From positions 3,891,406-3,955,405 of the forward strand of contig OY970334.1 of NCBI GenBank assembly GCA_963717445.1: 64,000 nucleotides of DNA, in the 5' to 3' direction. This document shows, one piece after another, positions 1 through 64,000 of the stretch. How positions within the stretch are numbered: position 1 is the first letter of the stretch; the number at the start of each line of letters is the position of its first letter. The DNA is from an uncultured Bacteroidota bacterium. Lineage in GTDB: Bacteria > Bacteroidota > Ignavibacteria > UBA10030 > UBA8401. A model generated the notes under the pieces. The model ran no database searches. It saw only the letters and a list, made by a program, of their open reading frames with translations, and was not told the origin of the DNA. Both the position numbers and the translations under genes were made by a program.

Positions 1-120
1 GTGCCGGAAGTTTCGTCGCTCGCCGGCGCAAAAGAGGGGTGGTTGTTCGATTCAACCCTCAATCGATTGAGCGTCAAGACGCCCGATTCGCAGGAAGAAA
101 TTGATGTTGTCGTTCGATAG
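1..120 (+). CDS. 3' end of an upstream gene (partial, product unknown)
   Basis: Frame 1 is open from the window edge to TAG at 118-120 (…VPEVSSLAGAKEGWLFDSTLNRLSVKTPDSQEEIDVVVR*). No recognisable motif. Confidence 0.3.
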   Translation: MPEVSSLAGAKEGWLFDSTLNRLSVKTPDSQEEIDVVVR

Positions 121-136
121 CCCTTGTCAAAATTTT

Positions 137-290
137 AAACCTTAACAAGGTTTGCTTGGTAGTGCTCAAGTTTGCGTTCTTGCGAGAGGTGACGGACACC
201 TTTCTCCCAAAAATCACGTTATGCGAGATTATTTGGCAAGATAAATCGGTAAGGTGTCCGTCACCTTAACAAACTTGAGCACTACCGTTT
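137..290. repeat. Nested perfect inverted repeats (17 bp outer, 16 bp inner) forming a long hairpin upstream of pfk
   Basis: Outer arms GGTAGTGCTCAAGTTTG (158-174) and CAAACTTGAGCACTACC (270-286). Inner arms AGGTGACGGACACCTT (187-202) and AAGGTGTCCGTCACCT (251-266). Small hairpin AAACC-TTAACAA-GGTTT at 137-153. CCTTAACAA is directly repeated at 140-148 and 264-272. Confidence 0.6.
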
Positions 291-377
291 GCTTTTCCCC
301 CTTTACGATGCATGAAAAATTTCGTACATTATAGGCTGAAGTGAAATATTGTGTGCAACCAATGAGAAGGATTATAC

Positions 378-1478
378 GTGACTGAAAAGAGAGTGAAAAG
401 GGTTGGAATTCTTACCGGAGGCGGCGATTGTCCGGGACTTAATGCTGTCATCCGCGGCGTCGGCAAGTCCGGCATCAACGACCATGGATTGACTGTCGTG
501 GGTATTGAAGATGGCTTCGAAGGGTTTGTGGAAGGAAGAATGCACGAGTTGTCCCGCAGGGAAGTTTCGGGCATCATCGGTTTAGGCGGAACGATTCTCG
601 GAACGTCCAACAAAGGAGACCCGTTTCACTACCCAACGGAAGGAAATAACGGAATTGAAATTGTCGACGCGTCTGCTCGAACGTTGAAGCATTATAGAGG
701 ATGGGGGCTCGATTGCCTTATCGCTATCGGCGGCGACGGGACGATGCACATTTCAAATAAACTTGGCGAAATGGGGATGAATATCATCGGTGTGCCGAAA
801 ACTATCGACAACGACCTTGAAGCAACCGACCAGACTTTCGGGTTCGATACTGCTCTTTCGATTGCGACGGAAGCTATCGACCGCCTCCATACAACCGGTT
901 CGGCACATCATCGTGTGATGGTGATTGAGGTGATGGGACGGTATGCCGGTTGGATTGCGCTGGAGGCGGGCTTGGCAGGCGGCGCGGATATTATCTTGAT
1001 TCCGGAAATTCCGTTTAAGTGGGGATCGGTGTTTGAAAAAGTGATCGAACGAAGCACGCGCGGCAACCGGTTTAGCATCGTCTGCGTCGCGGAGGGGGCT
1101 AAGGCCGCGGACGAAGATGTTGTGGTGAAAGAGACGGACATTAAAAGGACGGACCCTCTTCGGTTCGGAGGAATCGGCGAACACGTTTCGCAAAGGATAA
1201 CCAATGAAACCGGATTGGAGTCCCGTGTTACCGTGCTCGGCCATCTTCAACGTGGTGGAAGCCCGACCGCTTATGATAGAATTCTTGCGACGCGGTACGG
1301 CACCAAAGCTGTTGAGCTCGCCATGCACGGAAAATTTGCCCACATGGTCAGCCTCCGCGGACTTCATGTTACAGCGGTTCCCATTGCCGAAGCCATTGCA
1401 AACCAGCGGCTTGTTCCTTTCGACGGAGAAATTGTGAAATCGGCGCGCGCCGTCGGCATTAATTTTGGGGACGAATAA
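378..1478 (+). CDS. pfkA: 6-phosphofructokinase, possibly PPi-dependent type
   Basis: GILTGGGDCPGLNAVIRGV, GGDGT and GVPKTIDND motifs. The Lys in the GxPKTIDND position is typical of PPi-PFKs. GTG start. Confidence 0.9.
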   Translation: MTEKRVKRVGILTGGGDCPGLNAVIRGVGKSGINDHGLTVVGIEDGFEGFVEGRMHELSRREVSGIIGLGGTILGTSNKGDPFHYPTEGNNGIEIVDASARTLKHYRGWGLDCLIAIGGDGTMHISNKLGEMGMNIIGVPKTIDNDLEATDQTFGFDTALSIATEAIDRLHTTGSAHHRVMVIEVMGRYAGWIALEAGLAGGADIILIPEIPFKWGSVFEKVIERSTRGNRFSIVCVAEGAKAADEDVVVKETDIKRTDPLRFGGIGEHVSQRITNETGLESRVTVLGHLQRGGSPTAYDRILATRYGTKAVELAMHGKFAHMVSLRGLHVTAVPIAEAIANQRLVPFDGEIVKSARAVGINFGDE

Positions 1479-1610
1479 TGCTTGTTCATCATTGCATTGT
1501 TAGGAACCGCGAGACGCAAAGTCGCCAAGAATTGTTTGAATTTCTTAATTCCAGCACTTTGTGTCTTGGCGCCTTTGCGGTTAAAGTTCAGCTTCGCGGG
1601 TGATTAAACG

Positions 1611-1826
1611 ATGACACGCGTTGAACAACATAAAATGATCGACGAGTTGAAGGATTACGCGAGGTTCATGAAGGGGAAGGATGCTTCCGATTTTGAGATG
1701 TTCGTGAAGCGGGATAAAGATGACGAAGACCTCGACGAGCTCTCACAGCAGCGGCTCCGGTTTTTATACGAGACGATCAAAGCGTTGAGGCCAAAATCGA
1801 AGATGAAGAATCCGTTTGAGAAATGA
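1611..1826 (+). CDS. small charged hypothetical protein (71 aa)
   Basis: Intergenic ORF with ATG start, no overlap with other genes, plausible codon usage. No known motif. Confidence 0.35.
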   Translation: MTRVEQHKMIDELKDYARFMKGKDASDFEMFVKRDKDDEDLDELSQQRLRFLYETIKALRPKSKMKNPFEK

Positions 1827-1930
1827 CCGGACTTCGCTCGCATTCCCGTTTTTGGAGAGAGCAAGGGAATTTCCGTTACATGCAATTATCGATGTAGCTC
1901 GCCACCTGCAATGATCCTGGAGTACCTTCC

Positions 1931-2902
1931 ATGAAATTTCGCCCGTTAGGTAAAACCGGAATTAACGTTTCTGAAATCGGCTTCGGTGCATGGGGAATCG
2001 GCGGTCAAATGTGGCAAGGCTCGGATGACCAACAGTCAATGGCTGCGTTACGGAAAGCTGTCGAGCTGGGAGTGAATTTTTTCGACACCGCGCTTGCTTA
2101 CGGTGAAGGGCACAGCGAGCAGCTTCTTGGAAAACTTTTCCGGAGCACCAACAGGAAAATTTATATCGCAACAAAAGTCCCTCCGAAAAACCGCCAATGG
2201 CCTGCACAATCCGGCGTTCCATTTAGCGAAGCATTCCCCAAGAATTACATCATTGCATCGGCGAATCAAAGCCTGAAGAATCTTCGGATAGAATGTATTG
2301 ACCTTCTGCAGTTTCATGTTTGGAGTGATGAATGGGTCGGGGCGGATGAAATTTGGGAGGCGATTCGATTATTGAAAGCGGAAGGGAAGATCAAAGCATT
2401 CGGGATTTCAATGAACGACCACGAGCCTGCTTCGGTGTTAAAAGCCGCGAAAACCGGAATGATCGATACGTTTCAGGTGATCTACAATATTTTCGACCAA
2501 TCCCCGGAAGAAGAATTATTTCCGTACTGTCAGAAAAATGATATCGGCATTATCGCGCGCGTGCCGTTCGACGAAGGGGGACTTACCGGGCGGATCAAAC
2601 CGGATACTGCTTTTCCCACGAGCGATTGGCGTAATAAATATTTCCAAGGGGACAGAAAGCAGCAAGTCTACGACCGGGTTGAAAAACTTAAACCACTTCT
2701 CGGCGCTGAAGCAAAGACACTCCCCGAATTAGCTCTTCGGTTTATCCTTTCGCGGCCCGCAGTCTCGACCGTTATCCCCGGCATGCGAAGCATAGCCAAT
2801 GTTGAGACCAACACCGCCGTTTCCGATGGAAAATATCTTTCCGAAAAGCTGTTGAAAGAATTAAAAAAACATAAATGGGCGAGAAATTTTTACGGCAATT
2901 GA
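1931..2902 (+). CDS. aldo/keto reductase family oxidoreductase
   Basis: Typical AKR N-terminus (GFGAWGIGG…FFDTALAYGEGHSEQLLG), about 320 aa. Confidence 0.85.
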   Translation: MKFRPLGKTGINVSEIGFGAWGIGGQMWQGSDDQQSMAALRKAVELGVNFFDTALAYGEGHSEQLLGKLFRSTNRKIYIATKVPPKNRQWPAQSGVPFSEAFPKNYIIASANQSLKNLRIECIDLLQFHVWSDEWVGADEIWEAIRLLKAEGKIKAFGISMNDHEPASVLKAAKTGMIDTFQVIYNIFDQSPEEELFPYCQKNDIGIIARVPFDEGGLTGRIKPDTAFPTSDWRNKYFQGDRKQQVYDRVEKLKPLLGAEAKTLPELALRFILSRPAVSTVIPGMRSIANVETNTAVSDGKYLSEKLLKELKKHKWARNFYGN

Positions 2903-3444
2903 AGGAGCTTACCTCTAAATCGCAAAGATTGCTGGTTTCTTGTAAAGATTTCGAGAGCTTCTTTTTCTCTTGTAGGATGATTACTTCTAGGATGATAGTT
3001 TGATCCTTCCGATCCTTCGTTCGAAAAATCCTCGATATTGTTTTTAAATTGCAAACTCCCCAACACCGTTAAATTTGAAGGTTACCAGGTTGGAAGTAAT
3101 ACATGATGTCGGAGACCTTATCTAGGAAATCGCGATATGTTGAATCTTTTAGTGTAAAGCAGAAACCCACGGCCTATGGCGGTGGTTATGTTCAGTTGAC
3201 CATGCTTGTCATTCCGGTCGAGTCCCGCTTTCAGGCGGGACGAAGAACCGGAATCCAGTTCCGTTGATTGACTCTGGATTCCGCGTCAAGCGCGGAATGA
3301 CTTGCTTTTTCTTTTCAAAAGCCACCATCTTTGATGGTGGTCGTTTACTCCGATAAATTAAAAAGGTGTCCTCCATCTGCCCAGTCTAGCAGTGCTAGGA
3401 GGGGCGAGGCTTTTTTTTTACCGTGGAATTACCTAAATTGTCGC

Positions 3445-3777
3445 GTGCAGCCAGTTCGTATACAGCAGACCTCCGCGTCGGAACTCTCTATCGTGTGGGA
3501 CAACGGGCATTCCAGCCGGTATATGCTTCGGCATCTCCGCATGTCGTGTCCGTGTGCCTCCTGTAAAATGGAGCGAGAAACGGATCACGACAACGTTCTC
3601 CTTCCGATATTTAAAGCAGGAGAATTTCAGATTACCTCCGCAACGCCGGTGGGGCAGTATGCGATTCAATTTGTGTGGGCAGATGGACATAGCTCGGGTA
3701 TTTATACATTCGAGTACTTGCGAAGCCTGTGCCAATGCGGAGAGTGCTCGGTTGGTATTTCGTCGAATATTCATTAA
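3445..3777 (+). CDS. DUF971 family protein (gamma-butyrobetaine hydroxylase-like N-terminal domain)
   Basis: Repeated W-x-DGH-S-S-(R/G)-Y motifs plus CPCASC and CQCGEC cysteine pairs. The six-frame ORF begins at 3331, but that stretch overlaps a hairpin/terminator region. The likely start is GTG at 3445. Confidence 0.6.
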   Translation: MQPVRIQQTSASELSIVWDNGHSSRYMLRHLRMSCPCASCKMERETDHDNVLLPIFKAGEFQITSATPVGQYAIQFVWADGHSSGIYTFEYLRSLCQCGECSVGISSNIH

Positions 3778-3955
3778 TGGAGACTTCTGAATAATTCCAA
3801 AAGCATGCTTCGCTCAAAGTTGCAAAATGATTTAACAACAACGTCTCCGCCCCTTTACGGCTTCGCGAGAAACGATTTTTCTGATACCTCTCATGCTATT
3901 TTTATTGGAACTTTTAATTCACTCAATTTTTATTGATGTAATTCTCTTCGGAGTT

Positions 3956-5317
3956 ATGATGGCAAAATTCTCAGTCTCGGTATTGTTCATCGGTGTATTC
4001 CTGGCTCTTGTCACGACGAGCAGGGCCGGCGAGCCGATAACATCAACCGATATTTTTCCGTATCCCGTTACCAAAACAGTATTGGAAAACGGTCTCACAG
4101 TCCTGACAATTCCCTACGACAGCCCCGGACTGGTTGCGTATTATACCGTCGTGCGAACCGGTTCGCGCAATGAAGTCGAAGCCGGGCATTCGGGTTTCGC
4201 GCATTTCTTCGAGCATTGCATGTTCCGCGGCACGGTGAAATATCCCGCCGATAAATATAACGATATTTTGAAACGCCTCGGTGCCGATTCCAATGCCTTT
4301 ACGACCGACGATTGGACATGTTACCATATCGTCGCTAGCTCCGATGCCCTTGAGACGCTCGCGGATATTGAGAGCGACCGCTTCATGAACCTCAAATATT
4401 CTGAAGAAGCATTCAAAACGGAATCCGGGGCGATTCTCGGCGAGTACAACAAGAATTATTCTATTCCTTTTGAATCGATGTTCGAGACGTTGCAAAACAC
4501 GGCGTTCACGACACACACCTATAAACACACGACGATGGGTTTCCTCTCCGACATTAGGGATATGCCGAACCAGTACCAGTACAGTTTAAAATTCCACGAC
4601 CGCTTTTATCGTCCTGAAAACTGCACCGTCATCGTCGTCGGCGATGTGAACAATGACGACGTTGTACGCATCGTGAAAAAATATTACTCAGGATGGAAAA
4701 GGGGAACGTACGAGGTTCAAGTTCCCGTCGAGCCGCCGCAAACAGAAGAGAAGGTGGTGGTCATGCCATGGAAGAACAAGACGCTCCCGTATTTTCTCGT
4801 CGGCTACCATGTTCCGGCTTTCAGCGACACGGACGTCGAGCGTGCGTCGCTCGACATCCTCTCGCAGCTTGTGTTCTCCGAAAGCTCGCCCCTGTACCAG
4901 TCGCTGGTGATAAAAAAGCAGCTCGTAGAATTTGTGAGCGGCGGATCGGACGACCATCGGGACCCGTTCCTGTTCACAATAATGTCCCGCATCAAGGATG
5001 CAAAGAAGATCGATTCTGTGCGTGATGAGATCTACGCAGCAATTGAGACCGCCAAAACAGTTCCCGTCGATCCTCAAAAGCTTCAAGACATCAAGTCTCA
5101 CGTCAGGTACGCGTTTGCAATGCAATTGAACAAACCGGATAATGTCGCCGTTACGGTAGCCACCTATATCGCACTCACCGGAAATTATGAGTCGATGAAT
5201 AAAGTCTATTCTCTCTACGACAAGGTTACCGCCGAGGACATTATGCACGCGGCGAAAAAGTACTTCACGAAAGAAAATCGTACCGTCGTGATTCTTGAAC
5301 ACGAGGCGGCCCAATGA
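3956..5317 (+). CDS. M16 family zinc peptidase (pitrilysin-like, catalytic subunit)
   Basis: Inverted zinc motif HFFEH (GFAHFFEHCMFRGT). N-terminal signal peptide MMAKFSVSVLFIGVFLALVTTSRA. The internal ATG at 3956 is preferred over the ORF-track start at 3893. Confidence 0.85.
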   Translation: MMAKFSVSVLFIGVFLALVTTSRAGEPITSTDIFPYPVTKTVLENGLTVLTIPYDSPGLVAYYTVVRTGSRNEVEAGHSGFAHFFEHCMFRGTVKYPADKYNDILKRLGADSNAFTTDDWTCYHIVASSDALETLADIESDRFMNLKYSEEAFKTESGAILGEYNKNYSIPFESMFETLQNTAFTTHTYKHTTMGFLSDIRDMPNQYQYSLKFHDRFYRPENCTVIVVGDVNNDDVVRIVKKYYSGWKRGTYEVQVPVEPPQTEEKVVVMPWKNKTLPYFLVGYHVPAFSDTDVERASLDILSQLVFSESSPLYQSLVIKKQLVEFVSGGSDDHRDPFLFTIMSRIKDAKKIDSVRDEIYAAIETAKTVPVDPQKLQDIKSHVRYAFAMQLNKPDNVAVTVATYIALTGNYESMNKVYSLYDKVTAEDIMHAAKKYFTKENRTVVILEHEAAQ

Positions 5318-6822
5318 ACCTGCGAGCATATTCTTCCACCGTTTTTTTCTTCCTGACGCTTATGGTAACCACGTTCGCTTTCTCACAGCAGATCTCACGA
5401 ATAACGGAGGTGTATGTACCGAATTCGCCCCTCGTATCGTTCCGGGTCGTAATCCGCAGCGGGTCTATTAACGACCCGGCCGGGAAAGAAGGATTGAACG
5501 CGTTGACCGCTGCAATGATCGGCCAGGGAGGCTCGCAGTCTCTCTCGTATCAACAAATTGTCGACAAGCTTTATCCCTGGGCTGCCGAGATTCGCGTCCA
5601 GGCGGACAAAGAAGAGACGGCCATCATCGGCGAAGTGCACCGCGACCATCTGCAGGAATTTTTTGAGATATTCTGGGAGCTGATCGCTTCGCCCCGTTTC
5701 GACTCGGACGACTTCGCCCGGAATAAAGACGAACAGATCAATTTTCTTAAGAACACATTGAGGGGCAACGACGATGAGAATCTCGGCAAATCGGGGTTGA
5801 ATCTCTTGATGTATGCCGATCATCCGTACCGGACAGTCGTTGAGGGAACTGTGCAAGGTTTGAACTCCATAACGATCGACAACGTCAAGGCTTTTCACAA
5901 TGCAATGTACACTCAAAGCCGTATTGTCTTCGGCATCGCCGGCGGTTATCCCAAAGAGTTCATCGAGCAGGTAAAAAAAGATCTTGCCGGGCTGCCGGCC
6001 GGTTCGTATACGGAGGTTGCTCTTCCCACGCCGGCTCAGCCCGTCGGCGTCGAAGGGATGATCATCCAAAAGGAAAATCGCGCTACGGCAATTTCCTTCG
6101 GCTATCCAATCGACGTGACACGCGCGGATAAAGATTATTACGCACTGCTTGTCGCAAATTCCTACCTCGGCGAACACCGGACATTCAACGGCGTATTGAT
6201 GAACCATTTGCGCGGCGACCGCGGGTTGAATTACGGCGATTACTCGTACATTGAAAATTTTATCCAAGACGGCGGCTCGACGTTCCCCGAGCCGAATATC
6301 CCGCGCCGGCAGCAATTTTTCAGCGTCTGGATTCGCCCGGTCGAGCCGAAGAACGCTCACTTCGCCATTCGGGCCGCCATGCGCGAGGTTCAGCTCCTTG
6401 TGGACAGCGGGCTGACGAAAGAAGAATTCGAGACGACGAGAAATTTTCTGATTCATTATTCCAAATTATGGGTTCAAACGCAAAGCCGCAGGCTGGGGTA
6501 TGTGATGGATTCGGAGTTTTACGGTATTCCATACTATATCGATTATCTTGCACGACAATTGTCGGCATTGACGGTCGACGATGTCAATGCGGCGATCAAG
6601 AAGCACCTCCAGGCGAAAAATTATTATCTTTCAATCGTAGCAAAAGATGCCGGGCCGCTGAACGACGCTCTTCTATCGAACTCCCCTTCGCCGATCCAAT
6701 ACAACAACCCGAACGTCCCGGCCGAAATTCTTGAACAGGATAAGGTCATTGAGGTGCTGCCGGTCAACATCAACAAAGAGAATTTCAGTATCGTCCCATC
6801 GGGCGATTTGTTCGAGAAATAA
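5314..6822 (+). CDS. M16 family peptidase-like protein (second, likely non-catalytic subunit)
   Basis: 4-bp ATGA overlap with the upstream M16 gene. Signal peptide present. M16 fold-like length, but no HxxEH motif seen. Confidence 0.75.
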   Translation: MNLRAYSSTVFFFLTLMVTTFAFSQQISRITEVYVPNSPLVSFRVVIRSGSINDPAGKEGLNALTAAMIGQGGSQSLSYQQIVDKLYPWAAEIRVQADKEETAIIGEVHRDHLQEFFEIFWELIASPRFDSDDFARNKDEQINFLKNTLRGNDDENLGKSGLNLLMYADHPYRTVVEGTVQGLNSITIDNVKAFHNAMYTQSRIVFGIAGGYPKEFIEQVKKDLAGLPAGSYTEVALPTPAQPVGVEGMIIQKENRATAISFGYPIDVTRADKDYYALLVANSYLGEHRTFNGVLMNHLRGDRGLNYGDYSYIENFIQDGGSTFPEPNIPRRQQFFSVWIRPVEPKNAHFAIRAAMREVQLLVDSGLTKEEFETTRNFLIHYSKLWVQTQSRRLGYVMDSEFYGIPYYIDYLARQLSALTVDDVNAAIKKHLQAKNYYLSIVAKDAGPLNDALLSNSPSPIQYNNPNVPAEILEQDKVIEVLPVNINKENFSIVPSGDLFEK

Positions 6823-6865
6823 GTTAGCCAACACGAAGTCTTTTACTAACGTTGAGGAGGATGGC

Positions 6866-7399
6866 ATGAGCACTCATGAGCTTGATGATGAGTTGGACGA
6901 AATGTTCGAGCATGAGAAGAAGCTGAAAAAAGTTTTGTCAAACGAGACCATTCAACAGCCGATCCGGATCCTCGAGCTCGGTCGCGCACTTGTCGTTGAG
7001 AGTTCGGCAAATGTCGGAACTACGATTGAGTTGATGCAGCAACGGAAGACAGGCTCTGTTCTGGCAGTGCGCAACGGAGTGCTTACCGGGATTTTTACGG
7101 AGCGGGACATCCTGATGAAAGTCGTCAACAAGAAATTAGACCTTTATAAACTTTCGGTAAGCGATGTCATGAAGCCGTCGCCGGAAGTGCTCCATCTTGA
7201 CGATTCGATCGCGTTTGCGATGAATTTGATGTCGGTCGGCGGATACCGGCACATACCGATTGTCGATGACCAGCGCAAGCCGGTCAGCATTCTTTCGGTG
7301 AAGAATGTCATTTCGTATATTGTCGAACATTTTCCCGATGAAATTCTCAACCTTCCGCCGAAGCCTCTCCGGACGACGACGGAACGAGAGGGTGCGTAA
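6866..7399 (+). CDS. CBS domain-containing protein
   Basis: Tandem CBS-like segments (VAVRNGVLTGIFTERDI…; GYRHIPIVDDQRKPVSILSVKNV). GGAGG RBS ahead of the ATG at 6866, so the ORF-track start at 6731 is probably too long. Confidence 0.75.
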   Translation: MSTHELDDELDEMFEHEKKLKKVLSNETIQQPIRILELGRALVVESSANVGTTIELMQQRKTGSVLAVRNGVLTGIFTERDILMKVVNKKLDLYKLSVSDVMKPSPEVLHLDDSIAFAMNLMSVGGYRHIPIVDDQRKPVSILSVKNVISYIVEHFPDEILNLPPKPLRTTTEREGA

Positions 7400-7415
7400 T
7401 CGAGCGAGAGATCAC

Positions 7416-8012
7416 ATGAACGAAACGATCGCTCGCGATATTATCGACCCCGGGCTTCTGTTAAACGCCTACCGCTGCGGCATTTTTCCGATGGCGGAAA
7501 GTAGGGAGGGAGAAATCCATTGGTACGAGCCGGAGCTTCGAGCGGTGTTTCCTCTCGAAGGGCTGAAAATATCGAGAAGCTTGCGACAGACAATAAGGAA
7601 AAAGATATTCGACATCCGGCTCAATACCTCGTTTGAATCGGTTATGCGGAGATGCGCGGATCGTGAGGAAACATGGATCTCCGAGCCGATTATTCAAAGT
7701 TACTGTGAACTTCACCGGCGTGGTTTTGCTTTCTCGGTTGAATCGTGGCAGGGCAGCGAACTTGCCGGCGGGCTTTACGGGGTTGCGCTCGGGGGAGCTT
7801 TTTTCGGAGAATCGATGTTTAGCAGGATGAAGGATGCATCGAAAGCCGCCCTTGTTGCGCTCGTTCAGCATCTTCGACAACGGCAGTTTGTTTTGCTCGA
7901 TGCGCAATTTATGACACCACATCTTCAGAGTCTGGGTGCGGTCGAAATTTCACAACGCGAGTATTTGAGCCGGCTTCACGCCGCGCTTCAACTCAATCGG
8001 TCATTTGCATAG
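7416..8012 (+). CDS. aat: leucyl/phenylalanyl-tRNA--protein transferase
   Basis: NAYRCGIFPMAESREGEIHWYEPELRAVFPL…GGLYGVALGGAFFGESMFS is the typical Aat sequence. Internal ATG at 7416. Confidence 0.85.
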   Translation: MNETIARDIIDPGLLLNAYRCGIFPMAESREGEIHWYEPELRAVFPLEGLKISRSLRQTIRKKIFDIRLNTSFESVMRRCADREETWISEPIIQSYCELHRRGFAFSVESWQGSELAGGLYGVALGGAFFGESMFSRMKDASKAALVALVQHLRQRQFVLLDAQFMTPHLQSLGAVEISQREYLSRLHAALQLNRSFA

Positions 8013-8074
8013 CACCTTATCCTTATTTTGCACGTAATATTTTTAACTTTTCACTTTTAACTTTTCATTGATTT

Positions 8075-8968
8075 ATGCCCCCCGTTATTATTGAAACAAA
8101 TTTCTCTAAACTTCACTTCGTGAAGCGCGGCAAAGTCCGCGATATGTACGAAGTGGGAGACTTCTTTTTGATTGTTGCGACCGACCGCCTCTCGGCATAC
8201 GATGTTGTTATGCCTCAGGGAATTCCCGATAAGGGAAAGGTGCTGACGCAAATCTCCAAGTATTGGTTCGACCTCACGAAAGGTATCATCAAGAACCACG
8301 TCGTCTCGACAGATGTGCAGGACTTTCCGGCAGAGTGTAAACCGTACGCCGATGAACTGCGCGGACGAAGCATGCTGGTGAAGAAAACGCGCCCTCTCGG
8401 CGTCGAATGCATTGTCCGCGGCTATCTTTCAGGGTCCGGTTGGTCTGAATACCAGGAGATGAAAAGTGTCTGCGGGCTTCCACTCCCGGCCGGGTTGGTC
8501 GAAAGTTCGCGATTGCCGTCTCCTATTTTCACACCGTCGACCAAAGCCGAACTTGGAGTCCACGACGAAAACATTACATTTGAAGAAATGGTGAAGCTTG
8601 AAGGGGAAGCTATCAGCAATAATGTGCGGGATATTGCAGTGCAGATTTTCAACACAGCCTCGGCCATCGCCGAGTCGAAAGGCATCATCATCGCCGATAC
8701 AAAAATGGAGTTCGGTACTCTCAATGATGAATTGATCCTCATCGACGAGCTTCTGACTCCCGACTCGTCTCGTTTTTGGCCGAAAAGCAAGTACAAACCG
8801 GGCGGAAGCCAGCCAAGCTTCGATAAGCAGTTTGTCCGGGACTATCTCACTTCGATAAAATTCAACAGGCGAGCTCCGGGACCGATGATGCCCGAAGAGA
8901 TTATTCAGAAAACGGCTGAGCTGTATCGAGAGGCGCTTGTGACGCTGACCGGTAAACACGTTGAATAA
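8075..8968 (+). CDS. purC: phosphoribosylaminoimidazole-succinocarboxamide synthase (SAICAR synthetase)
   Basis: [45 protein letters not shown] is the long-form PurC signature. Confidence 0.9.
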
Positions 8969-9102
8969 ATTATTTCTCGCAAAGCCGCGAAGATTTTTTT
9001 TAGAATTAATTTGCGACTTTGCGTCTTTGCGTGAGCACCCCTTTTTGAATTATTCAGAACTGTCAGGCTCATTTTATTCCACACCGTCAAAAATAAAGGC
9101 AA

Positions 9103-10206
9103 ATGAAAACACTCACTCGTGACCATGTGCTGGAAGCTTTGCGAAATGTGCGCGACCCCGACCTTCAAAAGGATATTGTCGCGCTTAATTTTGTTAAGGA
9201 TGTACAAATCAACGGGAATGACCTTCGCTTCACCATTGAGCTTACTACTCCATCTTGTCCTGTCCGCGACAAGTTAAAAGCTGAATCGGAAAAAGCAATT
9301 CGTTCCTCAATTTCCGGCATCGGTGCGATTGAAATTGCGATGACATCGAATGTTACGTCGCGGCAATCGGCACAGCCGGGTCCGCTGTTGACGGGCGTGA
9401 AAAACACGATCGCCGTCGCCAGCGGCAAAGGTGGCGTAGGAAAATCGACGGTTGCGGTCAACCTTGCCGTCGCGCTGGCAAGGGATGGTGCGAGCGTCGG
9501 CCTTATAGATTGCGATGTGTATGGACCGAGCATCCCACTGATGTTCAACATCAACGAAAAACCGAAACTTCATAATCAAAAGCTTCAGCCGCTTGAGAAA
9601 TACGGCGTGAAGGTCATGTCGATCGGCTTTTTGGTCGACCCGTTGCAGGCAGTGATCTGGAGAGGCCCGATGGCGAGCGGTGCGGTGCGGCAATTCATGT
9701 CCGATGTCGAATGGGGAACGCTCGATTACTTGATTTTCGACATGCCGCCCGGGACCGGCGATATTCAATTGACGCTGGTCCAGCAAATTCCGTTGACGGG
9801 TGCAGTAATTGTGACGACGCCGCAGGAGATTTCTCTCGCCGATGCCCGAAAAGGGTTGATGATGTTCAACAAAGTGAACGTGCCGATCCTCGGAATTATC
9901 GAAAACATGAGCTATTTTATCTGCTCCCATTGCGGAACGCGCGAGAATATTTTTGATGCCGGAGGAGGCGCGAAAGCGTCGAAAGAGCTTGGCGTGCCGT
10001 TCCTCGGAGAAATACCGATTGACACGAATATTCGTCTCGGCGGCGACGTCGGAAGACCTATCGTTGAATCTGACCCGAAGAGCCCGCAATCCGTGATCAT
10101 TTCACAGATCGCGCGCAACCTTGCGGCGCAGATCAGCATTAAAAATTTATCCCACAATGCAGCTCCGTCAATCGAGATTTCTTTGGGGGCGGCGCAACAA
10201 AACTGA
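9103..10206 (+). CDS. apbC: Mrp/ApbC-type Fe-S cluster carrier ATPase with N-terminal DUF59 domain
   Basis: Walker A AVASGKGGVGKST, CxxC motif (ICSHCG), and an N-terminal MIP18-like domain. Confidence 0.9.
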   Translation: MKTLTRDHVLEALRNVRDPDLQKDIVALNFVKDVQINGNDLRFTIELTTPSCPVRDKLKAESEKAIRSSISGIGAIEIAMTSNVTSRQSAQPGPLLTGVKNTIAVASGKGGVGKSTVAVNLAVALARDGASVGLIDCDVYGPSIPLMFNINEKPKLHNQKLQPLEKYGVKVMSIGFLVDPLQAVIWRGPMASGAVRQFMSDVEWGTLDYLIFDMPPGTGDIQLTLVQQIPLTGAVIVTTPQEISLADARKGLMMFNKVNVPILGIIENMSYFICSHCGTRENIFDAGGGAKASKELGVPFLGEIPIDTNIRLGGDVGRPIVESDPKSPQSVIISQIARNLAAQISIKNLSHNAAPSIEISLGAAQQN

Positions 10207-10433
10207 TGAAAGAAAGAGTCCTAACATCGTTGGCGGCCGTTCGTCCGTTTTTACAGATTGACGGTGGAGATGTCGAGCTTGTCGATATTACGAGCGACGG
10301 CATCGTCAAAGTGAAGCTCGTCGGCGCGTGCGCATCGTGTCCGATGTCGATCATGACGTTGCGCGGTGGGATTGAACGGGCGTTGATGCTGGAAATTCCT
10401 GAGGTGCGGAGGGTGGAAGCAGTGGCGGGCTGA
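10206..10433 (+). CDS. NifU-like (Nfu C-terminal domain) Fe-S scaffold protein
   Basis: LQIDGGDVELVDI…VKLVGACASCPMSIMTLRGGIE. Start overlaps the apbC stop. Confidence 0.85.
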   Translation: MKERVLTSLAAVRPFLQIDGGDVELVDITSDGIVKVKLVGACASCPMSIMTLRGGIERALMLEIPEVRRVEAVAG

Positions 10434-10456
10434 AAAGCCGTGTTTGTGAAGCAGCA

Positions 10457-11122
10457 TTACGCTTTCAATTTTACATCGAAAACTTTCCTTTCTTTGATCT
10501 GCACAATCCTTTCCTGCGCTTTCCTTACCAAATCGTAATTGTGCGTTGCCATGAGCACGGCGGTGCCGTGTGCGTTGATGTCTTTGAGCAGCTTTAAAAT
10601 ATCGAGCGATGTTGAAGGGTCAAGGTTGCCGGTCGGCTCATCTGCCAGAAGGAGGATCGGCTCATTGACGAGGGCACGGGCGATGGCGACACGCTGTTGC
10701 TCGCCTCCCGAGAGTTGATGTGGCATGCTGTTGCGCTTATGGCTGAGCCCGACGCTGGCGAGGACGTTCAACACGTTCTTCTTGATGTCGACCGTGCGTG
10801 TGTTTGTGACGTACAGCGAAAAAGCGACGTTGTCGTAGACGGAACGGTCTTCCAGCAATTTAAAGTCCTGATACACAACGCCGAGTTTTCTCCTCAGCAA
10901 AGGGATCTGTTTTGAGGAAATAGCGCTCGACAGGAATTTTCCAACCATCACCGAGCCGGTGTCTGGAAACAAATCCATGTACAGCAGCCGGAGGAGCGTG
11001 CTCTTGCCGCTTCCGGTTGTCCCGACGAGCGAGACAAATTCGCCCGCCTCGATTGCGAGGTTAACATGGTCCAAAACGGCTTGACGGTTGAACGAGACAC
11101 AGACATCGGAGAGGCGTACCAT
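10457..11122 (-). CDS. ftsE: FtsE-like ABC transporter ATP-binding protein
   Basis: 221 aa with Walker [25 protein letters not shown] signature and Walker B LLADEP. No adjacent ftsX. Confidence 0.75.
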
Positions 11123-11166
11123 GGTGCGGAAAATGATAGAATAAGTTTAGCTTCTTGACAAGATCG

Positions 11167-12162
11167 TTATTTTTTTCTGTTCATTGCAACGGTCCGCGCA
11201 AGCTGAACCGCCGCGATCATGCTTCGTGGGTCCGCGATGCCTTTGCCGGCGATGTCGAAGGCCGTTCCGTGATCGGGCGAGGTGCGGATGATGTTCAGCC
11301 CAGCCGAAAAATTCACGCCTTCATTGAACCCGGTCATTTTCAGCGGAATCAGTCCCTGGTCGTGATACATTGCCAGCACGGCGTCGAACTCTTTCTGCTT
11401 CGATGTTGCAAAGAAGGCGTCCGCAGGGAACGGACCCGACGCGCTGATCCCTTTTTCCACCGCCTTCATTATTGCAGGCTCGATGATTTCAATCTCTTCA
11501 AGCCCGATAGCGCCATGCTCGCCTGCATGAGGATTTAAGCCGAGCACGGCGATTTTTGGAGCCTTAATGCGAAAGTCATTTTTCAGGGAAGCATCGATGG
11601 TCTCGAGCTTTTCAACAATACGTTCGATGAAAATGTTTTCTGCCACTTTTTGAATCGGGAGGTGAATCGTCGTAAGGCCGACGCGAAAGGATTTCGCTAT
11701 CAACATCATCGTTACACGGCTTGACCGGCTCAGCATCGCAAGCATTTCCGTCTGTCCAGGAAAATTGTATCCCGCTATATGAAGCGACTCTTTTGAAACG
11801 GGTCCTGTAACCATTGCATCCGCTTCTCCGTCGATGCACATCCGCACTGCTTTTTCAATCGACATTCCTGCGCAAATGCCGGCATCGGGAGCCGGTTTGC
11901 CGATTTGAAGGTTCTTTACGGTGGCTTGATAGATGTTCACGACAGGAACGGCGTTTGCCGGGACAGCCTCGGACGGCGATTGCACGGCAACCAGCTTTTT
12001 TTTCGTCTTCAGCTTCTTCGCATAATGCTCAAAGATTTCAAACGAGCCGACAAGTATCGGCTGGATCGTTTTTAGGAGGGAGGGGGTGTCGATATTTTTG
12101 AGGATGACTTCAGGAGCGATGCCGTTAAAATCTCCAATGGTAAAAGCAATACGAGGCTTCAT
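11167..12162 (-). CDS. pdxA: 4-hydroxythreonine-4-phosphate dehydrogenase
   Basis: MKPRIAFTIGDFNGIAPEV…HDQGLIPLKM…GLNIIRTSPDHGTAFDIAGKG is the PdxA family signature. Confidence 0.9.
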   Translation of the reverse strand: MKPRIAFTIGDFNGIAPEVILKNIDTPSLLKTIQPILVGSFEIFEHYAKKLKTKKKLVAVQSPSEAVPANAVPVVNIYQATVKNLQIGKPAPDAGICAGMSIEKAVRMCIDGEADAMVTGPVSKESLHIAGYNFPGQTEMLAMLSRSSRVTMMLIAKSFRVGLTTIHLPIQKVAENIFIERIVEKLETIDASLKNDFRIKAPKIAVLGLNPHAGEHGAIGLEEIEIIEPAIMKAVEKGISASGPFPADAFFATSKQKEFDAVLAMYHDQGLIPLKMTGFNEGVNFSAGLNIIRTSPDHGTAFDIAGKGIADPRSMIAAVQLARTVAMNRKK

Positions 12163-13568
12163 TTAGTTCCGGATGCAATGAGTTTATAGTTTCCCTGGCG
12201 GCTTGGGTCTTCAAAGATAAATTCTTTATTGAGTGATGCATAGGTCCAGACTTCTCTCGGCGGCCCTCCCGGTGCGAGCGAACGTTCGATGTTCGACGGC
12301 TTGCCATACAAAATATAGATCTTTCCCCGGTCGGTCAGGACGCCGTTTTCCTCTCTCAACGTTCTGAAATTTGCGAACGCGTAGTCGACTCGTTGGAAGT
12401 ACACCGCCATCATCTCGTTGTATGCGGACCCCGGCACGTTGTTGCGCTTTGCCCAGAACTCTTCAAATTTTTTTATCCGCGCATCTCTGCTTCCGCTCCT
12501 GAGATCGTCGTATTCACTGTCGGTGGTAATGTATCTCATTGCCGAGACGGAAAAATCTAAATCATACAACGACAACGGCATGTCCCTCCAGCGGATGGAA
12601 AATTCTTTGTTCACGGTTGCCGTATCCTTGGCGGAAATGTGAATACGGGCTGTATATTGTCCTTGCTTCAAATGCGAGGTCAATAGCGGGAAATAGACGG
12701 TTGCAGTCGTTGCGTTGCTGTCCAAGACATACTCGATGTTTCCGGAATTTGTCGGGAGCAACCGGAGCAACGAATGGTGGATAACAGTCGCTGTTGCAGT
12801 TGTTTCTTCCTGAACGACGATTCGTTCTCTATCTTCCGGCATGAATTGCGTCAACGAGTATCTCACCGTGACCGGCGCGTTTTCGTCCTTGATTGTAAGA
12901 ACCGTTCCTGTGTTCTTTGAGAACTGTGCGGCGTTGTTGTCGTTCAGCGCTGTAAAACTTCGTTCGGATAATGGCCGGTCGGTCGGTTCGATAAACAGGG
13001 CCGTCGATCGGACGACTGCGTCAGGCCGGAATCGAACGACGCGCAAAATTTGTTTTCGGTCCCCAAATTCTCGTTGAGATTCATTATCCTCGAGGTGGTA
13101 CACAGTCGTGAAACGCCCCGGATGCACAACGAACGATGCCGCCCCCTGATAATATTGGAGTCGCAACTGGGTGATTTCGTTGTCCGGGATATCTAGACTA
13201 ATGGCCTGGACTTTTCTGGAAACCGACGTGTCGGTGGAATCGATCAACTCGATGAGTAATTCGCCATGGGCCCGGTATGACGGCACATTGGTCGAAAAAT
13301 CCCGTGTGAAAACAAAAAAATCGAACCGCACCCGGTAGAGGATATCGACCCGCACCAATCCGGAATCCTCGGCGAACATGTGGGGCTCGAAGCTGACAAT
13401 TTCCATTGGCGATCGCTCTCCGGATCTGCCCCCTTCGCCGAATCGTTCCCGTTCTTCATCCTGTGCCTGTAACGGCGAAAAACCTGCAAGCACACAAAGG
13501 AACCCGCACACGGCGAAAAGAATTTCGATCCAGCCTCTACGCATATTTGATATCATGAAGAAATGCAC
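12159..13568 (-). CDS. GWxTD domain-containing secreted protein
   Basis: C-terminal ENGVLTDRGKIYILYGKPSNIE (a GWxTD-like motif with W replaced by V). N-terminal signal peptide/TM. Confidence 0.6.
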   Translation of the reverse strand: MHFFMISNMRRGWIEILFAVCGFLCVLAGFSPLQAQDEERERFGEGGRSGERSPMEIVSFEPHMFAEDSGLVRVDILYRVRFDFFVFTRDFSTNVPSYRAHGELLIELIDSTDTSVSRKVQAISLDIPDNEITQLRLQYYQGAASFVVHPGRFTTVYHLEDNESQREFGDRKQILRVVRFRPDAVVRSTALFIEPTDRPLSERSFTALNDNNAAQFSKNTGTVLTIKDENAPVTVRYSLTQFMPEDRERIVVQEETTATATVIHHSLLRLLPTNSGNIEYVLDSNATTATVYFPLLTSHLKQGQYTARIHISAKDTATVNKEFSIRWRDMPLSLYDLDFSVSAMRYITTDSEYDDLRSGSRDARIKKFEEFWAKRNNVPGSAYNEMMAVYFQRVDYAFANFRTLREENGVLTDRGKIYILYGKPSNIERSLAPGGPPREVWTYASLNKEFIFEDPSRQGNYKLIASGTK

Positions 13569-15108
13569 CGTCTTGTCTGCCGATAATTTTTTGTGGATTG
13601 AAGATATTCTGTGGGTCGAGCGTTTCTTTAATCTTTTTGAAAATTCCGTATATCTCCGGACCGAACGCCCGCTCTAAGAACGGGGTCCGGACAAATCCGT
13701 CGCCGTGTTCCGCGGAGAGAACGCCGTCGAGCTTGATGATGAGGTCGAACACCTCTTGCGTCGCACCCTCAATCTGCTTTCTTCCGGATTCGGTTGTCAC
13801 CTCTCCAAACGTTGAACAATGGATATGCCCCATCCCCGCGTGGCCATAGACCGTGAAGGCAATGCGGTGCGCGTCGAGGATTTTTTTTAGTCCGGCAATA
13901 TACGCGGGAAGATTTCGGAGCGGTACAGCCCCGTCTTCGACGGTAGAAATCTTGTGTTCATGAGACGGCAAGTGATTAATCATTTCGGAAACCGTTTCTC
14001 TTACCATCCAGAGTGATTGCCGTTCGGCCTCGGTGTTCAATGAAATCCAATCGAGAAGAATGTTTGCCCGTTGAAGCTCACTGCGGAGCGATTCGGCTTG
14101 GTGGCGGAGCGAACCGGCATCGTCGCCTTCGAATTCGATAAGCAGCATCGTTTGGAAATCCCGGTCGATAAACCGGTCGCTTATAGCACTTAATCCCTTG
14201 CCCACGTCGGTGTACGATTTATCGAGCAGCTCTATGGCGGCAGGAGAGAAGCTGCGGGCGATTTGCGTTGCTTCGGCCGTATGTTCATACGAGCGAAAAT
14301 ATGCCGCTGCTGCGACGGTCGCTTTCGGCAAAGGAAGAATGTTCAATGTCGCTTCTGTGACAATTGCAAGCGTTCCCTCGGAGCCGCAAATCAGCCTTGT
14401 CGCATCGAAATGGTTGCCCCGGAGCGATTCGAAAATATTATACCCGCTTGAATATTTTTCTACCGACGGTTTGTGTACGTCAATCACCTGTTGTTGTTGA
14501 TGGAGAATATTTTTCACATGAGAGAAACGGTTGCGCGCTTCAGGGGTTAGACGGCTTTCTTCTTCGTTTGGATTAATAACCGCCGCATCTCCGTTTGAGA
14601 GAACAACGGTGAGACTTTTGACCTGGTTTTTCGTCGACCCATACCGCAAGCCGTGTGCACCGGCAGCGTTGGTGGCGACTGAGCCGCCGACAGTGCACAG
14701 CTTTGCGCTCTGAGGGTCAATCGGATAGAATTTTCCAAGCGGCTGCAGCATGGAGCTTACATCGTTTAGAATGCAGCCGGCCTCGGCAGTCACGGATGAC
14801 GCTTCTTCTGAAATCTTCACCACGTGACTCATATACTTCGTGAAGTCAAGAATAACCCCGAAGCCTACTGCCTGACCGACTAATCCCGAGCCGCCTCCGC
14901 GCGGGATCAGGGCGATCTCATATTCAGCACACAATCGAACGATGCGCTGGACATCCTCAATATTTTTTGGAGCCACAACACCGACAGGCATCACTTTATA
15001 CATGCACGTCGCCGTGCTGAACTCGGTCCGTTTATCTACGTCGAACCAGACATCCCCGGAAATCTGCCGGCGTAATTCTTTTTCGACGGTTGCAAAGGGA
15101 GAATACAT
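13537..15108 (-). CDS. FAD-linked oxidase (GlcD/D-lactate dehydrogenase family)
   Basis: FAD-binding PCMH-type N-domain (ALIPRGGGSGLVGQAV) and a C-terminal FAD-oxidase domain. About 520 aa. Confidence 0.8.
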   Translation of the reverse strand: MYSPFATVEKELRRQISGDVWFDVDKRTEFSTATCMYKVMPVGVVAPKNIEDVQRIVRLCAEYEIALIPRGGGSGLVGQAVGFGVILDFTKYMSHVVKISEEASSVTAEAGCILNDVSSMLQPLGKFYPIDPQSAKLCTVGGSVATNAAGAHGLRYGSTKNQVKSLTVVLSNGDAAVINPNEEESRLTPEARNRFSHVKNILHQQQQVIDVHKPSVEKYSSGYNIFESLRGNHFDATRLICGSEGTLAIVTEATLNILPLPKATVAAAAYFRSYEHTAEATQIARSFSPAAIELLDKSYTDVGKGLSAISDRFIDRDFQTMLLIEFEGDDAGSLRHQAESLRSELQRANILLDWISLNTEAERQSLWMVRETVSEMINHLPSHEHKISTVEDGAVPLRNLPAYIAGLKKILDAHRIAFTVYGHAGMGHIHCSTFGEVTTESGRKQIEGATQEVFDLIIKLDGVLSAEHGDGFVRTPFLERAFGPEIYGIFKKIKETLDPQNIFNPQKIIGRQDGAFLHDIKYA

Positions 15109-15209
15109 GGTTAGAAGATAGAAAGATGATCGCGCAAACGCAATACAATCGACTTCAAGCTATCCGATTGCTTGGAGCAATCGGATAGCTTAATCGCCGA
15201 GGCAAGACA

Positions 15210-16409
15210 TCACAGTGCGATCAATGACGCTTGAATGATCTCGTCTCCTCTCTTTCGTATTTCTGCAAGAACTTCGTCGGTGGGACGGGCGTCGAGCTTC
15301 ATGGTGCAGCAAGCAGTTTGCTGTCCTTCGAAGATCACATTTTCGACTTCCTGGACATTGATCTTCGAGGTCTTTAGATCTTCCAACACGTTGGCAAGAA
15401 CACCCGGCTTGTCGAAATGGCGAACTACCAATTGCCACTTTGCCGCCGTTTTTTTTGCGCGGTTCACCCAATTGCGGACAATTCCTTGATGAATGTAATC
15501 GTTGATAATGGAAACGACCTCTGCGGCGACGGCATTCTGCGCCTGGTTCGTCGATGCGCCGATGTGGTGCGTGCCGTACACTCCCGGCATTGACGCAAGG
15601 GGATGAGAATACGGTCCGCTTTTTTCTTCGGGCTCATTTGAAAAAACATCGGCTCCAGCTTTCACAATCCCTGCTGCAACTGCTTCGCGAAGAGCGGTTT
15701 CATCCACCACCTCTGCACGGGAGGTGTTCAAGAAAATTGTTCCCGGTTTCATCATTTGAATGATGTTTTTGTTGATGAGGTTTCTTGTTTCAGGCTTCAA
15801 CGCGACGTGAACGGAGACGATGTTGCATTGCGGAACGAGGGCTTCAACCGATGCGGCGTATTCGATTTCTAATTTCTCCGCTTTTTCCGGCGTGAGCGAA
15901 CGCGACCATGCGATCACACGCAGGCCGAATGCTTTTGCCCGGGTGATCATTTCTCTTCCGATCTGCCCCACGCCGATGATGCCGATGGTCTTTCCGAAAA
16001 TGCCATCAGCTTTGGAGTACTCGCTTTTGTTCCATTTTCCGTTGCGGAGGTCTGTGACGTTTTCAACGATTCGCCGGTCGAGCGAGAGAAGAAGCGCCAT
16101 CGTTAATTCGGCAACGGCGATCGAATTTTTCCCGGGACAGTTGGCAACATAAATGCCTCGGGTGTTTGCCGCTTTGACGTTGATGGTGTTTACACCGGCC
16201 CCGGCACGAATGATCAAGCTAAGGTGCTTGCCGGCGTTGATGCAGTCGGCGTGGACTTCCGTTGAACGGACGATGAGTACAGAGGCATCGCCGATATTTG
16301 CCGCAAGCTCTTCAGCTTTGAGTTTCGGCTTATATTGCGCTTCGACGCCAAGGTTTGAAATTTCCGAGATGTACGATTGGGGAAATGAATCTGCAATGAG
16401 GATTTTCAT
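15210..16409 (-). CDS. serA: D-3-phosphoglycerate dehydrogenase with C-terminal ACT domain
   Basis: NAD-binding GIIGVGQIGREM motif, 2-hydroxyacid dehydrogenase catalytic residues, and a C-terminal ACT-like region. Confidence 0.85.
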   Translation of the reverse strand: MKILIADSFPQSYISEISNLGVEAQYKPKLKAEELAANIGDASVLIVRSTEVHADCINAGKHLSLIIRAGAGVNTINVKAANTRGIYVANCPGKNSIAVAELTMALLLSLDRRIVENVTDLRNGKWNKSEYSKADGIFGKTIGIIGVGQIGREMITRAKAFGLRVIAWSRSLTPEKAEKLEIEYAASVEALVPQCNIVSVHVALKPETRNLINKNIIQMMKPGTIFLNTSRAEVVDETALREAVAAGIVKAGADVFSNEPEEKSGPYSHPLASMPGVYGTHHIGASTNQAQNAVAAEVVSIINDYIHQGIVRNWVNRAKKTAAKWQLVVRHFDKPGVLANVLEDLKTSKINVQEVENVIFEGQQTACCTMKLDARPTDEVLAEIRKRGDEIIQASLIAL

Positions 16410-16498
16410 AGGATAAGCCTTTCAAATAAATATTTAATGTTTGAAAGGTACGATTGAATTTGTCAATTATCAATGAACAAATAGCAATTGACCAAAGA

Positions 16499-17056
16499 CT
16501 ACGGACTAAGGCCTACGGCCTGCGGACGATCGCTTGAACCTGAACCCAATACGGTGTCTATCTCGGCCTTGAAGGTTTTGTAATTCTTCTGTCCGAACAT
16601 AAACGCTCGCTGTTTGCCAGTTGCGTCAAAGATAAACGTTGCCGGCACTGCGCCACTCCACGACGGGTTGAGCGCATTGATGAAATCCTCATCTTTTTTG
16701 ATGTTTGCAACGTAGACCGTGAACGGGACGTTTTGACTGGCAAGGAATGGCAGGATTTTCGATTCGACTTCATCGGGATAATCTACACTGATGGCCACAA
16801 TATCTACCGCAGCGTTTCGATATTCGTTGGAAAGCTTGACGATGTCGGGAAATTCTTCAACACACGGCTGGCACCACGTTGCCCACACGTTGAGGAATAG
16901 AATTTTCTCTTTTCGGTCGTGAAGAAGCCGGTCGAGGCCTTTCTCATCAATCGGCTCGACTGACCGGAACGTTTGTTTACTCTGGGCGGGTGAAATACTT
17001 ACGCCGGCACAAACGGCGCCGGCGAGGAGAGCGATGTACCAGAGGCACTTCATCAA
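16499..17056 (-). CDS. TlpA-like thiol-disulfide oxidoreductase (thioredoxin fold, periplasmic)
   Basis: WATWCQPCVEEFP active site with a signal peptide. Confidence 0.8.
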   Translation of the reverse strand: MMKCLWYIALLAGAVCAGVSISPAQSKQTFRSVEPIDEKGLDRLLHDRKEKILFLNVWATWCQPCVEEFPDIVKLSNEYRNAAVDIVAISVDYPDEVESKILPFLASQNVPFTVYVANIKKDEDFINALNPSWSGAVPATFIFDATGKQRAFMFGQKNYKTFKAEIDTVLGSGSSDRPQAVGLSP

Positions 17057-17619
17057 TCTACTTTTTTGATGGTGCAGCCGAAGGCCTTTGTCGTGGAGAC
17101 GGAGACCGGTTTCCCGGCGAGAATTTCATCGAGCGCATTTCGAAGGTCGTGCGATGTAACATTCGCTTCCCGTCGTGAGTCATCGATTCTGCCGTGGTAA
17201 AGAATTTCGAGCGATGGATTGAGGATGAAAATTTCCGGGGTCACCGTCGCCCCGAATTTATCGGCGATGACGTTCTTATCGTCTTTGAGGATGGTAAATT
17301 CAAACCCGTGGTCTTTCGCGTGTTGTCTGACTTCTTCAACACTTTCCTGCTTGTTGGAATTGATCCCGATGAAAACAACGTTCTTCCCTTTGTAATCATT
17401 GTATAAAGACACCATGCGGCCATTGTATCCGTTTGAGACCGGGCATTGCGTCGCAATAAACATCACCACGACTGCTTTCGCGTTTTTGTAATCCGTGAGC
17501 GAGTGTTTAACTCCGTTGTAATCTGGGAGAGTGAAGCTTTCCGCTTTCACCGGCTCTCCGGCTAACACTGCCGAGAATATAAAGAGTGAAAGAATAAATA
17601 ACATCACAATATTTCGCAT
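17053..17619 (-). CDS. redoxin/AhpC-TSA family thiol-disulfide oxidoreductase
   Basis: FIATQCPVSNGY active-site region. Signal peptide begins at the internal Met (MRNIVMLFIL…). Confidence 0.7.
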   Translation of the reverse strand: MRNIVMLFILSLFIFSAVLAGEPVKAESFTLPDYNGVKHSLTDYKNAKAVVVMFIATQCPVSNGYNGRMVSLYNDYKGKNVVFIGINSNKQESVEEVRQHAKDHGFEFTILKDDKNVIADKFGATVTPEIFILNPSLEILYHGRIDDSRREANVTSHDLRNALDEILAGKPVSVSTTKAFGCTIKKVD

Positions 17620-17690
17620 GAAGTACCGCTCCTTTCTCTTATTGAAATTAGACGAACGAAAACAACAAAAGTTAAATTGGACGGTCCTTG

Positions 17691-19223
17691 TTATTTCCAT
17701 TTCTTTAAAAATTCGATGAGCAATCGTACCCCGACGCCGGATCCTCCTTTCGGCGCGTAGTCCATATTTTCTTCGAGAATTGCCGTACCCGCAATATCAA
17801 GATGAACCCATCTGTAATCGCCGATGAACTTCTTGAGAAACCATCCCGCAGTAATTGCACCAGCCCACCGCCCGCCCGTATTTTTTACGTCAGCAACGTC
17901 GCTTTTGATCATCTTCTCATATTCATCAAACAAAGGCAGCTGCCATACCCGTTCATACGTTGTATCGCCGGCAATTTTAAGGGCATCCATCGCTTCCTGG
18001 TCATTTCCCATCATGCCGGTCGCAAGATGCCCCAGAGCGACGACGCATGCGCCCGTTAATGTCGCAAGATCGATAACAACGTCGGGTTTATAATGGGATG
18101 CATAACCGAGGGCATCCGCAAGGATAAGCCTTCCTTCTGCATCGGTGTTGTCGACCTCAGAAGTTTTTCCATTATAATGGCGCACAATGTCCCCGGGCTT
18201 CACGGCGGTACCGCTCGGCATGTTTTCTACTGCCGGAATCAATCCCACGACATGCACCGGAAGCTGCAGTTCGGCGAGCGCCTGAAATGTTCCGATGACT
18301 GCCGCCGCACCGCTCATATCCATTTTCATCTCCGCCATGTTTGCTGCCGGTTTTATTGAGATGCCGCCGCTATCGAACGTGACGCCTTTGCCGACGAGGA
18401 CGACAGTCCCGCTTTTTACTTTTCCCGGATTGTGTTCGAGTATCATGAAGCGCGGCGGGTGGTTACTCCCTTTGCTGACGGAGAGAATCCCGCCCATCTT
18501 TAAACTCTCAATTTTTCTTTGGTCGAAGACTGTCGCCTTAAAGCCATGCGCATGTGCCGCCTCCTGCACATTGTACGCCAACGTCTCAGGATAAATTTCG
18601 TTTGAAGGAGCGTTCTCAAGGTCCCGTGCAAGGCACGTTGCGGCTGAAAGGATTTCTCCGTGCCGAACTCCCTCTTGAATTTCGCTCAGCCTTTTTTTGT
18701 CGGACGTGAAGATGGTGAGGCTCTCGAGTTTTTTCTCCTCCTCTTTTATCGTAATGTATTTGTCATATTTATAGACAGAAAGAGCTGCCCCCTCGACAAT
18801 CGCTTGAGCTATCTCGGAAGGGGAGGCTTTTAATGTGAGAGGGGAGAGAGTGGCCATTGGAAATTCAATTCCGAGAGATCCGATTTTCACTGTCTGAGCG
18901 GCTTTGGCGGCGGCGGCAGAGCCCCGGCGGATTTTTTCGAGGGTCAGTTTTTCCGTTTCCCCCATCCCTATAAGGAATAGCCGGGGGGATGCAATTGATT
19001 TCTCGGTATAGAGTGAAAGCAGCTCCCCTTTTTTCGCGGAAAAATCTTTCAGCGAAATCGCCGGCTGTAATTTTTCGCCGATCTGGTTTCCCAAAGCTTC
19101 AATCTGCTCTCCAAGCCCATGCTTATCCTGAAACATAAAAACGGCAATTGCATCTTTCTTTGCATCAGGGAGTGACGTAAGTTCGCATGTAATTTGCATT
19201 TTTTCTCCTTCGTAAAAACTCAA
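17691..19223 (-). CDS. pepA: leucyl aminopeptidase (M17 family)
   Basis: NTDAEGRLILADAL M17 signature and VVLVGKGVTFDSGGISIKP motif. Confidence 0.9.
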   Translation of the reverse strand: MSFYEGEKMQITCELTSLPDAKKDAIAVFMFQDKHGLGEQIEALGNQIGEKLQPAISLKDFSAKKGELLSLYTEKSIASPRLFLIGMGETEKLTLEKIRRGSAAAAKAAQTVKIGSLGIEFPMATLSPLTLKASPSEIAQAIVEGAALSVYKYDKYITIKEEEKKLESLTIFTSDKKRLSEIQEGVRHGEILSAATCLARDLENAPSNEIYPETLAYNVQEAAHAHGFKATVFDQRKIESLKMGGILSVSKGSNHPPRFMILEHNPGKVKSGTVVLVGKGVTFDSGGISIKPAANMAEMKMDMSGAAAVIGTFQALAELQLPVHVVGLIPAVENMPSGTAVKPGDIVRHYNGKTSEVDNTDAEGRLILADALGYASHYKPDVVIDLATLTGACVVALGHLATGMMGNDQEAMDALKIAGDTTYERVWQLPLFDEYEKMIKSDVADVKNTGGRWAGAITAGWFLKKFIGDYRWVHLDIAGTAILEENMDYAPKGGSGVGVRLLIEFLKKWK

Positions 19224-20233
19224 ATATAATCTTCGGACCGTTCAACGACTTTTTTTACGACATCGTCGAGTGTGGCGTTGTAAATTCTAGCTCCTGCGGC
19301 ATTCAGGTGGCCGTTCCCGCCGAATTCTTTGGCGAGTTTATTAATCGGTATCATCCCTTTCGAACGGAAGCTCACTTTCACCCCTTCCTCAAGTTCGATG
19401 AACATCAGACCGACTTTCACTCCGCCGATGCTCATCGCGTAATTGACCATGTTGTCCGTATCCTCCTCCGAGGTCAGCGTTTCGGTGAAATCTTTTCGCC
19501 GGAGAGTCATAGCGGCGACCGCACCATGATGAAGGATGGACAGGGAGTCAAGCGCCAGTCCCAACAGCTTTAATTTGTTCGCAGGGCCTTCTTCAAAAAT
19601 TTTTTGATAGATGCTGGTTGGATCGGCACCGCATTCCAAAAGCTCGGCAGCGATCCGATGGGTCTCCGGATTAGTTTTTGGGAAACGGAATGATCCTGTG
19701 TCGGTCATGATTGCAGCGTAGAGCGCTTCGGCGATCGGAGGTGTTATTGCATTCTCGTCAAGATATTTCAAAAGTTTGAAAACGATCTCACCGGTCGAGG
19801 TTGCCGGCTCGTCGATGATGTACAGGTCGGCGAATGCTTCGGGGTCGGGATGATGGTCGATGCACAGCTTGAGAGCGTGGCTTTGCAACACGGACTCCTT
19901 TAACGCCGAAAAGCGCGATGGCGAGTTAGTATCCAGTGCAATAATTGTTTCAGCGTCTTTAATGATGCTCCCGTGCTTTTCACGGGTGAATGTTTCTATA
20001 GGGAAGAGCGGCCTCATGAACGAGTAATAGGCAGGAGTTTCGCTCTGGTTGATGACTGATACGCTTTTCCCTTTGCCGGTAAGATACAAGGCAAGCGCTA
20101 CTTCGCTCCCCAAACCGTCGCCGTCAGGGTTGACGTGCGTCGTTAAGACAAAAGTTTTCTTGCCCGCAAAAATTTCTTTGCACTGTTCAAACAACTGCTT
20201 CATGTGAATCGCATTGACGTTAAGAACTTTCAA
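19220..20233 (-). CDS. nrnA: DHH/DHHA1 family phosphoesterase (NrnA-like)
   Basis: HVNPDGDGLGS and DHH motifs with a C-terminal GGGH-like DHHA1 domain (GGNGHLNAAGARI). Confidence 0.8.
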   Translation of the reverse strand: MKVLNVNAIHMKQLFEQCKEIFAGKKTFVLTTHVNPDGDGLGSEVALALYLTGKGKSVSVINQSETPAYYSFMRPLFPIETFTREKHGSIIKDAETIIALDTNSPSRFSALKESVLQSHALKLCIDHHPDPEAFADLYIIDEPATSTGEIVFKLLKYLDENAITPPIAEALYAAIMTDTGSFRFPKTNPETHRIAAELLECGADPTSIYQKIFEEGPANKLKLLGLALDSLSILHHGAVAAMTLRRKDFTETLTSEEDTDNMVNYAMSIGGVKVGLMFIELEEGVKVSFRSKGMIPINKLAKEFGGNGHLNAAGARIYNATLDDVVKKVVERSEDYI

Positions 20234-20323
20234 TGGAATTACGTGAAGAACGATCTGTCGGGTTCAATGAGCAAAAAAGTGTGGCGCAAAGATGCCGACT
20301 GAAAGCTCCCTTCAACATCTCTT

Positions 20324-20362
20324 CTAAAAAAGAACGCACTTTCTCGAGAGAGAAAGTGCGTT
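20324..20362 (-). terminator. rho-independent terminator downstream of korB
   Basis: Perfect 13-bp stem AACGCACTTTCTC / GAGAAAGTGCGTT with a 4-nt loop, followed on the minus strand by a T-run (A-run 20326-20332 on plus). Confidence 0.7.
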
Positions 20363-20382
20363 TCCGGATAACTATCTCGAGA

Positions 20383-21432
20383 TTATTGGATTGTCCAGGT
20401 ATCGCCCGACGCCAACAATTTTTCCAGGTCGCCCTTTCCCTTTTTATCGACGGCCGACTTGATTTGAAGCGCCATTTGTGATTCATACGTCGGGCGGTCG
20501 ATGCTCAAGAAAATTCCGACCGGACGCGGGAGCGCTGAGTTATAGGTCATGTTGGCAAGGATGAATGCGAGCGTCGAATCGTTTTCATTGTGGACGATCA
20601 AATCGCTGACGGAATGTGTTCCATCTTTCAACGAAACCACCGTCGGCCTGAACCCATCAAGGTGCACACCTTTGTCCCGTTCTTTGCCGAAGATAAGCGG
20701 CTTGCCGTGTTCGAGGTAGATGACGTTTTCATCTTTGGATTCTTTTTCGGTGAACGTAAAGAATGCGCCGTCGTTAAACACATTACAGTTCTGATAAATT
20801 TCGACAAACGATGTTCCCTTATGCTCTGCCGCCCGTTTCACGATTTGCTGTAGGTGTTTCGGGTCGCGGTCCATCGTTCGTGCTACGAATGTGCCGCTTG
20901 CTCCAAGGGCCAAACTGACCGGATTGAACGGGTAATCGATCGAGCCGTACGGCGTCGACTTTGTCACTTTACCGAACTCGGACGTCGGAGAATACTGTCC
21001 TTTCGTCAACCCGTAAATTTGATTGTTGAACAACATCACGTTAATATCGATGTTGCGTCGGATAAGATGAATCATGTGGTTTCCACCGATGCTTAATCCG
21101 TCTCCGTCCCCCGTCACTACCCACACCGACAAATCGGGACGCGCCATCTTCAAACCGGATGCGATCGCGGTCGCCCTTCCGTGAATACTGTGAAACCCGT
21201 ACGTGTCCATGTAGTAGGGAAACCTGCTCGAGCACCCGATGCCGGAAATAAAAACAGTATTTTCTCTCGCGACATTTAAGTCCGGCATGATCCGCTGTAC
21301 CTGTGCAAGGATCGAATAATCGCCGCAGCCCGGGCACCAACGTACATCTTGGTCCGACTGAAAATCCTTTGCCGTATACTTCACCGCAGGGTGGGCGTCT
21401 TTCGACACTACTTCTTCAACAAGAGTGCTCAT
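20383..21432 (-). CDS. korB: 2-oxoacid:ferredoxin oxidoreductase beta subunit (TPP-binding)
   Basis: WCPGCGDYSIL and TPP-binding GDGDG motif. 4-bp overlap with korA. Confidence 0.9.
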   Translation of the reverse strand: MSTLVEEVVSKDAHPAVKYTAKDFQSDQDVRWCPGCGDYSILAQVQRIMPDLNVARENTVFISGIGCSSRFPYYMDTYGFHSIHGRATAIASGLKMARPDLSVWVVTGDGDGLSIGGNHMIHLIRRNIDINVMLFNNQIYGLTKGQYSPTSEFGKVTKSTPYGSIDYPFNPVSLALGASGTFVARTMDRDPKHLQQIVKRAAEHKGTSFVEIYQNCNVFNDGAFFTFTEKESKDENVIYLEHGKPLIFGKERDKGVHLDGFRPTVVSLKDGTHSVSDLIVHNENDSTLAFILANMTYNSALPRPVGIFLSIDRPTYESQMALQIKSAVDKKGKGDLEKLLASGDTWTIQ

Positions 21433-23270
21433 ACGTTTTTACCTTCCAATATTTCGTCAATTTTTTGCTCAATCTCCGATGATTTAAACGGCAGGCCCTG
21501 AACTTTGTTCAACCCGACCGCCGGAACAAGGTACTTTGCCCGCAACACTTTGATCAGTTGTCCCAAATTGATTTCCGGAACGAGCACATGCTTGAAATTG
21601 TAGAGGATTTCTCCGACGTTTTTCTGCAACGGATTCACATACCGTAGGTGGAGATGCGACACCGATTTTCCCTGTCCCCGTTTCGCTTCCACCGCCGAAC
21701 GAATTGCACCGTACGTTCCGCCCCAGCCTACAACAAGCAAGTCGCCTTTTTCGTCTCCATCAACAGAAGCTAAAGGAATATCGTTTGCGATGCGTTCGAT
21801 TTTTTCTGCGCGGAGGTGGACCATTTTGTCGTGGTTCTCCGGTTCATAGTTTACGTTTCCCGTCTTATCCTGTTTTTCCAATCCGCCGATACGGTGTTCG
21901 AGCCCCGGGGTTCCCGGGATGGCCCATTCACGTGCTAAGGTTGTTTCATTACGCAAGTAGGGGAGATAATTGTTCGGGTCCTTTCTGAATTGAGGAGAGA
22001 TATCGGGAATGTCGGCGAGGTTTGGGAGCTTCCACGGCTCCGAGCCGTTACCGAGATATCCATCGGAGAGCATCATTACGGGCGTCATGTATTTTAAAGC
22101 GATCCGTGCAGCTTCGAAGATTGTGTTGAAACAATCGCTCGGTGTTGCAGACGTGAGGACCGGAACCGGAGCTTCCCCGTTGCGTCCGTACAACGCTTGA
22201 AGTAAATCCGCCTGCTCTGTTTTCGTCGGAAGGCCCGTGCTTGGGCCGCCGCGCTGGATATTAATGATGAGGAGCGGAAGTTCAACCATCACTGCTAATC
22301 CAATGGCCTCCGTTTTCAACGCGACACCGGGACCACTCGTTGTTGTTACTGCCAACGCGCCGCCGAACGAAGCGCCGATCGCGCTGGTGATCGCGGCAAT
22401 TTCATCTTCTGCCTGGAAAGTCTTGACGCCGTATTCTTTGTACATCGCAAGCTCGTGGAGAATGTCGCTCGCCGGCGTGATCGGATAGCTGCCGAGGAAA
22501 AGATCGAGCTTCGCTTTGCTCGCTGCCACAACCAACCCTAACGCGACAGCGGTATTGCCGGTGATATTCCGGTATTTACCCGGTGGCAATGAGGCGGCCT
22601 TTACTTCATACCGCACGTTGAAGATTTCCGTCGTCTCAGCGAAGTTCCAACCGGCCTTTAGCACCCTGGTATTTGCTTCGACAATATCCGGCTTGTTTTT
22701 GAACTTCGACTTGATCCACGCAACGGTGGTGTCGATGGAACGGTTGTACATCCAGTACATCATACCGAGGGCGAAAAAGTTCTTCGTCCTGTCGACGATC
22801 TTTGTCGGCAGATTCATGTCGGCAAGGGCAAGGCTCGTCAACTTTGTGATGTCGGCCTGATAGATTGGGTACTTGGCAAGCGAATTGTCCGTCAACGGAT
22901 TGGACGTGTAACCCGCAAGCTTCAAATTCTTGTCGTTGAACCCGTCTGTATTCACGATGATGGCGCCGCCGTCGACAAGGCCGCGAAGGTTCACTTTTAA
23001 CGCAGCGGCATTCATTGCCACAAGAACGTCGCAGTGGTCCCCCGGCGTGTTGATCTCTGTGCTGCCGAAATGTATCTGGAATCCGCTGACGCCGAAAAGT
23101 GTCCCCTGCGGTGCACGGATCTCGGCCGGGTAGTCCGGGAGCGTGCTCAGGTCGTTTCCCATGATTGCGGAAGTGTTTGTGAATTGCGTCCCGGTAAGCT
23201 GCATACCGTCCCCCGAATCGCCCGCAAAACGGATCGTCACTTCATCAAGGGATTTTGTTTTTTTAACCAT
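21429..23270 (-). CDS. korA: 2-oxoacid:ferredoxin oxidoreductase alpha subunit
   Basis: 613 aa with OFOR alpha/gamma domain architecture. Operon with korB. Confidence 0.85.
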   Translation of the reverse strand: MVKKTKSLDEVTIRFAGDSGDGMQLTGTQFTNTSAIMGNDLSTLPDYPAEIRAPQGTLFGVSGFQIHFGSTEINTPGDHCDVLVAMNAAALKVNLRGLVDGGAIIVNTDGFNDKNLKLAGYTSNPLTDNSLAKYPIYQADITKLTSLALADMNLPTKIVDRTKNFFALGMMYWMYNRSIDTTVAWIKSKFKNKPDIVEANTRVLKAGWNFAETTEIFNVRYEVKAASLPPGKYRNITGNTAVALGLVVAASKAKLDLFLGSYPITPASDILHELAMYKEYGVKTFQAEDEIAAITSAIGASFGGALAVTTTSGPGVALKTEAIGLAVMVELPLLIINIQRGGPSTGLPTKTEQADLLQALYGRNGEAPVPVLTSATPSDCFNTIFEAARIALKYMTPVMMLSDGYLGNGSEPWKLPNLADIPDISPQFRKDPNNYLPYLRNETTLAREWAIPGTPGLEHRIGGLEKQDKTGNVNYEPENHDKMVHLRAEKIERIANDIPLASVDGDEKGDLLVVGWGGTYGAIRSAVEAKRGQGKSVSHLHLRYVNPLQKNVGEILYNFKHVLVPEINLGQLIKVLRAKYLVPAVGLNKVQGLPFKSSEIEQKIDEILEGKNV

Positions 23271-23296
23271 GTCATGCTTGTCCTTTACATTTGTTG

Positions 23297-24031
23297 TTAC
23301 GACAATTCATTGAGAAATGGAAGCCATCGAGAAAAATACGCTGAGAGAATCGTCAGGTAGTTGGTAATGATGAGGAGGCCCAAAACAATCAGCATCGCGC
23401 CGCCAACAATCTCTATCGCATGAAAATATTTTTTTATCCTGTTGAACATCGTGAAGAAAATATTGATGCTGATGCCGGTCAGAAAAAACGGTATGCCAAG
23501 TCCGAGCGAATAGCTTGCGAGCAGACCGATACCTTTGTACACGGTGTCCTGCTGGCTCGCAATGACCAGGATTGCCGCGAGCACCGGCCCGATACAGGGT
23601 GTCCACCCGAACGCGAACGCGGTACCGACCAAAAACGATCCGAACATTCCGAGCTTTTTCTGTCGGACGTGAACCCTTTTTTCATAGTTCAAGAAATTGA
23701 TCTTGAACAGGCCCATCATGTGCAAACCGAACACGATGATCAGCACTCCGGCAACTTTGCTGATCGTCGAATAATACTCGTTGAATGTCTTTCCAAGCGT
23801 TGTTGCTGTCGCACCGAGCAGAATAAACACCATGGTAAATCCGCCGATGAAAAACAACGAGTTCAATATAATTGAACGCAGGGCAGACCTGTTCTGTTCC
23901 ACGTCTTTCATTTCATCGAGCGACACTCCTGAAATAAAAGAGATGTACCCTGGCACGATCGGGAGCACGCAAGGAGAAACAAAGGAGAGCAAACCAAAGA
24001 AAAAAGCCGTTAGAATTCCTACATTCTGCAA
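23297..24031 (-). CDS. ccdA: cytochrome c-type biogenesis / thiol-disulfide transporter CcdA (DsbD family)
   Basis: Polytopic membrane protein with CxxxP-type motifs (SPCVLPIVPGY; WTPCIGPVL). Confidence 0.85.
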   Translation of the reverse strand: MQNVGILTAFFFGLLSFVSPCVLPIVPGYISFISGVSLDEMKDVEQNRSALRSIILNSLFFIGGFTMVFILLGATATTLGKTFNEYYSTISKVAGVLIIVFGLHMMGLFKINFLNYEKRVHVRQKKLGMFGSFLVGTAFAFGWTPCIGPVLAAILVIASQQDTVYKGIGLLASYSLGLGIPFFLTGISINIFFTMFNRIKKYFHAIEIVGGAMLIVLGLLIITNYLTILSAYFSRWLPFLNELS

Positions 24032-24195
24032 TCAAAACCTCATTTTCGTTTACTAATGTAATTCATTTAGTCAAGAATATCAAGGCAAAGATACGGTTTG
24101 AAAAGATGTCGGATACCTTGTTCATTTGCATTATCAAATAATTCCATTTGCCGCGATTTTTTGATAAAGTGTCCGACATTTAAAATGCGGAGCAA

Positions 24196-24234
24196 ATAAA
24201 AAAGCCACCCCGGTTCATTCCGGGACGGCTTTTT
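24196..24234 (-). terminator. putative bidirectional terminator after argG
   Basis: A-run, then hairpin (GCCACCCCGG-TTCATT-CCGGGACGGC), then T-run. Confidence 0.5.
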
Positions 24235-24267
24235 ACTCCATACTGACTACTGCTTATTGAAATCAGT

Positions 24268-25506
24268 CTACTTTCTCCGCTTCAGCAATTTTTTCGCTCT
24301 TCCCCCGCCGGATTTGTTAACCCGGTGGAATGTTTTCAACGGCAAGCCATAAATTTTAATAAATCCTTCCGCTGCCGAATGGTCGAACGTATCCTCGACT
24401 GTGTAGGTTGCGAGTTGTGTATCATAGAGGGAATAGGGGGATGTCCGCCCGCCGACAGTAAGATTGCCTTTATACATCCGCACATTAACCAGTCCCGTTA
24501 CGTTCTTCTGTGTTTCGTTGACGAATTCGTCGATTGCTTTTTTTAACGGAGAGAACCAAAGACCGTTGTAGACGAGCGTTGCGTAGTCGTCCGACAGCTT
24601 CGCTTTGTAATGAAAAACTTCTTTATCGAGCGTCAGCCGCTCTAACTCGCGATGAGCAAAATGGAGCGTGACTGCAGCCGGTGCTTCGTACACCTCGCGC
24701 GATTTGATTCCGACAAGCCGGTTTTCGACAAGGTCAATTCTTCCGATCCCGTTTGCCCCGGCGATTTTGTTGAGCGCTTCAATGAGCGAAACGCCCTCCA
24801 TTTTTTTTCCGTTAAGGCCGACAGGCACGCCTTCTTTGAATTCAATCGAGACATACGTGGCTTTATCCGGCGCATCTTCCGGCGAAACCGTTCGCTGGTA
24901 TGCATCCAGCGGCGGCTCGACCATCGGGTCTTCAAGAATTCCACATTCGATCGCCGTACCCCAAATGTTCTCGTCGATCGAATATGGATTTTTCTTTGTC
25001 GCTGAAACTGGAATTCCGTGGCGCTCACAATATGCTATTTCTTCTTCGCGGGATTTGAATTCCCATTCACGAAGCGGAGCGAGCACCTTCAGTTCCGGGG
25101 CCAGCGCCATCACCGAAACTTCAAAGCGAACCTGATCGTTTCCTTTTCCTGTGCAGCCATGGGCAACGGCGGTGCATCTCTCCCTCTTCGCGACATCAAC
25201 GAGGGCTTTTGCGAGAAGCGGGCGACCGAGCGATGTAGCCATCGGATAAACGTCCTCATACAACGCTCCGGCTTTGAGAGCGGGGAAAATATACTCCTCG
25301 ACAAATTCTTTCTTCAGGTCTTGAATGTAGACTTTTTTTGCCCCCGTTTTATAAGCTTTTTCGGCGACGCCGACAAGCTCTTGTTGTTGTCCGAGGTTTC
25401 CGGTAACGGTGATGACATCCGCATCATATTTTTCCTGAAGCCATTTTACGATAACGGATGTGTCGAGACCGCCTGAATACGCGACTGCAATTCTTTCTTT
25501 CTTCAC
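24268..25506 (-). CDS. argG: argininosuccinate synthase
   Basis: [10 protein letters not shown]-type ATP PPase motif. 412 aa. Confidence 0.95.
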
Positions 25507-25551
25507 AATGATTCTTCCTTATGGTTGTAGGTAATACGTTTATGTTCTGAT

Positions 25552-26010
25552 TCAGTGCTGTCCGGCGCGCTCCACGAGAGCATTTTTGACGTCTTTGAGC
25601 GTTGCGTTGATTTTCTTGATTGTTGATGGTGGTACAACGACCGTATCGTCTCCCGCCACCGTTCCGAGCAGATGAGGATGATGGAGCGAATCAAGGAACG
25701 ATGCAACTCCCGGCGCCCTCCCCGGCAATGTGCGGATGACGATCATCGCTTCGTTTGCATTGATGCTCATTACTTCGAAACCGATAACCGATTTCATCTT
25801 GCGCTCTTCAGCCTCCGTGCTGAGCACATATCGCATGCCGTCTTCTGTATGAACCCGGTCGACGCCGAGTTCTTTGAGGTCGCGCGAAAGTGTCGCTTGT
25901 GTAACGTCGAATCCCCGTTTCTTTAAATCAAGACACAATTCTTCCTGGCTCGGAATCGCTTTCGATTGGATGATTTCTTTGATTGCAAAATGTCTCTTTG
26001 CTTTGTTCAC
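25552..26010 (-). CDS. argR: arginine repressor
   Basis: N-terminal winged helix (QEELCLDLKKRGFDVTQATLSRDLKEL) and C-terminal oligomerisation domain with GTVAGDDT. Confidence 0.9.
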   Translation of the reverse strand: MNKAKRHFAIKEIIQSKAIPSQEELCLDLKKRGFDVTQATLSRDLKELGVDRVHTEDGMRYVLSTEAEERKMKSVIGFEVMSINANEAMIVIRTLPGRAPGVASFLDSLHHPHLLGTVAGDDTVVVPPSTIKKINATLKDVKNALVERAGQH

Positions 26011-26022
26011 CTTCGGCCGGTA

Positions 26023-26880
26023 TTATTTTCTTTTGGAAATGCTTTCCCGGACCATTTGCGTTCCAATTCCTTCGTCGGTGAAAATTTCGAGAAGGAGGGA
26101 ATGCTTGATGCGTCCGTCGACAATATGTACCTTCTTCACGCCAGCGTTCAGTGTTTTGAATGCCGATCGCACTTTTGGAATCATCCCGCCGAAGATCGCC
26201 CCCTGTTCGATGAGGCGCTCAGCCTCTTTTTCAGTGAGGGAAGAAATACGTTCGTTCTTGATGACGATGCCTTCGATGTCGCTTAAATAGACAAGCTTTT
26301 CGGCCTTCAACGCATCGGCGATAGTACCCGCTGCCAGGTCGGCGTTAATGTTGAACACCGTTCCCCCTTTTCCGACTCCAAGCGGTGCAATCACCGGCAT
26401 CATTCCGTTTTTCAGCAGCAATTCGATGAACGGAACATTGACCGACGTGACTCTTCCTACTAATCCCAGGTCGATTCCCCCCTCGATAATTTTTTCGGCT
26501 CGGAGCAGCGTGTTGTCTACTCCGCTCAACCCGATCGCGTCGCCGTCGCTGCTATTGATGAGATTGACGATCTCTTTATTGACTTTCCCTGCCAGCACCA
26601 TCTGCACGACTTCAACCATCGCTTCGTCTGTGTAACGTTGCCCGTCGACGAACTTCGTTTCGATGCCCAGCTTTTTGGCGATTTCCGTGATCTCTTTTCC
26701 CCCGCCATGAACGATAACGATGTTGATCCCGATCTTTCGAAGTATCGTCACGTCTTTGCCGAACGTTTCCCGGAGCAGCGGGTCGGTCATTGCCGCCCCA
26801 CCGTACTTGATCACAAAGGTCTTTCCCTCATACTTCTGGATGTAGGGGAGGGCTTCAATGAGGACTTCTTCTTTTTTCAT
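26023..26880 (-). CDS. argB: acetylglutamate kinase
   Basis: FVIKYGGAAM… amino-acid kinase family. 285 aa. Confidence 0.9.
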   Translation of the reverse strand: MKKEEVLIEALPYIQKYEGKTFVIKYGGAAMTDPLLRETFGKDVTILRKIGINIVIVHGGGKEITEIAKKLGIETKFVDGQRYTDEAMVEVVQMVLAGKVNKEIVNLINSSDGDAIGLSGVDNTLLRAEKIIEGGIDLGLVGRVTSVNVPFIELLLKNGMMPVIAPLGVGKGGTVFNINADLAAGTIADALKAEKLVYLSDIEGIVIKNERISSLTEKEAERLIEQGAIFGGMIPKVRSAFKTLNAGVKKVHIVDGRIKHSLLLEIFTDEGIGTQMVRESISKRK

Positions 26881-26978
26881 TTCTTTCGTTAATGTGATGG
26901 TTACAAGTCACAGGTTAAACGTAGAACGTAAAACTTAAAACATATGACTCCACCGGCAGTTGTTTCCTCGTCGTACAC

Positions 26979-28232
26979 CTAGCTCCTGTAGCTCGCATTG
27001 ATATCTACGTATCCTTTCGACAGGTCGCACGTCCATAATGTCGCAGAGTGGCTTCCACCGTGCAGGTCGATGGTGATGGTGATTTCTTTCCGCCGAAGTA
27101 TCTTTTTTGCTTTTTCTTCAGAGAATGAAATATTGTAGTTCCTTCCAAGGATTCTCAAATTGTCAAAAAATATTTCAGTCGCATCAGGATTAAAACGTAT
27201 TCCCGATCTGCCGACAGCCGCAAGAATTCTCCCCCAATTAGCGTCTTCACCATGAATTGCAGTTTTTACCAACAGTGAATTGCATACGGTACGACCGGCT
27301 TCTTCCGCTTCTTTTTTCGATGGAGCACCATTGACCGTCACCTCAATGAACTTGGTTGCTCCTTCGCCGTCTTTCACGATCATTTTTGACAGAACTACGA
27401 GAACATGTTCAAATGCTTGGTAGAAAAGAGCGTATGATGACGTATGCTCTTTCAATAACGAGTTGCCGGCCTTTCTGTTGGCCAGAACGAGCACCATGTC
27501 GTTTGTACTCGTATCGCCATCAACGGTGATGCGGTTGAACGACATGTCTGTTGCTCGTTGAAGCGCCTTGTTCAGAAGAGTGTGAGGAATATTTGCATCG
27601 GTTGTGACGAAGGCGAGCATCGTCGCCATATTCGGGGCTATCATTCCTGAGCCCTTAGCGATGCCGCCGATTCGCACCGGCACATTTCCGATTGTCAACT
27701 CGACTGCGTATTCCTTAATAAAAGTGTCAGTAGTGCAAATTCCTTCAGCGGCGTCAATGTTACCCGTTTTTCGCAAATATGTTGAAGCTGCGACAATTCC
27801 CGCATTCATTTCTTTCATCGGGAGAAATTGCCCGATGATGCCGGTAGAGGAAACGAGGACGTGCGAAGTGGGGATTTCTAAAGCTCGCGCTGTCGATTTT
27901 ATCGATGCCACGGCATCATTCATTCCACGCTTTCCCGTGCACGCATTTGCATTCCCGCTGTTCACGACTATCGCCGATGCAAACTTCGATTTTGTCAATT
28001 GCTGTTGATCGAGGGTAACGCATGCGGCCTTTGTTGTACTCGTTGTAAACACTCCCGCCGAAAACGCGGGCACCTCCGAAACGATAAGTGTGAGGTCTTT
28101 CTTTTTCTTTTTTATCCCGGCATGAACGCCTGCGGCGATAAACCCATTCGGAGCGCAAACTCCGCCGTCAATCCTTTTAATTTTTTCAGCCGAAGGCTGA
28201 TCCGCCTTTGGCGGAAACTTTTTATTTTTCAC
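26979..28232 (-). CDS. argJ: bifunctional glutamate N-acetyltransferase/amino-acid acetyltransferase
   Basis: ArgJ family with the ATML self-cleavage motif (NMATMLAFVTTD). Confidence 0.9.
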   Translation of the reverse strand: MKNKKFPPKADQPSAEKIKRIDGGVCAPNGFIAAGVHAGIKKKKKDLTLIVSEVPAFSAGVFTTSTTKAACVTLDQQQLTKSKFASAIVVNSGNANACTGKRGMNDAVASIKSTARALEIPTSHVLVSSTGIIGQFLPMKEMNAGIVAASTYLRKTGNIDAAEGICTTDTFIKEYAVELTIGNVPVRIGGIAKGSGMIAPNMATMLAFVTTDANIPHTLLNKALQRATDMSFNRITVDGDTSTNDMVLVLANRKAGNSLLKEHTSSYALFYQAFEHVLVVLSKMIVKDGEGATKFIEVTVNGAPSKKEAEEAGRTVCNSLLVKTAIHGEDANWGRILAAVGRSGIRFNPDATEIFFDNLRILGRNYNISFSEEKAKKILRRKEITITIDLHGGSHSATLWTCDLSKGYVDINASYRS

Positions 28233-28234
28233 TC

Positions 28235-29248
28235 TTATACAAGTCCTTCCGTTTCCTTAAACCCAAGCATAATATTCATATTTTGAACGGCCTGGCCTGC
28301 CGCTCCTTTCACTAAATTGTCGATCACACTGAGAAGAACGAGCGTGTTGTTTCTCTCATCAATGCGAAAACCGATATCGCAGAAGTTGGTATCGTTGACA
28401 TTTTTTATCTCCGGGATTGCCGTGCTGCTGACGCGGACAAACGGTGCGGCTGAATAATACTTTTTATAGAGTGAGAATATTTCTTCATGTTCAACGTTTT
28501 TTTTCAGACGGAGATAGATGGAGGAATAAATTCCTCGTGTGATTGGGATGAGGTGTGGAACAAACGTTACGTTGACGGCATGGGATGCGTTTTCCGTGAT
28601 GGCAGCTTCGATTTCAGGCGTATGTTGATGAACACCTACTTTGTATGCCCTGACGCTTTCATTCACCTCGGAGAATGAATAGTCGAGGGAAGCGCTTCTT
28701 CCGGCACCTGAAACCCCCGAAAGAGAACTGATGATAATTTCCGTTTCCTCGACTAAATTTTCCTTTACGATTGGAATGAGAGGAAGAATTGCGCCCGTCG
28801 CGTAACAACCCGGATTGGCGACAAGCCGGGCGTTTTTGATCTCTTCACAGTTCCATTCCGGCAAGCCGTATGTCGATAACGGCAATGTTTCGGCCGAGAC
28901 GTGCTCGCGCTGGTAATATTTTTGATATGCATTGATATCCTTGAGCCTGTAATCGCCTCCAAGGTCGATGATTCTTTTCTTCGCTTTCAGCAATTCCGGG
29001 ACGACGTGCATTGCTTCTCCCGATGGAAGCGCGATGAAGACCAGGTCTGAATCGGCAGCCTGGCCGACGGAATATCGCTCAAAAACGAGGTCGGTTTGTC
29101 CCCGGAACATCCCATACAATTCGTCGACTCGTTTTCCGGCACTGTTGTGCGCATAAACGCTCTTGATGGTGACGTGGCGGTGCTTCAATAATATTTTGAT
29201 CAGCTCGGCTCCCGAGTATCCGGATGCGCCGACAATTGATACGTTCAT
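28235..29248 (-). CDS. argC: N-acetyl-gamma-glutamyl-phosphate reductase
   Basis: VSIVGASGYSGAEL NAD-binding motif and catalytic Cys region (LVANPGCYATG). Confidence 0.9.
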   Translation of the reverse strand: MNVSIVGASGYSGAELIKILLKHRHVTIKSVYAHNSAGKRVDELYGMFRGQTDLVFERYSVGQAADSDLVFIALPSGEAMHVVPELLKAKKRIIDLGGDYRLKDINAYQKYYQREHVSAETLPLSTYGLPEWNCEEIKNARLVANPGCYATGAILPLIPIVKENLVEETEIIISSLSGVSGAGRSASLDYSFSEVNESVRAYKVGVHQHTPEIEAAITENASHAVNVTFVPHLIPITRGIYSSIYLRLKKNVEHEEIFSLYKKYYSAAPFVRVSSTAIPEIKNVNDTNFCDIGFRIDERNNTLVLLSVIDNLVKGAAGQAVQNMNIMLGFKETEGLV

Positions 29249-29294
29249 AAGAAAATGTCCTTCAAATTTCGAGGGTATAAATATACATTAAGGT

Positions 29295-29308
29295 GCATAA
29301 TTATGCAA
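29295..29308. promoter_or_regulatory. candidate ARG box (ArgR operator) upstream of argC
   Basis: Perfect 14-bp palindrome TGCATAATTATGCA, 47-60 bp upstream of the argC start. It resembles the TGAAT-w4-ATTCA ARG box, and argR is inside the operon. Confidence 0.55.
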
Positions 29309-29426
29309 GTACTTTTTTCCGGCCAATCAACCGAAGACTTTTTTTTGAAACCCGGCTTCTTTTCCGTATCTTTAACTCATTCGAGAAGAAGTTTTTCACT
29401 TTTCATTTTTAACTTTGAACTGAACA

Positions 29427-30524
29427 ATGGGTTTTAATTGCGGTATTGTCGGCCTGCCGAATGTCGGAAAGTCAACGCTTTTCAACGCCATCACTGCTGC
29501 CGGAGCGGAGGCTGCTAATTATCCGTTCTGTACCATCGATCCCAATGTGGGCATTGTCACTGTCCCCGACGCCCGCATCAATACGCTCGCTGCCATCTAC
29601 CGCCCTGAAAAAATCATTCCGTCCGCCATCGAGTTTGTCGACATTGCAGGGCTGGTGAAAGGAGCCAGCAAAGGCGAAGGGCTCGGCAATCAATTTCTCT
29701 CGCATATACGGGAGGTCGACGCGATCGCGCACGTCGTTCGATGCTTCGATGATGCAAACGTTATCCATGTCGATGGAAGCATTAATCCAAAACGGGATAT
29801 CGAAGTTATTGAAGCCGAACTCATCTTCAAAGACCTCGAAACTGTAGAAAAAAAAACCGCCGATGCGGAGAAAAGATCTAAAACCGGAGAGAAGAAGTTT
29901 AAAGCGGAATACGAATTTTGCCTCAAGTTAAAAAATCATCTCTATGAAGGGCGACTCGCTCGTTATTTCTCTCTCAACAACGATGACGAACGCCTCTGGA
30001 TTCGAGAGATGCACTTGCTGACGAACAAGCCTGTGATGTATGTGTGCAATGTCCATGAAAAAGATGTTGCGGGATCGAACGATTATGTCATGCAGGTTCG
30101 GGAAGTCGCGCAGAAAGAAAGCGCAAAAGTGGTGGTCGTCAGTGCAGCGGTTGAAGCAGAGGTTGCAGAACTTCCGATTGAAGAGAGGCCGGGTTTTTTA
30201 GCAGAGCTAGGATTGAAGGAATCCGGCCTTCAACAAGTGATTCATGAAGGATATGATTTACTCCATCTGCTTACTTTTTTTACCGCAGGGCCGAAAGAAG
30301 TCCACGCCTGGACGGTGCGAAAAGGTGCGACTGCTCCGGAGGCTGCCGGGGTCATTCATTCCGATTTTGAAAAAGGTTTCATTCGGGCAGAGATTATGAA
30401 GTGCGAGGATCTTTTTCGACTGGGGAATGAACAGAAGGTGAAAGACGGCGGATTGCTACACATTGAAGGAAGGGAATATCTTATCGAAGATGGAGATATC
30501 GTTCACTTCCGGTTTAATGTGTAA
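29427..30524 (+). CDS. ychF: redox-regulated ribosome-binding ATPase YchF
   Basis: GIVGLPNVGKSTLFNA G1 motif and C-terminal TGS domain. 365 aa. Confidence 0.95.
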   Translation: MGFNCGIVGLPNVGKSTLFNAITAAGAEAANYPFCTIDPNVGIVTVPDARINTLAAIYRPEKIIPSAIEFVDIAGLVKGASKGEGLGNQFLSHIREVDAIAHVVRCFDDANVIHVDGSINPKRDIEVIEAELIFKDLETVEKKTADAEKRSKTGEKKFKAEYEFCLKLKNHLYEGRLARYFSLNNDDERLWIREMHLLTNKPVMYVCNVHEKDVAGSNDYVMQVREVAQKESAKVVVVSAAVEAEVAELPIEERPGFLAELGLKESGLQQVIHEGYDLLHLLTFFTAGPKEVHAWTVRKGATAPEAAGVIHSDFEKGFIRAEIMKCEDLFRLGNEQKVKDGGLLHIEGREYLIEDGDIVHFRFNV

Positions 30525-30614
30525 TACCGCAGTTTACAAGGGCGTGCTCAGATGCAAAAGGCATCTCGATGAAAATGAGATGCCTTTTTTGCCTCGATAA
30601 ATCAAAGGAGCAGT

Positions 30615-30941
30615 TTACGCCCACCCAAGTTTCTTGCGTGCTTCGGGAGCGATCATTGCCGGACTCCACTGAGGCTGCCACACAATCCGAACATCGGCAT
30701 CGCTGACACCGGAAATTTTTTTAATGCGATCGCGCACATTATTGGCAATCATCGATGACATGCCGCAGCCGGGAGAAGTCAACGTCATTTTCACGCCGAC
30801 CCAATCGTCAATGATTTTAACATCGTAGACTAATCCAAGGTCAACGATGCTGACAGGAATTTCGGGATCGTGCACGTCCTTCAATGCTTCGTAGACAAGT
30901 TCTTTAGTTATTGCTGCGGGATGTTCAATCTGATTTTCCAT
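30615..30941 (-). CDS. DUF59/MIP18 family Fe-S cluster assembly protein (SufT-like)
   Basis: PEIPVSIVDLGLVYDV…TLTSPGCGM is the typical SufT/PaaD-like domain. Confidence 0.8.
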   Translation of the reverse strand: MENQIEHPAAITKELVYEALKDVHDPEIPVSIVDLGLVYDVKIIDDWVGVKMTLTSPGCGMSSMIANNVRDRIKKISGVSDADVRIVWQPQWSPAMIAPEARKKLGWA

Positions 30942-31119
30942 TGGTTCCTCAGTGAATTAACGAACTAATAATATACAATTTCGCATAAAAATGAAACTCT
31001 TTATTTGCTCATCTGTTTGAACCACAAAGCAGCAAAGAAGGTTTCATAAAGTCAATAAAAACAATCTTCGCAATCGTCTCGCCTGTGTATGTACTCGAAA
31101 GCTTTTTTTTGAGAAAGCA

Positions 31120-31599
31120 CTAGTTCGATGCACCTTGAGTTTGCTTCGCAAGATAATTTTCGAGCCCCATTTGTTCGATTTGCGAGCGTTGAACCTCGGC
31201 CCAATCGACGTGCCCTTCTTCGATCTTGAGAATGGTGGTAAGGAGATCGGCTGTTGCCTGGTCGGCAACTTCACGGGCAAGAGCGATAGCGCTATTGTAC
31301 GAACGGATTGCACCAATCTCTGCCTCCTGATCGTTACCCACCATATCCTCGACAGTTTTTCCTATTTGCATTGGATTAAGCTTGGAGACCTCCGGCGTTC
31401 CCTCGAGAAATAAAATTCTCTGGATGAGCCACTCGGCATGGTGCATTTCGTCCATGGCTTGCTTTTCAATCGCCTTATGCAATTTATCATATCCCCAATT
31501 TTCGCACATTTCTGAATGAACCATATATTGACTGATAGCTGTAAGTTCGTCCGCGAGCAATTGGTTGAGGGTTCCGATAAGTTTGCTATTTCCTTTCAT
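31120..31599 (-). CDS. bfr: bacterioferritin
   Basis: LNQLLADELTAISQYMVHS…EGHVDWAE…: ferritin-like di-iron ligands and Bfr-type sequence. 159 aa. Confidence 0.9.
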   Translation of the reverse strand: MKGNSKLIGTLNQLLADELTAISQYMVHSEMCENWGYDKLHKAIEKQAMDEMHHAEWLIQRILFLEGTPEVSKLNPMQIGKTVEDMVGNDQEAEIGAIRSYNSAIALAREVADQATADLLTTILKIEEGHVDWAEVQRSQIEQMGLENYLAKQTQGASN

Positions 31600-31774
31600 T
31601 ATCCTTCTCCTTTTTATTGAAAATATTTGGTATCATGCCGTTTCAATCAATAGTTTAAACTACTCTTTCTCAAGTTACAGCGATTTTAAAAAAAATACAA
31701 GCGTGTGGTAGAGTATCTCACAACAAACCAACTTGGAATTTGCCTTTTAACATAGAAGTGTCTCAATTTCATGA

Positions 31775-31803
31775 TGTTACTTTCTTTACGAGAAAGAAAG
31801 TAA
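31775..31803. repeat. perfect 12-bp-stem hairpin in the TonB-receptor/bfr intergenic region
   Basis: GTTACTTTCTTT-ACGAG-AAAGAAAGTAAC. Confidence 0.5.
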
Positions 31804-32271
31804 CCAAAGAAATCTCTCGAAATCGTAACGCGCGGATTCAATCCCAGCCGCACAGGTCATCACTTTCGGTGCAAGAAGGCTGTTTGAATATTCTCCATTG
31901 TGCACGTGCACCGAAATTGAAGCCCTTCGATTGAATCCATCCTCTCGCGCGCACCCAACGATTTCGATATGATCCAACAAATGGTGAAAGATTAGGCTCG
32001 GAATCGGCGGTGTTGTGTGAAGGGGCGATGCGTGCGTTAAGAAAACGGCTAGCTGACGGAGTGTGGCACGAGTAAGCCGTTTTCTTCGGCATGTGCGCTG
32101 GGAAGCATCGCATGGGTTCCGATTCCCCCAAAGGGGTCCTTCGGACGAGATGCTCTCTTTGCTTCTTTCACTGGCAACAGAGAAAGAAGATAGAGATAAG
32201 CACACTCAAACTCAGACACTACTAAGCGTGTTGCACTCTTGTTGGATGATGTATAAAGAATTGAAGAAATA

Positions 32272-34587
32272 TCACATTGCAACTGACAACCCTGCGTAGA
32301 ACATTCGACCGATAGAGGGAATGATCCCTGGTCCGGGATACTCATCCGTCCGCATGGTGAAGTACATGGCATTTGTCAAGTTGTTGACTCCAAACCTGAA
32401 TTCGTATTTCAAAATTTTGTACGCAGCCGACAGGTCAATAACGCTGTATGACGGGATAATCCCTACCAAACCGTCGAGAGAAAATTTCGTGTCGCCTGGA
32501 TCGCTATAGCTGGAGGCGGTGTACGAATATTGTGCGTTCAACGAAAGAGCTCCAAGGCTATAGTCAACACCGAAACGCTCTACATACTTGGGAGCGTATG
32601 GAACATAATTACCGTTATATTCACCTGAAACGTAACGTGCGTCGGTGTACGCAAAGGAATTGTATATAGCCAATCTTCCGAAATTGTCGGTAGCAATGAG
32701 GCCGCCGAGAACGTTCAGCTCTATGTAGGTTTCCACACCTTTGTGATCGTCGGCTCCGGTATTTGTCTCAAATTGGTACGACGAGGTGTCTTCAGTTTGT
32801 TCAACGATCCCGATATCGCTCTTGACATGCATGTAAAAGAAACTTAGGTCAAAGTTCAGGAAGTCGCCGACCAATCCTCTGAACCCAACGTCTACATTAT
32901 TTGCTGATGCATCTTTCAGATTTTGGTCGATTCTTGCGATTGTGCCGAACGGAGTTAAGTCGTCATACGTAACGGGCCTGTATGACTGGCTGAAATTGGC
33001 GTAGATATCCGTTGCCTCAGAAATTTTAAACTCTGCGCTGGTCGCACCTAACAAAAATGTGCGCGTGTGTTCTTCGTTATTTACGAAAACGAATGGAGCT
33101 GAGGTCGCGTCATTATTTTCAGTGTAACCATTTGCTGTTGTGCTCAAATATTCAAAACGCAAAGCGGGTGTTATGCTTAGCGCGTCGCTGATTCTAAAGA
33201 TGTTCTGAATATACGGAGCGACATTCGTTGTATAAAAATTCATATCTCCTCCCCATGGAGAGAATGTGGTGAGATCAAAATCCGATCCAGTGGTTCCTTC
33301 TCCCTCATCCTTTCTCACAAGATGTGAATATGCATACCGCAAACCGAACGAGAAAGTATGGCTTAGGCCTAGGAAGTTGTAATTAGACAAAAACCGTAGC
33401 TCGTTTGTGAATGTATTGAAAAATTCCTCCTCTACCTCGCGCGGAGGATATGTCAGGCTTGCCGTGATGGTATCCGGGACCTCAGGCGGCACATCCTCGT
33501 TCCTCCAAACTAAATCGCGTTGACTGAAAAGATAGGATGACACGAGATTCAGGGATGAGTTATCATCTATTTTGTAGTCAATATGTGAAGCCAAGATGTT
33601 CCATGGGCTCGAGAGCCAGTTCCGGCTCCGAAGAGACGCTCGGGGGTTTGCGTAGAACATTGAATCGTTTTCACCGCCGGGCATTTGGATCAAATTGCGG
33701 AGCATCGTGTATTCTAATCCGATTTGTAGTTTTTCAGTAGGATCGTATTTCAGGGTTCCATAACCCGACCATTGTGTTTGTTGAGAGTTTGTCCTCCAAC
33801 CATCCATCCGTCTATATTGAAGGAAACCATAATAATTGAAAGCCCCGTCTGTACCTCCAATGGAATTAAAACTATTGAAGAGTCCATAGCTGCCGGCGGT
33901 TTGAGAGGAATTGACTTGAAAAGAACTGGGTCCGCCATCTTTCATTTCATAGTTAACAACACCGCCTAATTGTGGGCCGAAGGCCAATGCAGAGCCATCC
34001 TCCAAAATGGCTATACTTTTTACAGCTTCCATTGGAGGGAGGTAGTAGGCTTCATTGTATCCGTACAGGTCTGCGGAAATATTGTAACCGTTTTGGCGCG
34101 TATTGGTCTCGATGCTTTGATAAGGGCTGAATCCTCGTAGGCCGATTCCATTTGCCGTGAATCCGCTCATCTCGTTTTCGGTGATGTCTACTCCCGGTAT
34201 CCGTCCCAGAATCTGCCTCGTGTTATTGATAGCTTTATTGGCGTCAAGGCTGTCTATGTCGAGCACTTCGTTTTTCATTCCCGCATAAACAACGCCGCCC
34301 GCATAGCCCTTCATCTGACCTATACCGTTCATGACCTTGTAGCTTGTAACGATAACCTCTTTCATGATGTAGGTCGAATCGGAAGACGAATTTTCACTGG
34401 AGGAGTTTGCATCTGAATTATTTTGATACGCTTCCTTTCCATAATCGCCGATAACCGCTGTGTGCATCGATGATAAAGCTGATTTGAGTGTGCCCCCGGA
34501 TGTACTCAATGAAACTGTCTGGGAAAATGAGGAGGTGGTAGATGAGAGTACGAAGAGGAGAAAAAAAAAGCAGCGTGGTGAATTCAT
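32272..34587 (-). CDS. TonB-dependent outer-membrane receptor
   Basis: Signal peptide from the internal Met (MNSPRCFFFLLFVLSSTTSSFSQ), plug and beta-barrel regions, and C-terminal aromatic residue. Confidence 0.85.
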   Translation of the reverse strand: MNSPRCFFFLLFVLSSTTSSFSQTVSLSTSGGTLKSALSSMHTAVIGDYGKEAYQNNSDANSSSENSSSDSTYIMKEVIVTSYKVMNGIGQMKGYAGGVVYAGMKNEVLDIDSLDANKAINNTRQILGRIPGVDITENEMSGFTANGIGLRGFSPYQSIETNTRQNGYNISADLYGYNEAYYLPPMEAVKSIAILEDGSALAFGPQLGGVVNYEMKDGGPSSFQVNSSQTAGSYGLFNSFNSIGGTDGAFNYYGFLQYRRMDGWRTNSQQTQWSGYGTLKYDPTEKLQIGLEYTMLRNLIQMPGGENDSMFYANPRASLRSRNWLSSPWNILASHIDYKIDDNSSLNLVSSYLFSQRDLVWRNEDVPPEVPDTITASLTYPPREVEEEFFNTFTNELRFLSNYNFLGLSHTFSFGLRYAYSHLVRKDEGEGTTGSDFDLTTFSPWGGDMNFYTTNVAPYIQNIFRISDALSITPALRFEYLSTTANGYTENNDATSAPFVFVNNEEHTRTFLLGATSAEFKISEATDIYANFSQSYRPVTYDDLTPFGTIARIDQNLKDASANNVDVGFRGLVGDFLNFDLSFFYMHVKSDIGIVEQTEDTSSYQFETNTGADDHKGVETYIELNVLGGLIATDNFGRLAIYNSFAYTDARYVSGEYNGNYVPYAPKYVERFGVDYSLGALSLNAQYSYTASSYSDPGDTKFSLDGLVGIIPSYSVIDLSAAYKILKYEFRFGVNNLTNAMYFTMRTDEYPGPGIIPSIGRMFYAGLSVAM

Positions 34588-34753
34588 AATGCACTCCTGT
34601 GAAATGGTTTGGGGCGCATTCGTGTTGACAAACCGTCGCTTCTTCCGTACATTAAAAGCGAAAGGGGTGTGCACAACGCGCTCCTTTTGATTTGATGCAT
34701 TGCCGTTGACCTTTGGCGAGGAAGCGGCAGTGCATTTTTTTATTTTGGCTACT

Positions 34754-34939
34754 TCAGACTTTTTCGGTTTTTTGCGGCAATGATTTCTTCAATGGAGTAG
34801 CAGATCCGGAACAGCCACAGTCAGAATCACATGAATTCATTTGAGATCGTTTTCGCTTGTGGACTTGTTTTCGCACCAAAAGCAGCGCACTCAGTGCAAC
34901 AATTCCCAGCGAAATTATTTGTTGCCAATCTCCCATCAT
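34754..34939 (-). CDS. FeoB-associated Cys-rich small membrane protein
   Basis: MMGDWQQIISLGIVALSALLLVRKQ…SCDSDCGCSGS: one TM helix plus a Cys-rich tail. Its ATG overlaps the feoB TAA by 1 nt (TAATGATG on the minus strand). Confidence 0.7.
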   Translation of the reverse strand: MMGDWQQIISLGIVALSALLLVRKQVHKRKRSQMNSCDSDCGCSGSATPLKKSLPQKTEKV

Positions 34940-37053
34940 TAGACCGCTAGTAAAAGGCCTACTCGGTATACAATAAATGTCCCTGCATAAGCAAGGGTGG
35001 TCATGTAACAAACCTGAAATATCGGCCATTTCCATCCGTTTGTTTCCCGGCGCATGACAGCAACGGTGGACATACACTGCATTGCCAGGACATAGTACAC
35101 CATCAAACAAATGGCAGTAAGTGCAGTAAACGTCGGTAGACCGGTTGCCGGATCGGTATCGTTGTGGAGATGTTCCTGTAACGACATGATTCCGCTTTCC
35201 TGTTTTGCATCTCTGATGTTGTAGATTGTTCCTAAAGTGCTGACAAACACTTCACGCTGCAAAATTGATCCAATCAATCCGATTCCAACTTTCCAATCGA
35301 ACCCGAGCGGTTTAATAACAGGTTCAATAAAATGTCCTGCGCGGCCGGCAAAGCTCATGTCCAAACTTTGGGATGCTGATGCATTTTCCGTTTTTGGATA
35401 TGTAGCGAGGAACCATAATACGATCGACACGCCGAGGATGATCGTACCGGCCCGTTTCAGAAATAACGCCGATCGTTCCCACATATGAAGAAGCACAGAT
35501 TTCAGCGACGGCATTTTGTATGGCGGCAATTCCATAATGAAGGCTGGAGTTTCGCTCTTCAATAAAGTCTTTTTAAACAACCAGGCCATCGCTAATGCAG
35601 CCAACAATCCTAAAAAGTACATCGCAACGAGCGTGAGGCCGGGAAGTGAAAAAATTCCGAGCACACGCTTTGGTGGAATGAATGCCGCTATCATCAGGGC
35701 GTACACGGGAAGGCGTGCGCTGCAGCTCACAAGCGGAGCAACAAGCATTGTCACAAGCCGGTCCTTCCGGTTTTCGATAGTTCGTGTTGCCATGATGCCT
35801 GGGATTGCGCAAGCAAACGAGCTGAGAAGAGGGATGAACGATTTTCCGTGCAGTCCGACTTTGCTCATCGTTCTATCCATGATGAATGCTGCTCGCGCCA
35901 TGTAGCCGGTGTCTTCAAGAAATCCGATAAAAAGGAACAGGAAGAGTATTTGAGGGAGAAAAGTGACCACGGCCCCTACGCCAGCAATCGCACCGTTGAC
36001 AAGAAGGTCGCGCAGATCTCCCGCAGGCATGACAGCTATTATTTGTGCGTCTATCCAGTTAATCCCGTCGCCGATCATGAGCATTGGAACATTCGCCCAA
36101 GAAAAAATCGCCTGGAACATGACGGTCATGAGTCCGATGAAGATGACAAAGCCCCACACTTTGTGTGTAAGCACTTGATCGATGTTGTCGCTTGTTGTGT
36201 TCGTATTCCGCCGCCCGGCAATAACGGACGATGCGCAGACATGTTTGATCCACTCGTAGCGGGATTCGACAACGACGGAATTCCGGTCGATGCCGAGCCG
36301 TTCCAATTGCAGGTGATCTTTTTTTACGTGGTCAATTAACTCGGGCGCATACCGGTCATCGTGTTCGGATAACGCTGCGGTCGATGTAAGCAGAACGATT
36401 GCCTCGTGGAAGGCGAGAGGTTCGGCGAGATGGTGCATTGTTTGCAGCATCCCTTTAAGCTCATCACATTCTCGTTGCACGGGTTCAGGCAATGTCCATT
36501 GACGCGACTTGCGTGACGGCTCGACAGGAATTGCAATCGCGGCCTTCAGCTCTTCGATCCCGATTGATTTGCTTCCTACGGTGGGAATAATCTTCACCCC
36601 CAACTCTGCCGACAATTTCTCCACATCGATGATAAGGCCTTCGCGTTCGGCAACATCGATCATGTTCAGGGCAATAACTACAGAAAGGCGGTTGTCAATG
36701 ATTTGACTGATGAGGTAGAGGTTCCGCTCGAGGTTGCTTGCATCGACTACGCACACGACAAGCTCGGGAAGGGGAGTGTGCTTAACACGGCCGAGAAGAA
36801 CATCCGTTGCAACTTTTTCGTCGGGAGAGTTTGCAGTGAGGCTGTACGTGCCGGGGAGGTCGAGCAGAACCGCTTCACTCCCATCGTCGAAAACAACTCT
36901 CCCTTCTTTCTTTTCGACCGTCACACCCGGATAGTTCCCGACTTTCTGCCGCAACCCGGTCAGTGCATTGAAAATCGTCGTTTTTCCCGCATTCGGATTT
37001 CCGATGATGGCAATATAGCGAAGCCAAGTTTTAACTTTTAAGGAATTAATCAT
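34939..37053 (-). CDS. feoB: ferrous iron transporter B
   Basis: IAIIGNPNAGKTTIFNALTG G-domain with polytopic membrane domains. 704 aa. Confidence 0.95.
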   Translation of the reverse strand: MINSLKVKTWLRYIAIIGNPNAGKTTIFNALTGLRQKVGNYPGVTVEKKEGRVVFDDGSEAVLLDLPGTYSLTANSPDEKVATDVLLGRVKHTPLPELVVCVVDASNLERNLYLISQIIDNRLSVVIALNMIDVAEREGLIIDVEKLSAELGVKIIPTVGSKSIGIEELKAAIAIPVEPSRKSRQWTLPEPVQRECDELKGMLQTMHHLAEPLAFHEAIVLLTSTAALSEHDDRYAPELIDHVKKDHLQLERLGIDRNSVVVESRYEWIKHVCASSVIAGRRNTNTTSDNIDQVLTHKVWGFVIFIGLMTVMFQAIFSWANVPMLMIGDGINWIDAQIIAVMPAGDLRDLLVNGAIAGVGAVVTFLPQILFLFLFIGFLEDTGYMARAAFIMDRTMSKVGLHGKSFIPLLSSFACAIPGIMATRTIENRKDRLVTMLVAPLVSCSARLPVYALMIAAFIPPKRVLGIFSLPGLTLVAMYFLGLLAALAMAWLFKKTLLKSETPAFIMELPPYKMPSLKSVLLHMWERSALFLKRAGTIILGVSIVLWFLATYPKTENASASQSLDMSFAGRAGHFIEPVIKPLGFDWKVGIGLIGSILQREVFVSTLGTIYNIRDAKQESGIMSLQEHLHNDTDPATGLPTFTALTAICLMVYYVLAMQCMSTVAVMRRETNGWKWPIFQVCYMTTLAYAGTFIVYRVGLLLAV

Positions 37054-37292
37054 TGCGAATATTTAAGGACGATGACGGATTCGGCCTCGACGCGGCGAAG
37101 AGAAAGGCGATACCCGCGAACAGAGATTTCGATGGGGTCTCCCATCGGGGCAAATCGAATTATTTCGATATCCGTTCCTTTTGTCAATCCCATTTCAAGT
37201 AAACGCTGCTTGATCGAAGACTTTACAGATTCCACTCGTTCGACGATGCCATGTTCCCCGGGGAGAAGCGTGTTGAGAGACATTTGTGCCAT
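37050..37292 (-). CDS. feoA: ferrous iron transport protein A
   Basis: 80-aa SH3-like FeoA (GEHGIVERV…LLEMGLTKGTDIEIIRFAPMGDPIEI). Confidence 0.85.
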   Translation of the reverse strand: MAQMSLNTLLPGEHGIVERVESVKSSIKQRLLEMGLTKGTDIEIIRFAPMGDPIEISVRGYRLSLRRVEAESVIVLKYSQ

Positions 37293-37295
37293 AGG

Positions 37296-37532
37296 TTACT
37301 CGAAAGGAGACACGATAATGTCATCCGCGAGCGCATGATTTAACCCGATTCTGGTATTGCACACTTCACAAATAAGATTGCCTTCTCCGTTGACGACCAA
37401 CCTCACTATTGCGTTCTCGCAAAATCCCATCTCACGCAGTCGGAAACAAATGTCCGGTTGCGATTGAAGTCGATGAATGCGCACGAACCTTCCGGCCGGA
37501 ATTTCATTAAGCGTCATTGTTAAACCATTCAT
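37296..37532 (-). CDS. feoA: FeoA domain protein (second copy)
   Basis: LNEIPAGRFVRIHRL…LREMGFCENAIVRLV…ICEVCNTRIGL. Likely starts at the internal Met 8 bp after the fur stop. Confidence 0.7.
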   Translation of the reverse strand: MNGLTMTLNEIPAGRFVRIHRLQSQPDICFRLREMGFCENAIVRLVVNGEGNLICEVCNTRIGLNHALADDIIVSPFE

Positions 37533-37539
37533 ATTATCG

Positions 37540-37980
37540 TTATTCCTTTTCTCGGCATTTTCTGCACGTCCCAAAAATCTGAAGCGTCGAACTTTGCGGC
37601 TTAAAAGCATTTCCCTTGCATACCTCATCTTGAATTTTTGAAAGCTTATCGCTGACGAATTCAATGATGTCGCCGCATTCCAAGCAAATTAAATGATCAT
37701 GATGAGGACGGCCGAACGCTTTTTCGTATCTCGAGTGATTTTCTCCGAAGCGGTATTTTGAAATCAGCCCGCAGTCTTGGAGGAGTTCGAGGGTATTATA
37801 AACGGTTGCACGAGAAACTTTTGACCCGTTCGATTTCAGTTGAAGGAAAAGCCCGTCAGCATCAAAGTGCCCGTCATTGTTCATTACCGATTCCAATACT
37901 TGGAACCTCTCAGGCGTTATCCTGTAGCTGCCCGCTTTCAGATATTTCCTAAAGCTATCTTTTGCGGCTTCTATATCCAT
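37540..37980 (-). CDS. fur: Fur family transcriptional regulator
   Basis: HHDHLICLECGDIIEF metal-binding motif and N-terminal winged helix. Confidence 0.9.
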   Translation of the reverse strand: MDIEAAKDSFRKYLKAGSYRITPERFQVLESVMNNDGHFDADGLFLQLKSNGSKVSRATVYNTLELLQDCGLISKYRFGENHSRYEKAFGRPHHDHLICLECGDIIEFVSDKLSKIQDEVCKGNAFKPQSSTLQIFGTCRKCREKE

Positions 37981-38126
37981 GGAAACATTAATCTTGTTGG
38001 CACGTTTATACCATGGTGGTTACAAAACCCGTACCAATCATTTTATTTAGACTTAATCTAAATAAATATAATGAGGATGGCGATGTGAGTCAATGAAAAT
38101 CTTTGAAAATGTGCAAATTTCGTAAA

Positions 38127-38155
38127 TTGGACTAAATTAGTCTTGTATAGTCCAA
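38127..38155. promoter_or_regulatory. inverted repeat upstream of the fur-feo operon (candidate operator)
   Basis: TTGGACTA-N13-TAGTCCAA, with an inner GACTA-AAT-TAGTC palindrome. About 150 bp upstream of the fur start. Confidence 0.35.
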
Positions 38156-38264
38156 ATAATTTCATTGCAGACTTGGCATCTAATTCGTATATTTAACAGG
38201 AAAACTATCCCAGATTCTGGAAATCACAAATAGCTTCATTTTAAAGAGGATAAAAGAAAGATCA

Positions 38265-39026
38265 ATGATGATAGATATAGAAAATCAGGTTGCTATTGTT
38301 ACAGGAGGTTCGCGCGGAATTGGTGCCGCAACTGCTATCCTCCTGGCCAAAGCCGGCGCAAATGTAATAATCACCTACAATACCAATGAGAAAGCTGCAA
38401 AAGAAGTTCAGGATGAAATAACGTCATTGGGACGCAAATGTATTGCGATGAAAGCAAACGTTTCAAGGCCAAAGAATGCCAAAAAAGTTGCAGAAAAAGC
38501 GGTGCAGAAATTTGGCCAAATTGATATCCTCGTAAATAGCGCCGGCATTTGGACCTATGGTGAGATAGGAAAAATCACCGAGGAACTGTGGAAAGAAACT
38601 ATGGAAATCAACCTCGACGGGACATTTTACATGATTAATGCCGTTGTTCCATACATGAAAAAACGGCATTTTGGGAAGATCATAAGCATTTCAAGCACGG
38701 CAGGTCAACGCGGCGAAGCATTTCATTCTCACTACGCGGCAACAAAAGGGGCGATAATTTCGCTTACGAAATCGCTTTCTACCGAACTTGGCGTCTACAA
38801 TATTAATGTGAATAGCGTTGCGCCTGGCTGGGTGAAAACCGACATGAGCATGGAGGCGCTCCGCAATCCGAGATTTATGGAGGAAGTTGTAAAGGGGATT
38901 CCGCTTGGACGGATTCCCTCCGGTGACGACATAGCCGGTCCAATTTTGTTTTTGGCATCGGATTTAGCCCGTCACATCACAGGGGAGATTCTGAATGTAA
39001 ATGGCGGCAGTGTATTGGTTGGCTGA
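38265..39026 (+). CDS. SDR family oxidoreductase (FabG-like 3-oxoacyl-ACP reductase)
   Basis: TGGSRGIGAA cofactor motif and YxxxK catalytic motif (HYAATKGAI). Confidence 0.85.
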   Translation: MMIDIENQVAIVTGGSRGIGAATAILLAKAGANVIITYNTNEKAAKEVQDEITSLGRKCIAMKANVSRPKNAKKVAEKAVQKFGQIDILVNSAGIWTYGEIGKITEELWKETMEINLDGTFYMINAVVPYMKKRHFGKIISISSTAGQRGEAFHSHYAATKGAIISLTKSLSTELGVYNINVNSVAPGWVKTDMSMEALRNPRFMEEVVKGIPLGRIPSGDDIAGPILFLASDLARHITGEILNVNGGSVLVG

Positions 39027-39064
39027 GAAATCCTTTTTCAAATGAGAAAATTATCTTTACGCTG

Positions 39065-39904
39065 ATGCGGAGAACTAACCCGTTCTTCTTTTTTTTGGGG
39101 ATGGTTCTTCTTGTATTGTTCAGTTCGAATGTTTTGGCCCACCTTGGATATAGAACGCAAATCTATATTTGGGAATTTCCGATAGACCTGAAATCCGCTT
39201 TTCTTGCAATCCTCTGCTACCCTTTCCATAAAAAAATCAACGAAGGTTTTGTTTTAGCGAATATTGGATTGGGCAGATGGGATTGGCCTATAAATCTGGC
39301 AGCATTTTTTTCCCCTGTTTGCCTTCTTGCGGTAATCATAATATCCGGTTATCTCTTCAAAGCAGTTGATTACCAAGGGATGGACAATTCGGGGACTTTT
39401 CTATTGGCGACGTTGTTTGACATTCCCGCCACTTACTTTTTTTCTTTCACGACAGTGCTCTTGGAGGAGGCAATTTTTAGAGGCTTCATTTTTAGTGCAC
39501 TCTTCAAGAGAGGAAATATGTTCATACCAATTCTTCTCTCATCTGTATTATGGACGTTAAATTCCTATACCAACTTTTTTCAGAATCTTGACGTAAGCTT
39601 TAAATCAATTCTTTTTGGATCGTTAAATTTGATTTCTTTGGGATTTGCTTGTTCAGCTTTATTTGTCTTTTCAAGATCAATTTGGCCAGGCTATTCATAC
39701 AGGATTAGTCTTATGGTTTTCTCAACGGCCCTTTTGGGCGGAAGTCAAACTGAGAGCAATTCTTTTTTTGGAACGAATTCGTCCATATTCTCAAGTGGCG
39801 GAATTTTTATTATCCTCCTCAACTTCATTTTTGCTCTCCTTTTGATAAAACTGCATAAAAAACGCCAAAAGCCTGATATCTTGAAAATAAAACGAAGCCA
39901 TTAA
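39065..39904 (+). CDS. CPBP family intramembrane metalloprotease (CAAX protease-like)
   Basis: Polytopic membrane protein with EEAIFRGF (EExxxR) and downstream FxxxH-like motifs. Looks AT-rich by eye. Confidence 0.6.
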   Translation: MRRTNPFFFFLGMVLLVLFSSNVLAHLGYRTQIYIWEFPIDLKSAFLAILCYPFHKKINEGFVLANIGLGRWDWPINLAAFFSPVCLLAVIIISGYLFKAVDYQGMDNSGTFLLATLFDIPATYFFSFTTVLLEEAIFRGFIFSALFKRGNMFIPILLSSVLWTLNSYTNFFQNLDVSFKSILFGSLNLISLGFACSALFVFSRSIWPGYSYRISLMVFSTALLGGSQTESNSFFGTNSSIFSSGGIFIILLNFIFALLLIKLHKKRQKPDILKIKRSH

Positions 39905-40019
39905 GCTTACCTGCGAAAATAGACTGTTTTCGCAAGTTTTTACTTGACTCTGTTCCAAAAATATATTTATCTTATAGCTAGAATAGGTTAAGTAAACCCT
40001 TAAAAGGAAAAACTAAAGG

Positions 40020-41132
40020 ATGGCTTCTAAGTCAAGGTATTTAAGAGGGAGGGCTATAGTCCCCGAGCCAATCACAAAGGACGTAAGTATTGGCCTGCTC
40101 GTGGATTCCTATTTTCAGGCCTATAATGCCGGTCGATTACGAGAAGCTTGCCAACTTTTTGTGAAAAAGTACCTGGATCCAGACGTTACAATTGGGATGA
40201 CTATCACCGGCGCGCTCACTCCTGCTGGTTTAGGTGGCTCGTGCATCGTGCCGTTAATGAAAGCTGGATTTGTGGATTGGATTGTCAGCACAGGAGCAAA
40301 TTTATACCATGATACACACTTTGCGATCGGAAAAACGCTTCACCAGGGAAATCCTTTTATCGATGATCGGGTGCTGCGCAGGGAAGGCGTGATCCGTATT
40401 TACGACATCTTGTTCGACTATGATGTTCTTCTTTCTACGGATGCGTTTTATCGAAAAATAATAATGTCCGCTGAATTTCAAAAGCCGTTAAGCACTGCTG
40501 AATTCCATTTCAAAGTCGGAAAATACGTTTATGAGCGGGAAAAAGCCTTGGGAATCAAAAGAAGCAGCGTTTTAGCCTCCGCCTATAAGTATGGTGTTCC
40601 AATTTATACCTCTTCGCCAGCAGACAGCTCAATTGGAATGAATGTAGCAGAGCAGCAAATTGCGGGCAATAAGCTTAGCTTTGACACGCTTGCCGACGTA
40701 AATGAGACCGCTTCCATTGTTTTTAATGCAAAAAGAAGCGGTGGAAAGAGCGCCGTGCTGATATTTGGGGGAGGGTCACCCAAGAACTTTATTCTTCAAA
40801 CCGAACCACAAATACAAGAGGTACTGGGTATTGAGGAAAAAGGTCACGACTATTTCATTCAGATCACGGATGCGCGTCCGGATACAGGCGGGCTTTCCGG
40901 GGCAACACCGTCCGAGGCCGTCAGTTGGGGAAAAATTGATCCCGACAAGCTGCCGGATGCGGTAGTGGCCTATTTGGATTCGACAGTTGCAATGCCGATC
41001 CTCACGTCTTATGCGCTTGCAAAACACAAACCGCGAAAGCTAAAACGCCTCATTGATCACAGGGTTGAGAATATTGAGAAGCTGAAAAAGGAATATTTCA
41101 GGGTAAAAGATAAACGAAAGTACGCAACGTAA
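40020..41132 (+). CDS. deoxyhypusine synthase-like protein
   Basis: 370 aa with DHS-like core ([35 protein letters not shown]). Confidence 0.6.
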
Positions 41133-41187
41133 TAAAAAACTCGTCAGATTTGGTCTGACATAACTCTAACTTTTTGAGGAGGTATCA

Positions 41188-41394
41188 ATGAGCCGCTACA
41201 GTGAACTTGTGGATCTTGTTCATAGTTTTGAGAAAGACTTCATAAAATTTTACGATAAAGGAAACAAATCTGCTGGGACACGTGTCCGGAAGTCAATGAA
41301 TGAACTGAAGAGAAAGGCGCAAGAAATCCGGAAAGAAGTGCAGGAAGTAAAGGCGCAAGCAAAGGACGAAGCTCCCACAACGCCGGCAATGTAA
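41188..41394 (+). CDS. histone H1-like small basic DNA-binding protein
   Basis: 68 aa, Lys/Ala-rich, with YDKGNKSAGTRVRKSMNELKRKAQEIRKE, as in Bacteroidota histone-H1-like proteins. Followed by a strong terminator. Confidence 0.7.
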   Translation: MSRYSELVDLVHSFEKDFIKFYDKGNKSAGTRVRKSMNELKRKAQEIRKEVQEVKAQAKDEAPTTPAM

Positions 41395-41412
41395 TTATTA
41401 ATTGCCTATTTT

Positions 41413-41443
41413 AAAAAAACGGAGGCTATCCTCCGTTTTTTTT
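41413..41443 (+). terminator. rho-independent terminator
   Basis: AAACGGAGG-CTAT-CCTCCGTTT followed by TTTTT. Confidence 0.85.
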
Positions 41444-41525
41444 GTACCTCTCCTGACTCTATTTTGCCGTTAGCGCTTTCCTTACGTATATTTCTAGGGA
41501 ACATATTGTTCAAGAGCTCGTCTAA

Positions 41526-42155
41526 ATGATTGAATCCAATAACATACCGCAGCGGATGGTTAACCAGGCAGTTGTTAGCGTTACCGATTCTTCTCTTGAC
41601 CAGCAGAGTGATGATGTCCTCATCACCCTTTTTCAGAGCGGGGAAGAGGGAGCGTTCCGATTTCTCGTTGAACGATACAGCCAGCGAGTGAGGAATCTGA
41701 TTTATTCAATTTTTAACGAGTCGTCAATTGTTGACGATATAGCACAGGAAGTTTTTATCCGTGTGTATGAAGCGTTGCCGAGGTTTAGGTTTGAATCCTC
41801 ATTTTACACATGGTTGTACCGCATCACTGTCAACAAAAGCCGTGATGAATTGCGGAAAAAGAGGGCGCGAAGGTTTTTTTCTCTCCATTCGATGCTCAAT
41901 GCCTCGAACGCTGAGTTACAATCAAAAATCAGAGTTTTCCCTGAAGATGGTTCGGCAAAAGAACTCGTTAATAAAGGGTTGCAGCAACTTCCCGAAAAAT
42001 TCCGTATTCCGATCATCCTAAAGGATATCGATGGATTGTCATACGAAGAAATGGCGGAGATCATGCAGTGCGAGGTCGGCACGGTGAAATCGCGGCTCTC
42101 GCGCGCACGTGCGATGATGCGCAAGATCTTAACGCCATTGCTTGATGAACATTGA
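41526..42155 (+). CDS. ECF-type RNA polymerase sigma factor
   Basis: Sigma2 (FRFLVERYSQRVRNLIYSIF…DIAQEVFIRVY…YTWLYRITVNKSRD) and sigma4 (LSYEEMAEIMQCEVGTVKSRLSRAR) regions. Confidence 0.85.
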   Translation: MIESNNIPQRMVNQAVVSVTDSSLDQQSDDVLITLFQSGEEGAFRFLVERYSQRVRNLIYSIFNESSIVDDIAQEVFIRVYEALPRFRFESSFYTWLYRITVNKSRDELRKKRARRFFSLHSMLNASNAELQSKIRVFPEDGSAKELVNKGLQQLPEKFRIPIILKDIDGLSYEEMAEIMQCEVGTVKSRLSRARAMMRKILTPLLDEH

Positions 42156-42177
42156 TTGTTAAGGAAGGAACCGCTCG

Positions 42178-42702
42178 ATGAAATCAATTTCTACAAAAAA
42201 ACTGCAAAGGACGCTGTCTCTTTACATTGATGATGCGCTTGACGAAGGGGCCAAAGTCCGCTTTGAGGAATACCTTGCCGGCAATCCCGACGTTGCATCG
42301 GAATTACAAGCATGGAAGGAACAGCGGGAACTTTTGAAATCCAAGCCGGGCGTTCAGCCGAATGAATGGTTTTGGCAAAAGCTCTCCATTCGTTTGGAGC
42401 AACAAGAGAAAAAGCCGGAGACTCTTTATCCGTTCTCCCGGAAGTACCTGCCTCTTGGCGCGACCCTTACCGTGCTTGTCGCTGCATTTGCCGGAGTGTT
42501 AGTATTTCAGCAGAGATTGTTGTTGACGAGATTTTTTTCAGAAAAAAAGGGGCAGGTGCAACAGCTCTACCAGGGAAACATTTTGCAGGGGAAACTGTTG
42601 CCGCTGTTTACCAATCTCAATAAGGATCAAGTTTTGCAGTTTGCGTTGTTCGGAACGCTGCCCCTCGAATGCACAGGCAAAAACCGCATTGCGGGTGGAT
42701 GA
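42178..42702 (+). CDS. putative anti-sigma factor (single-pass membrane)
   Basis: Immediately downstream of the ECF sigma. N-terminal cytoplasmic segment, one TM helix (LPLGATLTVLVAAFAGVLVF), then an extracytoplasmic tail. Confidence 0.6.
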   Translation: MKSISTKKLQRTLSLYIDDALDEGAKVRFEEYLAGNPDVASELQAWKEQRELLKSKPGVQPNEWFWQKLSIRLEQQEKKPETLYPFSRKYLPLGATLTVLVAAFAGVLVFQQRLLLTRFFSEKKGQVQQLYQGNILQGKLLPLFTNLNKDQVLQFALFGTLPLECTGKNRIAGG

Positions 42703-43615
42703 AAGCAAGGAAGACGGTGCCCGCATCGAGTTTGCAAAGAACGAAGCACAGCAACATCCACCGGTAACTGTGGAGCAGTTTTGCAGGGAAATCAACGCGA
42801 CCCCCGCTCAGCACAAATCAGTCGACTCAATCTTGTCGTCGGCAAGAGACAAAATTCAGGAATCCGTTTTCCTGGGGGAGAACAAATCGCTTGCAGTTCA
42901 CGCTGACCTTGCGAAGTTTAACCGAACGATGATGTCGCGTATCGCTGCGAGCCTGGAATTGCCCCAGCAAAAGAAGTTTCAGAAATTTCTCACGATGTCG
43001 CAATCGCCGTACACGTTTGTTATTGCTCACGCCCCGGCGGCAACTGCCCCTCTGCCGGAGCCGCGAATTCCCCGGATACCGGGGATGGAACAATTTGTCA
43101 TCATAACTCCGGACAGCTGTACGATTGCCCGCGTCAAGATCGACTTTCAGCAAATTCAACGCAATGGGGCTTTGTCGGCGCAGGAGGCGAAGTCCATGGA
43201 TGAAAGAGCGCATGCCTTGATTCGGGAATTTGCCGAACACGCTCACGGGCAGAAAAGGGTGAATTCATCACTCAGTATTTTTTCGGGTTCGGACTATTAT
43301 AGCATTAAAGTAGAGAATAATGTTTTAGAACATTCCCCCGATGCTATGCCTTTCGAAGTCATTGCCCGTGCTCCCCGGGCAGTTCAGTTCCAATACGAGT
43401 TGCATCAAATGCCCGGCGTCCAAAAATTTTTTAATGAAGATTCCGAGCCTTCGGACCACATTTTTCAGAATGTTCCTCCCGGCGCATGGAGAAAAAGTTC
43501 AACCCGCGGGCGTGCCATCGACCTTGACTCCATTATCAGCGCTCCGCGGGACAGGAAATCTCAGCGACAACTGGATCAAGGCAAAAAAAGATACGATAAT
43601 CCGTTCGAGCTATAG
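42695..43615 (+). CDS. hypothetical protein, third gene of the ECF sigma unit; possibly a frameshifted C-terminal domain of the anti-sigma factor
   Basis: ORF in a +1 frame overlapping the anti-sigma 3' end. Candidate GTG start at 42695 in a GTGGATGA overlap. Pro/Ala-rich linker (APAATAPLPEPRIPRIPG). Confidence 0.45.
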   Translation: MDESKEDGARIEFAKNEAQQHPPVTVEQFCREINATPAQHKSVDSILSSARDKIQESVFLGENKSLAVHADLAKFNRTMMSRIAASLELPQQKKFQKFLTMSQSPYTFVIAHAPAATAPLPEPRIPRIPGMEQFVIITPDSCTIARVKIDFQQIQRNGALSAQEAKSMDERAHALIREFAEHAHGQKRVNSSLSIFSGSDYYSIKVENNVLEHSPDAMPFEVIARAPRAVQFQYELHQMPGVQKFFNEDSEPSDHIFQNVPPGAWRKSSTRGRAIDLDSIISAPRDRKSQRQLDQGKKRYDNPFEL

Positions 43616-43847
43616 AACATCATACAGCAACGCTGCGATTCTAAAGAAAGAGCAACATCTCTGGAGTGAGTTTGTGTAAAGACCCGCGAATCAATAATTC
43701 TGTATTCGATCAGCAGATCATTGGCACCTTGAAGAATTCAGATGTTACGCGTGGTACGTCATGGCAGGGAAACTTAGGGGCGCCGTTGGTAGAGGATGGG
43801 CTGGAAAATCTCTTTCGAATGTCTTAACGATTCCGTGGCATTTAATG

Positions 43848-43884
43848 AAAAACCCATCACAATGTCTCATGATGGGTTTTTTTA
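43848..43884. terminator. bidirectional rho-independent terminator
   Basis: AAACCCATCA-N10-TGATGGGTT flanked by an A-run and a T-run, between the hypothetical gene (+) and rpsU (-). Confidence 0.8.
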
Positions 43885-44088
43885 TTACATCTTTTCTTCT
43901 GCATCCGCACGCTGCGAGCGCCGAATAGCCTTGACCTTTTTCATCCGTTTTTTCACCGATGGTTTCGTGAAAAACGTACGTTTTTTGAATTCCTTCAATA
44001 CGCCCGACCGCTCGTATTTTTTCTTGAAGCGCTTTAACGCTCGGTCAATCGGTTCATTTTCATTAACAACGATGCCGACCAAAAACAA
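43885..44088 (-). CDS. rpsU: 30S ribosomal protein S21
   Basis: VVNENEPIDRALKRFKKKYERSGVLKEFKKRTFFTKPS is the S21 signature. The exact start is uncertain. Confidence 0.85.
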   Translation of the reverse strand: MFLVGIVVNENEPIDRALKRFKKKYERSGVLKEFKKRTFFTKPSVKKRMKKVKAIRRSQRADAEEKM

Positions 44089-44127
44089 TCACCTCCTCAA
44101 ATTTGCATTACGCTAGAGTAAATCAAA

Positions 44128-44499
44128 TCATTCTGCCGGCAGGTTTTCTATCAAACGGCGCGACCCGAGTTTTTCGAAAGTGACAAGAATTGCCCGTCCG
44201 CCGCTCGACGTTTTTTCCTTTCCCGTGACTTTTCCCATATCGTCCCAATCGGAATGATAAATCAATTCTCCGACCGTATAACTTCGTTCCGGTGAATAAC
44301 TGATGCAGTCTTCTTTGCTGAATTTTATGACGTTATTTTCTGCCGGGCGTTTCAAGGTGTCGATCATTGTGCTGTGATGGCACCGAGTGCATCTGTACCA
44401 CACCTTGTTCCCTTCGCCTTCCATCGAGCCGACAATAGCCATCTTCGCTTCTTTATTACATGATGCACAAAAATGCAAAACGTATTTTGTTTTACTCAT
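44128..44499 (-). CDS. zinc-ribbon hypothetical protein
   Basis: CASC…CTRCHH Cys pairs. Likely starts at the internal Met (MSKTKYVLHFCASC). Confidence 0.45.
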   Translation of the reverse strand: MSKTKYVLHFCASCNKEAKMAIVGSMEGEGNKVWYRCTRCHHSTMIDTLKRPAENNVIKFSKEDCISYSPERSYTVGELIYHSDWDDMGKVTGKEKTSSGGRAILVTFEKLGSRRLIENLPAE

Positions 44500-44779
44500 G
44501 AGTAAAACTCCCTTCACCTTCAAAAATCTTTTGATTCAAAAGAAAAACGTCGTGATGAAAAATTGGCAGGTAAAACAACCTCGAAGAGTTCTGGTCGTCT
44601 GCAATTCATAATTAAAATTAAACAAACAATGCCTCTAAGTCAAGCATATTTTTGGGAGGTTGGTGCTTCTTCCTGCATCTCGCCGCATGCAAATAAAGAC
44701 ATGATGGTATAGTGTTTATCGTTAATCATCCTTGATATTCGACTCATTTTATGGTAAATTCTTTACATAAAGTGGTTTT

Positions 44780-44853
44780 GGGCCCTTAGCTCAGTTGGTT
44801 AGAGCAGCTGACTCATAATCAGCGGGTCGGAGGTTCAAGTCCTCCAGGGCCCA
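44780..44853 (+). tRNA. tRNA with CAU anticodon (Met, or Ile2 read as lysidine-CAU)
   Basis: Manually folded cloverleaf: acceptor GGGCCCU/AGGGCCC with discriminator A; D-arm GCUC…GAGC; anticodon stem GCUGA/UCAGC with loop CUCAUAA; T-arm GGAGG-UUCAAGU-CCUCC. C4-G69 and C5-G68 resemble tRNA-Ile2. No CCA is encoded. Confidence 0.9.
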
Positions 44854-45072
44854 CATTCGGATATTATTATTCTCCCCTTACGGTGTTTTTCGACCAACCT
44901 AAGGTTTTTGTTTTATGGTTACATTCAGCGGGAGTAGAACAAAGGCTTTCCGGGCATCAATAATTTGGTGAGATTAGTTGAAAGGACGATTTTTGCCTTC
45001 ACGAGCGGACGCATTGTCGGCAGATAAGTCCGCTATTTCACAGCGCTTATTAGCAAACAGAGAGATTATTAT

Positions 45073-45828
45073 ATGACGGAAAATGAGAAGGATATGGAAT
45101 TGCTCCGCTCCGATCCCAACTCTCTGATCATAAAATATCAGGAAACCGTTAAAATTATCGTCAAGACGTATATTATCAGGGGGATATTCAAGGCGACTGA
45201 GCTGGAAGATATCGTGCAGGAAGTGAATGCGTCGCTTCTCTCTAAAATTCCCGCAATGCAGTCCCAGTATAGCGGGATGTCTCTTTTCAAAACGTATTTT
45301 TCTGTCATCGTCCGAAATATTTGTTTGAAAGAGCATGCAAGAGCCGGCAGGGAAATTACAGCCGACCAGAAAAACTCCGCAGGTTTCATCGATCCTCGTC
45401 ACAGTGATGAAAAATTTATTTTTGAGCACGAGATACAGAGATTCAAAACAATTCTCAGTCTTTATTACAGTCAACGTCCAAAACTTCTACTCTGTTTGAA
45501 ACTACATTATAGAATTCCGTTGACCCCGGAAGACATCGATGTATGGTATCCGACATGCAGTTCTGAGGACCGAAGCATTTTGTTGGAACATTTTGGTTCA
45601 CGGTTTGATGAGGAGAACGATGCTGAAATTTATAAAATTATTACGCCCATCATGAACAAAAACGAAAACAAATCTAATTCAGTTGACGCCGTGCGGAAAT
45701 GGACTGATTCCAAGATTCACGAAATTGTGGATGTGTTGAATGGAACCCCAAAAAGGCTGAATTACAATGAGGAAGCCTTAAGGACTTTAGTGGATGACTT
45801 TTTTTCTCCATTTTTGCTCGGAAAGTGA
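45073..45828 (+). CDS. divergent ECF-like sigma factor with C-terminal extension
   Basis: Sigma2-like LIIKYQETVKIIVKTYIIRGIFKATELEDIVQEVNASLL…FKTYFSVIVRNICLKEH and sigma4-like RPKLLLCLKLHYRIPLTPEDI. 251 aa, so longer than typical ECF sigmas, and AT-rich by eye. Confidence 0.6.
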   Translation: MTENEKDMELLRSDPNSLIIKYQETVKIIVKTYIIRGIFKATELEDIVQEVNASLLSKIPAMQSQYSGMSLFKTYFSVIVRNICLKEHARAGREITADQKNSAGFIDPRHSDEKFIFEHEIQRFKTILSLYYSQRPKLLLCLKLHYRIPLTPEDIDVWYPTCSSEDRSILLEHFGSRFDEENDAEIYKIITPIMNKNENKSNSVDAVRKWTDSKIHEIVDVLNGTPKRLNYNEEALRTLVDDFFSPFLLGK

Positions 45829-45870
45829 TATATATGTACATGGGCTCAAACCAGACAAAATTTCAGGAGG

Positions 45871-46632
45871 ATGAGCTTGGGTATCATCCGTAATTATAGT
45901 GCAATCGGTCAATATGCTCATCTAAGTGAGGAAGAGCTTGCGATCTATGTTGATGCTCTAAAACTGAATAAGGTAGACTCGTTGCCAGATGCGGTTCTCC
46001 GGCATGTCAGCGATTGTGCAGAATGCAAATCGGAAATTGTTGAAGTTGCATCCCTCATTAATGAAGAATATCTCCTGATAGAGACTCAACCATACTTGGC
46101 CCGGAAAGCCAAGCTAAAAGTTGCAGGATTCTCGATAACGTATCGAATCGCAGCAGTCCTTCTCATCGGAATAAGTCTCAGCGTAATTTTTTTTCTTTTC
46201 CGATTAATGAATGCCGATCGAGGTGGTTTGAACGTCTCACCGGGGTCGATACAAACCGTGCGTCCGGAAACCGGGAAAGGTCCGGCAACAGGAGAGAGGG
46301 GAATGAGTCAACAAGGAATTCTTGCGGACAATTTTTCCGAGTCGCCAAATTTGGAAGATTATGTAAATTCTGCATCCCGGTCGGCTTCCTCCGTCGTCCT
46401 ATCGCCAAACAATGGTGCTGTAGTGCATCGACAAATTAGGTTTGAATGGAAGCCGCAGGGGGTGGGGCCCGTCACAGTAAAAATTCTTTCGAACAAAGAA
46501 AATGTATTGAAGAGCGTTAAGCTCGTAGGGTCAAAATTTCTTTTCACCGAAAAACTTAAGCCCGGTTTATATTACTGGAAGCTCGAAAGCAAAGACGAGT
46601 TGTTGTATGTTGGGAAGTTTTTGGTGAAATGA
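45871..46632 (+). CDS. zinc-finger (ZAS-type) anti-sigma factor, single-pass membrane
   Basis: H-x3-C-x2-C motif (RHVSDCAECK), one TM helix (AAVLLIGISLSVIFFLF), and a 130-aa extracytoplasmic domain. Confidence 0.6.
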   Translation: MSLGIIRNYSAIGQYAHLSEEELAIYVDALKLNKVDSLPDAVLRHVSDCAECKSEIVEVASLINEEYLLIETQPYLARKAKLKVAGFSITYRIAAVLLIGISLSVIFFLFRLMNADRGGLNVSPGSIQTVRPETGKGPATGERGMSQQGILADNFSESPNLEDYVNSASRSASSVVLSPNNGAVVHRQIRFEWKPQGVGPVTVKILSNKENVLKSVKLVGSKFLFTEKLKPGLYYWKLESKDELLYVGKFLVK

Positions 46633-46640
46633 AAGGTCGC

Positions 46641-49600
46641 TCATTTCCCGACAAGAATAAACCCGCTCCATTTTGATGGAAAAGCTGTTGATCGGTGGCG
46701 GATCATTCGTAATTTTGATTTGCGCAATGCTGAAGAAAAGGAGTCTCCTTCAAGCACGTGGCTGTAGAATTCTACCATGAGTGTATTCGTTTGGTTGTCA
46801 AACACCTTCCACAATGAGAAAATGATATTCCGAGCGCCTGAATAAAAGAACCCGCGCGTCATTGCTATCACTCCCTCTCCTTTGACAAACTTTCCTAAGC
46901 CGCTTTCGCAACTGCTGAGAACAAGTAGGTCTGCGTTGAGACTTAAATTATACATCTCGCTGGCGTATAATATGCCGTCTTCGGCGGCCGATGAATTTTT
47001 AGGCTGAGAAAAGAGAAGCATGGAGAGTTGAGGATGTTCTTCATTGATATACCCATGAGTTGCGATATGGATGCAAGAATATTTTCCTACATTCATCTTA
47101 AAATTTTCTTCAGTAGCGCTGTTATACAAGAAACTCGCTCCGTGCATTCCCTTCTGCTGAAAGTTGCCGGCTACTAAAGCAACTTCTTGTTCAGAATACT
47201 TTAATTCGCTGAACCTTTTACCGTCGACAGTAATCGAGCGAAGGGCAGTCGGGCTTTTCTCAAGTGCCTGGGAGTTTGAAAGAAATATTCCATTGCTGTC
47301 GACATCCCGGAAAACAGGCGCAAACCCAACGAAGCTTGGATGATTTCCAGTCGATGAGTCTATTTGGAGAAGTCGGTTTAAGTAAAAAGAAGAGGAGTAA
47401 GAATATGAAATCTCATACGATTTCACCAGATAATCCAATTTTGTGAAGTCGATCTCTTCGTTTAGCCGGTGAGGAATTCGGGTGATGAGGGCTTCAAACG
47501 GAAGATAATACAGCATGCCATCCGGGATGATGACGAGCCTGGTTTTGCCCGCCAATGTTTTTGCCAATGGACGGACGAGAAGATCGTACAGATCGCTTCC
47601 GGTTCGCACATATTCCGACACCCCAACGGTTTTTATTGCCTGGTAAAAAGTCGATGTAAGACTGTTGAAATTTGCCGGAATCGGAACTGCAAGAACATCA
47701 AACGACGACTTCGTGATCGTAAAAATCGCGAGTGAAGTTCTGCCGATAAAATACTCGATGACAGCTGTTTTTTTATCGATCGCATCTTGTATGTCACGAA
47801 TTGTTGCCGTATGACTTTTGTACTTTAACTCATAATAGTGCGGGTAAACATTCTCAAGGAGCGCCGACAATTTCTGCGATTCATTGTTAAGAGCGAAGCA
47901 CTTGTCCTGCAGTAAAATAATTTTTGTGCTGTCTTTTCCTTCCTTTTTGTCGTTTTCTTTCTGGAGTTGAGTTTCGTTATAGGCTAGATCGATCTTTAAC
48001 ATTCTCTCCTTCTCGATGATAGAGTCGGGAATGTTGGCGAATCGTTTTGCTTCAGAATCGTGAAGGCCGTCGAGTAATACGTTTGCCTTGCTGTTTTCCG
48101 CAAAATAGAAGGCCGATTCCTGGTAACGCGGATCTCTCGTGGCGTTAAATAACTTCAAGCTGGCGCGAACTGCATTTTGAAATAACGAGTAGCTTTGTTC
48201 TTCAAGGAATAGTTTTGAACTCTCGGTAGTAATTTTTTTTCTCAGCTCATTGAGAATTGTTACGGTGCAATCATATGTTGCAAGGCTAGCTTGCAGGTCT
48301 TTCAAGGCATGAGACTTGTACGCATAATATTTTTCTAACGCCAGCGCCTTTACCGAAAGTATCTCTATGAGATCTTTGCTGTTTGCAATGCTGCATTCTT
48401 TTGGGTTAACGTAAATTGATGTGTCTGTAAATTCCTGTAATAGTGCATTTGTTGATTGTTGATAATACTTTAACGCTGCAGTAAAATTGTTTAAATGTAA
48501 ATAAACATCTCCCAAGCCTTTTAATGTCGCAGCTAGCTGGGGCCGGTTTGGATCGGGCAAATTGTTGTGAAGGTGAAGAGCCTTGTTGTAATACTTGAGT
48601 GCTTGATCGAAATTGTTCATTTTCGAATAGACCAAACCAATTTCCGAGTAGAGGTTGGGAATGTCGCTTCGATCATATGATTCTTTTAAGCGCGAACGTA
48701 TTCTCAAAGCTTCTTGCAAATATTTTAATGAAACGGCATACTCGCCACGCTTCCTATAGATATTGCCTAATATTTCATATGTGAATGCCAGTTCTGGATG
48801 ATCCTTTCCTGTTATTTTCCGCTGAAGGGTCAATGCGCCTTTAGATAAAAGAATGGCGTTGGCTAAGTCATTCTTATCTGCATAAACCGATCCTAACTGT
48901 CTCGTTTCTAATGCAACGAATGAATGATTGCTCCCCACATATTTCTTCTCTAATGAGATGGCTTTCTGGTAAAATTCTATTGACTTATCAAAATCACCCT
49001 CGGTTTCGTATAACCTGCCTAACTTCGAGTAGCAACTAGCAAGATATAAATTATCTTCTCCCAAAATGTTCCGATAAAGCTCTACGGCTTTAGTAAGGTG
49101 TAAGATCGCCTGATCGCTCTCGCCCTTTTCTGAGAAGACCCATCCGATCAGGTTTTCGCAATCCGCAGTGACAGAGGCATATTTTCTTTCACTATTGTTG
49201 GTGAGTGAATCTGCACGTTTGAAATAGCTCAAAGCAGAATCAAATTCACTTCTCAAAAAAAATACAAGTCCGATTCCCGAAATAGTAATCACCCGATTAA
49301 ATTGATCACTGTCATTTTGAACATTGTATATTCGTAATGCGTTGTTGAAAGGCTCAACTGCTTGGTCATAATTGCCTTTTTTCATATTTGCAATACCTAA
49401 CAGGTAATTACTTGCTGCGACGTATTTATGATCCTTTCCTAATTTGTTTTCTCTGATTTTCTTACCCTTCAAAATATTTTCAATCGCTAGATCAAATTTC
49501 TCCCTATCGATATATAAAAGGCCAATGATACTGTATGTAAGCGCGCATTCGAGATTATCCGGTTGCAGATTTTGTTCTTCTACATCTCGAGCCCGATGTA

Positions 49601-49898
49601 AAATCGCTTCCATCGAATCGAGGGCGACTTTTCTCGACAGGCAGTCCGCAATAATGTTCAAGCAATGGACATATCGTTCCCAACTTTTTGTTTTCTCAAA
49701 AATTTTAGCGGCTTTTTGGAGATCGATGATAGAACTGTCGTACTCTACTTGAAGATAAAATTCCATCGCTTGTTTGACGAGAATTTCCGCTTGCGCGGTG
49801 TCCTCCGGCGCCGGTTGCGCATGGCAATATTGTGCAATCAGGAATATGCTTGCAATGGACGCACTTCGAAGAGAGTATGTTCCGAAAATACTTCTCAT
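46641..49898 (-). CDS. secreted TPR-repeat protein with C-terminal CHAT (caspase-like) protease domain
   Basis: 1085 aa. N-terminal signal peptide (MRSIFGTYSLRSASIASIFLIAQYCHAQ). Many TPR-like repeats (…A…Y…G.Y..A). C-terminal CHAT with His (CIHIATHGY) and Cys (LVLSSCESGLG) dyad. Confidence 0.8.
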   Translation of the reverse strand: MRSIFGTYSLRSASIASIFLIAQYCHAQPAPEDTAQAEILVKQAMEFYLQVEYDSSIIDLQKAAKIFEKTKSWERYVHCLNIIADCLSRKVALDSMEAILHRARDVEEQNLQPDNLECALTYSIIGLLYIDREKFDLAIENILKGKKIRENKLGKDHKYVAASNYLLGIANMKKGNYDQAVEPFNNALRIYNVQNDSDQFNRVITISGIGLVFFLRSEFDSALSYFKRADSLTNNSERKYASVTADCENLIGWVFSEKGESDQAILHLTKAVELYRNILGEDNLYLASCYSKLGRLYETEGDFDKSIEFYQKAISLEKKYVGSNHSFVALETRQLGSVYADKNDLANAILLSKGALTLQRKITGKDHPELAFTYEILGNIYRKRGEYAVSLKYLQEALRIRSRLKESYDRSDIPNLYSEIGLVYSKMNNFDQALKYYNKALHLHNNLPDPNRPQLAATLKGLGDVYLHLNNFTAALKYYQQSTNALLQEFTDTSIYVNPKECSIANSKDLIEILSVKALALEKYYAYKSHALKDLQASLATYDCTVTILNELRKKITTESSKLFLEEQSYSLFQNAVRASLKLFNATRDPRYQESAFYFAENSKANVLLDGLHDSEAKRFANIPDSIIEKERMLKIDLAYNETQLQKENDKKEGKDSTKIILLQDKCFALNNESQKLSALLENVYPHYYELKYKSHTATIRDIQDAIDKKTAVIEYFIGRTSLAIFTITKSSFDVLAVPIPANFNSLTSTFYQAIKTVGVSEYVRTGSDLYDLLVRPLAKTLAGKTRLVIIPDGMLYYLPFEALITRIPHRLNEEIDFTKLDYLVKSYEISYSYSSSFYLNRLLQIDSSTGNHPSFVGFAPVFRDVDSNGIFLSNSQALEKSPTALRSITVDGKRFSELKYSEQEVALVAGNFQQKGMHGASFLYNSATEENFKMNVGKYSCIHIATHGYINEEHPQLSMLLFSQPKNSSAAEDGILYASEMYNLSLNADLLVLSSCESGLGKFVKGEGVIAMTRGFFYSGARNIIFSLWKVFDNQTNTLMVEFYSHVLEGDSFSSALRKSKLRMIRHRSTAFPSKWSGFILVGK

Positions 49899-50430
49899 CC
49901 TACTCGGGAGTGTTCTGTGTATTGCACATTTTACACCAGGGGCACTTTGTAGGGCATGCTATCTTGTGACGGGTTATTTTAGGTCGGATGTTCCCCAGCC
50001 CCATTTAGACTCTTTCATTCAGAGCGATCAAATATTGATCAAATCAATTGTACAAAATTGGCCAGAAAGAAACAAAGCTTTTATAACCCCTGAACATCGA
50101 GGACAAATAATAAATAGGCTAGTTGAAGAATACTGATTTTGCCTAAAAAGAGAATCGAGTTTTTGTTTAGGCATTATTACTCTCAATCAACAGTGATTTT
50201 TGATGTCGTTGCTAATGCTGTTTCCAAAAAAATAACTCATTTACCGCAAAGGTCGCTAAGGACGTAAGGATTTCTTCGTATTTTTACAAAAACTTCTTCG
50301 CCGCCTTAGCGTCTCAGCGGTTATAATGCAAGATTTCGAATCGGAATCGGCACTTGGTGATGAAATTTTGTAAACGTGGGTAAAAAATAAACGTTCAAAA
50401 AGGGGACATGATTGTTTAACTTCCCAATCG

Positions 50431-50480
50431 ATTGTGCAAGTCGCAGCCGCTCTCCCCCAGTGGCAGACGACTTGCACAAT
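50431..50480. promoter_or_regulatory. 13-bp perfect inverted repeat in the 880-bp divergent intergenic region
   Basis: ATTGTGCAAGTCG (50431-50443) and CGACTTGCACAAT (50468-50480) with a 24-nt G/C-rich spacer. Confidence 0.4.
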
Positions 50481-50779
50481 TCTTTCGTGACAGCGGTTTC
50501 TCCAGTGGCCCGAGCACCTCTATCTCCCACCGAGGAATGGGCTGTTCGTTGATTGGGTTATTTCATATACACATATATATATCCCGGAGTAGTTAATTTT
50601 GGAGATTATTCTTCAAAAATATTTCACTTATTGTTTCATTTTGTATGAGCGACTTTCGCTTAGGTTTGGTCAAAACCAGGCAAAAAAGTATTTTTTAATG
50701 ATAAAAGTGTTGCATAGAGGCATCCATCTTACTTATATTTTAGGCAAGGAGAAATGCCCACTAAGAGTTCTTCCACACA

Positions 50780-51187
50780 ATGACCGAACTTCTTTTCACA
50801 ACGAGAGATGTTGCCGACATGCTTCAAGTCGATAAATCGACAATCAAGCGGTGGACCGATGAGGGGAAACTGAAATGCTTTCGCACGCCCGGGGGACACA
50901 GAAAATTCCGTGCAGAGGACCTGTCCCAGTTTATGGCCGATTACAACTATAACATCTCTGCCGCGAATTTTTTACCGGTCGCTGCGAGCGACGAGGCTAT
51001 CTTGCGTGGAATGATTGTCCAGAAAGAGTTCAATGTTTTGGATTCTGTCTGCTTCTCTACGGCAATCAAAGGGAACAAGAATGATCTGCTTAAATTGTTT
51101 TCGGAAGCATACAAAAACGGAATGAGCCTGCCGTTGATGTTTGACAAAATCCTGCGTCCTACAGGTACAAAAGATATCTACTCTTAA
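50780..51187 (+). CDS. HTH (excisionase/MerR-like HTH_17) DNA-binding protein, N-terminal part of a CarH/LitR-like regulator
   Basis: TTRDVADMLQVDKSTIKRWTDEGKLKCFRTPGGHRKFRAEDLSQFM HTH, followed by a helical region. The ORF ends at 51187 and overlaps the next ORF in another frame. Confidence 0.7.
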   Translation: MTELLFTTRDVADMLQVDKSTIKRWTDEGKLKCFRTPGGHRKFRAEDLSQFMADYNYNISAANFLPVAASDEAILRGMIVQKEFNVLDSVCFSTAIKGNKNDLLKLFSEAYKNGMSLPLMFDKILRPTGTKDIYS

Positions 51188-51692
51188 CACCTCCGGTAAA
51201 TTGCTTTTATCCGAGAAGCAGTTGGCATTGAATTCGCTTTCCAATGCTATCGTTCTTCTCTCTGATATTATCGTTAAGCCCGCTCTCAACGGTAAAATTG
51301 TAATTTGCGCTATGGTTGAAAACGATTCCGACGATCTTGAATTGAAAGCGTTGGCGGTGCTGCTGGAAAGCGGGGGTTTTGAAGTGTTAAATCTCGGGGT
51401 TGGGACTTCGGCCGACTCGATTGCTCAACTTGTGAAAAACAAACAGCCGCATTTTGTTTTCCTGATGGCTTCAAATGTTCACGATGAGGAGCTTTTGGAG
51501 GATGAACACGAGAAAATCCAGAGTGAGTTGCAATCGTACGGCGGTAAGTTAATCGTTAGCGGTCCGGCGTATACTCAAGAACTTCTCACCGGCAGACTTG
51601 CCGGTTTATTCTATAAATTCTGTCCGACTTTTAAAGAGCTTACCATGGTGCAATATGAAAGAATTGAGTTGAAGAAAAAAGAAAAAGAATAG
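51141..51692 (+). CDS. B12-binding-like (Rossmann) domain protein lacking the canonical DxHxxG His; possibly fused to the upstream HTH gene (split or frameshifted)
   Basis: GKIVICAMVENDSDDLELKALAVLLESGGFEVLNLGVGTSADSIAQLVKNKQPHFVFLMASNVH matches the cobalamin-binding domain layout, but ENDSDD replaces GDxHDIG. A TGA in this frame at 51135-51137 limits upstream extension. The start codon is uncertain. Confidence 0.55.
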   Translation: MTKSCVLQVQKISTLNTSGKLLLSEKQLALNSLSNAIVLLSDIIVKPALNGKIVICAMVENDSDDLELKALAVLLESGGFEVLNLGVGTSADSIAQLVKNKQPHFVFLMASNVHDEELLEDEHEKIQSELQSYGGKLIVSGPAYTQELLTGRLAGLFYKFCPTFKELTMVQYERIELKKKEKE

Positions 51693-52255
51693 AAAGGAAT
51701 GAATAATTAAGAATGAAGAATTAATAATTAAGAATTAAGAATTGAAAAAATATCAACTTATTATGTAAGATGTATCTTTGTTTAACTTATAGTAAATGAT
51801 TGAGAAGAAGGAAACTATAATTGCAAATACCAGTTTACGTCTACACACTTTTGGAACAGATTATAAAAAATGCCCTCCTTGCTTGAGCGTACGTACCCTT
51901 TCCATTTCAATAAAGAGACAAAATACCGGCCCGGACAAATTGAGTGAATTCTTGCTCTTGGCTACAACTGCTATACGAAAAACAGTAGGTGTGAACGATT
52001 GTTTTCATCATCAAAGCAATGGCAATGGAGCGCCGGATGATTTTCTCTCCCTTTTTATTGACAGGAGAGCGATTTTTTATTATTTTCATCTTTATTATTT
52101 TTAAAAACAAAGTCACATTCCGATGGAACAAAACAGCGAGAGTGTTCGTCCAATTGGATTGAGGGAGAATTATTACGGTTTGTTGTAAAGTACATTTTTT
52201 TACCTCGTGCAATGCCACTTCAATTGTCTCCGAAATATAATTTAATGAGTGTACT

Positions 52256-53203
52256 ATGTCTATTACCGTTCGTAATCTAACCAAGTTGTACGGTGAAGAG
52301 AAAGCGATCGATGACATTTCGTTTGACGTAAAGACGGGAGAAATTCTCGGCTTCCTCGGACCTAATGGTGCCGGCAAAACGACGACGATGAAAATCATAA
52401 CCTGCTACATGCCCCCGAGTGCCGGGAGTGTGACAGTTGATGACTATGACATCGGCGACCATTCGCTTGAGGTGCGGCGCAAGATCGGTTATTTGCCCGA
52501 ATTGAACCCGCTTTATCTAGATATGAATGTTCTGGAATATCTCGAATACTCCGCTCAACTTCATAAAATGCAAAAACTTCAGATCCGCCAGCGAATGCGG
52601 GAAATGATCGAGGTGTGCGGATTATCCGGAGTTCGGCATAAAGACATCGGCGAGCTGTCGAAAGGATACCGCCAGCGAGTAGGGCTGGCACAGGCGATGA
52701 TTCACGACCCCGACGTGCTCATTTTAGACGAGCCGACGAGCGGGCTTGACCCGAACCAAATTGTCGAGATTCGGAATCTCATCCGCAAACTCGGCAGCGC
52801 AAAGACGGTGATTCTTTCCACGCATATTCTTTCCGAAGTACAGGCAACGTGCGACCGGGTTATTATCATCAACGAGGGAAAAATTGCCGCGGATGGAACC
52901 CCCGATCAACTCCAGCATGAATTCCGCGGCTCCGATATCATCTCCATCGAGCTGAAAGCAAACGTTGAAAACGGCATGACCGAAATTTTTCCGAAAATTA
53001 AATCGCTCGCGAATGTGGAAAACGTTCAGTATCAGAACCCTTCACCGGGGATACACCGGTTGGTCATTACGGCGGGGAAGGGGTCCGATATTCGCGAGGA
53101 CCTTTTCCGCCAGGCAGTGAGCGAACAATGGGTGTTGCTTGAAATCCACCGTGAAGCAACAAGCCTTGAAGAAGTGTTCCATAAGCTCACGACTGTGAAT
53201 TAA
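52256..53203 (+). CDS. ABC transporter ATP-binding protein (GldA-like)
   Basis: Walker A GPNGAGKTT, LSKGYRQRVGLAQAM signature, Walker B LILDEPTSGLD. Confidence 0.9.
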   Translation: MSITVRNLTKLYGEEKAIDDISFDVKTGEILGFLGPNGAGKTTTMKIITCYMPPSAGSVTVDDYDIGDHSLEVRRKIGYLPELNPLYLDMNVLEYLEYSAQLHKMQKLQIRQRMREMIEVCGLSGVRHKDIGELSKGYRQRVGLAQAMIHDPDVLILDEPTSGLDPNQIVEIRNLIRKLGSAKTVILSTHILSEVQATCDRVIIINEGKIAADGTPDQLQHEFRGSDIISIELKANVENGMTEIFPKIKSLANVENVQYQNPSPGIHRLVITAGKGSDIREDLFRQAVSEQWVLLEIHREATSLEEVFHKLTTVN

Positions 53204-53231
53204 TCGTGCTATTCATTGACGGGATTTGTGT

Positions 53232-53843
53232 ATGGGTTCAGAAATGAGCTGCTCGATGAAATATGGCGGGAAGGTATTCAAAGGGAAAGCCCTGCTTGAG
53301 ACCGACGAGCTGATCTTTCGCGGCGAACAACGGCTGACGATTCCGTTCAAGAAAATGAAGTCTGTTGAAGCCAACGATGGAGAACTGACGATTGTCTTCG
53401 ATGGCGGCACAGCTTCATTTGTGATCGATACAGCAGCCGAGAAATGGGAAGAAAAAATTTTACATCCAAAAAGTATTCTGGAAAAAATTGGCGTAAAGCA
53501 CGATTCGCGGGTGAGCGTTGACGGTGTGACGGACAAGGAGTTCCTGGATCAATTGAGAGAGAAAACAGATGATGTCTCAGTCACGGAGCTGCAAAGAGAG
53601 TCCGATATCATTTTGTATGCGGCGGACAGCAAAAAAGAGCTTGTCAAGCTAAAGGGAATTAAACAATTTCTCAAAAAGAATGGGGCCATTTGGATCGTCT
53701 CGTCGAAAGGAAAGCAGGCAAAGATAAAAGACACCGACGTTATGGCAGCGGGAAAAAAGGCGGGCCTTGTCGATACAAAAGTCGTTGGATTTTCCGAGAC
53801 ACATACGGCATTGAAGTTTGTGATACCGGTAAACAGTAGGTAG
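53232..53843 (+). CDS. hypothetical protein
   Basis: ORF between the ABC ATPase and permease genes. No recognised motif. Start uncertain (ATG at 53232, 53244 or 53256). Confidence 0.4.
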   Translation: MGSEMSCSMKYGGKVFKGKALLETDELIFRGEQRLTIPFKKMKSVEANDGELTIVFDGGTASFVIDTAAEKWEEKILHPKSILEKIGVKHDSRVSVDGVTDKEFLDQLREKTDDVSVTELQRESDIILYAADSKKELVKLKGIKQFLKKNGAIWIVSSKGKQAKIKDTDVMAAGKKAGLVDTKVVGFSETHTALKFVIPVNSR

Positions 53844-53935
53844 TAAGCAGTAAGCAGTAAACAGTAAACAGTCATAACGCACCGATACCTAATAGTCAAC
53901 ACCTAAAACCTTTCATTTACAATCTACAACGAACC

Positions 53936-54676
53936 ATGCATTTCGATTTCACAAAATTTTTCAGCGGATATTCGAACGTCGGACCGATTTTTCGGAAAGA
54001 ATTGCGCTCGTATTTTAATTCCGCGGTAGCGTACGTTGTTATCGTCGTTTTCCTCGCCATCGTCGGATGGTTTTTTACCAGCAATCTTTTTTTAATGAAC
54101 GTCGCGTCGATGAGGATGATGTTCGAAGTCGTCCCCGCCGTATTCCTTTTCATTATCCCCGCAATTACGATGAGATTGTTGTCCGAAGAGAAAAAAACCG
54201 GGACGATAGAGCTGCTGACAACGAAACCAATTTCCGATTCCGAGATTGTCCTCGGCAAATTTTTTGCGGCGTGGACTTTGGTCGGAATTGCGATGCTGCC
54301 GACGCTTCTCTATTACATCACGATTGCGTTCCTCGGAAACATCGATAACGGCCCGGTCATCGGGGGGTATTTCGGGTTGATGCTCATGGCGGGGGTGTAC
54401 GTCGCAATCGGTTTATTCGCCTCGAGTTTAACGGACAATCAGGTTGTCGCTTTCATCCTCGGGTTCGTTTTTGTTTTTGCGCTTTATATGCTGGACAAAA
54501 TATTGTTTTATGTGCCGGAATGGATGACGACAACGGTCGAATTTCTCGGTGTTGATTTTCATCTTTCAAACATCGCGCGTGGAGTGATCGACACAAGGGA
54601 TGTTATTTATTTCCTCTCGATGCTGGGGTTCACGCTTTTGCTATCAGTCGGTTCGCTACAGAGAAGAAAATGGTAA
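53936..54676 (+). CDS. ABC-2 type transporter permease (GldF-like)
   Basis: Six predicted TM segments. Follows the ATPase. Confidence 0.8.
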   Translation: MHFDFTKFFSGYSNVGPIFRKELRSYFNSAVAYVVIVVFLAIVGWFFTSNLFLMNVASMRMMFEVVPAVFLFIIPAITMRLLSEEKKTGTIELLTTKPISDSEIVLGKFFAAWTLVGIAMLPTLLYYITIAFLGNIDNGPVIGGYFGLMLMAGVYVAIGLFASSLTDNQVVAFILGFVFVFALYMLDKILFYVPEWMTTTVEFLGVDFHLSNIARGVIDTRDVIYFLSMLGFTLLLSVGSLQRRKW

Positions 54677-54709
54677 ACAGAATTAGCATTTTTACATTGA
54701 AACGGTAAA

Positions 54710-56281
54710 ATGACGACGATGAACACAAAAAGAAATCAAGCAATCATACGGGCGTTACTGGTGCTCGGCATTCTCATCGTTGTGAACGTTATCTCGGTCC
54801 GCATTTTCGACCGGCTTGACCTCACAAAGCAGAAAGTGTACACGCTTTCAGATGCAAGTAAAAAGCTCGTGCGTTCCCTCGATGACAGAGTGACCGTCCG
54901 CGCATATTTTACCGAGGACCTTCCGTCGCCGTACAACGATAACCGGCGCGAAGTCCTGGACCTCTTAAACGAGTACAAAGCGTACGCCGGCGGCAATCTG
55001 CAATACGAATTCATCAATCCCGAAGGAGATAAGGGAGAACAAGAGGCGCAACAGCAGGGAATTCCTCCCGTGAACGTACAGGTTGTGAAGGAAGATAAGT
55101 TCGAAGTAAAGCGAGCGTACCTCGGCCTTGTGATGATGTACGAGGACAAAAAAGAAACGCTGCCGGTGATCCAAAACCTCGGGTCGCTTGAATACGACAT
55201 CAGCAGCGCATTGAAACGATTGACCACGCGCCAGAAGAAACGCATTGGTTATACGCTTGGGCACGATGAAACGGATTTGTCGACGATGAAGGAGGCGTAT
55301 CAGACGCTCTCATCACAGTATGAACTTACGCCGGTGAACTTGACTGGAAACGGAAGTGTTCCCGCCGACCTTGCGGCATTGCTCGTGATAGCGCCTCAGA
55401 AAAAATTCAACGACTCCTCAAAATTTCAGATTGACCAATATTTAATGCGGGGTGGAAAAATAGCGTTCTTGTTGAATAAAGAAAATGCAAGCCTCCAGGC
55501 GCAGTATGCTCAGCCGTTAGACCTTAACCTGGACGATCTCCTTGCCCAATACGGCACGCGTGTCAACAACGATCTCGTTCGAGATGCGCAGTGTGCAAGC
55601 GTCAATGTTGTTCAGCAGCAAATGGGTTTTACGATGCAGAGCCAGGTTCCTTTTCCGTATATGCCGATGGCATCGGGCTTCAACAAAGATAACATGATCG
55701 TCAAGGATTTGCAGAACGTGATCTTCTATTTTGTAAGTTCCATCGATACCAGTTTTGCATCTGCGAAAGGATTGAGGGAGCAAGTGCTGGTGAGTTCATC
55801 AAAACGGAGCGGGCGGCAAACCGGCTTCATCGCGATCGATGCGTTCCACCGCTATACCCCCGATGAGCTTGCAGAATCGAATATTCCGCTGGCCGTGGTC
55901 GTGGAAGGATCATTCAAAAGTTTGTACGCGAACAGGCCGATGCCGGGGCTTATGACATCATCCTCGCCCATGGTGTCGAGCCCTGAAACACGGATCATCG
56001 TTGTTGGAGACGGTGATTTTATGAAAGACGATTTTTCGCGGAACCCCGGCAATCTTACGTTCTTCGTTAATATGGTCGACTATCTTGCGGATGACGCGGG
56101 ATTAATAACCATACGGTCGAAGAACGTTGCGATGCCTCCGCTTGACCAGATCTCGGACGGCACAAAAAATCTTCTCAAGTACGGCGATCTTCTATTACCG
56201 CCCTTTGCTGTTATCGGTTATGGCCTGATTCGATGGCGAACGCGGCTTGCACGGAAAAGAGCAATGGAAGCTTCACTATAA
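54710..56281 (+). CDS. GldG-like ABC-transporter auxiliary protein
   Basis: N-terminal TM, large extracytoplasmic domain, C-terminal TM (LLLPPFAVIGYGLI). Size and position are typical of GldG family. Confidence 0.65.
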   Translation: MTTMNTKRNQAIIRALLVLGILIVVNVISVRIFDRLDLTKQKVYTLSDASKKLVRSLDDRVTVRAYFTEDLPSPYNDNRREVLDLLNEYKAYAGGNLQYEFINPEGDKGEQEAQQQGIPPVNVQVVKEDKFEVKRAYLGLVMMYEDKKETLPVIQNLGSLEYDISSALKRLTTRQKKRIGYTLGHDETDLSTMKEAYQTLSSQYELTPVNLTGNGSVPADLAALLVIAPQKKFNDSSKFQIDQYLMRGGKIAFLLNKENASLQAQYAQPLDLNLDDLLAQYGTRVNNDLVRDAQCASVNVVQQQMGFTMQSQVPFPYMPMASGFNKDNMIVKDLQNVIFYFVSSIDTSFASAKGLREQVLVSSSKRSGRQTGFIAIDAFHRYTPDELAESNIPLAVVVEGSFKSLYANRPMPGLMTSSSPMVSSPETRIIVVGDGDFMKDDFSRNPGNLTFFVNMVDYLADDAGLITIRSKNVAMPPLDQISDGTKNLLKYGDLLLPPFAVIGYGLIRWRTRLARKRAMEASL

Positions 56282-56298
56282 CATTTCTGAACATCGGT

Positions 56299-57180
56299 AT
56301 GAAAAAAAATATTTACGTGCTTCTCGGAATTTTTGCAGTCCTCATTGTGGTCGCATTGTGGTTGATGAACCGGCCGGGGGAGCAGGACATTTCTACCGGC
56401 AACGCCCGGCTTCTTGTGACTTTCGACTCGGCCGCTGTCGACAAAATCGAAATCAAATCGCCGATAAACAGTGTCACGTTGGAAAAAAATGGGGCGGAGT
56501 GGTTTCTTAGCGAACGTGTTGCGTATCGCGCAAATCAATCCAGCGTAACATCGATGGTTCATCAATCGAAAAATCTTGCAGTGAAAGAAATTGTTTCAAG
56601 CAACCCGGAGAAACGTTCTATATTCCAGGTTGATTCGACGGGCACACTCGTCAAAATATTCCAACATGGCCAAGAATGTGCCGCGTTTGTGGTCGGAAAA
56701 CTGGGGCAGAGTTATTCCGAAACATACGTTCGTAATGACCAATCCAACGATGTTGTCGTTGTGGACGGACCTCTCTCATTCTCGTTCAACAAAGCGGCGA
56801 AAGATTGGCGGGACAAAACTGTTTTGAACATTCCTAAAGAAACCATTACGTCAATTTCGTATCAGTATCCCGGGGAATCATTTTCTCTTTCGTTCCATGA
56901 CAGCGTTTGGATGATTGGGGATGCCAAGCCGAAAGCCAGCGATGTGACATCGCTCCTTGGTGCGATATCGAACATCCAGGCGGACGATTTTGTCGATTCG
57001 GTTCTCACACCGGCTCCGAAAATCACAGCGACAATTTCCGTAGGGGATGTTCAACTTCGATTCTCTGAAGTTAAAGGCAAGGACGAATATTTTGTACAAA
57101 CATCCAGCTCTCCGCAATGGTTTGAACTGCAGGGTTGGCGGGCCAAACAGTTGCTAAAACACAAGAAAGACATGCTGTAA
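56299..57180 (+). CDS. DUF4340-like protein partnered with GldG-like gene
   Basis: N-terminal TM (MKKNIYVLLGIFAVLIVVALW) starting at the internal ATG 56299. Conserved partner position after gldG-like. Confidence 0.55.
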   Translation: MKKNIYVLLGIFAVLIVVALWLMNRPGEQDISTGNARLLVTFDSAAVDKIEIKSPINSVTLEKNGAEWFLSERVAYRANQSSVTSMVHQSKNLAVKEIVSSNPEKRSIFQVDSTGTLVKIFQHGQECAAFVVGKLGQSYSETYVRNDQSNDVVVVDGPLSFSFNKAAKDWRDKTVLNIPKETITSISYQYPGESFSLSFHDSVWMIGDAKPKASDVTSLLGAISNIQADDFVDSVLTPAPKITATISVGDVQLRFSEVKGKDEYFVQTSSSPQWFELQGWRAKQLLKHKKDML

Positions 57181-57206
57181 TTGAGATAACGTCCACACGT
57201 GTAGAA

Positions 57207-57246
57207 AAGCGCTCTGATTTACAAATGTAGTCAGAGCGTTTTTTTA
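57207..57246 (+). terminator. rho-independent terminator
   Basis: CGCTCTGA-N13-TCAGAGCG followed by TTTTTTT. Confidence 0.8.
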
Positions 57247-57404
57247 GAACTGATAAATCAGGCCTTTACTTTTTCAATATTTGAGAAAAAGAATAACGAA
57301 TGTTCTGTTATATGAGTTTACCGCGGCATTTTTATGGAATGAAGCTTGCGTACGATATAAACGAGGATTTCTCTATCTATTGGAAGGATGGATCCTGTTG
57401 ATCG

Positions 57405-57419
57405 TTGAATAATATTCAA
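57405..57419. promoter_or_regulatory. Fur-family (PerR/Fur-type) 7-1-7 box upstream of rubrerythrin
   Basis: TTGAATA-A-TATTCAA is a perfect 7-1-7 palindrome (flanked CG…CG), about 105 bp upstream of the rubrerythrin start. Confidence 0.55.
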
Positions 57420-57525
57420 CGCATGTTTCTTCTCAAATTGTCTTTTTGAAAGCAGGCCTCCCGGGCATGCTCCTTCTGACTCACTAGAGAATCATCAGAA
57501 GCTCTTCATCAAAGGAGGGTTCAAA

Positions 57526-58197
57526 ATGAACTCAAGCACATTATCCCACCCTAAAAAATTCCTCGACTTCTTCCCCAAACTTTCCACGCTGGTTTTGATA
57601 AGTTGTCTTATTCCTTTTTCTTTTTTTACAGGGTGTAAAAAAAATGAAGCGAAGGAATCTAAGCCGGAAATTACTCTTCAAAATTTGCAGACCGCATACA
57701 ATCGGGAAATGAGGATCAGCAGAGAATGCGAACTTTTTTCGAAGAATGCAGACAAGAACCGGTATAGTGCAATTGCCAATTTATACAGGGCTGTGTCGCG
57801 TTCTGAAGAAATTCATGCGGAAATGGCCGCTGCGCTGCTGCGAAGCAAAGGTGTCGATGTTACTCCGTATGTGGCGGATCCCATCGCCATCGGCACCGTC
57901 ATGCAAACACTTCGTCTAGCGCTCAGCGAAGAGTCGCTGGAGACCGAATCGATGTATCCTAATTTAGCGCGCACGGCTAACGCCGAGAAATTTGTAGCGG
58001 CGGTGGAATCATTCGGGCACTCTCTCAATGCGGATAAATGGAATGCGGAGCTATTCAAGGATGCCGTAGATAAAAGTGGATACATCACAAGAGTGCAATA
58101 TTTCGTTTGTCCATGCTGTGGATACATTGTTACATCCGATACGGCTAAAGAATGTCCGGAGTGCCACGAGAAAAGAGAGAAGTTCGAAAAAATTTAA
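57526..58197 (+). CDS. rubrerythrin-family lipoprotein (ferritin-like domain + C-terminal rubredoxin-like CxxC…CxxC)
   Basis: Lipoprotein signal (…FFTGCKK), ferritin-like helices, C-terminal CPCCGYIV…CPECH. Confidence 0.75.
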   Translation: MNSSTLSHPKKFLDFFPKLSTLVLISCLIPFSFFTGCKKNEAKESKPEITLQNLQTAYNREMRISRECELFSKNADKNRYSAIANLYRAVSRSEEIHAEMAAALLRSKGVDVTPYVADPIAIGTVMQTLRLALSEESLETESMYPNLARTANAEKFVAAVESFGHSLNADKWNAELFKDAVDKSGYITRVQYFVCPCCGYIVTSDTAKECPECHEKREKFEKI

Positions 58198-58319
58198 GAC
58201 GGGAAGGAGAAGTCATTTTTCGGCCGACAAGAGGGGTTTGCAATTTCTATTCAACAACTGAACATCATCCTCAAAAAGGTAAAACCTCACACCTTTTCTT
58301 CCACTGAAAGCGCATTTCT

Positions 58320-59441
58320 ATGGTCATCATTCAACGCAAAGATTTCGATTTCCTCCTAAGCGCTTTGCAAAAGCGTGACTATGCAATCATGGGCCCGAGC
58401 GTTAGAGATGGTGCAATCATGTATGACGAAATCCGCTCGGTTTCGGATCTCCCCGTAGGCTGGACGGATGAACATGAAAAATCGCGGTACCGGTTGAAGC
58501 GCCGAGCCGATGCGGCTTTGTTTGGCTATACCGTCGGTCCTCAATCATGGAAGAAATTTCTTTTTCCACCTCTTGCAAAGATCCTCACTGTCGTGAAAAG
58601 GGGAAAGGCAATGGAAATTAAGCTTGACGGCTCAAAGGAGATTCCCCCACGGTATGCTTTTTTTGGCGTTCGACCGTGCGAATTGAATGCCATCACGATC
58701 CAGGATAAAGTGTTCAACAATGATCGGTTCTCCGACCCTTCGTATTGCGCCCGTCGGAAGAATGTTTTCATTGTTGCGGTGAATTGCACGGAGAGCGGCG
58801 GAACGTGTTTCTGCGGTTCGATGAACACCGGCCCGGAAGTGAAGGGGGGATATGATATCGCCCTCACGGAAGTTGTGAAAGAAAGCGTTCATTATTTTAC
58901 GGCGGAAGCGGGAAGTGATAAAGGCAGCGAGGTCTTGAATGATGTCCCTCATAAGAATGCCGAAACAAGCGAGGTTGAGGCTGCTCAGGAGTTAGTCAAT
59001 GCCACGAGAACGAACATGGGGAGAACAATGGACACGGATGGTCTCAAAGAGCTTCTCGTCGACAATCTAGAAAGCGCTCATTGGGATGATGTCGCACGCC
59101 GATGCTTGATGTGCGCCAATTGCACCTTGGTCTGTCCCACATGCTTTTGTTCAACCGTTGACGATGTGACAGATTTGAGCGGAGAGCACGCAGAACGGTG
59201 GCGGCGATGGGATTCTTGTTTCACGATGGATTTCGCCAAAGTGACGGGTGGAAATTTTCGCCTGTCTCCCAGAGCACGGTATCGTCAATGGATGACGCAT
59301 AAGTTCTCAACATGGGTTGATCAATTCGGTACTTTAGGGTGTGTCGGCTGCGGGCGTTGCATTACATGGTGCCCGGTTGGCATTGATGTTACGGCTGAGG
59401 TTCAAGCGATCCGGAACAATAGCGTTCGAAGTGATGCATAA
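58320..59441 (+). CDS. hydrogenase/sulfur reductase beta subunit (HydB/AsrA-like, two [4Fe-4S])
   Basis: CLMCANCTLVCPTCFC and CVGCGRCITWCP ferredoxin-type motifs. 373 aa. Confidence 0.75.
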   Translation: MVIIQRKDFDFLLSALQKRDYAIMGPSVRDGAIMYDEIRSVSDLPVGWTDEHEKSRYRLKRRADAALFGYTVGPQSWKKFLFPPLAKILTVVKRGKAMEIKLDGSKEIPPRYAFFGVRPCELNAITIQDKVFNNDRFSDPSYCARRKNVFIVAVNCTESGGTCFCGSMNTGPEVKGGYDIALTEVVKESVHYFTAEAGSDKGSEVLNDVPHKNAETSEVEAAQELVNATRTNMGRTMDTDGLKELLVDNLESAHWDDVARRCLMCANCTLVCPTCFCSTVDDVTDLSGEHAERWRRWDSCFTMDFAKVTGGNFRLSPRARYRQWMTHKFSTWVDQFGTLGCVGCGRCITWCPVGIDVTAEVQAIRNNSVRSDA

Positions 59442-59460
59442 TTTTCTATAGGAGTCGAAT

Positions 59461-59925
59461 ATGCTAAAAGAAGACCTTAGTGAAGTGCTGAGAAAGCATC
59501 CTTTCGTGGGCGACCTGGATGACAAATATCTTCAACTCCTCGTTGGATGTGCGAAGAATGTGCACTTCCAGGAAGGCGAATATCTTTGTCACGAAGGGGA
59601 GGCTGCCGACTTGTTCTTCCTCATCCGGACCGGAAGAGTTGCAATAGAAATTCACGCCGGACACAAAGGGAAGCGGAGGATTCAAACCATCGGACCCGGT
59701 GAAGTGCTCGGTTGGTCATGGTTGATTTCTCCGTACCGCTGGCACTTCGATGGTTGTGCCGTTGCTGAACTTCGGGCATTGGCTCTCGATGGGAAATGCC
59801 TTCGTACCAAATGCAACAAAGACCACGATTTCGGTTATGAAATGCTGAAACGACTGGCGGATGTTTTCCAAAGCCGCATGGAAGCTACACGCCTTCAATT
59901 ACTCGATGTCTACGGTTCACGTTAA
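59461..59925 (+). CDS. cyclic-nucleotide-binding (cNMP-binding) domain protein without DNA-binding domain
   Basis: [19 protein letters not shown]…[13 protein letters not shown] is a Crp-like beta-roll. 154 aa with no HTH. Confidence 0.65.
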
Positions 59926-59936
59926 GGAGTGACTCA

Positions 59937-60801
59937 ATGAATCAACCGGCTTTTGTTGAAGTCGAAGGGCTCGTCGACCCGATGTTGCCGCAGTTGATGT
60001 GCATCAAGAGAATTGTGTGGGAAACGGATGACACGTTTACGCTTCAGTTGGAAAACGTAGGCCGCCCTGCCGCGGAGTTCTCATTCCTGCCGGGGCAATT
60101 CAACATGCTGTATGTATTCGGGATGGGGGAATCGGCTATCTCGATTAGCTCGGATCCGTCGAAGCCAAGCATGCTCGCTCACACGATCCATCGGGTCGGA
60201 ACCGTGACCAATGCCCTTTCGCAGATGAAACGGGGTGATATCATCGGATTGCGCGGTCCGTTTGGCAGCAATTGGCCTATCGAGAAAGCGAACGGATTGG
60301 ACGTCTGCATTGTCGCCGGTGGAATCGGCCTTGCGCCTCTTCGTCCGATGCTATATTCGCTCTTTCGTAGGCGAAGAGATTACGGACGCGTATTGCTCTT
60401 ATATGGTGCGCGCAGTCCGCTCGACCTTCTCTATAGAGTAGAACTTGAACAATGGAGCAAGCAGTACCGATGTTGAAGTCTTGGTGACGGTGGACCGGAG
60501 CGATTCGACATGGAAAGGGTACATCGGTGTTGTCCCCAACCTTTTCTCGTATATCAAGCTCGATGCCCGCGCAACGATCGCGATGGTCTGCGGTCCTGAA
60601 ATAATGATGCAGTACACAATTACGGAGATTTTACGTTGCGGTGTACCGGCGGAACAAATTTATTTGTCGATGGAGAGGAACATGAAGTGCGCCGTCGGCT
60701 TCTGCGGTCATTGCCAGTATGGACCGAAATTCATCTGCAAAGATGGACCGGTCTTTCCTTTTCCTCGCATAAGCAGCTACTTCGGAAAAAAGGAAATCTA
60801 A
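59937..60801 (+). pseudogene. hydrogenase gamma subunit (HydG-like FAD/NAD-binding, 2Fe-2S) with apparent frameshift near 60465-60475
   Basis: N-terminal part 59937..60476 (FAD/NAD-binding: FTLQLEN…PGQFNML; [14 protein letters not shown]) and C-terminal part 60445..60801 (CAVGFCGHCQYGPKFICKDGP) lie in different frames. Both halves are needed for a complete subunit. Confidence 0.65.
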
Positions 60802-60802
60802 G

Positions 60803-61576
60803 ATGAAATCACGCCAACCCAAAGTCGCGATCTACAAATTCGCTTCATGCGATGGTTGCCAGCTTTCGCTCCTCGACGCGGAAGATGAACTGCTTGCCGT
60901 TGCGGGTGCGATCGACATTTCATACTTCCCCGAAGCAAGCCGCAGGGTAGTGCGAGGACCGTACGACCTCGGGCTGGTTGAGGGAAGCGTCACAACTCCG
61001 CACGACGTGGGACGTATCCGTGCAATCAGAAAAGAATGCCGCACCCTTATCACGATAGGTGCATGCGCAACGGCAGGGGGTGTTCAGGCACTGCGCAACT
61101 GGAAGGACGTGAAAGAATTTGCGCGCATTGTTTATCCGAACCCCGAGTATATTTCGACGCTTGACCGCTCCCTTCCCATAGGTTCGTTTGTCCACGTTGA
61201 TTTTGAACTTCGCGGCTGTCCGATCAATAAGCATCAACTCATTGAAGTACTCGTCGCGTTTCTTCACAAAAGGAAACCGAACATTCCTTCACACAGCGTT
61301 TGTATCGAATGCAAGCTCAAAGGGAATGTCTGTGTGATGGTCGCCCAAGGGACACCCTGTCTCGGACCCGTTACGCAGGTTGGATGCGGGGCGCTGTGCC
61401 CGTCGTTTCAACGGGGATGCTACGGGTGTTTCGGCCCGATGGACAGCGCCAATACTGCCTCACTCAGCAAACAATTCGCCGAGGGGGGAGCGACGGAGCT
61501 CGAAATAAAACTTGCGTTTCGCAGTTTCAATGCATATGCCGAAGCATTCCGAAGGGAGAGTGACTCCCATGAATGA
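60803..61576 (+). CDS. [NiFe]-hydrogenase small (delta) subunit, group 3 type
   Basis: [18 protein letters not shown]… is the NuoB-like 20-kDa family. Confidence 0.85.
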
Positions 61577-62855
61577 TAAAACAATAAAAGTCGATTACCT
61601 GGCGCGCGTTGAGGGGGAAGGTTCGGTCTATGTGAAGATCAAAAACAACGAGGTCGCGGATGTCAAATTCAAAGTCTTCGAGCCGCCGCGATTTTTTGAA
61701 GCGTTCTTACGGGGAAGGAAATTTTCCGAGGCGCCGGACATTACTGCACGTATATGCGGGATCTGCCCGATTGCGTATCAAATGAGCTCAGTGCACGCGA
61801 TGGAAAATGCCTTCAACATTTCGGTTGACGGGCAGCTTCGCGCTCTTCAACGTCTGCTATACTGTGGAGAGTGGATCGAGAGCCATGTCCTTCATGCGTA
61901 CATGCTCCATGCTCCGGACTTTCTCGGTTATGAAGACGTTCTGCAATTGGCCAAAGACCATTCTGCGGTAGTACAGCAGGCCTTAAGGATGAAGAAAGTC
62001 GGGAATGATCTTGTCACTCTCCTCGGTGGAAGAGAAATTCATCCCATCAATGTGCGGGTCGGAGGATTCTATAGGGTTCCTGCAAAAAATGAATTTCTTC
62101 CGATCAGCGAGAAATTGAAATGGCTGCGTGATGCAGCCATTGAAATGGTCCGTTGGAGTGCCTCGCTTCCGTTCCCGGAGTTTGAACGAGATTACGAGTT
62201 TGTTGCGCTCTCTCATCCTAATGAGTATCCGTTTAATGAAGGGCGTCTTATCTCCAACAAGGGGCTCGACATCAATGTCAAAGAGTATGAATTTTATTTC
62301 CACGAAGAGCATGCTTCATATTCAAATGCGTTGCAGTCGGTGTTGAAAGAGCGGGGATCGTATCTCGTTGGCCCGTTAGCCCGGTTCAATCTGAACTATG
62401 AGAAGCTCACACCGACGGTGAAAGAACTGGCACAAGAAGTTCATTTTCTTCCTATCGTCCGAAATCCGTTCAAGAGCATCGTTGCGAGGTCAATCGAAGC
62501 GCTCTATGCGTGCGAAGAGGCGTTACGTATCATCGATCAATATGAGCCTCCTGAAAAACCTGCAGTCGATGTGACGCCGAGGCCGGGACTCGGTTTCGCC
62601 TGCACGGAAGCACCTCGTGGGATTCTTTATCACCGTTACCGAATCGGGGAGAACGGCATAATCACCGATGCCAAAATTGTTCCTCCCACCTCGCAAAACC
62701 AGCGTTCAATTGAACAAGACCTTCGTAACGTCGTTGTCAAGAATATAGCGATGCCGAAGGAACAGATGACATTGCTTTGCGAGCAAACCGTGCGCAATTA
62801 TGACCCCTGCATTTCCTGTGCGACGCATTTTTTGACGTTGGAATTCGAAGAATAA
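61569..62855 (+). CDS. [NiFe]-hydrogenase large (alpha) subunit, group 3b-like
   Basis: N-terminal [11 protein letters not shown] (RxCGxC) and C-terminal DPCISCATH (DPCxxCxxH) Ni-Fe ligands. Start ATG overlaps the small-subunit 3' end. Confidence 0.9.
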
Positions 62856-63038
62856 ATCCGAGGCAATGGTGTGATGGAACTCTAAAGAACAACGATGAAA
62901 GGGGCTTTTGAGTTGTCTCTCAGAAGCAAACAAACACAAGAGACACTAAGCGGCAAAGAAGAGCGAACACCTCTTTTCTGTGAGTCTTGGTGTCTTTGCG
63001 TTTAACATGGTACCGCAAATCCAAGACGGAGGTGTATT

Positions 63039-63536
63039 ATGGGAAAGATTACCGACCTTTTGATATATCTTCAAGATAATAAAGTTCAGCACGAGATGAT
63101 TGAACATGACGAAGCATTCACGGCCCACGATGTTGCTCGAACGTCTCATGTTCCAACGAAGGAGTTGGCTAAAACTATCATTGTACGTGCTGACGGTGGT
63201 TTTTGGATGGCTGTCCTACGTGCAGATCAAGTGATTGACCAGAGTTTGTTACGAAGGGCGTTGCAAGCGAAAGAACTGCACTTTGCTAACGAAGAGGATT
63301 TGAGTTTTCTCTTCCCCGATTGCCAGATAGGCGCCATGCCTCCGTTTGGAAATCTTTACGGTGTGCCGGTCATTGTCGATGCCGCGCTTGCCGCAGACGA
63401 AGAGATCGCATTTAACGCTTGCACTCATACAAAAGTCATCAGGATGAAATACGTTGAGTACGAAAGGCTTGTAAGGCCGAGGGTGGGTGTGTTTGCCCAA
63501 TCGCCGTTTGTAGCGAAAGATATTGAGGTTGAGTGA
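63039..63536 (+). CDS. YbaK/ProX-type aminoacyl-tRNA deacylase domain protein
   Basis: 165 aa with the YbaK fold signature (…GAMPPFGNLYGVPVIVD…). Confidence 0.65.
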   Translation: MGKITDLLIYLQDNKVQHEMIEHDEAFTAHDVARTSHVPTKELAKTIIVRADGGFWMAVLRADQVIDQSLLRRALQAKELHFANEEDLSFLFPDCQIGAMPPFGNLYGVPVIVDAALAADEEIAFNACTHTKVIRMKYVEYERLVRPRVGVFAQSPFVAKDIEVE

Positions 63537-63541
63537 AAGGT

Positions 63542-64000
63542 ATGTTGTCATCAGTCCTGATCATAGGAGTCGGAAATGAATTTCGCTCCGACAATGCCGC
63601 CGGTGTTCTTATTGCGCGGGCAATTGAAGAAAAAAAACTTCCGGATGTTCTAGTGATTGAAGGATCCGGCGAGGGCGCCGCGTTGATGGAGGCTTGGAGT
63701 GAGGCTGACAATGTCTTTCTGATCGATGCCGTATCATCCGGTGCAGTACCCGGAACTGTTCATCGTGTTGATGCTCGGATCAAACCACTGCCCAAGGAGC
63801 TTGTTCTATTTTCAACGCACGCGTTTGGCGTGGCACAGGCAGTTGAGTTAGCGCGAAGTATGAATACGCTGCCGCCAAAGTTAGTCCTCTTTGGGGTTGA
63901 GGGTAAAAATTTTAGCTCTGGGACGAATCTGTCATTTGAAGTTTTGGCTGTAGTGCAGAGGATAACACAAATGCTTCTTGATGAAATATCTTCAGTTGTG
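63542..64000 (+). CDS. hydrogenase maturation protease (HycI/HoxW/HybD family), 3'-truncated at the window edge
   Basis: VLIIGVGNEFRSDNAAGVLIA…FLIDAV… is the typical maturation endopeptidase N-terminus. No stop before the window end. Confidence 0.8.
   Translation, partial: MLSSVLIIGVGNEFRSDNAAGVLIARAIEEKKLPDVLVIEGSGEGAALMEAWSEADNVFLIDAVSSGAVPGTVHRVDARIKPLPKELVLFSTHAFGVAQAVELARSMNTLPPKLVLFGVEGKNFSSGTNLSFEVLAVVQRITQMLLDEISSVV

Follow-up and report, generated by a model that had tools for sequence, protein, structure and literature searches.

A nested hairpin upstream of pfk in an uncultured Bacteroidota genome is very probably a 129-bp MITE with IS1-family terminal repeats

The nested hairpin that separates a GH31 glycosidase gene from pfk in the 64,000-nucleotide stretch of uncultured Bacteroidota DNA analyzed here (the window) is very probably a MITE. 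Positions 158 to 286 of the plus strand make up a complete, non-autonomous element of 129 bp that belongs to the IS1-family group, carries IS1-family terminal repeats, and was presumably inserted by an IS1-family transposase acting in trans, a reading to which we assign a probability of roughly 0.9. The match to the family alignment extends over model positions 1 to 129 (nhmmer, E = 1.5e-36). The stretch is short and noncoding, is bounded by terminal inverted repeats shared with insertion sequences (IS) and by an 8-bp target-site duplication, has dispersed copies elsewhere, and corresponds to an empty site in a relative, which are the marks of a MITE. A MITE-like element was one of the identities proposed in the initial annotation, and it is upheld on these grounds; another, a recombination site, applies only trivially, insofar as a transposase acts on the ends. 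The position of the element upstream of pfk is probably incidental, as would be any effect on that gene.

The left terminal inverted repeat, GGTAGTGCTCAAGTTTG (158 to 174, plus strand), forms the 5' arm of the outer stem, and the right terminal inverted repeat (270 to 286, minus strand), of an arm type conserved across the family, forms the 3' arm. These outer arms are 17 nt each, are 100% complementary, and enclose 95 nt. Nested inside them is a second inverted repeat, whose left arm, AGGTGACGGACACCTT (187 to 202, plus strand), is itself a near-palindrome and whose right arm lies at 251 to 266 on the minus strand; the inner arms are 16 nt each, are also 100% complementary, and enclose an A/T-rich core loop of 48 nt (203 to 250, plus strand). 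An unpaired spacer of 12 nt is present between outer and inner arms on the left side only (175 to 186, plus strand), versus 3 nt on the right (267 to 269), and this asymmetry fixes the polarity of the element, relative to which the orientation of the loop is constant. Abutting the terminal repeats are the left and right 8-bp copies of the target-site duplication, GTTTGCTT, at 150 to 157 and 287 to 294. The coordinates and perfect complementarity of the nested 17- and 16-bp repeats around the 48-nt A/T-rich loop agree with the initial annotation, which had also drawn attention to a direct repeat, CCTTAACAA, at both ends of the structure. Two copies of CCTTAACAA exist (140 to 148 and 264 to 272), but the second lies inside the element, where other family members read CCTTACCAA, and the pair is not a flanking duplication. 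Likewise, an AAACC/GGTTT hairpin described at the left edge does exist, but it is part of a larger host palindrome (122 to 150) that directly follows the GH31 stop codon, is 79% complementary (11/14), and lies outside the element; the counterpart of this palindrome in a MITE-free relative (L089, 2463 to 2493) is a perfect 15-bp stem, and the palindrome may act as a terminator or a binding site. The ORFs that span the element are only mechanical ones of 30 to 47 amino acids, indicating no coding capacity. A scan for sigma-70-like promoters and terminators, which does not cover Bacteroidota-type promoters, made no call inside the element, and positions 150 to 294 had no BLASTN match in collections of phage and plasmid sequences.

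The upstream ORF, ending at 120, is the C-terminal part of the GH31 glycosidase, and the element starts 38 nt past its stop codon. The downstream gene, pfk (378 to 1478, plus strand), encodes an ATP-dependent 6-phosphofructokinase (PF00365), whose closest homologs bear names that point to an Ignavibacteria-like host, and its start lies 91 nt 3' of the element. The intervening pfk-proximal region (295 to 377, plus strand), with CCTTTACGAT and AATTTCGTACATTA, is conserved, is the presumed promoter and leader of pfk, and is left intact by the insertion. AATTTCGTACATTA (300 to 334) is near-invariant 5' of pfk among all relatives, and a TACATTA that resembles it is also found 5' of a CcdA-like gene (approximately 24045 to 24060, minus strand); the motif may be a -10/-7-type promoter element of this lineage. 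The RNA fold of positions 121 to 300 has a predicted energy of -75.5 kcal/mol on the plus strand (z = -9.6) and -82.2 kcal/mol on the minus strand (z = -11.0); none of 200 shuffled sequences was as stable as the native one, which is about 10 standard deviations more stable. Within the 64-kb window, each arm matches only its own partner, the element is present as a single copy, and no second long hairpin with nested stems was found. L001 (GCA_049589135.1), which was assembled independently, is identical to the window over the right 57 nt of the element and the sequence downstream. The L001 contig starts inside the loop of the element and ends, on its opposite side, in another repeat-like stretch near position 3239; a break inside the element is what is expected of short-read assemblers, which stop at repeats or strong hairpins.

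The identity of the terminal repeats ties the element to the IS1 family. An exact scan for the 17-mer GGTAGTGCTCAAGTTTG in one genome per species returned 55 loci, about 30 of which are chance matches or coding sequence, and in about 12 loci the 17-mer adjoins an ORF of about 280 amino acids, or a fragment of one, encoding a transposase. Five elements of 1.4 to 4.1 kb (L055, L044, L060, L065, and L027), from Bacteroidota, Acidobacteriota, and Myxococcota genomes, have the 17-mer at both ends with 0 to 2 mismatches, the identical 17-mer being found at both ends in L055, L044, and L060 and at one end in L065 and L027. All five are flanked by perfect 8-bp duplications, each different from the others (TTCCTTAT, CAACGCCA, ATGTCGGC, CCCCCATC, and GCGAAATC), and four of them carry an intact IS1-family transposase gene, with a remnant in the fifth. 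The partner transposase matches Pfam DDE_Tnp_IS1 (PF03400) with 28.2 and 37.2 bits, against a cutoff of 24.1, and its best NCBIfam match is transpos_IS1 (NF033558), with scores of 57 to 60 that lie under the curated cutoff of 100, indicating that the partner transposases are distant members of the IS1 family. In addition, the partner transposase is 43 to 46% identical, over 92 to 96% of its length, to four plasmid proteins, three of which are annotated as "IS1 family transposase" (RefSeq/GenBank) and one only as an HTH-domain protein; for one of the plasmid homologs annotated as IS1, the element end reads GGTAATG. As the IS1 family is described in ISfinder, members of its single-ORF and ISMhu11-like subgroups are bounded by GGnnnTG and generate duplications of 8 to 9 bp. 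The window element ends in GGTAGTG on both sides, which fits the GGnnnTG form. An ISAba3-like element of the IS1 family has terminal repeats beginning with GGTGGTG and 8-bp duplications (PMC6382973). By tblastn, no IS1-type transposase is encoded within the 64-kb window.

Two side observations concern the sizes of elements with such ends. Four of the five elements above (L055:232-3949, L044:962-5105, L065:792-4752, and L027:3596-7435) are unusually long for IS1-type elements, at 3.7 to 4.1 kb, and contain passenger ORFs; that in L044 appears to hold a nested ISL3-type transposase gene, as judged by eye from the ORF translation. At the other extreme of size, Terriglobia genomes (L028:2883-2919, L039, L043, L046, L064, L040:5159-5197, and L038:6895-6928) carry minimal elements of 34 to 39 bp that consist of two IS1-type terminal repeats placed back to back, 0 to 5 nt apart, with flanking duplications of about 8 bp, such as GAAGATGT in L040. 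One genome has four copies of these minimal elements that lie within a larger repeat.

Copies of the whole element are dispersed at other sites. A metagenome scan with a pattern that spans the right end and the inner arm found 18 loci, representing 17 distinct further copies because one insertion was sampled twice, and a homologous copy of 128 bp (L053) came from the genome scan. Pattern matches in L076, L079, L083, L085, and L086 were set aside as chance matches or coding sequence. The copies range from 116 to 130 bp in length, with a mean identity of 89% among 18 aligned copies, all 18 of which share one layout: terminal repeat, 12 to 13 nt, inner arm, loop, inner arm, 3 to 4 nt, and terminal repeat. 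Target duplications are perfect (8/8) in 10 of the 18 distinct copies, the window copy included, and differ in sequence from copy to copy; a further six copies have duplications matching at 7/8 positions. The copies lie in intergenic DNA at unrelated sites, between long ORFs, with tandem, convergent, and divergent neighbors. Additional copies, for which the initial annotation had proposed a search, were thus found on other contigs by pattern scans of both genomes and metagenomes, and they occupy unrelated intergenic sites.

The perfection of the two stems, to which importance had been attached at the outset, is real in the window copy but does not extend to the family, since the other 17 aligned copies pair at 11 to 15 of the 17 outer positions and 13 to 15 of the 16 inner positions. 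In most copies from the metagenomes, the left end is altered at two fixed positions (GGTAGTGATCAATTTTG), which accounts for the incomplete pairing in most copies, and the stems of the window copy are perfect because it has the canonical pair of identical 17-mers seen in the full-length elements. Perfect stems thus mark a copy as young or canonical. Because the outer arms serve as ends of a transposon and are mismatched in other copies, the outer stem is a predicted pair of protein-binding sites and not a selected RNA helix.

The GH31-pfk gene order is kept in relatives whose PFK is 95%, 93%, and 85 to 86% identical to that of the window, and the element is absent from the pfk spacer of all those compared (L003, L005, L006, L009, L010, L011, and L089). 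In L089 (PFK 95% identical), the GH31-pfk spacer is 122 nt long and aligns with the window on both sides of a gap of exactly 137 bp, which corresponds to the element plus one copy of the duplication (129 + 8). The target reads GTCTGTAA in L089 and GTTTGCTT in the window, and L089 is therefore not the exact pre-insertion allele; the reconstructed empty allele contains AACAAGGTTTGCTTTTCCCCC. A second empty site is found in the opposite direction, on a contig (L074) that is syntenic with positions 25032 to 13293 of the window at about 82% identity; it carries a MITE copy of its own, for which the corresponding window site is empty. The spacer is just 61 nt in the relatives with 85 to 86% identical PFK and about 300 nt in L003/L005 (95%) and L006/L009 (93%), where the distal parts are unrelated to the hairpin and differ between the two groups. 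Only the approximately 80 nt beside pfk (CCTTTACGAT to AATTTCGTACATTA) are common to the window and all seven relatives. The possibility that the spacers of about 200 bp in L003 and L006 represent a diverged hairpin was ruled out, as their sequence is unrelated and their folds are ordinary (z = -1.9 and +1.1). As an observation in its own right, the distal GH31-pfk spacer is hypervariable (L003:2703-2940 and L006:2698-2940 versus window positions 121 to 294), and three lineages with PFK 93 to 100% identical each have a different distal sequence of about 130 to 240 bp, mutually unrelated, with none in the 85% relatives.

The insertion may be envisaged as follows. An IS1-family DDE transposase, supplied in trans by a full-length element elsewhere in the genome, would bind both terminal repeats and make staggered cuts of 8 bp in the target, so that the element would be inserted and GTTTGCTT duplicated. 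The predicted landing site is 5 nt past the GH31-proximal palindrome and about 8 nt upstream of the conserved region that runs from CCTTTACGAT to TACATTAT. Insertion at this point would leave the presumed pfk promoter intact and would disrupt neither the GH31 stop codon and palindrome nor the pfk-proximal region.

That the hairpin is primarily an intrinsic terminator of the GH31 gene is improbable. Its start, 38 nt past the stop codon of GH31, and the GUUUGCUUUU that follows it would suit such a role, but intrinsic terminators do not resemble a 129-nt stem-loop whose loop measures 48 nt, and no terminator is called by the consensus scan because the loop is far above 8 nt. Relatives terminate GH31 without the element. 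In addition, the U-rich stretch 3' of the hairpin consists of the right copy of GTTTGCTT and the next two T's, and it is therefore target-site sequence and not part of the element; the sequence that follows other copies is unrelated to it. Terminator-like activity could nevertheless arise as a by-product of the MITE insertion. In RNA that reads through from GH31, the hairpin and GUUUGCUUUU could attenuate read-through into pfk, as a terminator or a processing site, and this would be a side effect and not a built-in function, since the tail is derived from the target and is not seen after other copies.

The initial annotation had also suggested a structured 5'-UTR or sRNA controlling pfk, and a structured leader, riboswitch, or sRNA would be in keeping with a very stable fold that lies 91 nt upstream of pfk on the same strand. 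This explanation is very unlikely. The hairpin matched no Rfam family, either at gathering thresholds over the whole window or at E ≤ 10 over positions 1 to 500, where the search yielded noise only, and the Rfam check envisaged earlier has thus come out negative even at E = 10. The hairpin is missing from the spacers of the relatives with 95%, 93%, and 85% identical PFK, in which the proximal 80 nt or so are conserved; elsewhere, copies lie beside unrelated genes in all orientations and have target duplications of their own, and their outer stems are mismatched. On this evidence, the suggestion of a regulatory RNA is not supported, and the MITE is preferred. At the gathering threshold, the sole Rfam match in the window is a tRNA gene at 44780 to 44853 (plus strand).

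The core of the element has relatives that lack terminal repeats. When the ends and the inner-arm motif were compared, no similarity was found between the core and the interiors of the long elements, and the core, being unlike the IS interiors examined, makes this a type II MITE. An origin of the MITE as a deletion derivative of an IS was considered and rejected, since the inner-arm motif is absent near the ends of full-length elements at up to two mismatches; a loosely analogous small palindrome, GACAAnnTGTC, about 13 nt inside one end of some long elements is too weak to use. Searches with nhmmer and the family alignment also detected core-only homologs without terminal repeats, here called modules. 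A module of about 85 nt at 24096 to 24180 of the window (minus strand; E = 1.8e-6 and 3.9e-13; ortholog L074:878-960) sits between a strong terminator (approximately 24195 to 24235) and the start of a CcdA/DsbD-like gene (approximately 24031). A second, split module occupies 3105 to 3153 and 3345 to 3378 (plus strand; nhmmer model positions 8 to 56 and 52 to 85), with matches to the arms; its halves are about 190 bp apart, with other repeat DNA between them. A box-like match at 7603 to 7617 was discarded because it lies inside a gene. Three modules without terminal repeats are present in L074, of which two are missing at the orthologous window sites and the third is shared. In L068, the loop of the single module is interrupted by a MITE copy with the duplication AAACATTT, and the loops of these repeats seem to be insertion hot spots. 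The DNA that splits the second window module (3154 to 3344) contains nested inverted repeats of its own (GTCATTCCG with CGGAATGAC and CGGAATCCAG with CTGGATTCCG), is single-copy in the window, is reminiscent of widespread extragenic repeats of the GTCATTCC type, and contains the point at which L001 ends (approximately 3239).

The inner arm AGGTGACGGACACCTT is homologous to the module arms, AGATGTC-G-GACATCT, and the loop sequence is recognizably conserved in the modules. Identity is about 65% among the modules, about 62% between modules and MITE cores, and about 87% among MITE cores, and the greater divergence of the modules makes their family look older, with the MITE as a recent burst. In all six examples checked, a terminator-like hairpin comes first and the module follows, ahead of the next gene and with constant polarity. 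Across MITEs and modules, the inner helix is paired in 90% of cells and three of its pairs have changed on both sides; these are very few events, and symmetry at the DNA level fits them as well as an RNA helix does. For two of the L074 modules (L074b and L074c), the idea that modules are decayed MITEs was rejected, because the upstream terminator leaves only 12 to 14 nt beside the module and thus no room for a 17-nt terminal repeat and spacer. No target duplication was recognizable around the modules, whose orthologous spacers are too diverged for exact boundaries to be drawn. From these sequence comparisons, the core was probably captured from this older and more diverged family of extragenic hairpins, which lack terminal repeats. 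That the core is a captured module in its own right, with a pair of AGRTGWC-S-GWCAYCT boxes spaced about 65 bp apart, and not junk between transposon ends is a tentative and, in our judgment, rather doubtful proposal. Should the module be functional in itself, it might be a paired operator, an insulator, or the substrate of a second mobilization system, and the IS1 transposase would then have been enlisted to carry it to further promoters, that of pfk among them.

The modules also bear on whether the element is REPIN-like and was moved by a RAYT, a tyrosine transposase, its IS1-like ends being coincidental. The core does consist of two inverted near-palindromic boxes that form a hairpin, and the relatives without terminal repeats are extragenic and follow terminators. 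RAYT/IS200-type transposition, however, is not known to generate target duplications. The copies with 17-bp ends have precise 8-bp duplications, the modules without such ends have none recognizable, and elements that bear an IS1-type transposase have identical ends; a coincidence of this sort is highly improbable. Less probable still is an invertible promoter switch (inverton), in which a recombinase would flip the 48- or 95-nt segment. Perfect inverted repeats around a short A/T-rich segment 5' of a gene in a Bacteroidota genome are what such a switch would present, but in all 18 copies the loop and the asymmetric spacer keep one relative orientation, the outer arms prove to be ends of a transposon that are flanked by target duplications, and no sigma-70-like promoter was called inside the element. 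An assembly fold-back artifact, which the break of an independent short-read contig inside the loop might suggest, is equally remote, given the asymmetric spacers (12 versus 3 nt), the nonpalindromic loop, the identical right half in the independent assembly, and the eighteen homologous copies from other samples.

Identification of the hairpin as a MITE has consequences for how the locus is read. In annotation, it should be labeled a mobile-element insertion, and neither a regulator of pfk nor an unknown RNA. The element is a sign that the IS1 family was recently active in a lineage of uncultured Bacteroidota, and it probably explains why short-read assemblies of the organism break at this locus. 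The kinship between the core of a type II MITE and resident extragenic hairpin repeats also bears on the question of how MITEs originate. As a side effect, a hairpin of -75 kcal/mol immediately 5' of the core promoter might shield pfk from transcripts that read through from GH31.

In type II MITEs, only the terminal inverted repeats are shared with an autonomous IS (PMC10969869). Like other prokaryotic type II MITEs, the window element is small and noncoding, has ends identical to those of an IS and a duplication of the same length as that of the IS group, occurs as dispersed intergenic copies, and would form a stable hairpin as a transcript. It differs from them in that its core is homologous to separate extragenic hairpin repeats without terminal repeats. 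To our knowledge, this MITE family, whose hosts are uncultured Bacteroidota (Ignavibacteria-like), has not been described previously. With the IS1 family it shares the GGTAGTG ends, the 8-bp duplication, and a partner protein that matches DDE_Tnp_IS1; unlike IS1-family members, it has no transposase, and its partners are long (3.7 to 4.1 kb, with passenger ORFs) and have a distant transposase. MITEAba12 of Acinetobacter, which is about 113 bp long, belongs to the ISAba12 group, and has a 9-bp duplication, has been observed experimentally to move (PMC6382973). The logic of identification is the same in both cases and combines a genome-wide survey with target duplications and with terminal repeats that an IS also has, whereas the window element belongs to a different IS group and has an 8-bp duplication, and its mobility is inferred. 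REPINs are REP doublets that form hairpins (PMC3116915, PMC3337134), and the core and the modules resemble them in having two inverted near-palindromic boxes with a spacer between and in being extragenic; unlike REPINs, the window copy is bounded by ends of the IS type and by an 8-bp duplication, and no conserved cleavage motif of the REP type was recognized. Correia (CREE), BOX, RUP, and SPRITE-type repeats are intergenic hairpin repeats that can alter the expression of neighboring genes (PMC10969869). The window element has no sequence relationship to these repeats; what it shares with them is its form as an intergenic hairpin and the insertion of such repeats into one another, as seen in L068 and at positions 3105 to 3378 of the window.

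Follow-up and report, generated by a model that had tools for sequence, protein, structure and literature searches.

A spacer of 542 nt between an aldo/keto-reductase gene and a DUF971 gene, containing several hairpins and a run of nine thymines (T9), raises the question of whether it encodes a structured RNA that belongs to the downstream gene or holds a sequence of another origin. The spacer occupies positions 2903-3444 of the window, by which we mean the whole 64,000-nt stretch of DNA that was analysed, from an uncultured Bacteroidota bacterium. The initial annotation regarded it as a candidate ncRNA upstream of the DUF971 gene, in a region that ends in T9. The features referred to in the following paragraphs are listed here by window position.

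1931-2902: aldo/keto-reductase gene (PF00248), upstream of the spacer.
2903-3147: AT-rich spacer outside the element (GC about 37 %; z = +1.2 for 2903-3148).
3148-3152, + strand: TTTAG, target and putative left cleavage motif in the flanking DNA (C_L TTAG = 3149-3152).
3153-3348, + strand: the 196-nt element, whose top strand is the + strand.
3163-3185, + strand: left end of the element, with the putative guide AAAC (3163-3166) and then the hairpin CCACGGCC-TAT-GGCGGTGG (3167-3185).
3208-3301, + strand: central multi-branch hairpin cluster, closed by GTCATTCCG/CGGAATGAC.
3302-3316, + strand: T-rich tract TTGCTTTTTCTTTTC, directly after the closing stem.
3318-3348, + strand: right end of the element, with the putative guide AAAG (3318-3321), the hairpin CCACCATC-TTT-GATGGTGG (3322-3340) and then TCGTTTAC.
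3411-3447, + strand: promoter-like block of the DUF971 operon, outside the element.
3445-3777, + strand: DUF971/GBBH-like_N gene of 110 aa with a GTG start (Pfam PF06155, E = 7.5e-24).
Downstream of the DUF971 gene: two M16 peptidase genes, giving a DUF971-M16-M16 operon.

The four stem-loops and the T9 string named in the initial annotation are all present in the sequence. These are the GTCCCGC/GCGGGAC stem-loop at 3222-3241, the stem GTCATTCCG/CGGAATGAC at 3208-3216/3293-3301, the hairpins ATTCCGCG/CGCGGAAT at 3278-3298 and CCACCATC/GATGGTGG at 3322-3340, and the string GGAGGGGCGAGGC with T9 at 3411-3419. Two further hairpins had been missed, CCACGGCC/GGCGGTGG at 3167-3185 and CGGAATCCAG/CTGGATTCCG at 3249-3283. 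Compared with dinucleotide shuffles, the whole 542 nt gives z = -2.9 on the + strand and z = -3.5 on the - strand, and all of the excess folding is carried by 3149-3348 (z = -5.4 as RNA, -5.8 as DNA). The stretches on either side, 2903-3148 (246 nt, z = +1.2) and 3349-3444 (96 nt, z = -1.3), are no better folded than shuffled sequence. The description of a 540-bp hairpin-rich region is thus right about the existence of the hairpins, which are non-random, and wrong about their extent: 2903-3444 is a 540-bp spacer of which only 200 nt form a hairpin cluster.

The initial annotation had proposed an Rfam scan and a comparison of the same spacer in relatives, and neither supports an ncRNA. Rfam yielded nothing at the gathering score for the whole window and only chance matches at E <= 10 for queries of 1 kb and 251 nt; the best match (Rfam 15), to mir-462, scores 18.9 bits against a gathering score of 90 and is attributed to chance. 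A tRNA/tmRNA scan found nothing near 2903-3444, and the small open reading frames of the spacer (3103-3267 on the + strand, 3209-3376 and 2890-3066 on the - strand) have no Pfam match. The slot between the reductase and DUF971 genes itself varies among relatives (window 2903-3444; L002 3887-4807; L003 3752-4849; L005 4914-5000). A reverse-strand methyltransferase gene fills it in L002 and a reverse-strand Laminin_G_3 gene in L003, and just 87 bp separate the two genes in L005. The element and its stems are absent from the orthologous spacer of L002, L003, L005 and L006, the relatives with the same gene order, an outcome that the initial annotation had itself named as counting against its ncRNA.

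The left part of the spacer, 2903-3148, has a single match among the compared loci, in L001, which apparently represents the same strain (100 % identical over about 3 kb). A tblastn comparison of this part with the Laminin_G_3 and methyltransferase proteins that fill the slot in relatives detected no protein remnant. Short tandem repeats are found here, CTTGTAGGATGAT/CTTCTAGGATGAT at 2969-2996 and GATCCTTC twice at 3002-3018.

The T9 run has a different context from that of the hairpin cluster. It is part of an arrangement of T9 (3411-3419), 14 nt, TAAATT (3434-3439), 5 nt and GTG (3445-3447), and the same spacing is found in L002 (5085-5123), L003 (5030-5069), L005 (4965-5003) and L006 (5124-5162) as T8-9, 14 nt, TA(A/C)ATT, 5 nt and GTG, whatever sits upstream. 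Since the distance from T9 to the DUF971 start is kept even with nothing upstream, T9 is not the 3' end of the hairpin structure; judged by its spacing, it is one component of the promoter-like block upstream of the DUF971 coding sequence. We considered T9 as the intrinsic terminator of an upstream RNA and rejected it. A window hairpin at 3379-3405 does precede T9, with 5 nt between them, but the relatives compared have no conserved hairpin before their T run, which is itself conserved at a fixed distance from the DUF971 start, and a terminator scan did not flag T9. The -10-like hexamer lies 5 nt from the GTG, and for this reason the DUF971 mRNA may be leaderless and GUG-initiated.

These observations bear on a single long cis- or trans-acting ncRNA, or leader, that would extend over 2903-3420, end at T9 and be tied to the DUF971 gene. 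Such an RNA would agree with the better-than-shuffled fold of the 542 nt and with the hairpin at 3379-3405 before T9. It is nevertheless very improbable, because the excess structure is confined to an inserted repeat, relatives with the same gene order do not have this sequence, T9 stands at a fixed spacing to TAAATT and GTG with no conserved hairpin before it, and Rfam offers no match. The candidate ncRNA is accordingly not supported: its stems are those of a 196-nt mobile repeat with a proven empty site, described below, and its T9 is part of the promoter-like block.

The preference of the initial annotation for GTG 3445 over 3331 as the true start of the DUF971 gene is borne out by three observations. 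In L005 a TGA stands in frame two codons ahead of the homologous GTG, DUF971 homologues of 107-122 aa begin at that GTG, and within the long open reading frame the first residue of the Pfam domain is residue 47. The gene call in the database, P0001 (147 aa), takes ATG 3334 as its start, a codon that falls within the right-end hairpin of the element. Because GTG 3445 is the start and ATG 3334 sits in the element, the N-terminus of P0001 is an artefact of the insertion, and the element thereby explains a wrong DUF971 N-terminus in a database gene call. We also note that gene callers extend the DUF971 open reading frame through the block to non-homologous upstream starts, which gives products of 132-163 aa.

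A first hint of the repeat nature of the cluster comes from a second assembly. The 3-kb contig L001 (GCA_049589135.1) matches the window without a difference over about 3 kb and then breaks off within the hairpin cluster, where it shows a variant hairpin and departs from the window at three of its last 16 bases; this break points to an assembly graph breaking at a repeat. The element explains short-read assembly breaks at this point in this species. One genome per species was scanned with a 21-mer of the cluster (GTCATTCCGGTCGAGTNCCGC), which gave nine matches in all: three places on one 1.59-Mb contig of the Bacteroidota MAG MFD01689.bin.1.50, three contigs of a second Bacteroidota MAG, MFD05379.bin.2.14, and three (L011, L012 and L015) that were set aside as chance matches in coding DNA. 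A scan of JGI metagenomes with a 20-mer of the right end likewise gave nine matches, seven of them contigs with the element and two (L018 and L022) chance matches in coding DNA. In the window itself nhmmer finds a single copy of the element, and a candidate second copy at 42.3 kb was discarded as a chance match within coding sequence.

Near-identical copies with unrelated flanks are present in L008, L009, L010, L013, L014, L023 and L024, and variant copies in L007, L016, L017, L019 and L020/L021. The family thus occupies at least 11 independent insertion sites in three genomes and in metagenomes, with sharp common boundaries, and exact-word scans indicate few copies per genome. Eight full copies measure 200 nt when TTAG is counted, and a ninth, the variant L021, measures 201 nt; identity among the full copies is about 90-99 %, and no relation is seen between their flanks. 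The interior varies by modules from copy to copy. In place of the three-branch cluster of the window, L019 (133 nt) has a single perfect 11-bp hairpin; the left arm of the central cluster is a different one in L021, L017 is 5'-truncated, and L007 lacks 44 nt of the central cluster and carries a nested insertion of about 265 nt (5972-6236). Searches of plasmid, phage and viral collections gave no match to the element, and a full-text literature search with words of the element sequence returned no paper. The family is previously undescribed, in that it has no match in Rfam, in the plasmid, phage and viral collections or in the searchable literature.

The nested insertion of L007 has the inverted ends GGGTAGTGTTACA / TGTAACACTACC with AAGAAC on both sides, and a 55-nt piece of it is also found just left of the L009 copy (L009 5353-5407).

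The boundaries of the element were examined in the aligned copies and at an empty site. Nine of the 11 copies are preceded by TTAG, L008 by TGAG and L021 by TTCG; position -5, one base further out, is T in 11/11 copies, and all copies end in ...GGTCGTTTAC, so that every copy ends GTTTAC. The empty site was sought through homologues of the GpsA encoded beside the L008 copy, on contigs of 94-99 % relatives. L043, L044 and L045 encode a GpsA 98-99 % identical to that of L008, and the element site is empty in all three. The left flank of L008 (ending ...TGAG) aligns to position 1283 of L043, and the right flank (A[T/C]ATCTGAAAAGTTGTCTC...) starts at 1284; this junction was set by separate local alignment of each flank, since MAFFT misaligned two neighbouring indels. 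The motif is present and uninterrupted in the empty site, where TTTTTTGAG runs directly into ACATCTG, and T(T)GAG thus pre-exists there. The L008 insert is exactly 196 nt (TGTGAAGCAG...GGTCGTTTAC) and lies directly 3' of T(T/G)AG; the site has neither gained a duplication nor lost bases. The spacers of L025-L035 are unrelated in sequence to that of L008 and provide no empty site. For the window copy, the predicted empty junction joins GTTGAATCTTTTAG to TCCGATAAATTAAAAAGG. The target rule is a loose one, given one proven insertion at TTGAG and one copy at TTTCG.

The element is a multi-copy, precisely bounded mobile insertion that has neither terminal inverted repeats (TGCGAAGCAG... versus ...GGTCGTTTAC) nor a target duplication, and its identity as a mobile repeat is close to certain. 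The hairpin cluster should be masked as such and not pursued as a regulatory RNA. In L013 (5159-5162) and L023 (6393-6396, reverse strand) the TAG of TTAG is the stop codon of the upstream open reading frame; the element directly adjoins the gene end, which is undisrupted.

A small, gene-less, hairpin-rich and multi-copy intergenic element could also be a classical MITE of a DDE transposon or a derivative of the IS91 or IS110 type. Insertion into specific short targets, again without duplication, is also a property of IS91 and IS110 relatives. The termini that are not inverted repeats argue against this origin, the empty site without target duplication excludes a DDE-type MITE, and the guide/cleavage complementarity 5' of two same-orientation hairpins, described next, is specific to IS200/IS605; a DDE, IS91 or IS110 origin is extremely improbable.

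Both ends of the element carry a subterminal hairpin. The family consensus of the left hairpin is CCACCGCC-TGT-GGCGGTGG, and the two end hairpins have perfect 8-bp stems in the consensus; the left hairpin of the window copy has one G.G mismatch. Together with the preceding AAA(C/G), the end hairpins are direct repeats (71 % over 24 nt), and by reading of the sequence the direct match, AAAsCCACC..C-T.T-G..GGTGGT, is better than the inverted one. The element terminates in TTAC (3345-3348), the putative right cleavage motif. Cleavage would occur 14 nt 5' of the hairpin foot at the left end and 8 nt 3' of it at the right end, and the guide/cleavage pairs would be AAAC/TTAG on the left, where the assignment assumes the hairpin foot CCACC and an extended stem with a bulged C would shift the guide, and AAAG/TTAC on the right. 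As the boundaries had been fixed by the alignments and the empty site before the pairing rule was applied, the match is a genuine test of the rule. The central cluster comprises three inner hairpins, at 3211-3254 (enclosing 3222-3241), 3249-3283 and 3278-3298. As regards the lagging-strand template, on which the top strand of an IS200/IS605-type element would lie, GC skew in the window is weak and follows the gene strand, and the orientation of the open reading frames that flank the copies is mixed, with no clear bias.

These ends resemble those of IS608, whose TnpA binds subterminal hairpins on one strand and whose cleavage sites pair with the four bases 5' of each hairpin foot (PMC3201880, PMC5934647). 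In IS608 the guide G_L, AAAG, pairs with C_L, TTAC, and G_R, GAAT, pairs with C_R, TCAA; of the two cleavage sites, C_L is external to IS608, 19 nt on the 5' side of the foot, and C_R internal, 10 nt on the 3' side (PMC3201880, PMC5934647). The element shares with IS608 and the IS200/IS605 group the same-orientation subterminal hairpins, the lack of terminal inverted repeats and of target duplication, and insertion 3' of a fixed tetra- or pentanucleotide that is kept in the left flank. Its right pair AAAG/TTAC is identical to the left pair G_L/C_L of IS608, and its left pair AAAC/TTAG differs from G_L/C_L by a complementary double change at position 4. The asymmetry is also the same, with the left cleavage site far from the hairpin and the right one near (14 and 8 nt in the element, 19 and 10 nt in IS608). 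The differences concern the target, TTTAG instead of the TTAC or TTGAT of IS608/IS200-IS605, the stems, which are perfect over 8 bp where the IS608 palindromes are imperfect, and the host, an uncultured Bacteroidota of an Ignavibacteria-like lineage that differs from the hosts of known systems. Unlike IS608, the element contains no tnpA, tnpB or iscB, and its interior consists of variable GC-rich hairpins followed by a T-rich tract. Ends of this kind, combined with insertion at a set motif and without target duplication, define IS200/IS605 transposition. Gene-less derivatives of IS200/IS605 elements (PATEs) are an established class (PMC10055086).

On this end anatomy, 3153-3348 is probably one copy of a 196-nt gene-less IS200/IS605-type element (PATE). 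A Y1 (HUH) transposase encoded elsewhere in the genome would move it as single-stranded DNA; the enzyme would bind the two similar subterminal hairpins and cut where AAAC pairs with TTAG in the left flank and where AAAG pairs with TTAC at the right tip. The copy is inserted 3' of TTTAG in the reductase-DUF971 spacer. None of the loci examined has a Y1 transposase, TnpB or IscB gene between these ends, and a tblastn search with an IS200 TnpA, for which an approximate query sequence was used, found no match in 203 kb of locus DNA. The window copy may no longer be mobile, because its left hairpin is mismatched. If this reading holds, the family illustrates IS608-style guide/cleavage logic cleanly in nature, with TTTAG as target, in an uncultured Bacteroidota lineage and with a proven empty site.

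A related enzyme suggests another origin: a domesticated RayT (TnpA_REP) could have spread the element as a REP/BIME-like mosaic that does not derive from IS200/IS605. RayT is also a Y1 HUH enzyme, so that most features of the ends are compatible with it, and RayT-type Y1 genes are common in this lineage. The centre of the element is modular and built from short GC-rich palindromes, and hairpins of the same style (ATTCCSG...CSGGAATGAC) stand alone in the relative L006. The element thus resembles REP/BIME sequences in its short GC-rich extragenic palindromes arranged in variable mosaics, in the presumed Y1 HUH enzyme and in the occurrence of RayT in close relatives. The criteria for REP/BIME sequences are a conserved GTAG 5' of an imperfect palindrome, pairs of REP and inverted REP, and a required stem mismatch (PMC3333891). 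The element departs from all of these: the hairpin foot is preceded on its 5' side by AAAC or AAAG instead of GTAG, the two end hairpins repeat each other in direct orientation and do not form a REP/iREP inverted pair, and the stems are perfect in the consensus, without the required mismatch. Moreover, the whole 196-nt unit moves with fixed ends, the copy number per genome appears low in exact-word scans, and the REPs that flank both RayT genes examined are unrelated to the element. A REP/BIME origin is unlikely.

The RayT-type Y1 genes (PF01797) are found at 583-1098 in L036-L038 and at 1501-2001 in L039-L042, and have their own REP hairpins (GTAGGTCA... in L036). The RayT of L036 and its homologues were considered as the mobilising enzyme of the element and rejected, as their REPs are unrelated to it. 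The RayT gene of L036 sits between ispD and plsY, where close relatives have a peptide deformylase. In L006, a more distant relative, isolated hairpins similar to the centre of the element (ATTCCCG...CGGGAATGAC, GTCATTCCCGA...TCGGGAAT) occur at 4946-5020 and 9668-9790, one upstream of the DUF971 gene and one in another spacer; they have a common 19-nt core in opposite orientation.

The two ends of the element have not diverged equally. In copies retrieved by the central 21-mer, departures from the consensus are 5-6 times more frequent in the left 59 nt (counted over element positions 5-59 of the alignment) than at positions 81-200 (23/330 versus 8/720, Fisher p = 8e-7). The left-end changes are mostly transitions (G>A, T>C, C>T), and several of them damage the left hairpin. 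The pattern could reflect selection on the right part, as a terminator or an RNA scaffold, or a mutable left end. Covariation was found at one of 58 pairs, the copies being too similar for it to be informative.

This pattern is relevant to the proposal of a functional RNA, encoded by the whole element or by its conserved 3' 140 nt, which would be either an omega-RNA scaffold used in trans by TnpB or IscB with the 3' flank as guide, or a multi-copy small RNA. PATEs are reported to encode omega-RNAs often (PMC10055086). That the right part is better conserved in a family in which several left hairpins have already been damaged hints at a constraint other than mobility, and the strong fold (z = -5.4) agrees with a structured RNA; if true, an omega-RNA-like scaffold acting in trans would explain why the 3' 140 nt are better kept even where the left hairpin is broken. 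The omega-RNA-bearing PATEs of Geobacillus stearothermophilus provide a precedent, as they are likewise gene-less, keep the left and right ends of an IS200/IS605 family and have a strongly conserved right part (Meers et al. 2023). The element differs from them in that no omega-RNA homology or TnpB partner was found and in its internal terminator-like signal. No Rfam motif, including those of the IS605-orfB or HEARO type, matches at E <= 10, no promoter-like site was found inside the element, and no locus examined has a tnpB or iscB gene. A terminator-like stem and T tract (3293-3316) lie upstream of the right end, and transcripts should therefore stop before any guide; covariation is lacking as well, in copies too alike. 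A functional RNA is distinctly unlikely.

The same signal suggests an effect of the element on the host locus. A terminator scan flags 3278-3298 with its tail, and in L019 the perfect 11-bp stem is followed by the same T-rich tract. The closing stem and the T-rich tract would terminate transcription behind the reductase gene, and since the element is co-oriented with both neighbouring genes, termination of read-through from the reductase gene is probable. The DUF971-M16-M16 operon would keep its own promoter-like block, T9 included.

A second small repeat family, built around inverted repeats of the CGCAAAG...GCGCAA type, was encountered at window 8973-9035, at 951-1043 and 659-686 of L017, at 1311-1398 of L043 and at about 3550-3650 of L028. 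In L043-L045 an 88-nt copy lies 27 nt right of the empty site, and L008 has none. Because of this difference the CGCAAAG...GCGCAA-type repeat also looks mobile, and polymorphic between strains that are 98-99 % related.

Follow-up and report, generated by a model that had tools for sequence, protein, structure and literature searches.

CHAT proteases in the control of sigma factors

The release of a sigma factor under the control of a CHAT protease is already known as a concept, namely from DdvA/DdvS and from the Craspase components Csx29, Csx30 and CASP-sigma. DdvA of M. xanthus is an anti-sigma factor fused to a periplasmic TPR-CHAT region, for which a site-1-like self-cleavage followed by RseP has been proposed (PMC11506125). 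CHAT-dependent cleavage of DdvA itself was proposed only and not demonstrated in that study (PMC11506125); for Csx29/Csx30, the CHAT-dependent freeing of an ECF sigma factor from its inhibitor has been shown (PMC10028731). Our analysis of the window, a stretch of 64,000 nucleotides from an uncultured Bacteroidota bacterium, concerned three adjoining genes:

45073..45828, plus strand: SIG, a 251-aa sigma-70-family-like protein that belongs to a discrete family
45871..46632, plus strand: ASF, a 253-aa single-pass anti-sigma-like protein (ORF with 238 homologues)
46641..49898, minus strand: TPR-CHAT protein of 1085 aa, predicted to be exported (ORF with matches to Pfam CHAT and TPR families)

An earlier sequence-only reading had suggested an uncharacterised, CHAT-mediated route of regulated proteolysis for these genes. 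The module itself is borne out by the linkage and the catalytic dyad described below, but the route can no longer be called uncharacterised in view of DdvA (PMC11506125) and Csx29/Csx30 (PMC10028731).

Conservation of the gene neighborhood

The linkage of the three genes is well above chance. A TPR-CHAT gene was found beside SIG-ASF in each of the 20 distinct loci that represent the SIG clade of the window. Many loci belong to one lineage with shared synteny, and the locus counts are not to be read as independent events. The identities among these loci go down to ~33% and their flanks represent at least six unrelated contexts. Three gene orders were observed: SIG and ASF convergent with CHAT; CHAT followed by SIG and ASF in a Chlorobiota MAG (L017), where the genes overlap; and, in an 8.9-Mb genome (L033), SIG, ASF and CHAT followed by C14, which encodes a further exported protease of clan CD (Peptidase_C14). 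In the window ASF is located directly downstream of SIG in the same orientation (gap of 42 nt), and an ASF gene lies 3′ of the sigma-like gene wherever downstream DNA is present, canonical ECF loci included.

TPR-CHAT orthologues adjoin ASF in 20 loci from genomes and in 31 from metagenomes. A search from the protease side, with the CHAT domain as query, recovered 80 metagenome loci. At a CHAT identity of at least 40%, an ASF-type gene was adjacent in 19 of 26 loci and only one locus lacked it with both flanks visible, so that the same anti-sigma type adjoins in 19 of the 20 decidable loci. In the dominant, convergent layout the genes overlap or are 3-15 nt apart; in 26 metagenome loci an ASF-type gene stands in this orientation immediately past the CHAT stop. 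The neighborhood that the sequence-only reading had put forward for a check across genomes held from both the sigma side and the protease side. No SIG-family gene was detected in 19 of the 31 metagenome loci with ASF and CHAT. Ten of these SIG-less loci were examined and encoded a sigma-like protein of 173-288 aa beyond ASF, with six passing the Pfam gathering scores of sigma-4 or ECF models. The SIG position is therefore a sigma position, often occupied by a canonical ECF sigma, and ASF together with CHAT forms the conserved core. TPR-CHAT relatives without an adjacent sigma or anti-sigma gene were found in two loci (L034 and L035).

The module is flanked by FeoB, Fur, homospermidine synthase, S21, tRNA-Met, a CarH-like gene and GldA/F/G-like genes. 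PADLOC gave no specific match, and CBASS, CRISPR and other defence genes were absent from the flanks. Cas7-11, a CRISPR array and Csx30/Csx31 were likewise absent from the window and from related loci, in line with the lack of cas genes noted earlier. A small divergent ORF beside CHAT was identified in three of four sub-clades, encoding a signal peptide and a short peptide ending in PPPP-x-N, and was absent from the window clade, L017 and L033. Its product is a candidate ligand, substrate or inhibitor. Taken together, the three-gene module is conserved across many uncultured Bacteroidota-type bacteria, and a functional module of sigma factor, anti-sigma factor and periplasmic TPR-CHAT protein is well supported, because the linkage is strongly conserved and the CHAT dyad is invariant.

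The sigma-like protein

45121..45357, plus strand: sigma-2-like domain of SIG, residues ~17-95, with D46, Q49, Y75, R81 and N82 invariant
45415..45813, plus strand: C-terminal seven-helix domain of SIG, residues 115-247, family-specific, sigma-4 identity only putative
44931..44946, plus strand: block GGAGTAGAACAAAGGC in the interval from tRNA-Met to SIG, ~130 nt ahead of SIG, conserved in window-clade loci only

Structure prediction gave a sigma-2 fold for the N-terminal part of SIG, as in members of the ECF group, and this domain did not reach the curated cut-offs in HMM searches. Both sigma-2 and sigma-4 cores had been claimed for this protein. The sigma-2 core is upheld by the fold and the invariant residues; the sigma-4 core is not, as neither an HMM match nor a fold match to sigma-4 was obtained and the helix-turn-helix expected of an ECF sigma factor was thus not found. 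The C-terminal half was predicted as a confident helical domain without a structural match. The SIG family profile had only 582 matches among 1.84e9 representatives and did not reach canonical ECF sigmas. In the favored model, SIG would be an alternative sigma-like factor that combines a canonical sigma-2 with a family-specific C-terminal domain and binds RNA polymerase. The GGAGTAGAACAAAGGC block is a possible promoter or operator.

The membrane anti-sigma-like protein

45919..46026, plus strand: putative zinc site in the N-terminal, cytoplasmic domain of ASF, H17 ... H45-x3-C49-x2-C52 (alignment, codons checked)
46129..46206, plus strand: transmembrane helix of ASF, residues ~87-112, N-in/C-out (hydropathy and charge bias)
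46318..46629, plus strand: periplasmic domain of ASF with the motif ADNF..SPNLE, an R-S that is invariant, and a beta domain with PGLYYWKL...GKFLVK at its end

The zinc anti-sigma motif H-x3-C-x2-C and the single transmembrane helix proposed for this protein from the sequence were both recovered in its homologues. H45, C49 and C52 are invariant in an alignment of 41 homologues together with H17 as a fourth, upstream ligand. The helix is kept in all homologues and reaches a Kyte-Doolittle maximum of 2.48 over 19 residues in the window, with four K/R in the 15 residues before it and one after it. Profile matches are faint, in that Pfam including the zf-HC2 model gave no match to the window ASF, which had an E-value of 0.14 with the RseA model and missed the curated zf-HC2 and anti-sigma thresholds. 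Weak matches occurred among the 41 members to zf-HC2 (4, best E 0.043), RseA (9, best 7e-4), 'antisigma' (7) and RsrA (3). Comparison with the N-terminal domain of DdvA (8RLZ) gave E=2.2.

The conserved periplasmic beta domain resembles, as judged from sequence, a T9SS type-A sorting domain. The last ~70 residues of ASF can be aligned with the sorting-domain model from end to end, and the typical G.YY.K.....GK..V motif closes them. TIGR04183 matched the extreme C-terminus of the window ASF over model positions 8-72 of 72 with E=0.054 and 13.5 bits (cut-off 23); it matched 12 of the 41 members (best E 2.5e-5), and Pfam PF18962 matched 2 of 41. ASF as an exported T9SS cargo was rejected, given its cytoplasmic N-terminal domain and internal transmembrane anchor and the lack of a cleavable N-terminal signal peptide. 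The periplasmic domain with its invariant R-S also occurs in a Bacteroidales-type clade, in which SIG-ASF follows ftsA-ftsZ-ftsZ2 and has no CHAT neighbor; the domain therefore does not depend on CHAT. In L017, TPRs take the place of the ASF periplasmic domain. The sequence-only reading had missed both the sorting-like beta domain and the SIG-ASF pair without CHAT in another clade.

The TPR-CHAT protein

49818..49898, minus strand: signal peptide, residues 1-27, MRSIFGTYSLRSASIASIFLIAQYCHA followed by QP (hydrophobic core KD11 = 2.1)
48429..49571, minus strand: TPR array, residues ~110-490 (Pfam TPR_12 in 7 stretches, TPR_1, TPR_2, TPR_8, TPR_10)
46644..47606, minus strand: CHAT (caspase-fold) domain, residues 765-1085 (PF12770, E=2.1e-61)
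47055-47057, minus strand: codon of the catalytic His948 of CHAT (codon checked)
46908-46910, minus strand: codon of the catalytic Cys997 of CHAT (codon checked)
50037..50078, minus strand: conserved block of the TTGTTT-N17-TACAAT type that window-clade loci have in common, ~150-190 nt ahead of the CHAT start

The architecture first read from the sequence, a Sec signal peptide, a TPR array and a C-terminal CHAT domain with an intact His/Cys dyad, agrees with the hydrophobic N-terminus and the Pfam TPR and CHAT matches. A hydrophobic N-terminal segment is present in every TPR-CHAT orthologue, and hydropathy revealed no further transmembrane segment besides the signal peptide core. PF12770 matched the CHAT domain over its full length (208 bits, model positions 2-289 of 289). 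His948 (ATHG) and Cys997 (SSCESG) are invariant in an alignment of 17 orthologues and align with H862 and C907 of DdvA. No solved structure other than that of DdvA (8ROT_B, E=6.7e-4) matched the window CHAT significantly. The TPR array matched kinesin-light-chain-type TPRs in a PDB sequence search. The block upstream of CHAT is a possible housekeeping-type promoter, judging from its sequence; a consensus promoter scan did not call it and found sites no more numerous than chance. No promoter motif common to the upstream regions of SIG and CHAT was found.

Proposed mechanism and alternative explanations

The three proteins might form an envelope-to-transcription module in which CHAT cleaves ASF in trans and SIG is freed, a proposal from gene context and analogy that is the likeliest of the readings and to which we give slightly less than an even chance. 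SIG would be held inactive at the inner membrane by the cytoplasmic zinc-finger domain of ASF, which would extend a flexible linker and the small sorting-domain-like beta domain into the periplasm, where the Sec signal peptide would also bring TPR-CHAT. Upon a signal sensed by the TPR part, the His/Cys site of CHAT would cut periplasmic ASF in trans in a site-1-like manner, and the remaining ASF could be removed by intramembrane and cytoplasmic proteases to free SIG. The module would thereby be a 'split' counterpart of M. xanthus DdvA/DdvS. Domain make-up, topology signals, conservation of the dyad and the zinc ligands and the reciprocal linkage were seen directly; the rest is what we infer, from the binding of SIG to RNA polymerase and of ASF to SIG up to the cleavage of ASF by CHAT, the kind of signal and the genes of the regulon. 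The cleavage model is favored by the predicted periplasmic location of both the ASF C-terminus (N-in/C-out topology) and TPR-CHAT (signal peptide). Against it speak the CHAT-less SIG-ASF clade, the ASF of L017, the solitary relatives L034 and L035, the ASF scores below curated thresholds, the lack of a recognizable sigma-4 in SIG, the merely proposed status of CHAT-dependent cleavage in DdvA, and the housekeeping-like promoter block that CHAT seems to have of its own in the window clade, no motif in common with SIG having been found. Possible, if on the unlikely side, is a wider reading: free periplasmic TPR-CHAT would be a trans-acting, dedicated site-1 protease for this anti-sigma family that recognizes or clips the sorting-like domain, and in the window lineage it would thereby free a new kind of sigma factor with a promoter-reading C-terminus other than sigma-4. 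The secreted proline-tailed peptide of several sub-clades could then be a protease ligand or pseudo-substrate. If true, this would represent a widespread and so far undescribed class of envelope signaling in Bacteroidota-type bacteria.

We consider it unlikely that TPR-CHAT is rather an output or parallel envelope factor with other substrates, controlled or monitored by SIG/ASF, with the linkage reflecting co-regulation or feedback; the sequence-only reading had likewise raised a secreted effector under sigma control as an alternative. CHAT is co-directional with SIG-ASF in L017 and L033 with short gaps or overlaps, the usual layout for co-transcription with a regulator, and the second exported protease in L033 suggests a cascade with substrates of its own. 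SIG-ASF operates without CHAT in another clade, and the L035 relative stands without sigma or anti-sigma gene beside a Por_Secre_tail protein (T9SS-type cargo) and a PorV-like gene. However, the dominant layout is convergent and CHAT therefore lies outside the SIG operon in those loci, no upstream motif common to SIG and CHAT was found, the CHAT block looks housekeeping-like, and the persistence of the ASF and CHAT core across sigma families points to a tie with the anti-sigma at the protein level. TPR-CHAT might also work as a co-sensor or gate: bound to the periplasmic domain of ASF and leaving it uncut, it would be a steric shield against site-1 or site-2 proteases (of the RseB on RseA type) or a ligand receptor, its protease being aimed at another molecule, e.g. 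a secreted peptide. TPR arrays serve to bind proteins and peptides, the PPPP-x-N ORF offers a candidate partner, and in DdvA access of RseP is blocked by the bulky TPR-CHAT, while mutants of the dyad are wild-type-like in unstimulated cells (PMC11506125). This is nevertheless improbable: the dyad is invariant, as are many residues around it, and catalysis is therefore under selection, the small ORF is missing from the window clade, L017 and L033, and no result points to another substrate.

The unmatched helical C-terminal half of SIG, the absent sigma-4 matches, the sigma-2 scores under curated cut-offs and a profile that misses canonical ECF sigmas would also fit another sigma-2-like RNA-polymerase-binding or regulatory protein that recognizes no promoter, in which case there would be no classical sigma release; we regard this as quite improbable. 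That the genes adjoin by descent alone and are functionally unrelated, as the shared synteny of many loci might suggest, is hardly credible in view of the unrelated flanks, the different gene orders, the recovery from the protease side and the persistence across sigma families. The flanks also speak against a single mobile element as the source of all these loci.

Comparison with known systems

The window system shares with DdvA/DdvS (PDB 8ROT, 8RW5, 8RLZ; PMC11506125) the cytoplasmic zinc-finger domain, one transmembrane helix, a flexible linker in the periplasm, a dyad-bearing TPR-CHAT that is likewise periplasmic, and a proposed site-1-like cut in the anti-sigma after which RseP would act. 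It differs in that TPR-CHAT is a separate signal-peptide protein, so that any cleavage would occur in trans between two products. A DdvA-type fusion of zinc anti-sigma domain, transmembrane helix and TPR-CHAT in one chain was not found; all loci seen are split, in the window into the 253-aa ASF and the 1085-aa protein. The window anti-sigma bears a beta domain of its own instead, and its sigma partner belongs to a divergent non-canonical family, whereas DdvS is an ECF sigma. DdvA-type systems control a defence island (CBASS or CRISPR) next to them, and the flanks of the module studied here contain no such island. Fused DdvA-like proteins were reported only from Myxococcota and one Comamonas species, in contrast to the Bacteroidota/Ignavibacteria/Chlorobiota-type lineage of the window system. 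In the type III-E Craspase (PMC10028731), the TPR-CHAT protein Csx29 cuts Csx30, the inhibitor of CASP-sigma, but Cas7-11-Csx29 works in the cytoplasm under RNA guidance as part of a CRISPR system, and Csx30 does not belong to the membrane zinc anti-sigma proteins. With its signal peptide and without cas genes the window protease is no Csx29, and no sequence similarity between the two was detectable beyond the Pfam CHAT family. The SAVED-CHAT/PCaspase/PCc-sigma cascade of type III-B CRISPR (bioRxiv 10.1101/2023.06.23.546230) has its sigma factor encoded together with a CHAT protease and a caspase-like protease of the C14 type, as in L033. That cascade is cytoplasmic and responds to cyclic oligoadenylate via SAVED, whereas the proteases here are exported, with TPRs as the candidate sensor, and the window lacks a C14 gene.

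A single-pass anti-sigma whose periplasmic portion is first removed by a dedicated envelope protease is also found in RseA-DegS-RseP and RsiW-PrsW-RasP. The candidate site-1 protease of the window is a clan-CD caspase-like CHAT with a TPR sensor rather than a serine or metallo protease and is genetically linked to the anti-sigma, whereas the DegS and PrsW genes are usually unlinked to theirs. As in T9SS sorting domains (TIGR04183/PF18962), to which the ASF C-terminus aligns, a clan-CD protease is at hand next to ASF, but ASF is anchored N-in by its transmembrane helix and not Sec-exported, and scores below the curated cut-off. The sorting domain is removed by the clan-CD peptidase PorU, and CHAT might stand in an analogous relation to ASF. 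By comparison with these systems, the window system is a split, trans-acting and non-defence variant of CHAT-controlled sigma release with a new sigma-like family, in which ASF would be the protein that is cleaved.

Gene arrangement and genomic surroundings

The module comprises a divergent sigma-70-family-like protein (SIG), its single-pass anti-sigma-like partner (ASF) and an exported, caspase-like TPR-CHAT protein whose gene is convergent with that of ASF. The three open reading frames match exactly the coordinates that an earlier, sequence-only reading had assigned within 45073-49898.

Open reading frames of the module in the window
45073-45828, plus strand: SIG, ORF of 251 aa
45871-46632, plus strand: ASF, ORF of 253 aa
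46641-49898, minus strand: TPR-CHAT protein, ORF of 1085 aa

SIG and ASF are separated by 42 nt, and the stop codons of ASF and the TPR-CHAT gene are 8 nt apart. The G+C content of the module region is about 40-50%, and the region is ordinary chromosome. One flank encodes FeoAB/Fur, a short-chain dehydrogenase, an Rce1-like protease, homospermidine synthase, a canonical ECF sigma/anti-sigma pair, S21 and tRNA-Met; the other encodes a CarH-like MerR/B12 regulator followed by a GldA/F/G-like ABC transporter. Neither cas genes nor other defence genes were observed around the module, as the sequence-only reading had stated for cas genes, and a defence-system assignment was dropped, PADLOC having returned nothing specific.

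Several neighbouring features were compared with related loci from other genomes and MAGs (handles L001-L035, with coordinates within each locus). The tRNA-Met (CAT) lies at 44780-44854 (+), 218 nt upstream of SIG, with a sigma-70-like promoter match just upstream of it at 44732-44760. Its position is kept in all window-type loci (L002, L007-L014, L018) and not in other contexts; because it is confined to this synteny block, we rejected it as a module component and regard it as local synteny. The neighbouring canonical ECF sigma is encoded at 41526-42155, and the gene of its anti-sigma (42178-43615, +) is frameshifted near 42660-42680, at C- and A-runs. The same anti-sigma is one 471-aa protein in L002, L007, L009, L010, L012 and L018, and L008 carries another frameshift within that gene. 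The CarH-like MerR/B12-binding regulator (50780-51692, +) is read as two ORFs, 135 and 183 aa long, because the frame shifts at an A-run around 51165-51172; its orthologues are whole in L002 and L009 (about 303 aa), and the split is either a homopolymer sequencing error or the mark of a pseudogene. About 220-350 nt upstream of this gene is a conserved non-coding element (50423-50558, +) with nested helices, CCCAATCAA...TTGATTGGG around TTGTGCAAG...CTTGCACAA, and the loop CTCTCCCCCAG. Among eight sequences, 5 of its 30 predicted pairs show compensatory changes, and G-U pairs favour the plus strand. It had no Rfam match and could represent either a structured RNA or an operator built as a nested palindrome. 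The ABC transporter (52256-56281, +), 2.4 kb from the CHAT gene, has its best matches to gliding-motility GldA (391 bits, cut-off 403), GldF (234, cut-off 289) and GldG (315, cut-off 390), and its neighbourhood is not kept in L002.

The exported TPR-CHAT protein

The Pfam CHAT model is matched over its whole length by the 1085-aa protein (E=2.1e-61), which also has an extended run of TPRs (TPR_12, 1.6e-60, in seven stretches). Its N-terminus, MRSIFGTYSLRSASIASIFLIAQYCHA/QP, is of the signal-peptide type, with two arginines, a short hydrophobic core and a small-x-small site. An N-terminal hydrophobic segment is common to all 17 full-length orthologues, and no second such segment was found in the TPR-CHAT protein. 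His948 (IATHG) and Cys997 (LSSCESG), the His/Cys dyad named in the sequence-only reading, are invariant across the 17 aligned orthologues, including the most distant one (about 24% by tblastn), from the Chlorobiota MAG locus L017. Among solved proteins, the CHAT domain has just one significant relative by sequence, chain B of 8ROT/8RW5 (E=0.12 with the single sequence; E=6.7e-4 with a 16-sequence profile, dyad aligned). This chain is DdvA, a Myxococcus xanthus anti-sigma factor with a periplasmic TPR-CHAT region (PMC11506125).

At one related locus (L013:8744-12081) the TPR-CHAT gene is interrupted, with two tblastn segments in different frames and a longest ORF of 790 aa. Another (L035:1882-7658) encodes a TPR-CHAT relative of 38% identity without sigma or anti-sigma, divergent from a DUF4397 protein that bears a T9SS Por_Secre_tail domain, with a PorV-like gene nearby. 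This single case is consistent with a tie between the TPR-CHAT family and T9SS-type sorting domains.

The anti-sigma-like protein and its ectodomain

ASF had been read as a ZAS anti-sigma factor with an H-x3-C-x2-C motif, one TM helix and an extracytoplasmic domain. Motif and topology were confirmed, since the zinc ligands are invariant in 41 sequences and the TM helix shows a charge bias, but the thresholds of curated models were not reached. The window's ASF had no Pfam match, and the 41 members scanned singly gave weak matches to RseA (9/41), 'antisigma' (7/41) and RsrA (3/41). Just five columns of the alignment are invariant, four of them being H17, H45, C49 and C52, which gives the ligand pattern H-x27-H-x3-C-x2-C. 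The one strongly hydrophobic helix (residues about 87-112) is preceded by four K/R and followed by one, which argues for an N-in/C-out orientation.

Beyond the membrane the chain continues with a linker of low complexity, the motif ADNF..SPNLE..V....RS and a domain rich in beta structure that ends in PGLYYWKL....GKFLVK. An extracytoplasmic domain is thus present as claimed, but its likeness to a sorting domain had been overlooked. The T9SS type-A sorting domain TIGR04183 was matched by 12 of the 41 members (best E 2.5e-5); the window's ASF matched it at E=0.054, over model positions 8-72 of 72 and at its extreme C-terminus. In sequence, the ectodomain would have a fold that resembles a T9SS sorting domain.

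In every ASF-type ectodomain an Arg stands before a Ser or Gly about 10 residues ahead of the first beta strand; in the window this pair is R170-S171 (ASF periplasmic region, 46318-46629, +). It may serve an Arg-specific clan-CD protease as a cleavage site, or may simply be structural. In one MAG (L012:8757-10123) SIG and ASF are parted by a 1.4-kb insertion with a DDE transposase on the opposite strand, whose own gene is broken into ORFs of 190 and 210 aa; the insertion is an IS element.

The sigma-like protein

Where sigma-2 and sigma-4 cores had been proposed for SIG, the sigma-2 fold stands, its scores falling just under curated cut-offs (Pfam, 21.8 vs 24 bits; TIGR02937, 33 vs 42.9), but sigma-4 had no match among Pfam and curated sigma models. 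The C-terminal domain is without match; residues 115-251 modelled alone gave a pLDDT of 90.1 and a pTM of 0.84. By eye, 'RPKLLLCLKLHYRIPLTPEDI ... 45 residues ... NSVDAVRKWTDSKI' might be read as a sigma-4 whose turn holds an insert of two helices. A SIG-family profile run against 1.84 billion representative proteins gave only 582 matches (481 at 1e-10), all of about 250 aa. The family counts about 580 clusters at 50% identity; it is discrete and stays separate from canonical ECF sigmas. A Lachnospiraceae hit (L028, E=7e-4), confined to sigma-2, was set aside as an ordinary sigma factor.

Conservation of the gene neighbourhood

Look-ups of diverse SIG homologues and a scan of species-representative genomes showed that 20/20 distinct loci in the clade of the window carry a TPR-CHAT gene beside SIG-ASF, with SIG identities as low as about 33%. 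SIG-clade loci lie in window-type flanks, in a MetK/AhcY...SurE type and in at least four further contexts; the linkage of the three genes is conserved in varied surroundings. In L017 the genes share a strand in the order CHAT>SIG>ASF, with overlaps, and the ASF ectodomain is TPR.

A Bacteroidales/Porphyromonadaceae-type clade (L019, L021-L027) has the SIG-ASF pair without a CHAT neighbour. Here the pair lies at the end of a division cluster, directly behind ftsA, ftsZ and a second ftsZ-like gene (Tubulin + FtsZ_C by Pfam).

Division-cluster SIG-ASF pairs
L019:3751-9592; likewise L021-L023 and L025-L027

The pair is followed by a sirtuin gene and then dnaG in L019, L021 and L027; L022 shows the sirtuin only, in L023 an unannotated ORF stands ahead of dnaG, the arrangement in L025 is different, and the L026 sequence stops at SIG. 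In a further locus (L020:6116-12234) SIG-ASF without CHAT has an S41/PDZ tail-specific protease diverging from it on one side and LptD converging on the other, which could be coincidence or an alternative envelope protease partner.

From the protease side, a CHAT-domain alignment scan of metagenomes yielded 80 loci, in which ASF-type neighbours were called by family profile (E<1e-5). Such a gene adjoins CHAT in 19 of the 26 loci with CHAT identity of at least 40%, and is absent with both flanks visible in only one of these; the rate drops to 7/13 at 36-39% identity and 5/41 at 29-35%. Recovery came to 31 metagenome and 20 genome loci. Among the 31, the ASF-type gene is convergent directly 3' of the CHAT stop in 26, a SIG-family protein is present in only 12, and none was detected in the other 19. 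The gene past ASF encodes a sigma-like protein (173-288 aa) in all ten loci looked at, six of which pass Pfam gathering scores for Sigma70_r4, r4_2 or ECF. All metagenome anti-sigmas have the TM helix, the linker, an 'AANF' motif, the invariant R-S/G and the PGLYYW...GKF end, and these ectodomain features persist even where zinc ligands are lacking. Because the sigma family varies while the ASF-CHAT pairing persists, the ectodomain-bearing anti-sigma and the exported TPR-CHAT protein form the conserved core; the sigma partner is variable, its position being filled in the window by SIG.

A search with TPR-CHAT homologues led to an 8.9-Mb genome (L033:4321-10455) with SIG>ASF>TPR-CHAT>Peptidase_C14 in one direction and signal peptides on both proteases, and also yielded relatives without the sigma/anti-sigma pair. 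The Peptidase_C14 protein of L033 also bears CarboxypepD_reg and Fib_succ_major domains; it adds another exported protease of clan CD to the module, and by analogy the arrangement is reminiscent of CHAT-to-caspase cascades.

A shared upstream motif was sought as a sign of an autoregulated regulon. Phylogenetic footprinting and a k-mer census found only clade-specific blocks upstream of SIG and CHAT, and a consensus scan gave 13 promoter-like sites against 13.9 expected; these promoter analyses yielded no SIG-CHAT connection.

A small ORF of about 47-63 aa is divergent from the CHAT gene in three of the module's four sub-clades. Its product has a signal-peptide-like N-terminus, a short mature part and a proline-run end, e.g. 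...ICYDPNGSLPPPPVN and ...EPGSDDVPPPPPPAN.

Small proline-tailed ORFs (all plus strand)
L004:12861-13004
L029:11266-11415
L030:11076-11219
L031:11191-11340
L005:10341-10505
L016:~13025-13216
L001:~12983-13162

The peptide might be secreted as a ligand, a substrate or an inhibitor for TPR-CHAT. Neither the window clade nor L017 or L033 has the ORF, which was therefore rejected as a fourth component and lies outside the window's module.

Proposed mechanism and comparison with known systems

That SIG, ASF and TPR-CHAT act in one pathway is, in our judgement, highly probable. Within it, the TPR part of the periplasmic protein would sense a signal, CHAT would then cut the periplasmic part of ASF in trans, and downstream proteases would complete the removal of ASF and release SIG. 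We favour such split cleavage because topology signals place the ASF ectodomain and TPR-CHAT in one compartment, the catalytic dyad is strictly conserved, a fused counterpart exists in DdvA/DdvS, and the linkage outlasts changes of gene order, flanks and sigma family. The CHAT-cleavage step is weakened by the ASF-type ectodomain that also occurs in a clade without CHAT, by the different ectodomain of L017 and by TPR-CHAT relatives with no adjoining sigma or anti-sigma. Trans-acting CHAT cleavage as the event that frees SIG is the best of the models, but a tentative one, slightly less likely than not.

The module occurs in chromosomal, non-defence contexts of uncultured Bacteroidota/Ignavibacteria/Chlorobiota-type bacteria. 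Our literature search, incomplete in coverage and hence giving absence of evidence only, found no description of the module and nothing joining a CHAT domain and an anti-sigma in Bacteroidetes; the main text of the ECF re-classification paper does not mention CHAT.

The idea of a CHAT-mediated route to sigma activation, put forward as uncharacterised, is sound but precedented. The nearest characterised system, DdvA with the ECF sigma DdvS, has the same parts in fused form; removal of TPR-CHAT turns DdvA into an RseP substrate, and CHAT self-cleavage of the DdvA linker has been proposed without demonstration (PMC11506125). The experimental case is cytoplasmic and CHAT-dependent, Csx29 cutting Csx30 to free CASP-sigma (PMC10028731), and a SAVED-CHAT/PCaspase/sigma locus is a third CHAT-sigma association (bioRxiv 10.1101/2023.06.23.546230). 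New here are the division of the system between two proteins, with the periplasmic protease free, a family of anti-sigma ectodomains resembling the T9SS sorting domain, and the SIG family with its sigma-2 fold and unmatched C-terminal domain. As SIG proteins miss curated sigma models and have no recognisable sigma-4, the family would widen known sigma-factor architectures, and the likeness of the ectodomain to a sorting domain raises the possibility that transcription is tied to the state of secretion or of the envelope. The caspase-like/sigma-factor connection reaches beyond anti-phage islands and is common on chromosomes of an under-studied group. CHAT-mediated removal of the periplasmic domain is hard to test in the fused system, because protease and substrate share one chain, whereas the natural two-protein version, with protease and ectodomain separate, opens the cleavage step to direct test.

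Follow-up and report, generated by a model that had tools for sequence, protein, structure and literature searches.

Locus and gene organisation

The window analysed here is a 64,000-nucleotide stretch of DNA from an uncultured Bacteroidota bacterium (GCA_963717445.1, OY970334.1:3891406–3955405). On its plus strand, two open reading frames lie between positions 50780 and 51692. ORF1 (50780–51187) encodes 135 residues with a helix-turn-helix (HTH), and ORF2 (51141–51692), in the +1 frame relative to ORF1, encodes 183 residues with a B12-binding fold. They share 47 bp, read in different frames, and the ORF2 frame has an upstream stop, the TGA at 51135–51137. This arrangement, with its overlap and its stop codon, had been described in the original prediction and was borne out by the ORF coordinates, the Pfam matches and the sequence itself. 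The accompanying statement that any fusion requires a frameshift between 51138 and 51187 was likewise correct, the lesion being an extra G at 51164/51165.

A conceptual fusion was generated by dropping one base near 51164. With one G of 51164–51165 removed, the joined gene for a CtMerR/CarH-type regulator (50780–51692, plus strand) comprises 912 nt including the stop codon, and its 303-residue product is 100% identical to the database protein P0001 over 100% of the length. When searched against the NCBIfam models, the fusion matched corrinoid-protein models across the junction, which neither ORF did alone; MtaC was matched at residues 94–226 and CarH at residues 6–231. Since these matches span the junction, the break lies inside a domain and not between two genes. 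The homologues of the fusion comprised 226 single ORFs of ~300 residues, a few short ones in the lists being left out, and one continuous match to the regulator was found at 80 of 80 genome loci. Positions 50780–51692 hold one gene, not two.

Upstream of this gene, a promoter-like TTGCAT-N18-TATATT (50710–50739, plus strand) ends ~40 nt before the ATG and is conserved in an upstream alignment of five relatives. We regard it as a putative promoter. It was not listed by a consensus scan, its first hexamer fitting at three of six positions only, and the promoter and terminator counts of that scan were no higher than those obtained with shuffled sequences.

Domain architecture and fold of the intact protein

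Three modules, all encoded on the plus strand, make up the intact protein. Residues 1–55 (50780–50944) form the N-terminal DNA-binding domain, a BldC/excisionase-type MerR-like HTH whose invariant motif is C33-x3-PGGHRKF. This is followed by a helical region plus four-helix bundle spanning residues ~71–163 (50990–51270), for which the AlphaFold2 model has helices at residues 71–80, 84–96, 100–112, 117–137 and 143–163. The bundle spans the frameshift site, so that neither ORF alone holds the complete domain. Residues ~170–280 (51288–51620) constitute a Rossmann-type cobalamin-binding-like domain, assigned from the Pfam B12-binding score and the Foldseek match to 8jbs_B.

In Pfam, ORF1 matched HTH_17 (50.7 bits), together with MerR_1 (30.8–32.5 bits; gathering threshold 21.6) and MerR (29–30 bits; gathering threshold 28.2). 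A MerR-type N-terminal DNA-binding domain is therefore present, and its best fit is the HTH_17/BldC subtype. In NCBIfam, ORF1 lay nearest to BldC and excisionase-type HTHs, with HTH_BldC scoring 60–61.5 bits (cutoff 77), and ORF2 lay nearest to corrinoid proteins. The Pfam B12-binding model (PF02310), against which the original prediction had proposed to align the C-terminal part, scored 30.4–31.2 bits (31.2 for ORF2) at a gathering threshold of 32.1, so that this check came close to the threshold and stayed below it. The NCBIfam CarH equivalog NF052513 scored 25.3 bits, its cutoff being 400.

A family profile was built from the alignment of 118 members and searched against the PDB with hmmsearch. 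The top match was CtMerR (8JBS/8JBT; E 2.3e-39) over the full length (residues 6–275 versus 18–295), followed by methionine synthase and corrinoid proteins and then by BldC, which was matched in the HTH alone (chains 6amk and 6ama; E ~1e-10). The AlphaFold2 model of the intact protein had a pLDDT of 87.5, and its best Foldseek match was 8jbs_B, with a target-normalised TM-score of 0.91 and an rmsd of 1.9 Å, followed by Thermus CarH (TtCarH), photocobilins and MetH. In the predicted model, the Rossmann fold of the B12-binding family is clearly retained. The CarH/LitR-like layout of the original prediction, with HTH, helical bundle and Rossmann B12-binding fold, is real, as attested by the full-length profile match and the Foldseek superposition onto CtMerR.

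Loss of the photoreceptor signature

The role of CtMerR as an AdoCbl photoreceptor has been confirmed by experiment (PMC11796333). Light-responsive CBDs are defined by the elements GxxW, EH, GxxH and GxxxP (the SignatureFinder signature; PMC11796333), and CarH homologues need both ExHx2G...SxV/T...GG and Wx9EH (PMC8156234). The His of E/DxHx2G is the lower axial ligand, and Wx9EH caps the adenosyl group (PMC8156234). Residue equivalences were read off after aligning CtMerR residues 140–240 without gaps to window residues 120–220. For GxxW, CtMerR G153/W156 corresponds to S133/N136; for EH, E166-H167 corresponds to K146-Q147; for GxxH, G201/H204 corresponds to N181/D184; and for GxxxP, G226/P230 corresponds to G206/S210. 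The signature in the window protein reads SxxN, KQ, NxxD and GxxxS: all four elements fail, and G206 alone is kept.

The equivalent of the adenosyl-capping Wx9EH of CarH and CtMerR is encoded at 51186–51221, from N136 to K146-Q147. The degenerate B12 loop, E180-N-D-S-D184-D-L-E187 (51318–51341), corresponds to E200-G-D-L-H204-E-I-A207 of CtMerR and to DxHxxG of MetH. Within it, the ENDSDD motif occupies residues 180–185 of the joined protein (51318–51335), and the B12 motif reads D182-S-D184-D-L-E187, with the axial His replaced by D184 and the Gly by E187. The SxV motif persists as S231-N-V233 and GG in part, as S260-G261. With neither ExHx2G...SxV/T...GG in full nor Wx9EH, the protein is not a CarH by the published definition (PMC8156234); on its sequence, it is a degenerate CtMerR-type relative.

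These replacements extend to the family. Among 118 members, neither the Trp nor the EH occurred (0/118 each), the axial-His position was taken by Asn in 40, Asp in 28, Arg in 19 and His in 12, and the Gly of DxHxxG was a conserved Glu in 97. According to these alignments, the cobalt-ligating His has truly been lost, clade-wide. The replacement of this residue within ENDSDD had been recognised by the original prediction, which understated the loss, the adenosyl-cap motif (W and EH) being gone too. Of the two features that it had weighed for orthologues, the single intact ORF was found and the conventional DxHxxG was not. The clade has probably descended from CtMerR-type AdoCbl photoreceptors, with loss of the cap Trp and Glu-His, of the axial His and of the Pro in GxxxP.

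Other positions are kept. C33, D71, C91, G114, D122, K140, G199 and G206 are invariant in the family, and E145, C176 and C281 are near-invariant. C33 and C176 are also found in CtMerR; among the cysteines, which were considered as a possible Fe–S or metal site, only C91 and C281 are family-specific. When the corrected window gene was compared with two orthologues of 83–84% identity, dN/dS was 0.07–0.08 overall and 0.09–0.11 in the B12-like half. Values of 0.07–0.11 indicate that the protein is functional, and by this measure of sequence change the degenerate domain is functional in the lineage and under strong purifying selection.

Distribution and genomic context

The scan, performed with one genome per species, recovered 80 loci. 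The window clade was defined as those loci with at least 35% identity to the window protein. It comprises 37 loci, nearly all from MAGs labelled Bacteroidota, Bacteroidetes, Chitinophagaceae or Ignavibacteria, with two to three paralogues in several genomes. Homologues with the full signature, at 24–28% identity, were found in Myxococcales, Acidobacteriota, Ignavibacteria and Bacteroidota. In an exhaustive representative library, 120 clusters were retrieved at E ≤ 1e-30; the 150 best-scoring representatives included 136 full-length sequences, which carried W, EH and His in 94 cases, none of these in 27 and part of them in 15.

A second degenerate group, of HTH_17–CBD proteins, was observed in Acidobacteriota (L051, L056, L061, L062, L067, L068 and L079). 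Its members often have Cys where the cobalt-ligating His would lie, contain no Trp and have ER or EK in place of EH. Judged by its sequences, this group seems to have departed from the photoreceptor signature a second time, independently.

The downstream surface-protein context was read from loci L014–L046 and L009. At 25 of the 37 clade loci, a signal-peptide DUF11-repeat protein (~640 residues) is encoded directly after the regulator on the same strand, and at 22 loci there follows a ~1050-residue protein with a Big_1/invasin-like N-terminal region. At L009, the one locus examined further, a gene for 4029 residues comes after these two. This adjacency suggests that the ancestral role of the family looks like the control of a cell-surface locus. 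The window subclade represents a different paralogue, flanked on one side by a divergent CHAT-TPR gene and on the other by an ABC-transporter cluster, which we take to resemble the gliding-motility GldA/F/G transporter.

No carotenoid, cobalamin or LOV genes were seen among the neighbour genes examined, and an Rfam search of 49700–52400 on both strands (E ≤ 1) gave no match, including none to a cobalamin riboswitch. A minus-strand GCCACUG, presumably the core of the cobalamin-riboswitch B12-box, was dismissed as a chance occurrence, since relatives do not conserve it and read GCCUCUG. The blocks ATATATATATCC and TGGAG, which are conserved upstream, were considered as the regulator's operator and not accepted, as they persist in species without the regulator.

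A conserved structured element of ~140 nt was observed on the minus strand at 50419–50562, with conserved boxes at ~50577–50610. It consists of a closing stem around a long hairpin, whose loop CUGGGGGAGAG is invariant, and a second, variable hairpin, and it had no match in Rfam. Across 16 distinct sequences, 98% of the cells were paired and eight pairs showed compensatory changes; none of 500 shuffles reached the observed score, slid controls paired at 30–40%, and the minus strand was the better fit. The element lies 200–520 nt upstream of the CHAT-TPR gene, on the same strand, wherever that gene falls within the fetched locus, and it persists where the regulator gene was lost. Its role as a family-wide partner of the regulator was rejected, as a covariance model run on 84 loci matched the closest relatives only. 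We consider it a candidate small RNA or mRNA leader. Between this element and the CHAT-TPR start codon, a 35-nt block (50042–50076) retains 91–94% identity in L091, L092, L097, L099 and L103 despite diverged surroundings, and is possibly a CHAT-TPR promoter or regulatory site.

Origin of the frameshift

The frameshift is caused by GG in place of a single G at 51164–51165 on the plus strand, where the window reads ACAGGTACA and four independent assemblies read ACAGTACA. P0001 is intact on these four contigs (L001–L004), which derive from two NCBI assemblies (GCA_049589135.1 and GCA_052916205.1) and two Logan assemblies (of the runs ERR11523672 and SRR28023822). Over window positions 49103–54961 they are 99.87–99.95% identical to the window in DNA sequence, and the G is the sole gap. 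In all, independent near-identical contigs cover ~31.2 kb of the window (13573–20805, 31085–44727, 49103–54961 and 59562–64000). Within this span there are ~15 substitutions, no deletions and three indels, all of them single-base insertions private to the window (42668, 51164 and 60467), each of which duplicates the preceding base and frameshifts a coding sequence. Three private base-duplicating insertions, each breaking a gene, point to consensus errors, which probably stem from a long-read assembly. One contig longer than 1 Mb encodes the neighbouring window proteins in intact form and no intact P0001, in agreement with a long-read source; short-read assemblies recovered this population only as pieces of 1.5–14 kb. 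A pattern allowing either allele found no match in the JGI metagenomes, from which the population is absent. The extra G, private to the window assembly, is very likely an assembly artefact, that is, a consensus error, and the organism therefore very probably makes the full-length 303-residue protein.

The two other split genes, both on the plus strand, were characterised in the same manner. At 60467, where the window reads TACCGA with an additional C, a NAD_binding_1 domain is divided between ORFs 59937–60476 and 60445–60801 (profile positions 53 and 57); two independent contigs, L005 and L006, read TACGA and carry the intact gene for 287 residues. Its product is a FAD_binding_6/NAD_binding_1/DHODB_Fe-S_bind subunit, encoded upstream of a [NiFe]-hydrogenase pair. 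At 42668, ORFs 42178–42702 and 42641–43615 are separated by an extra A (TCGAATGC in the window versus TCGATGC in L106), and the gene is intact on the independent contig L106, where it encodes 478 residues. This protein is encoded downstream of an ECF sigma factor and had no match in Pfam.

Alternatively, the extra G could be a real and very recent frameshift in the strain, which would make the regulator a fresh pseudogene. The gene is dispensable in the lineage, and the locus is labile. In L090, L093, L100, L102 and L105 the regulator is deleted from the stretch that separates the CHAT-TPR gene from the ABC gene, and a remnant only, consisting of the promoter and the first ~19–36 codons, is left in L091, L097, L099 and L103, with the flanking genes and the structured element remaining in both sets. 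Moreover, L007 and L010 retain the gene and are no nearer to the window than these species. This lability means that a real inactivating mutation in the strain would not be far-fetched. Nevertheless, the same population (99.9% identity) yields the intact gene and an identical protein in four independent assemblies, two other, unrelated window genes contain the same kind of private base-duplicating insertion, three frameshifts against ~15 substitutions in 31 kb are atypical of closely related genomes, and dN/dS is 0.07 among the species that keep the gene. We therefore consider the pseudogene, one of three options listed in the original prediction, possible but quite improbable.

A genuine two-protein system, with an HTH protein and a B12-like protein, or a programmed +1 frameshift joining both, is scarcely credible. 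Its sole support is that both ORFs are open in the window and overlap. Against it, full-length homologues are never split, as found at all genome loci; the break inside the helical bundle leaves neither product with complete domains; the near-identical DNA is devoid of the extra base, so that frameshifting is unneeded there; and there is no slippery run at ACA-GGT-ACA. Neither a conserved split nor a slippery site was found in the orthologues, the homologues being single ORFs and the near-identical contigs having no extra base. Both variants were rejected on the grounds that this base is missing from near-identical DNA and that full-length homologues are unsplit. The split, which had been considered as a possible feature of the system, gives way to the single intact 303-residue ORF of orthologues and near-identical contigs.

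The division of a CarH-like regulator over two ORFs is almost certainly a product of the assembly; the same window contains two more such artefacts, and other "split genes" from the same source deserve suspicion.

Comparison with related regulators

CtMerR from Chloracidobacterium thermophilum (WP_157850694; 8JBS/8JBT) is a full-length homologue, with 27% identity to the window protein, and acts as a transcription factor and as a photoreceptor that depends on AdoCbl (Yu et al., FEBS J 2024, PMC11796333). Both proteins have the same unusual HTH (RTPGGHR(K/R)F), the helical bundle and the Rossmann CBD, but CtMerR has the light-response signature, which the window protein lacks except for G226, kept as G206. 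Class I CarH/LitR proteins, represented by Thermus thermophilus CarH (5C8D/E/F) and Myxococcus xanthus CarH, display the same three-module architecture and fold, with a MerR-related N-terminus; they are photoreceptor-repressors that form tetramers in an AdoCbl-dependent manner and leave the DNA in the light. The structural match of the window protein to CarH is strong (Foldseek probability 1.0, E ~1e-11), whereas sequence similarity is detectable in the HTH alone (E 0.003). Unlike CarH, the window protein lacks Wx9EH and both the His and the Gly of ExHxxG, and has no carotenoid genes nearby.

The closest functional analogy to the window protein, as judged by comparison, is CarA from Myxococcus xanthus, a B12-independent CarH paralogue that keeps the fold, has lost Wx9EH and acts as an oligomeric repressor (PMC8156234). 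Repression by CarA is relieved by the antirepressor CarS (PMC8156234). The likeness has limits: CarA keeps the canonical ExHxxG and can bind B12, whereas the window protein is without this motif; the HTH subtypes differ; and no CarS-like antirepressor was identified at the window. Class II LitR proteins (PplR/PmlR from Pseudomonas) belong to the LitR/CarH family, do not bind B12 and are effectors of short LOV photoreceptors; their C-terminal part serves oligomerisation, and their activity is set by the LOV partner protein (PMC9758184). They keep the four-helix bundle only. The window protein has the entire Rossmann domain in addition, lacks an adjacent LOV gene and comes from an unrelated lineage. 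Finally, BldC from Streptomyces (6AMA/6AMK) has the same MerR-like HTH subtype, but is a small protein consisting of the HTH domain only, and the HTH_BldC score of the window protein lies under the family cutoff of 77.

Functional interpretation

We propose that the HTH of the regulator would bind DNA and that the degenerate B12-like module would serve as an oligomerisation or signal-input scaffold. This scaffold would work independently of His-on AdoCbl photochemistry, as in CarA from Myxococcus and class II LitR from Pseudomonas, so that the regulator is most likely B12-independent in a manner comparable to these. We infer the oligomerisation, the regulatory targets and the B12 independence, the latter from missing residues only. 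Among the three options listed in the original prediction, a degenerate non-B12 sensor fits best, provided that it is applied to the intact protein, in which the signature residues are missing. As a whole, the explanation that a single gene, interrupted by an erroneous G, encodes a CtMerR/CarH-type regulator independent of B12 photochemistry is likely to be right.

The intact protein might instead be a non-canonical binder of a corrinoid or other tetrapyrrole, either base-on or through a ligand such as the invariant Cys91, and sense cobalamin, light or redox. This reading concerns function only, is compatible with the split as an artefact, and appears unlikely to us. The fold and the pocket-forming elements kept in the predicted model are consistent with it, as are the retained SxV and most of GG, the family-specific invariants C91, D122, K140 and E145, the near-invariant C176 and C281, and the axial His found in 12 relatives. 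However, the axial-His position varies freely among Asn, Asp, Arg and His, which argues against a conserved role in metal ligation, and the Gly that makes room for the nucleotide tail is the conserved Glu of 97 of the 118 members. In the CtMerR study, a CBD carrying Arg in place of the His was modelled with limited room for AdoCbl, predicted to be a non-photoreceptor and used as a negative control (PMC11796333); the same replacement is common in the window family (19/118). In addition, no cobalamin riboswitch or other Rfam family was found nearby, and no B12 gene among the neighbour genes examined.

B12-independent regulation thus remains the preferred reading. The clade, which covers at least 37 species-level genomes, may, tentatively and with considerable doubt, be viewed as an uncharacterised offshoot of AdoCbl photoreceptors whose cobalamin-binding fold, with C91, D122, K140, E145 and C281 as family-specific residues, was re-purposed for another ligand or for redox sensing. 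So far as the literature was searched, the clade-wide degenerate B12 domain is uncharacterised, and it represents a variation of a familiar theme.

The clade is without every residue that defines B12 photoreception, yet strongly conserved. After CarA and class II LitR, it would be the third independent example of the B12 photoreceptor fold being re-used without B12 photochemistry, and its sequences may serve as useful negative cases for the signature-based mining of cobalamin photoreceptors.
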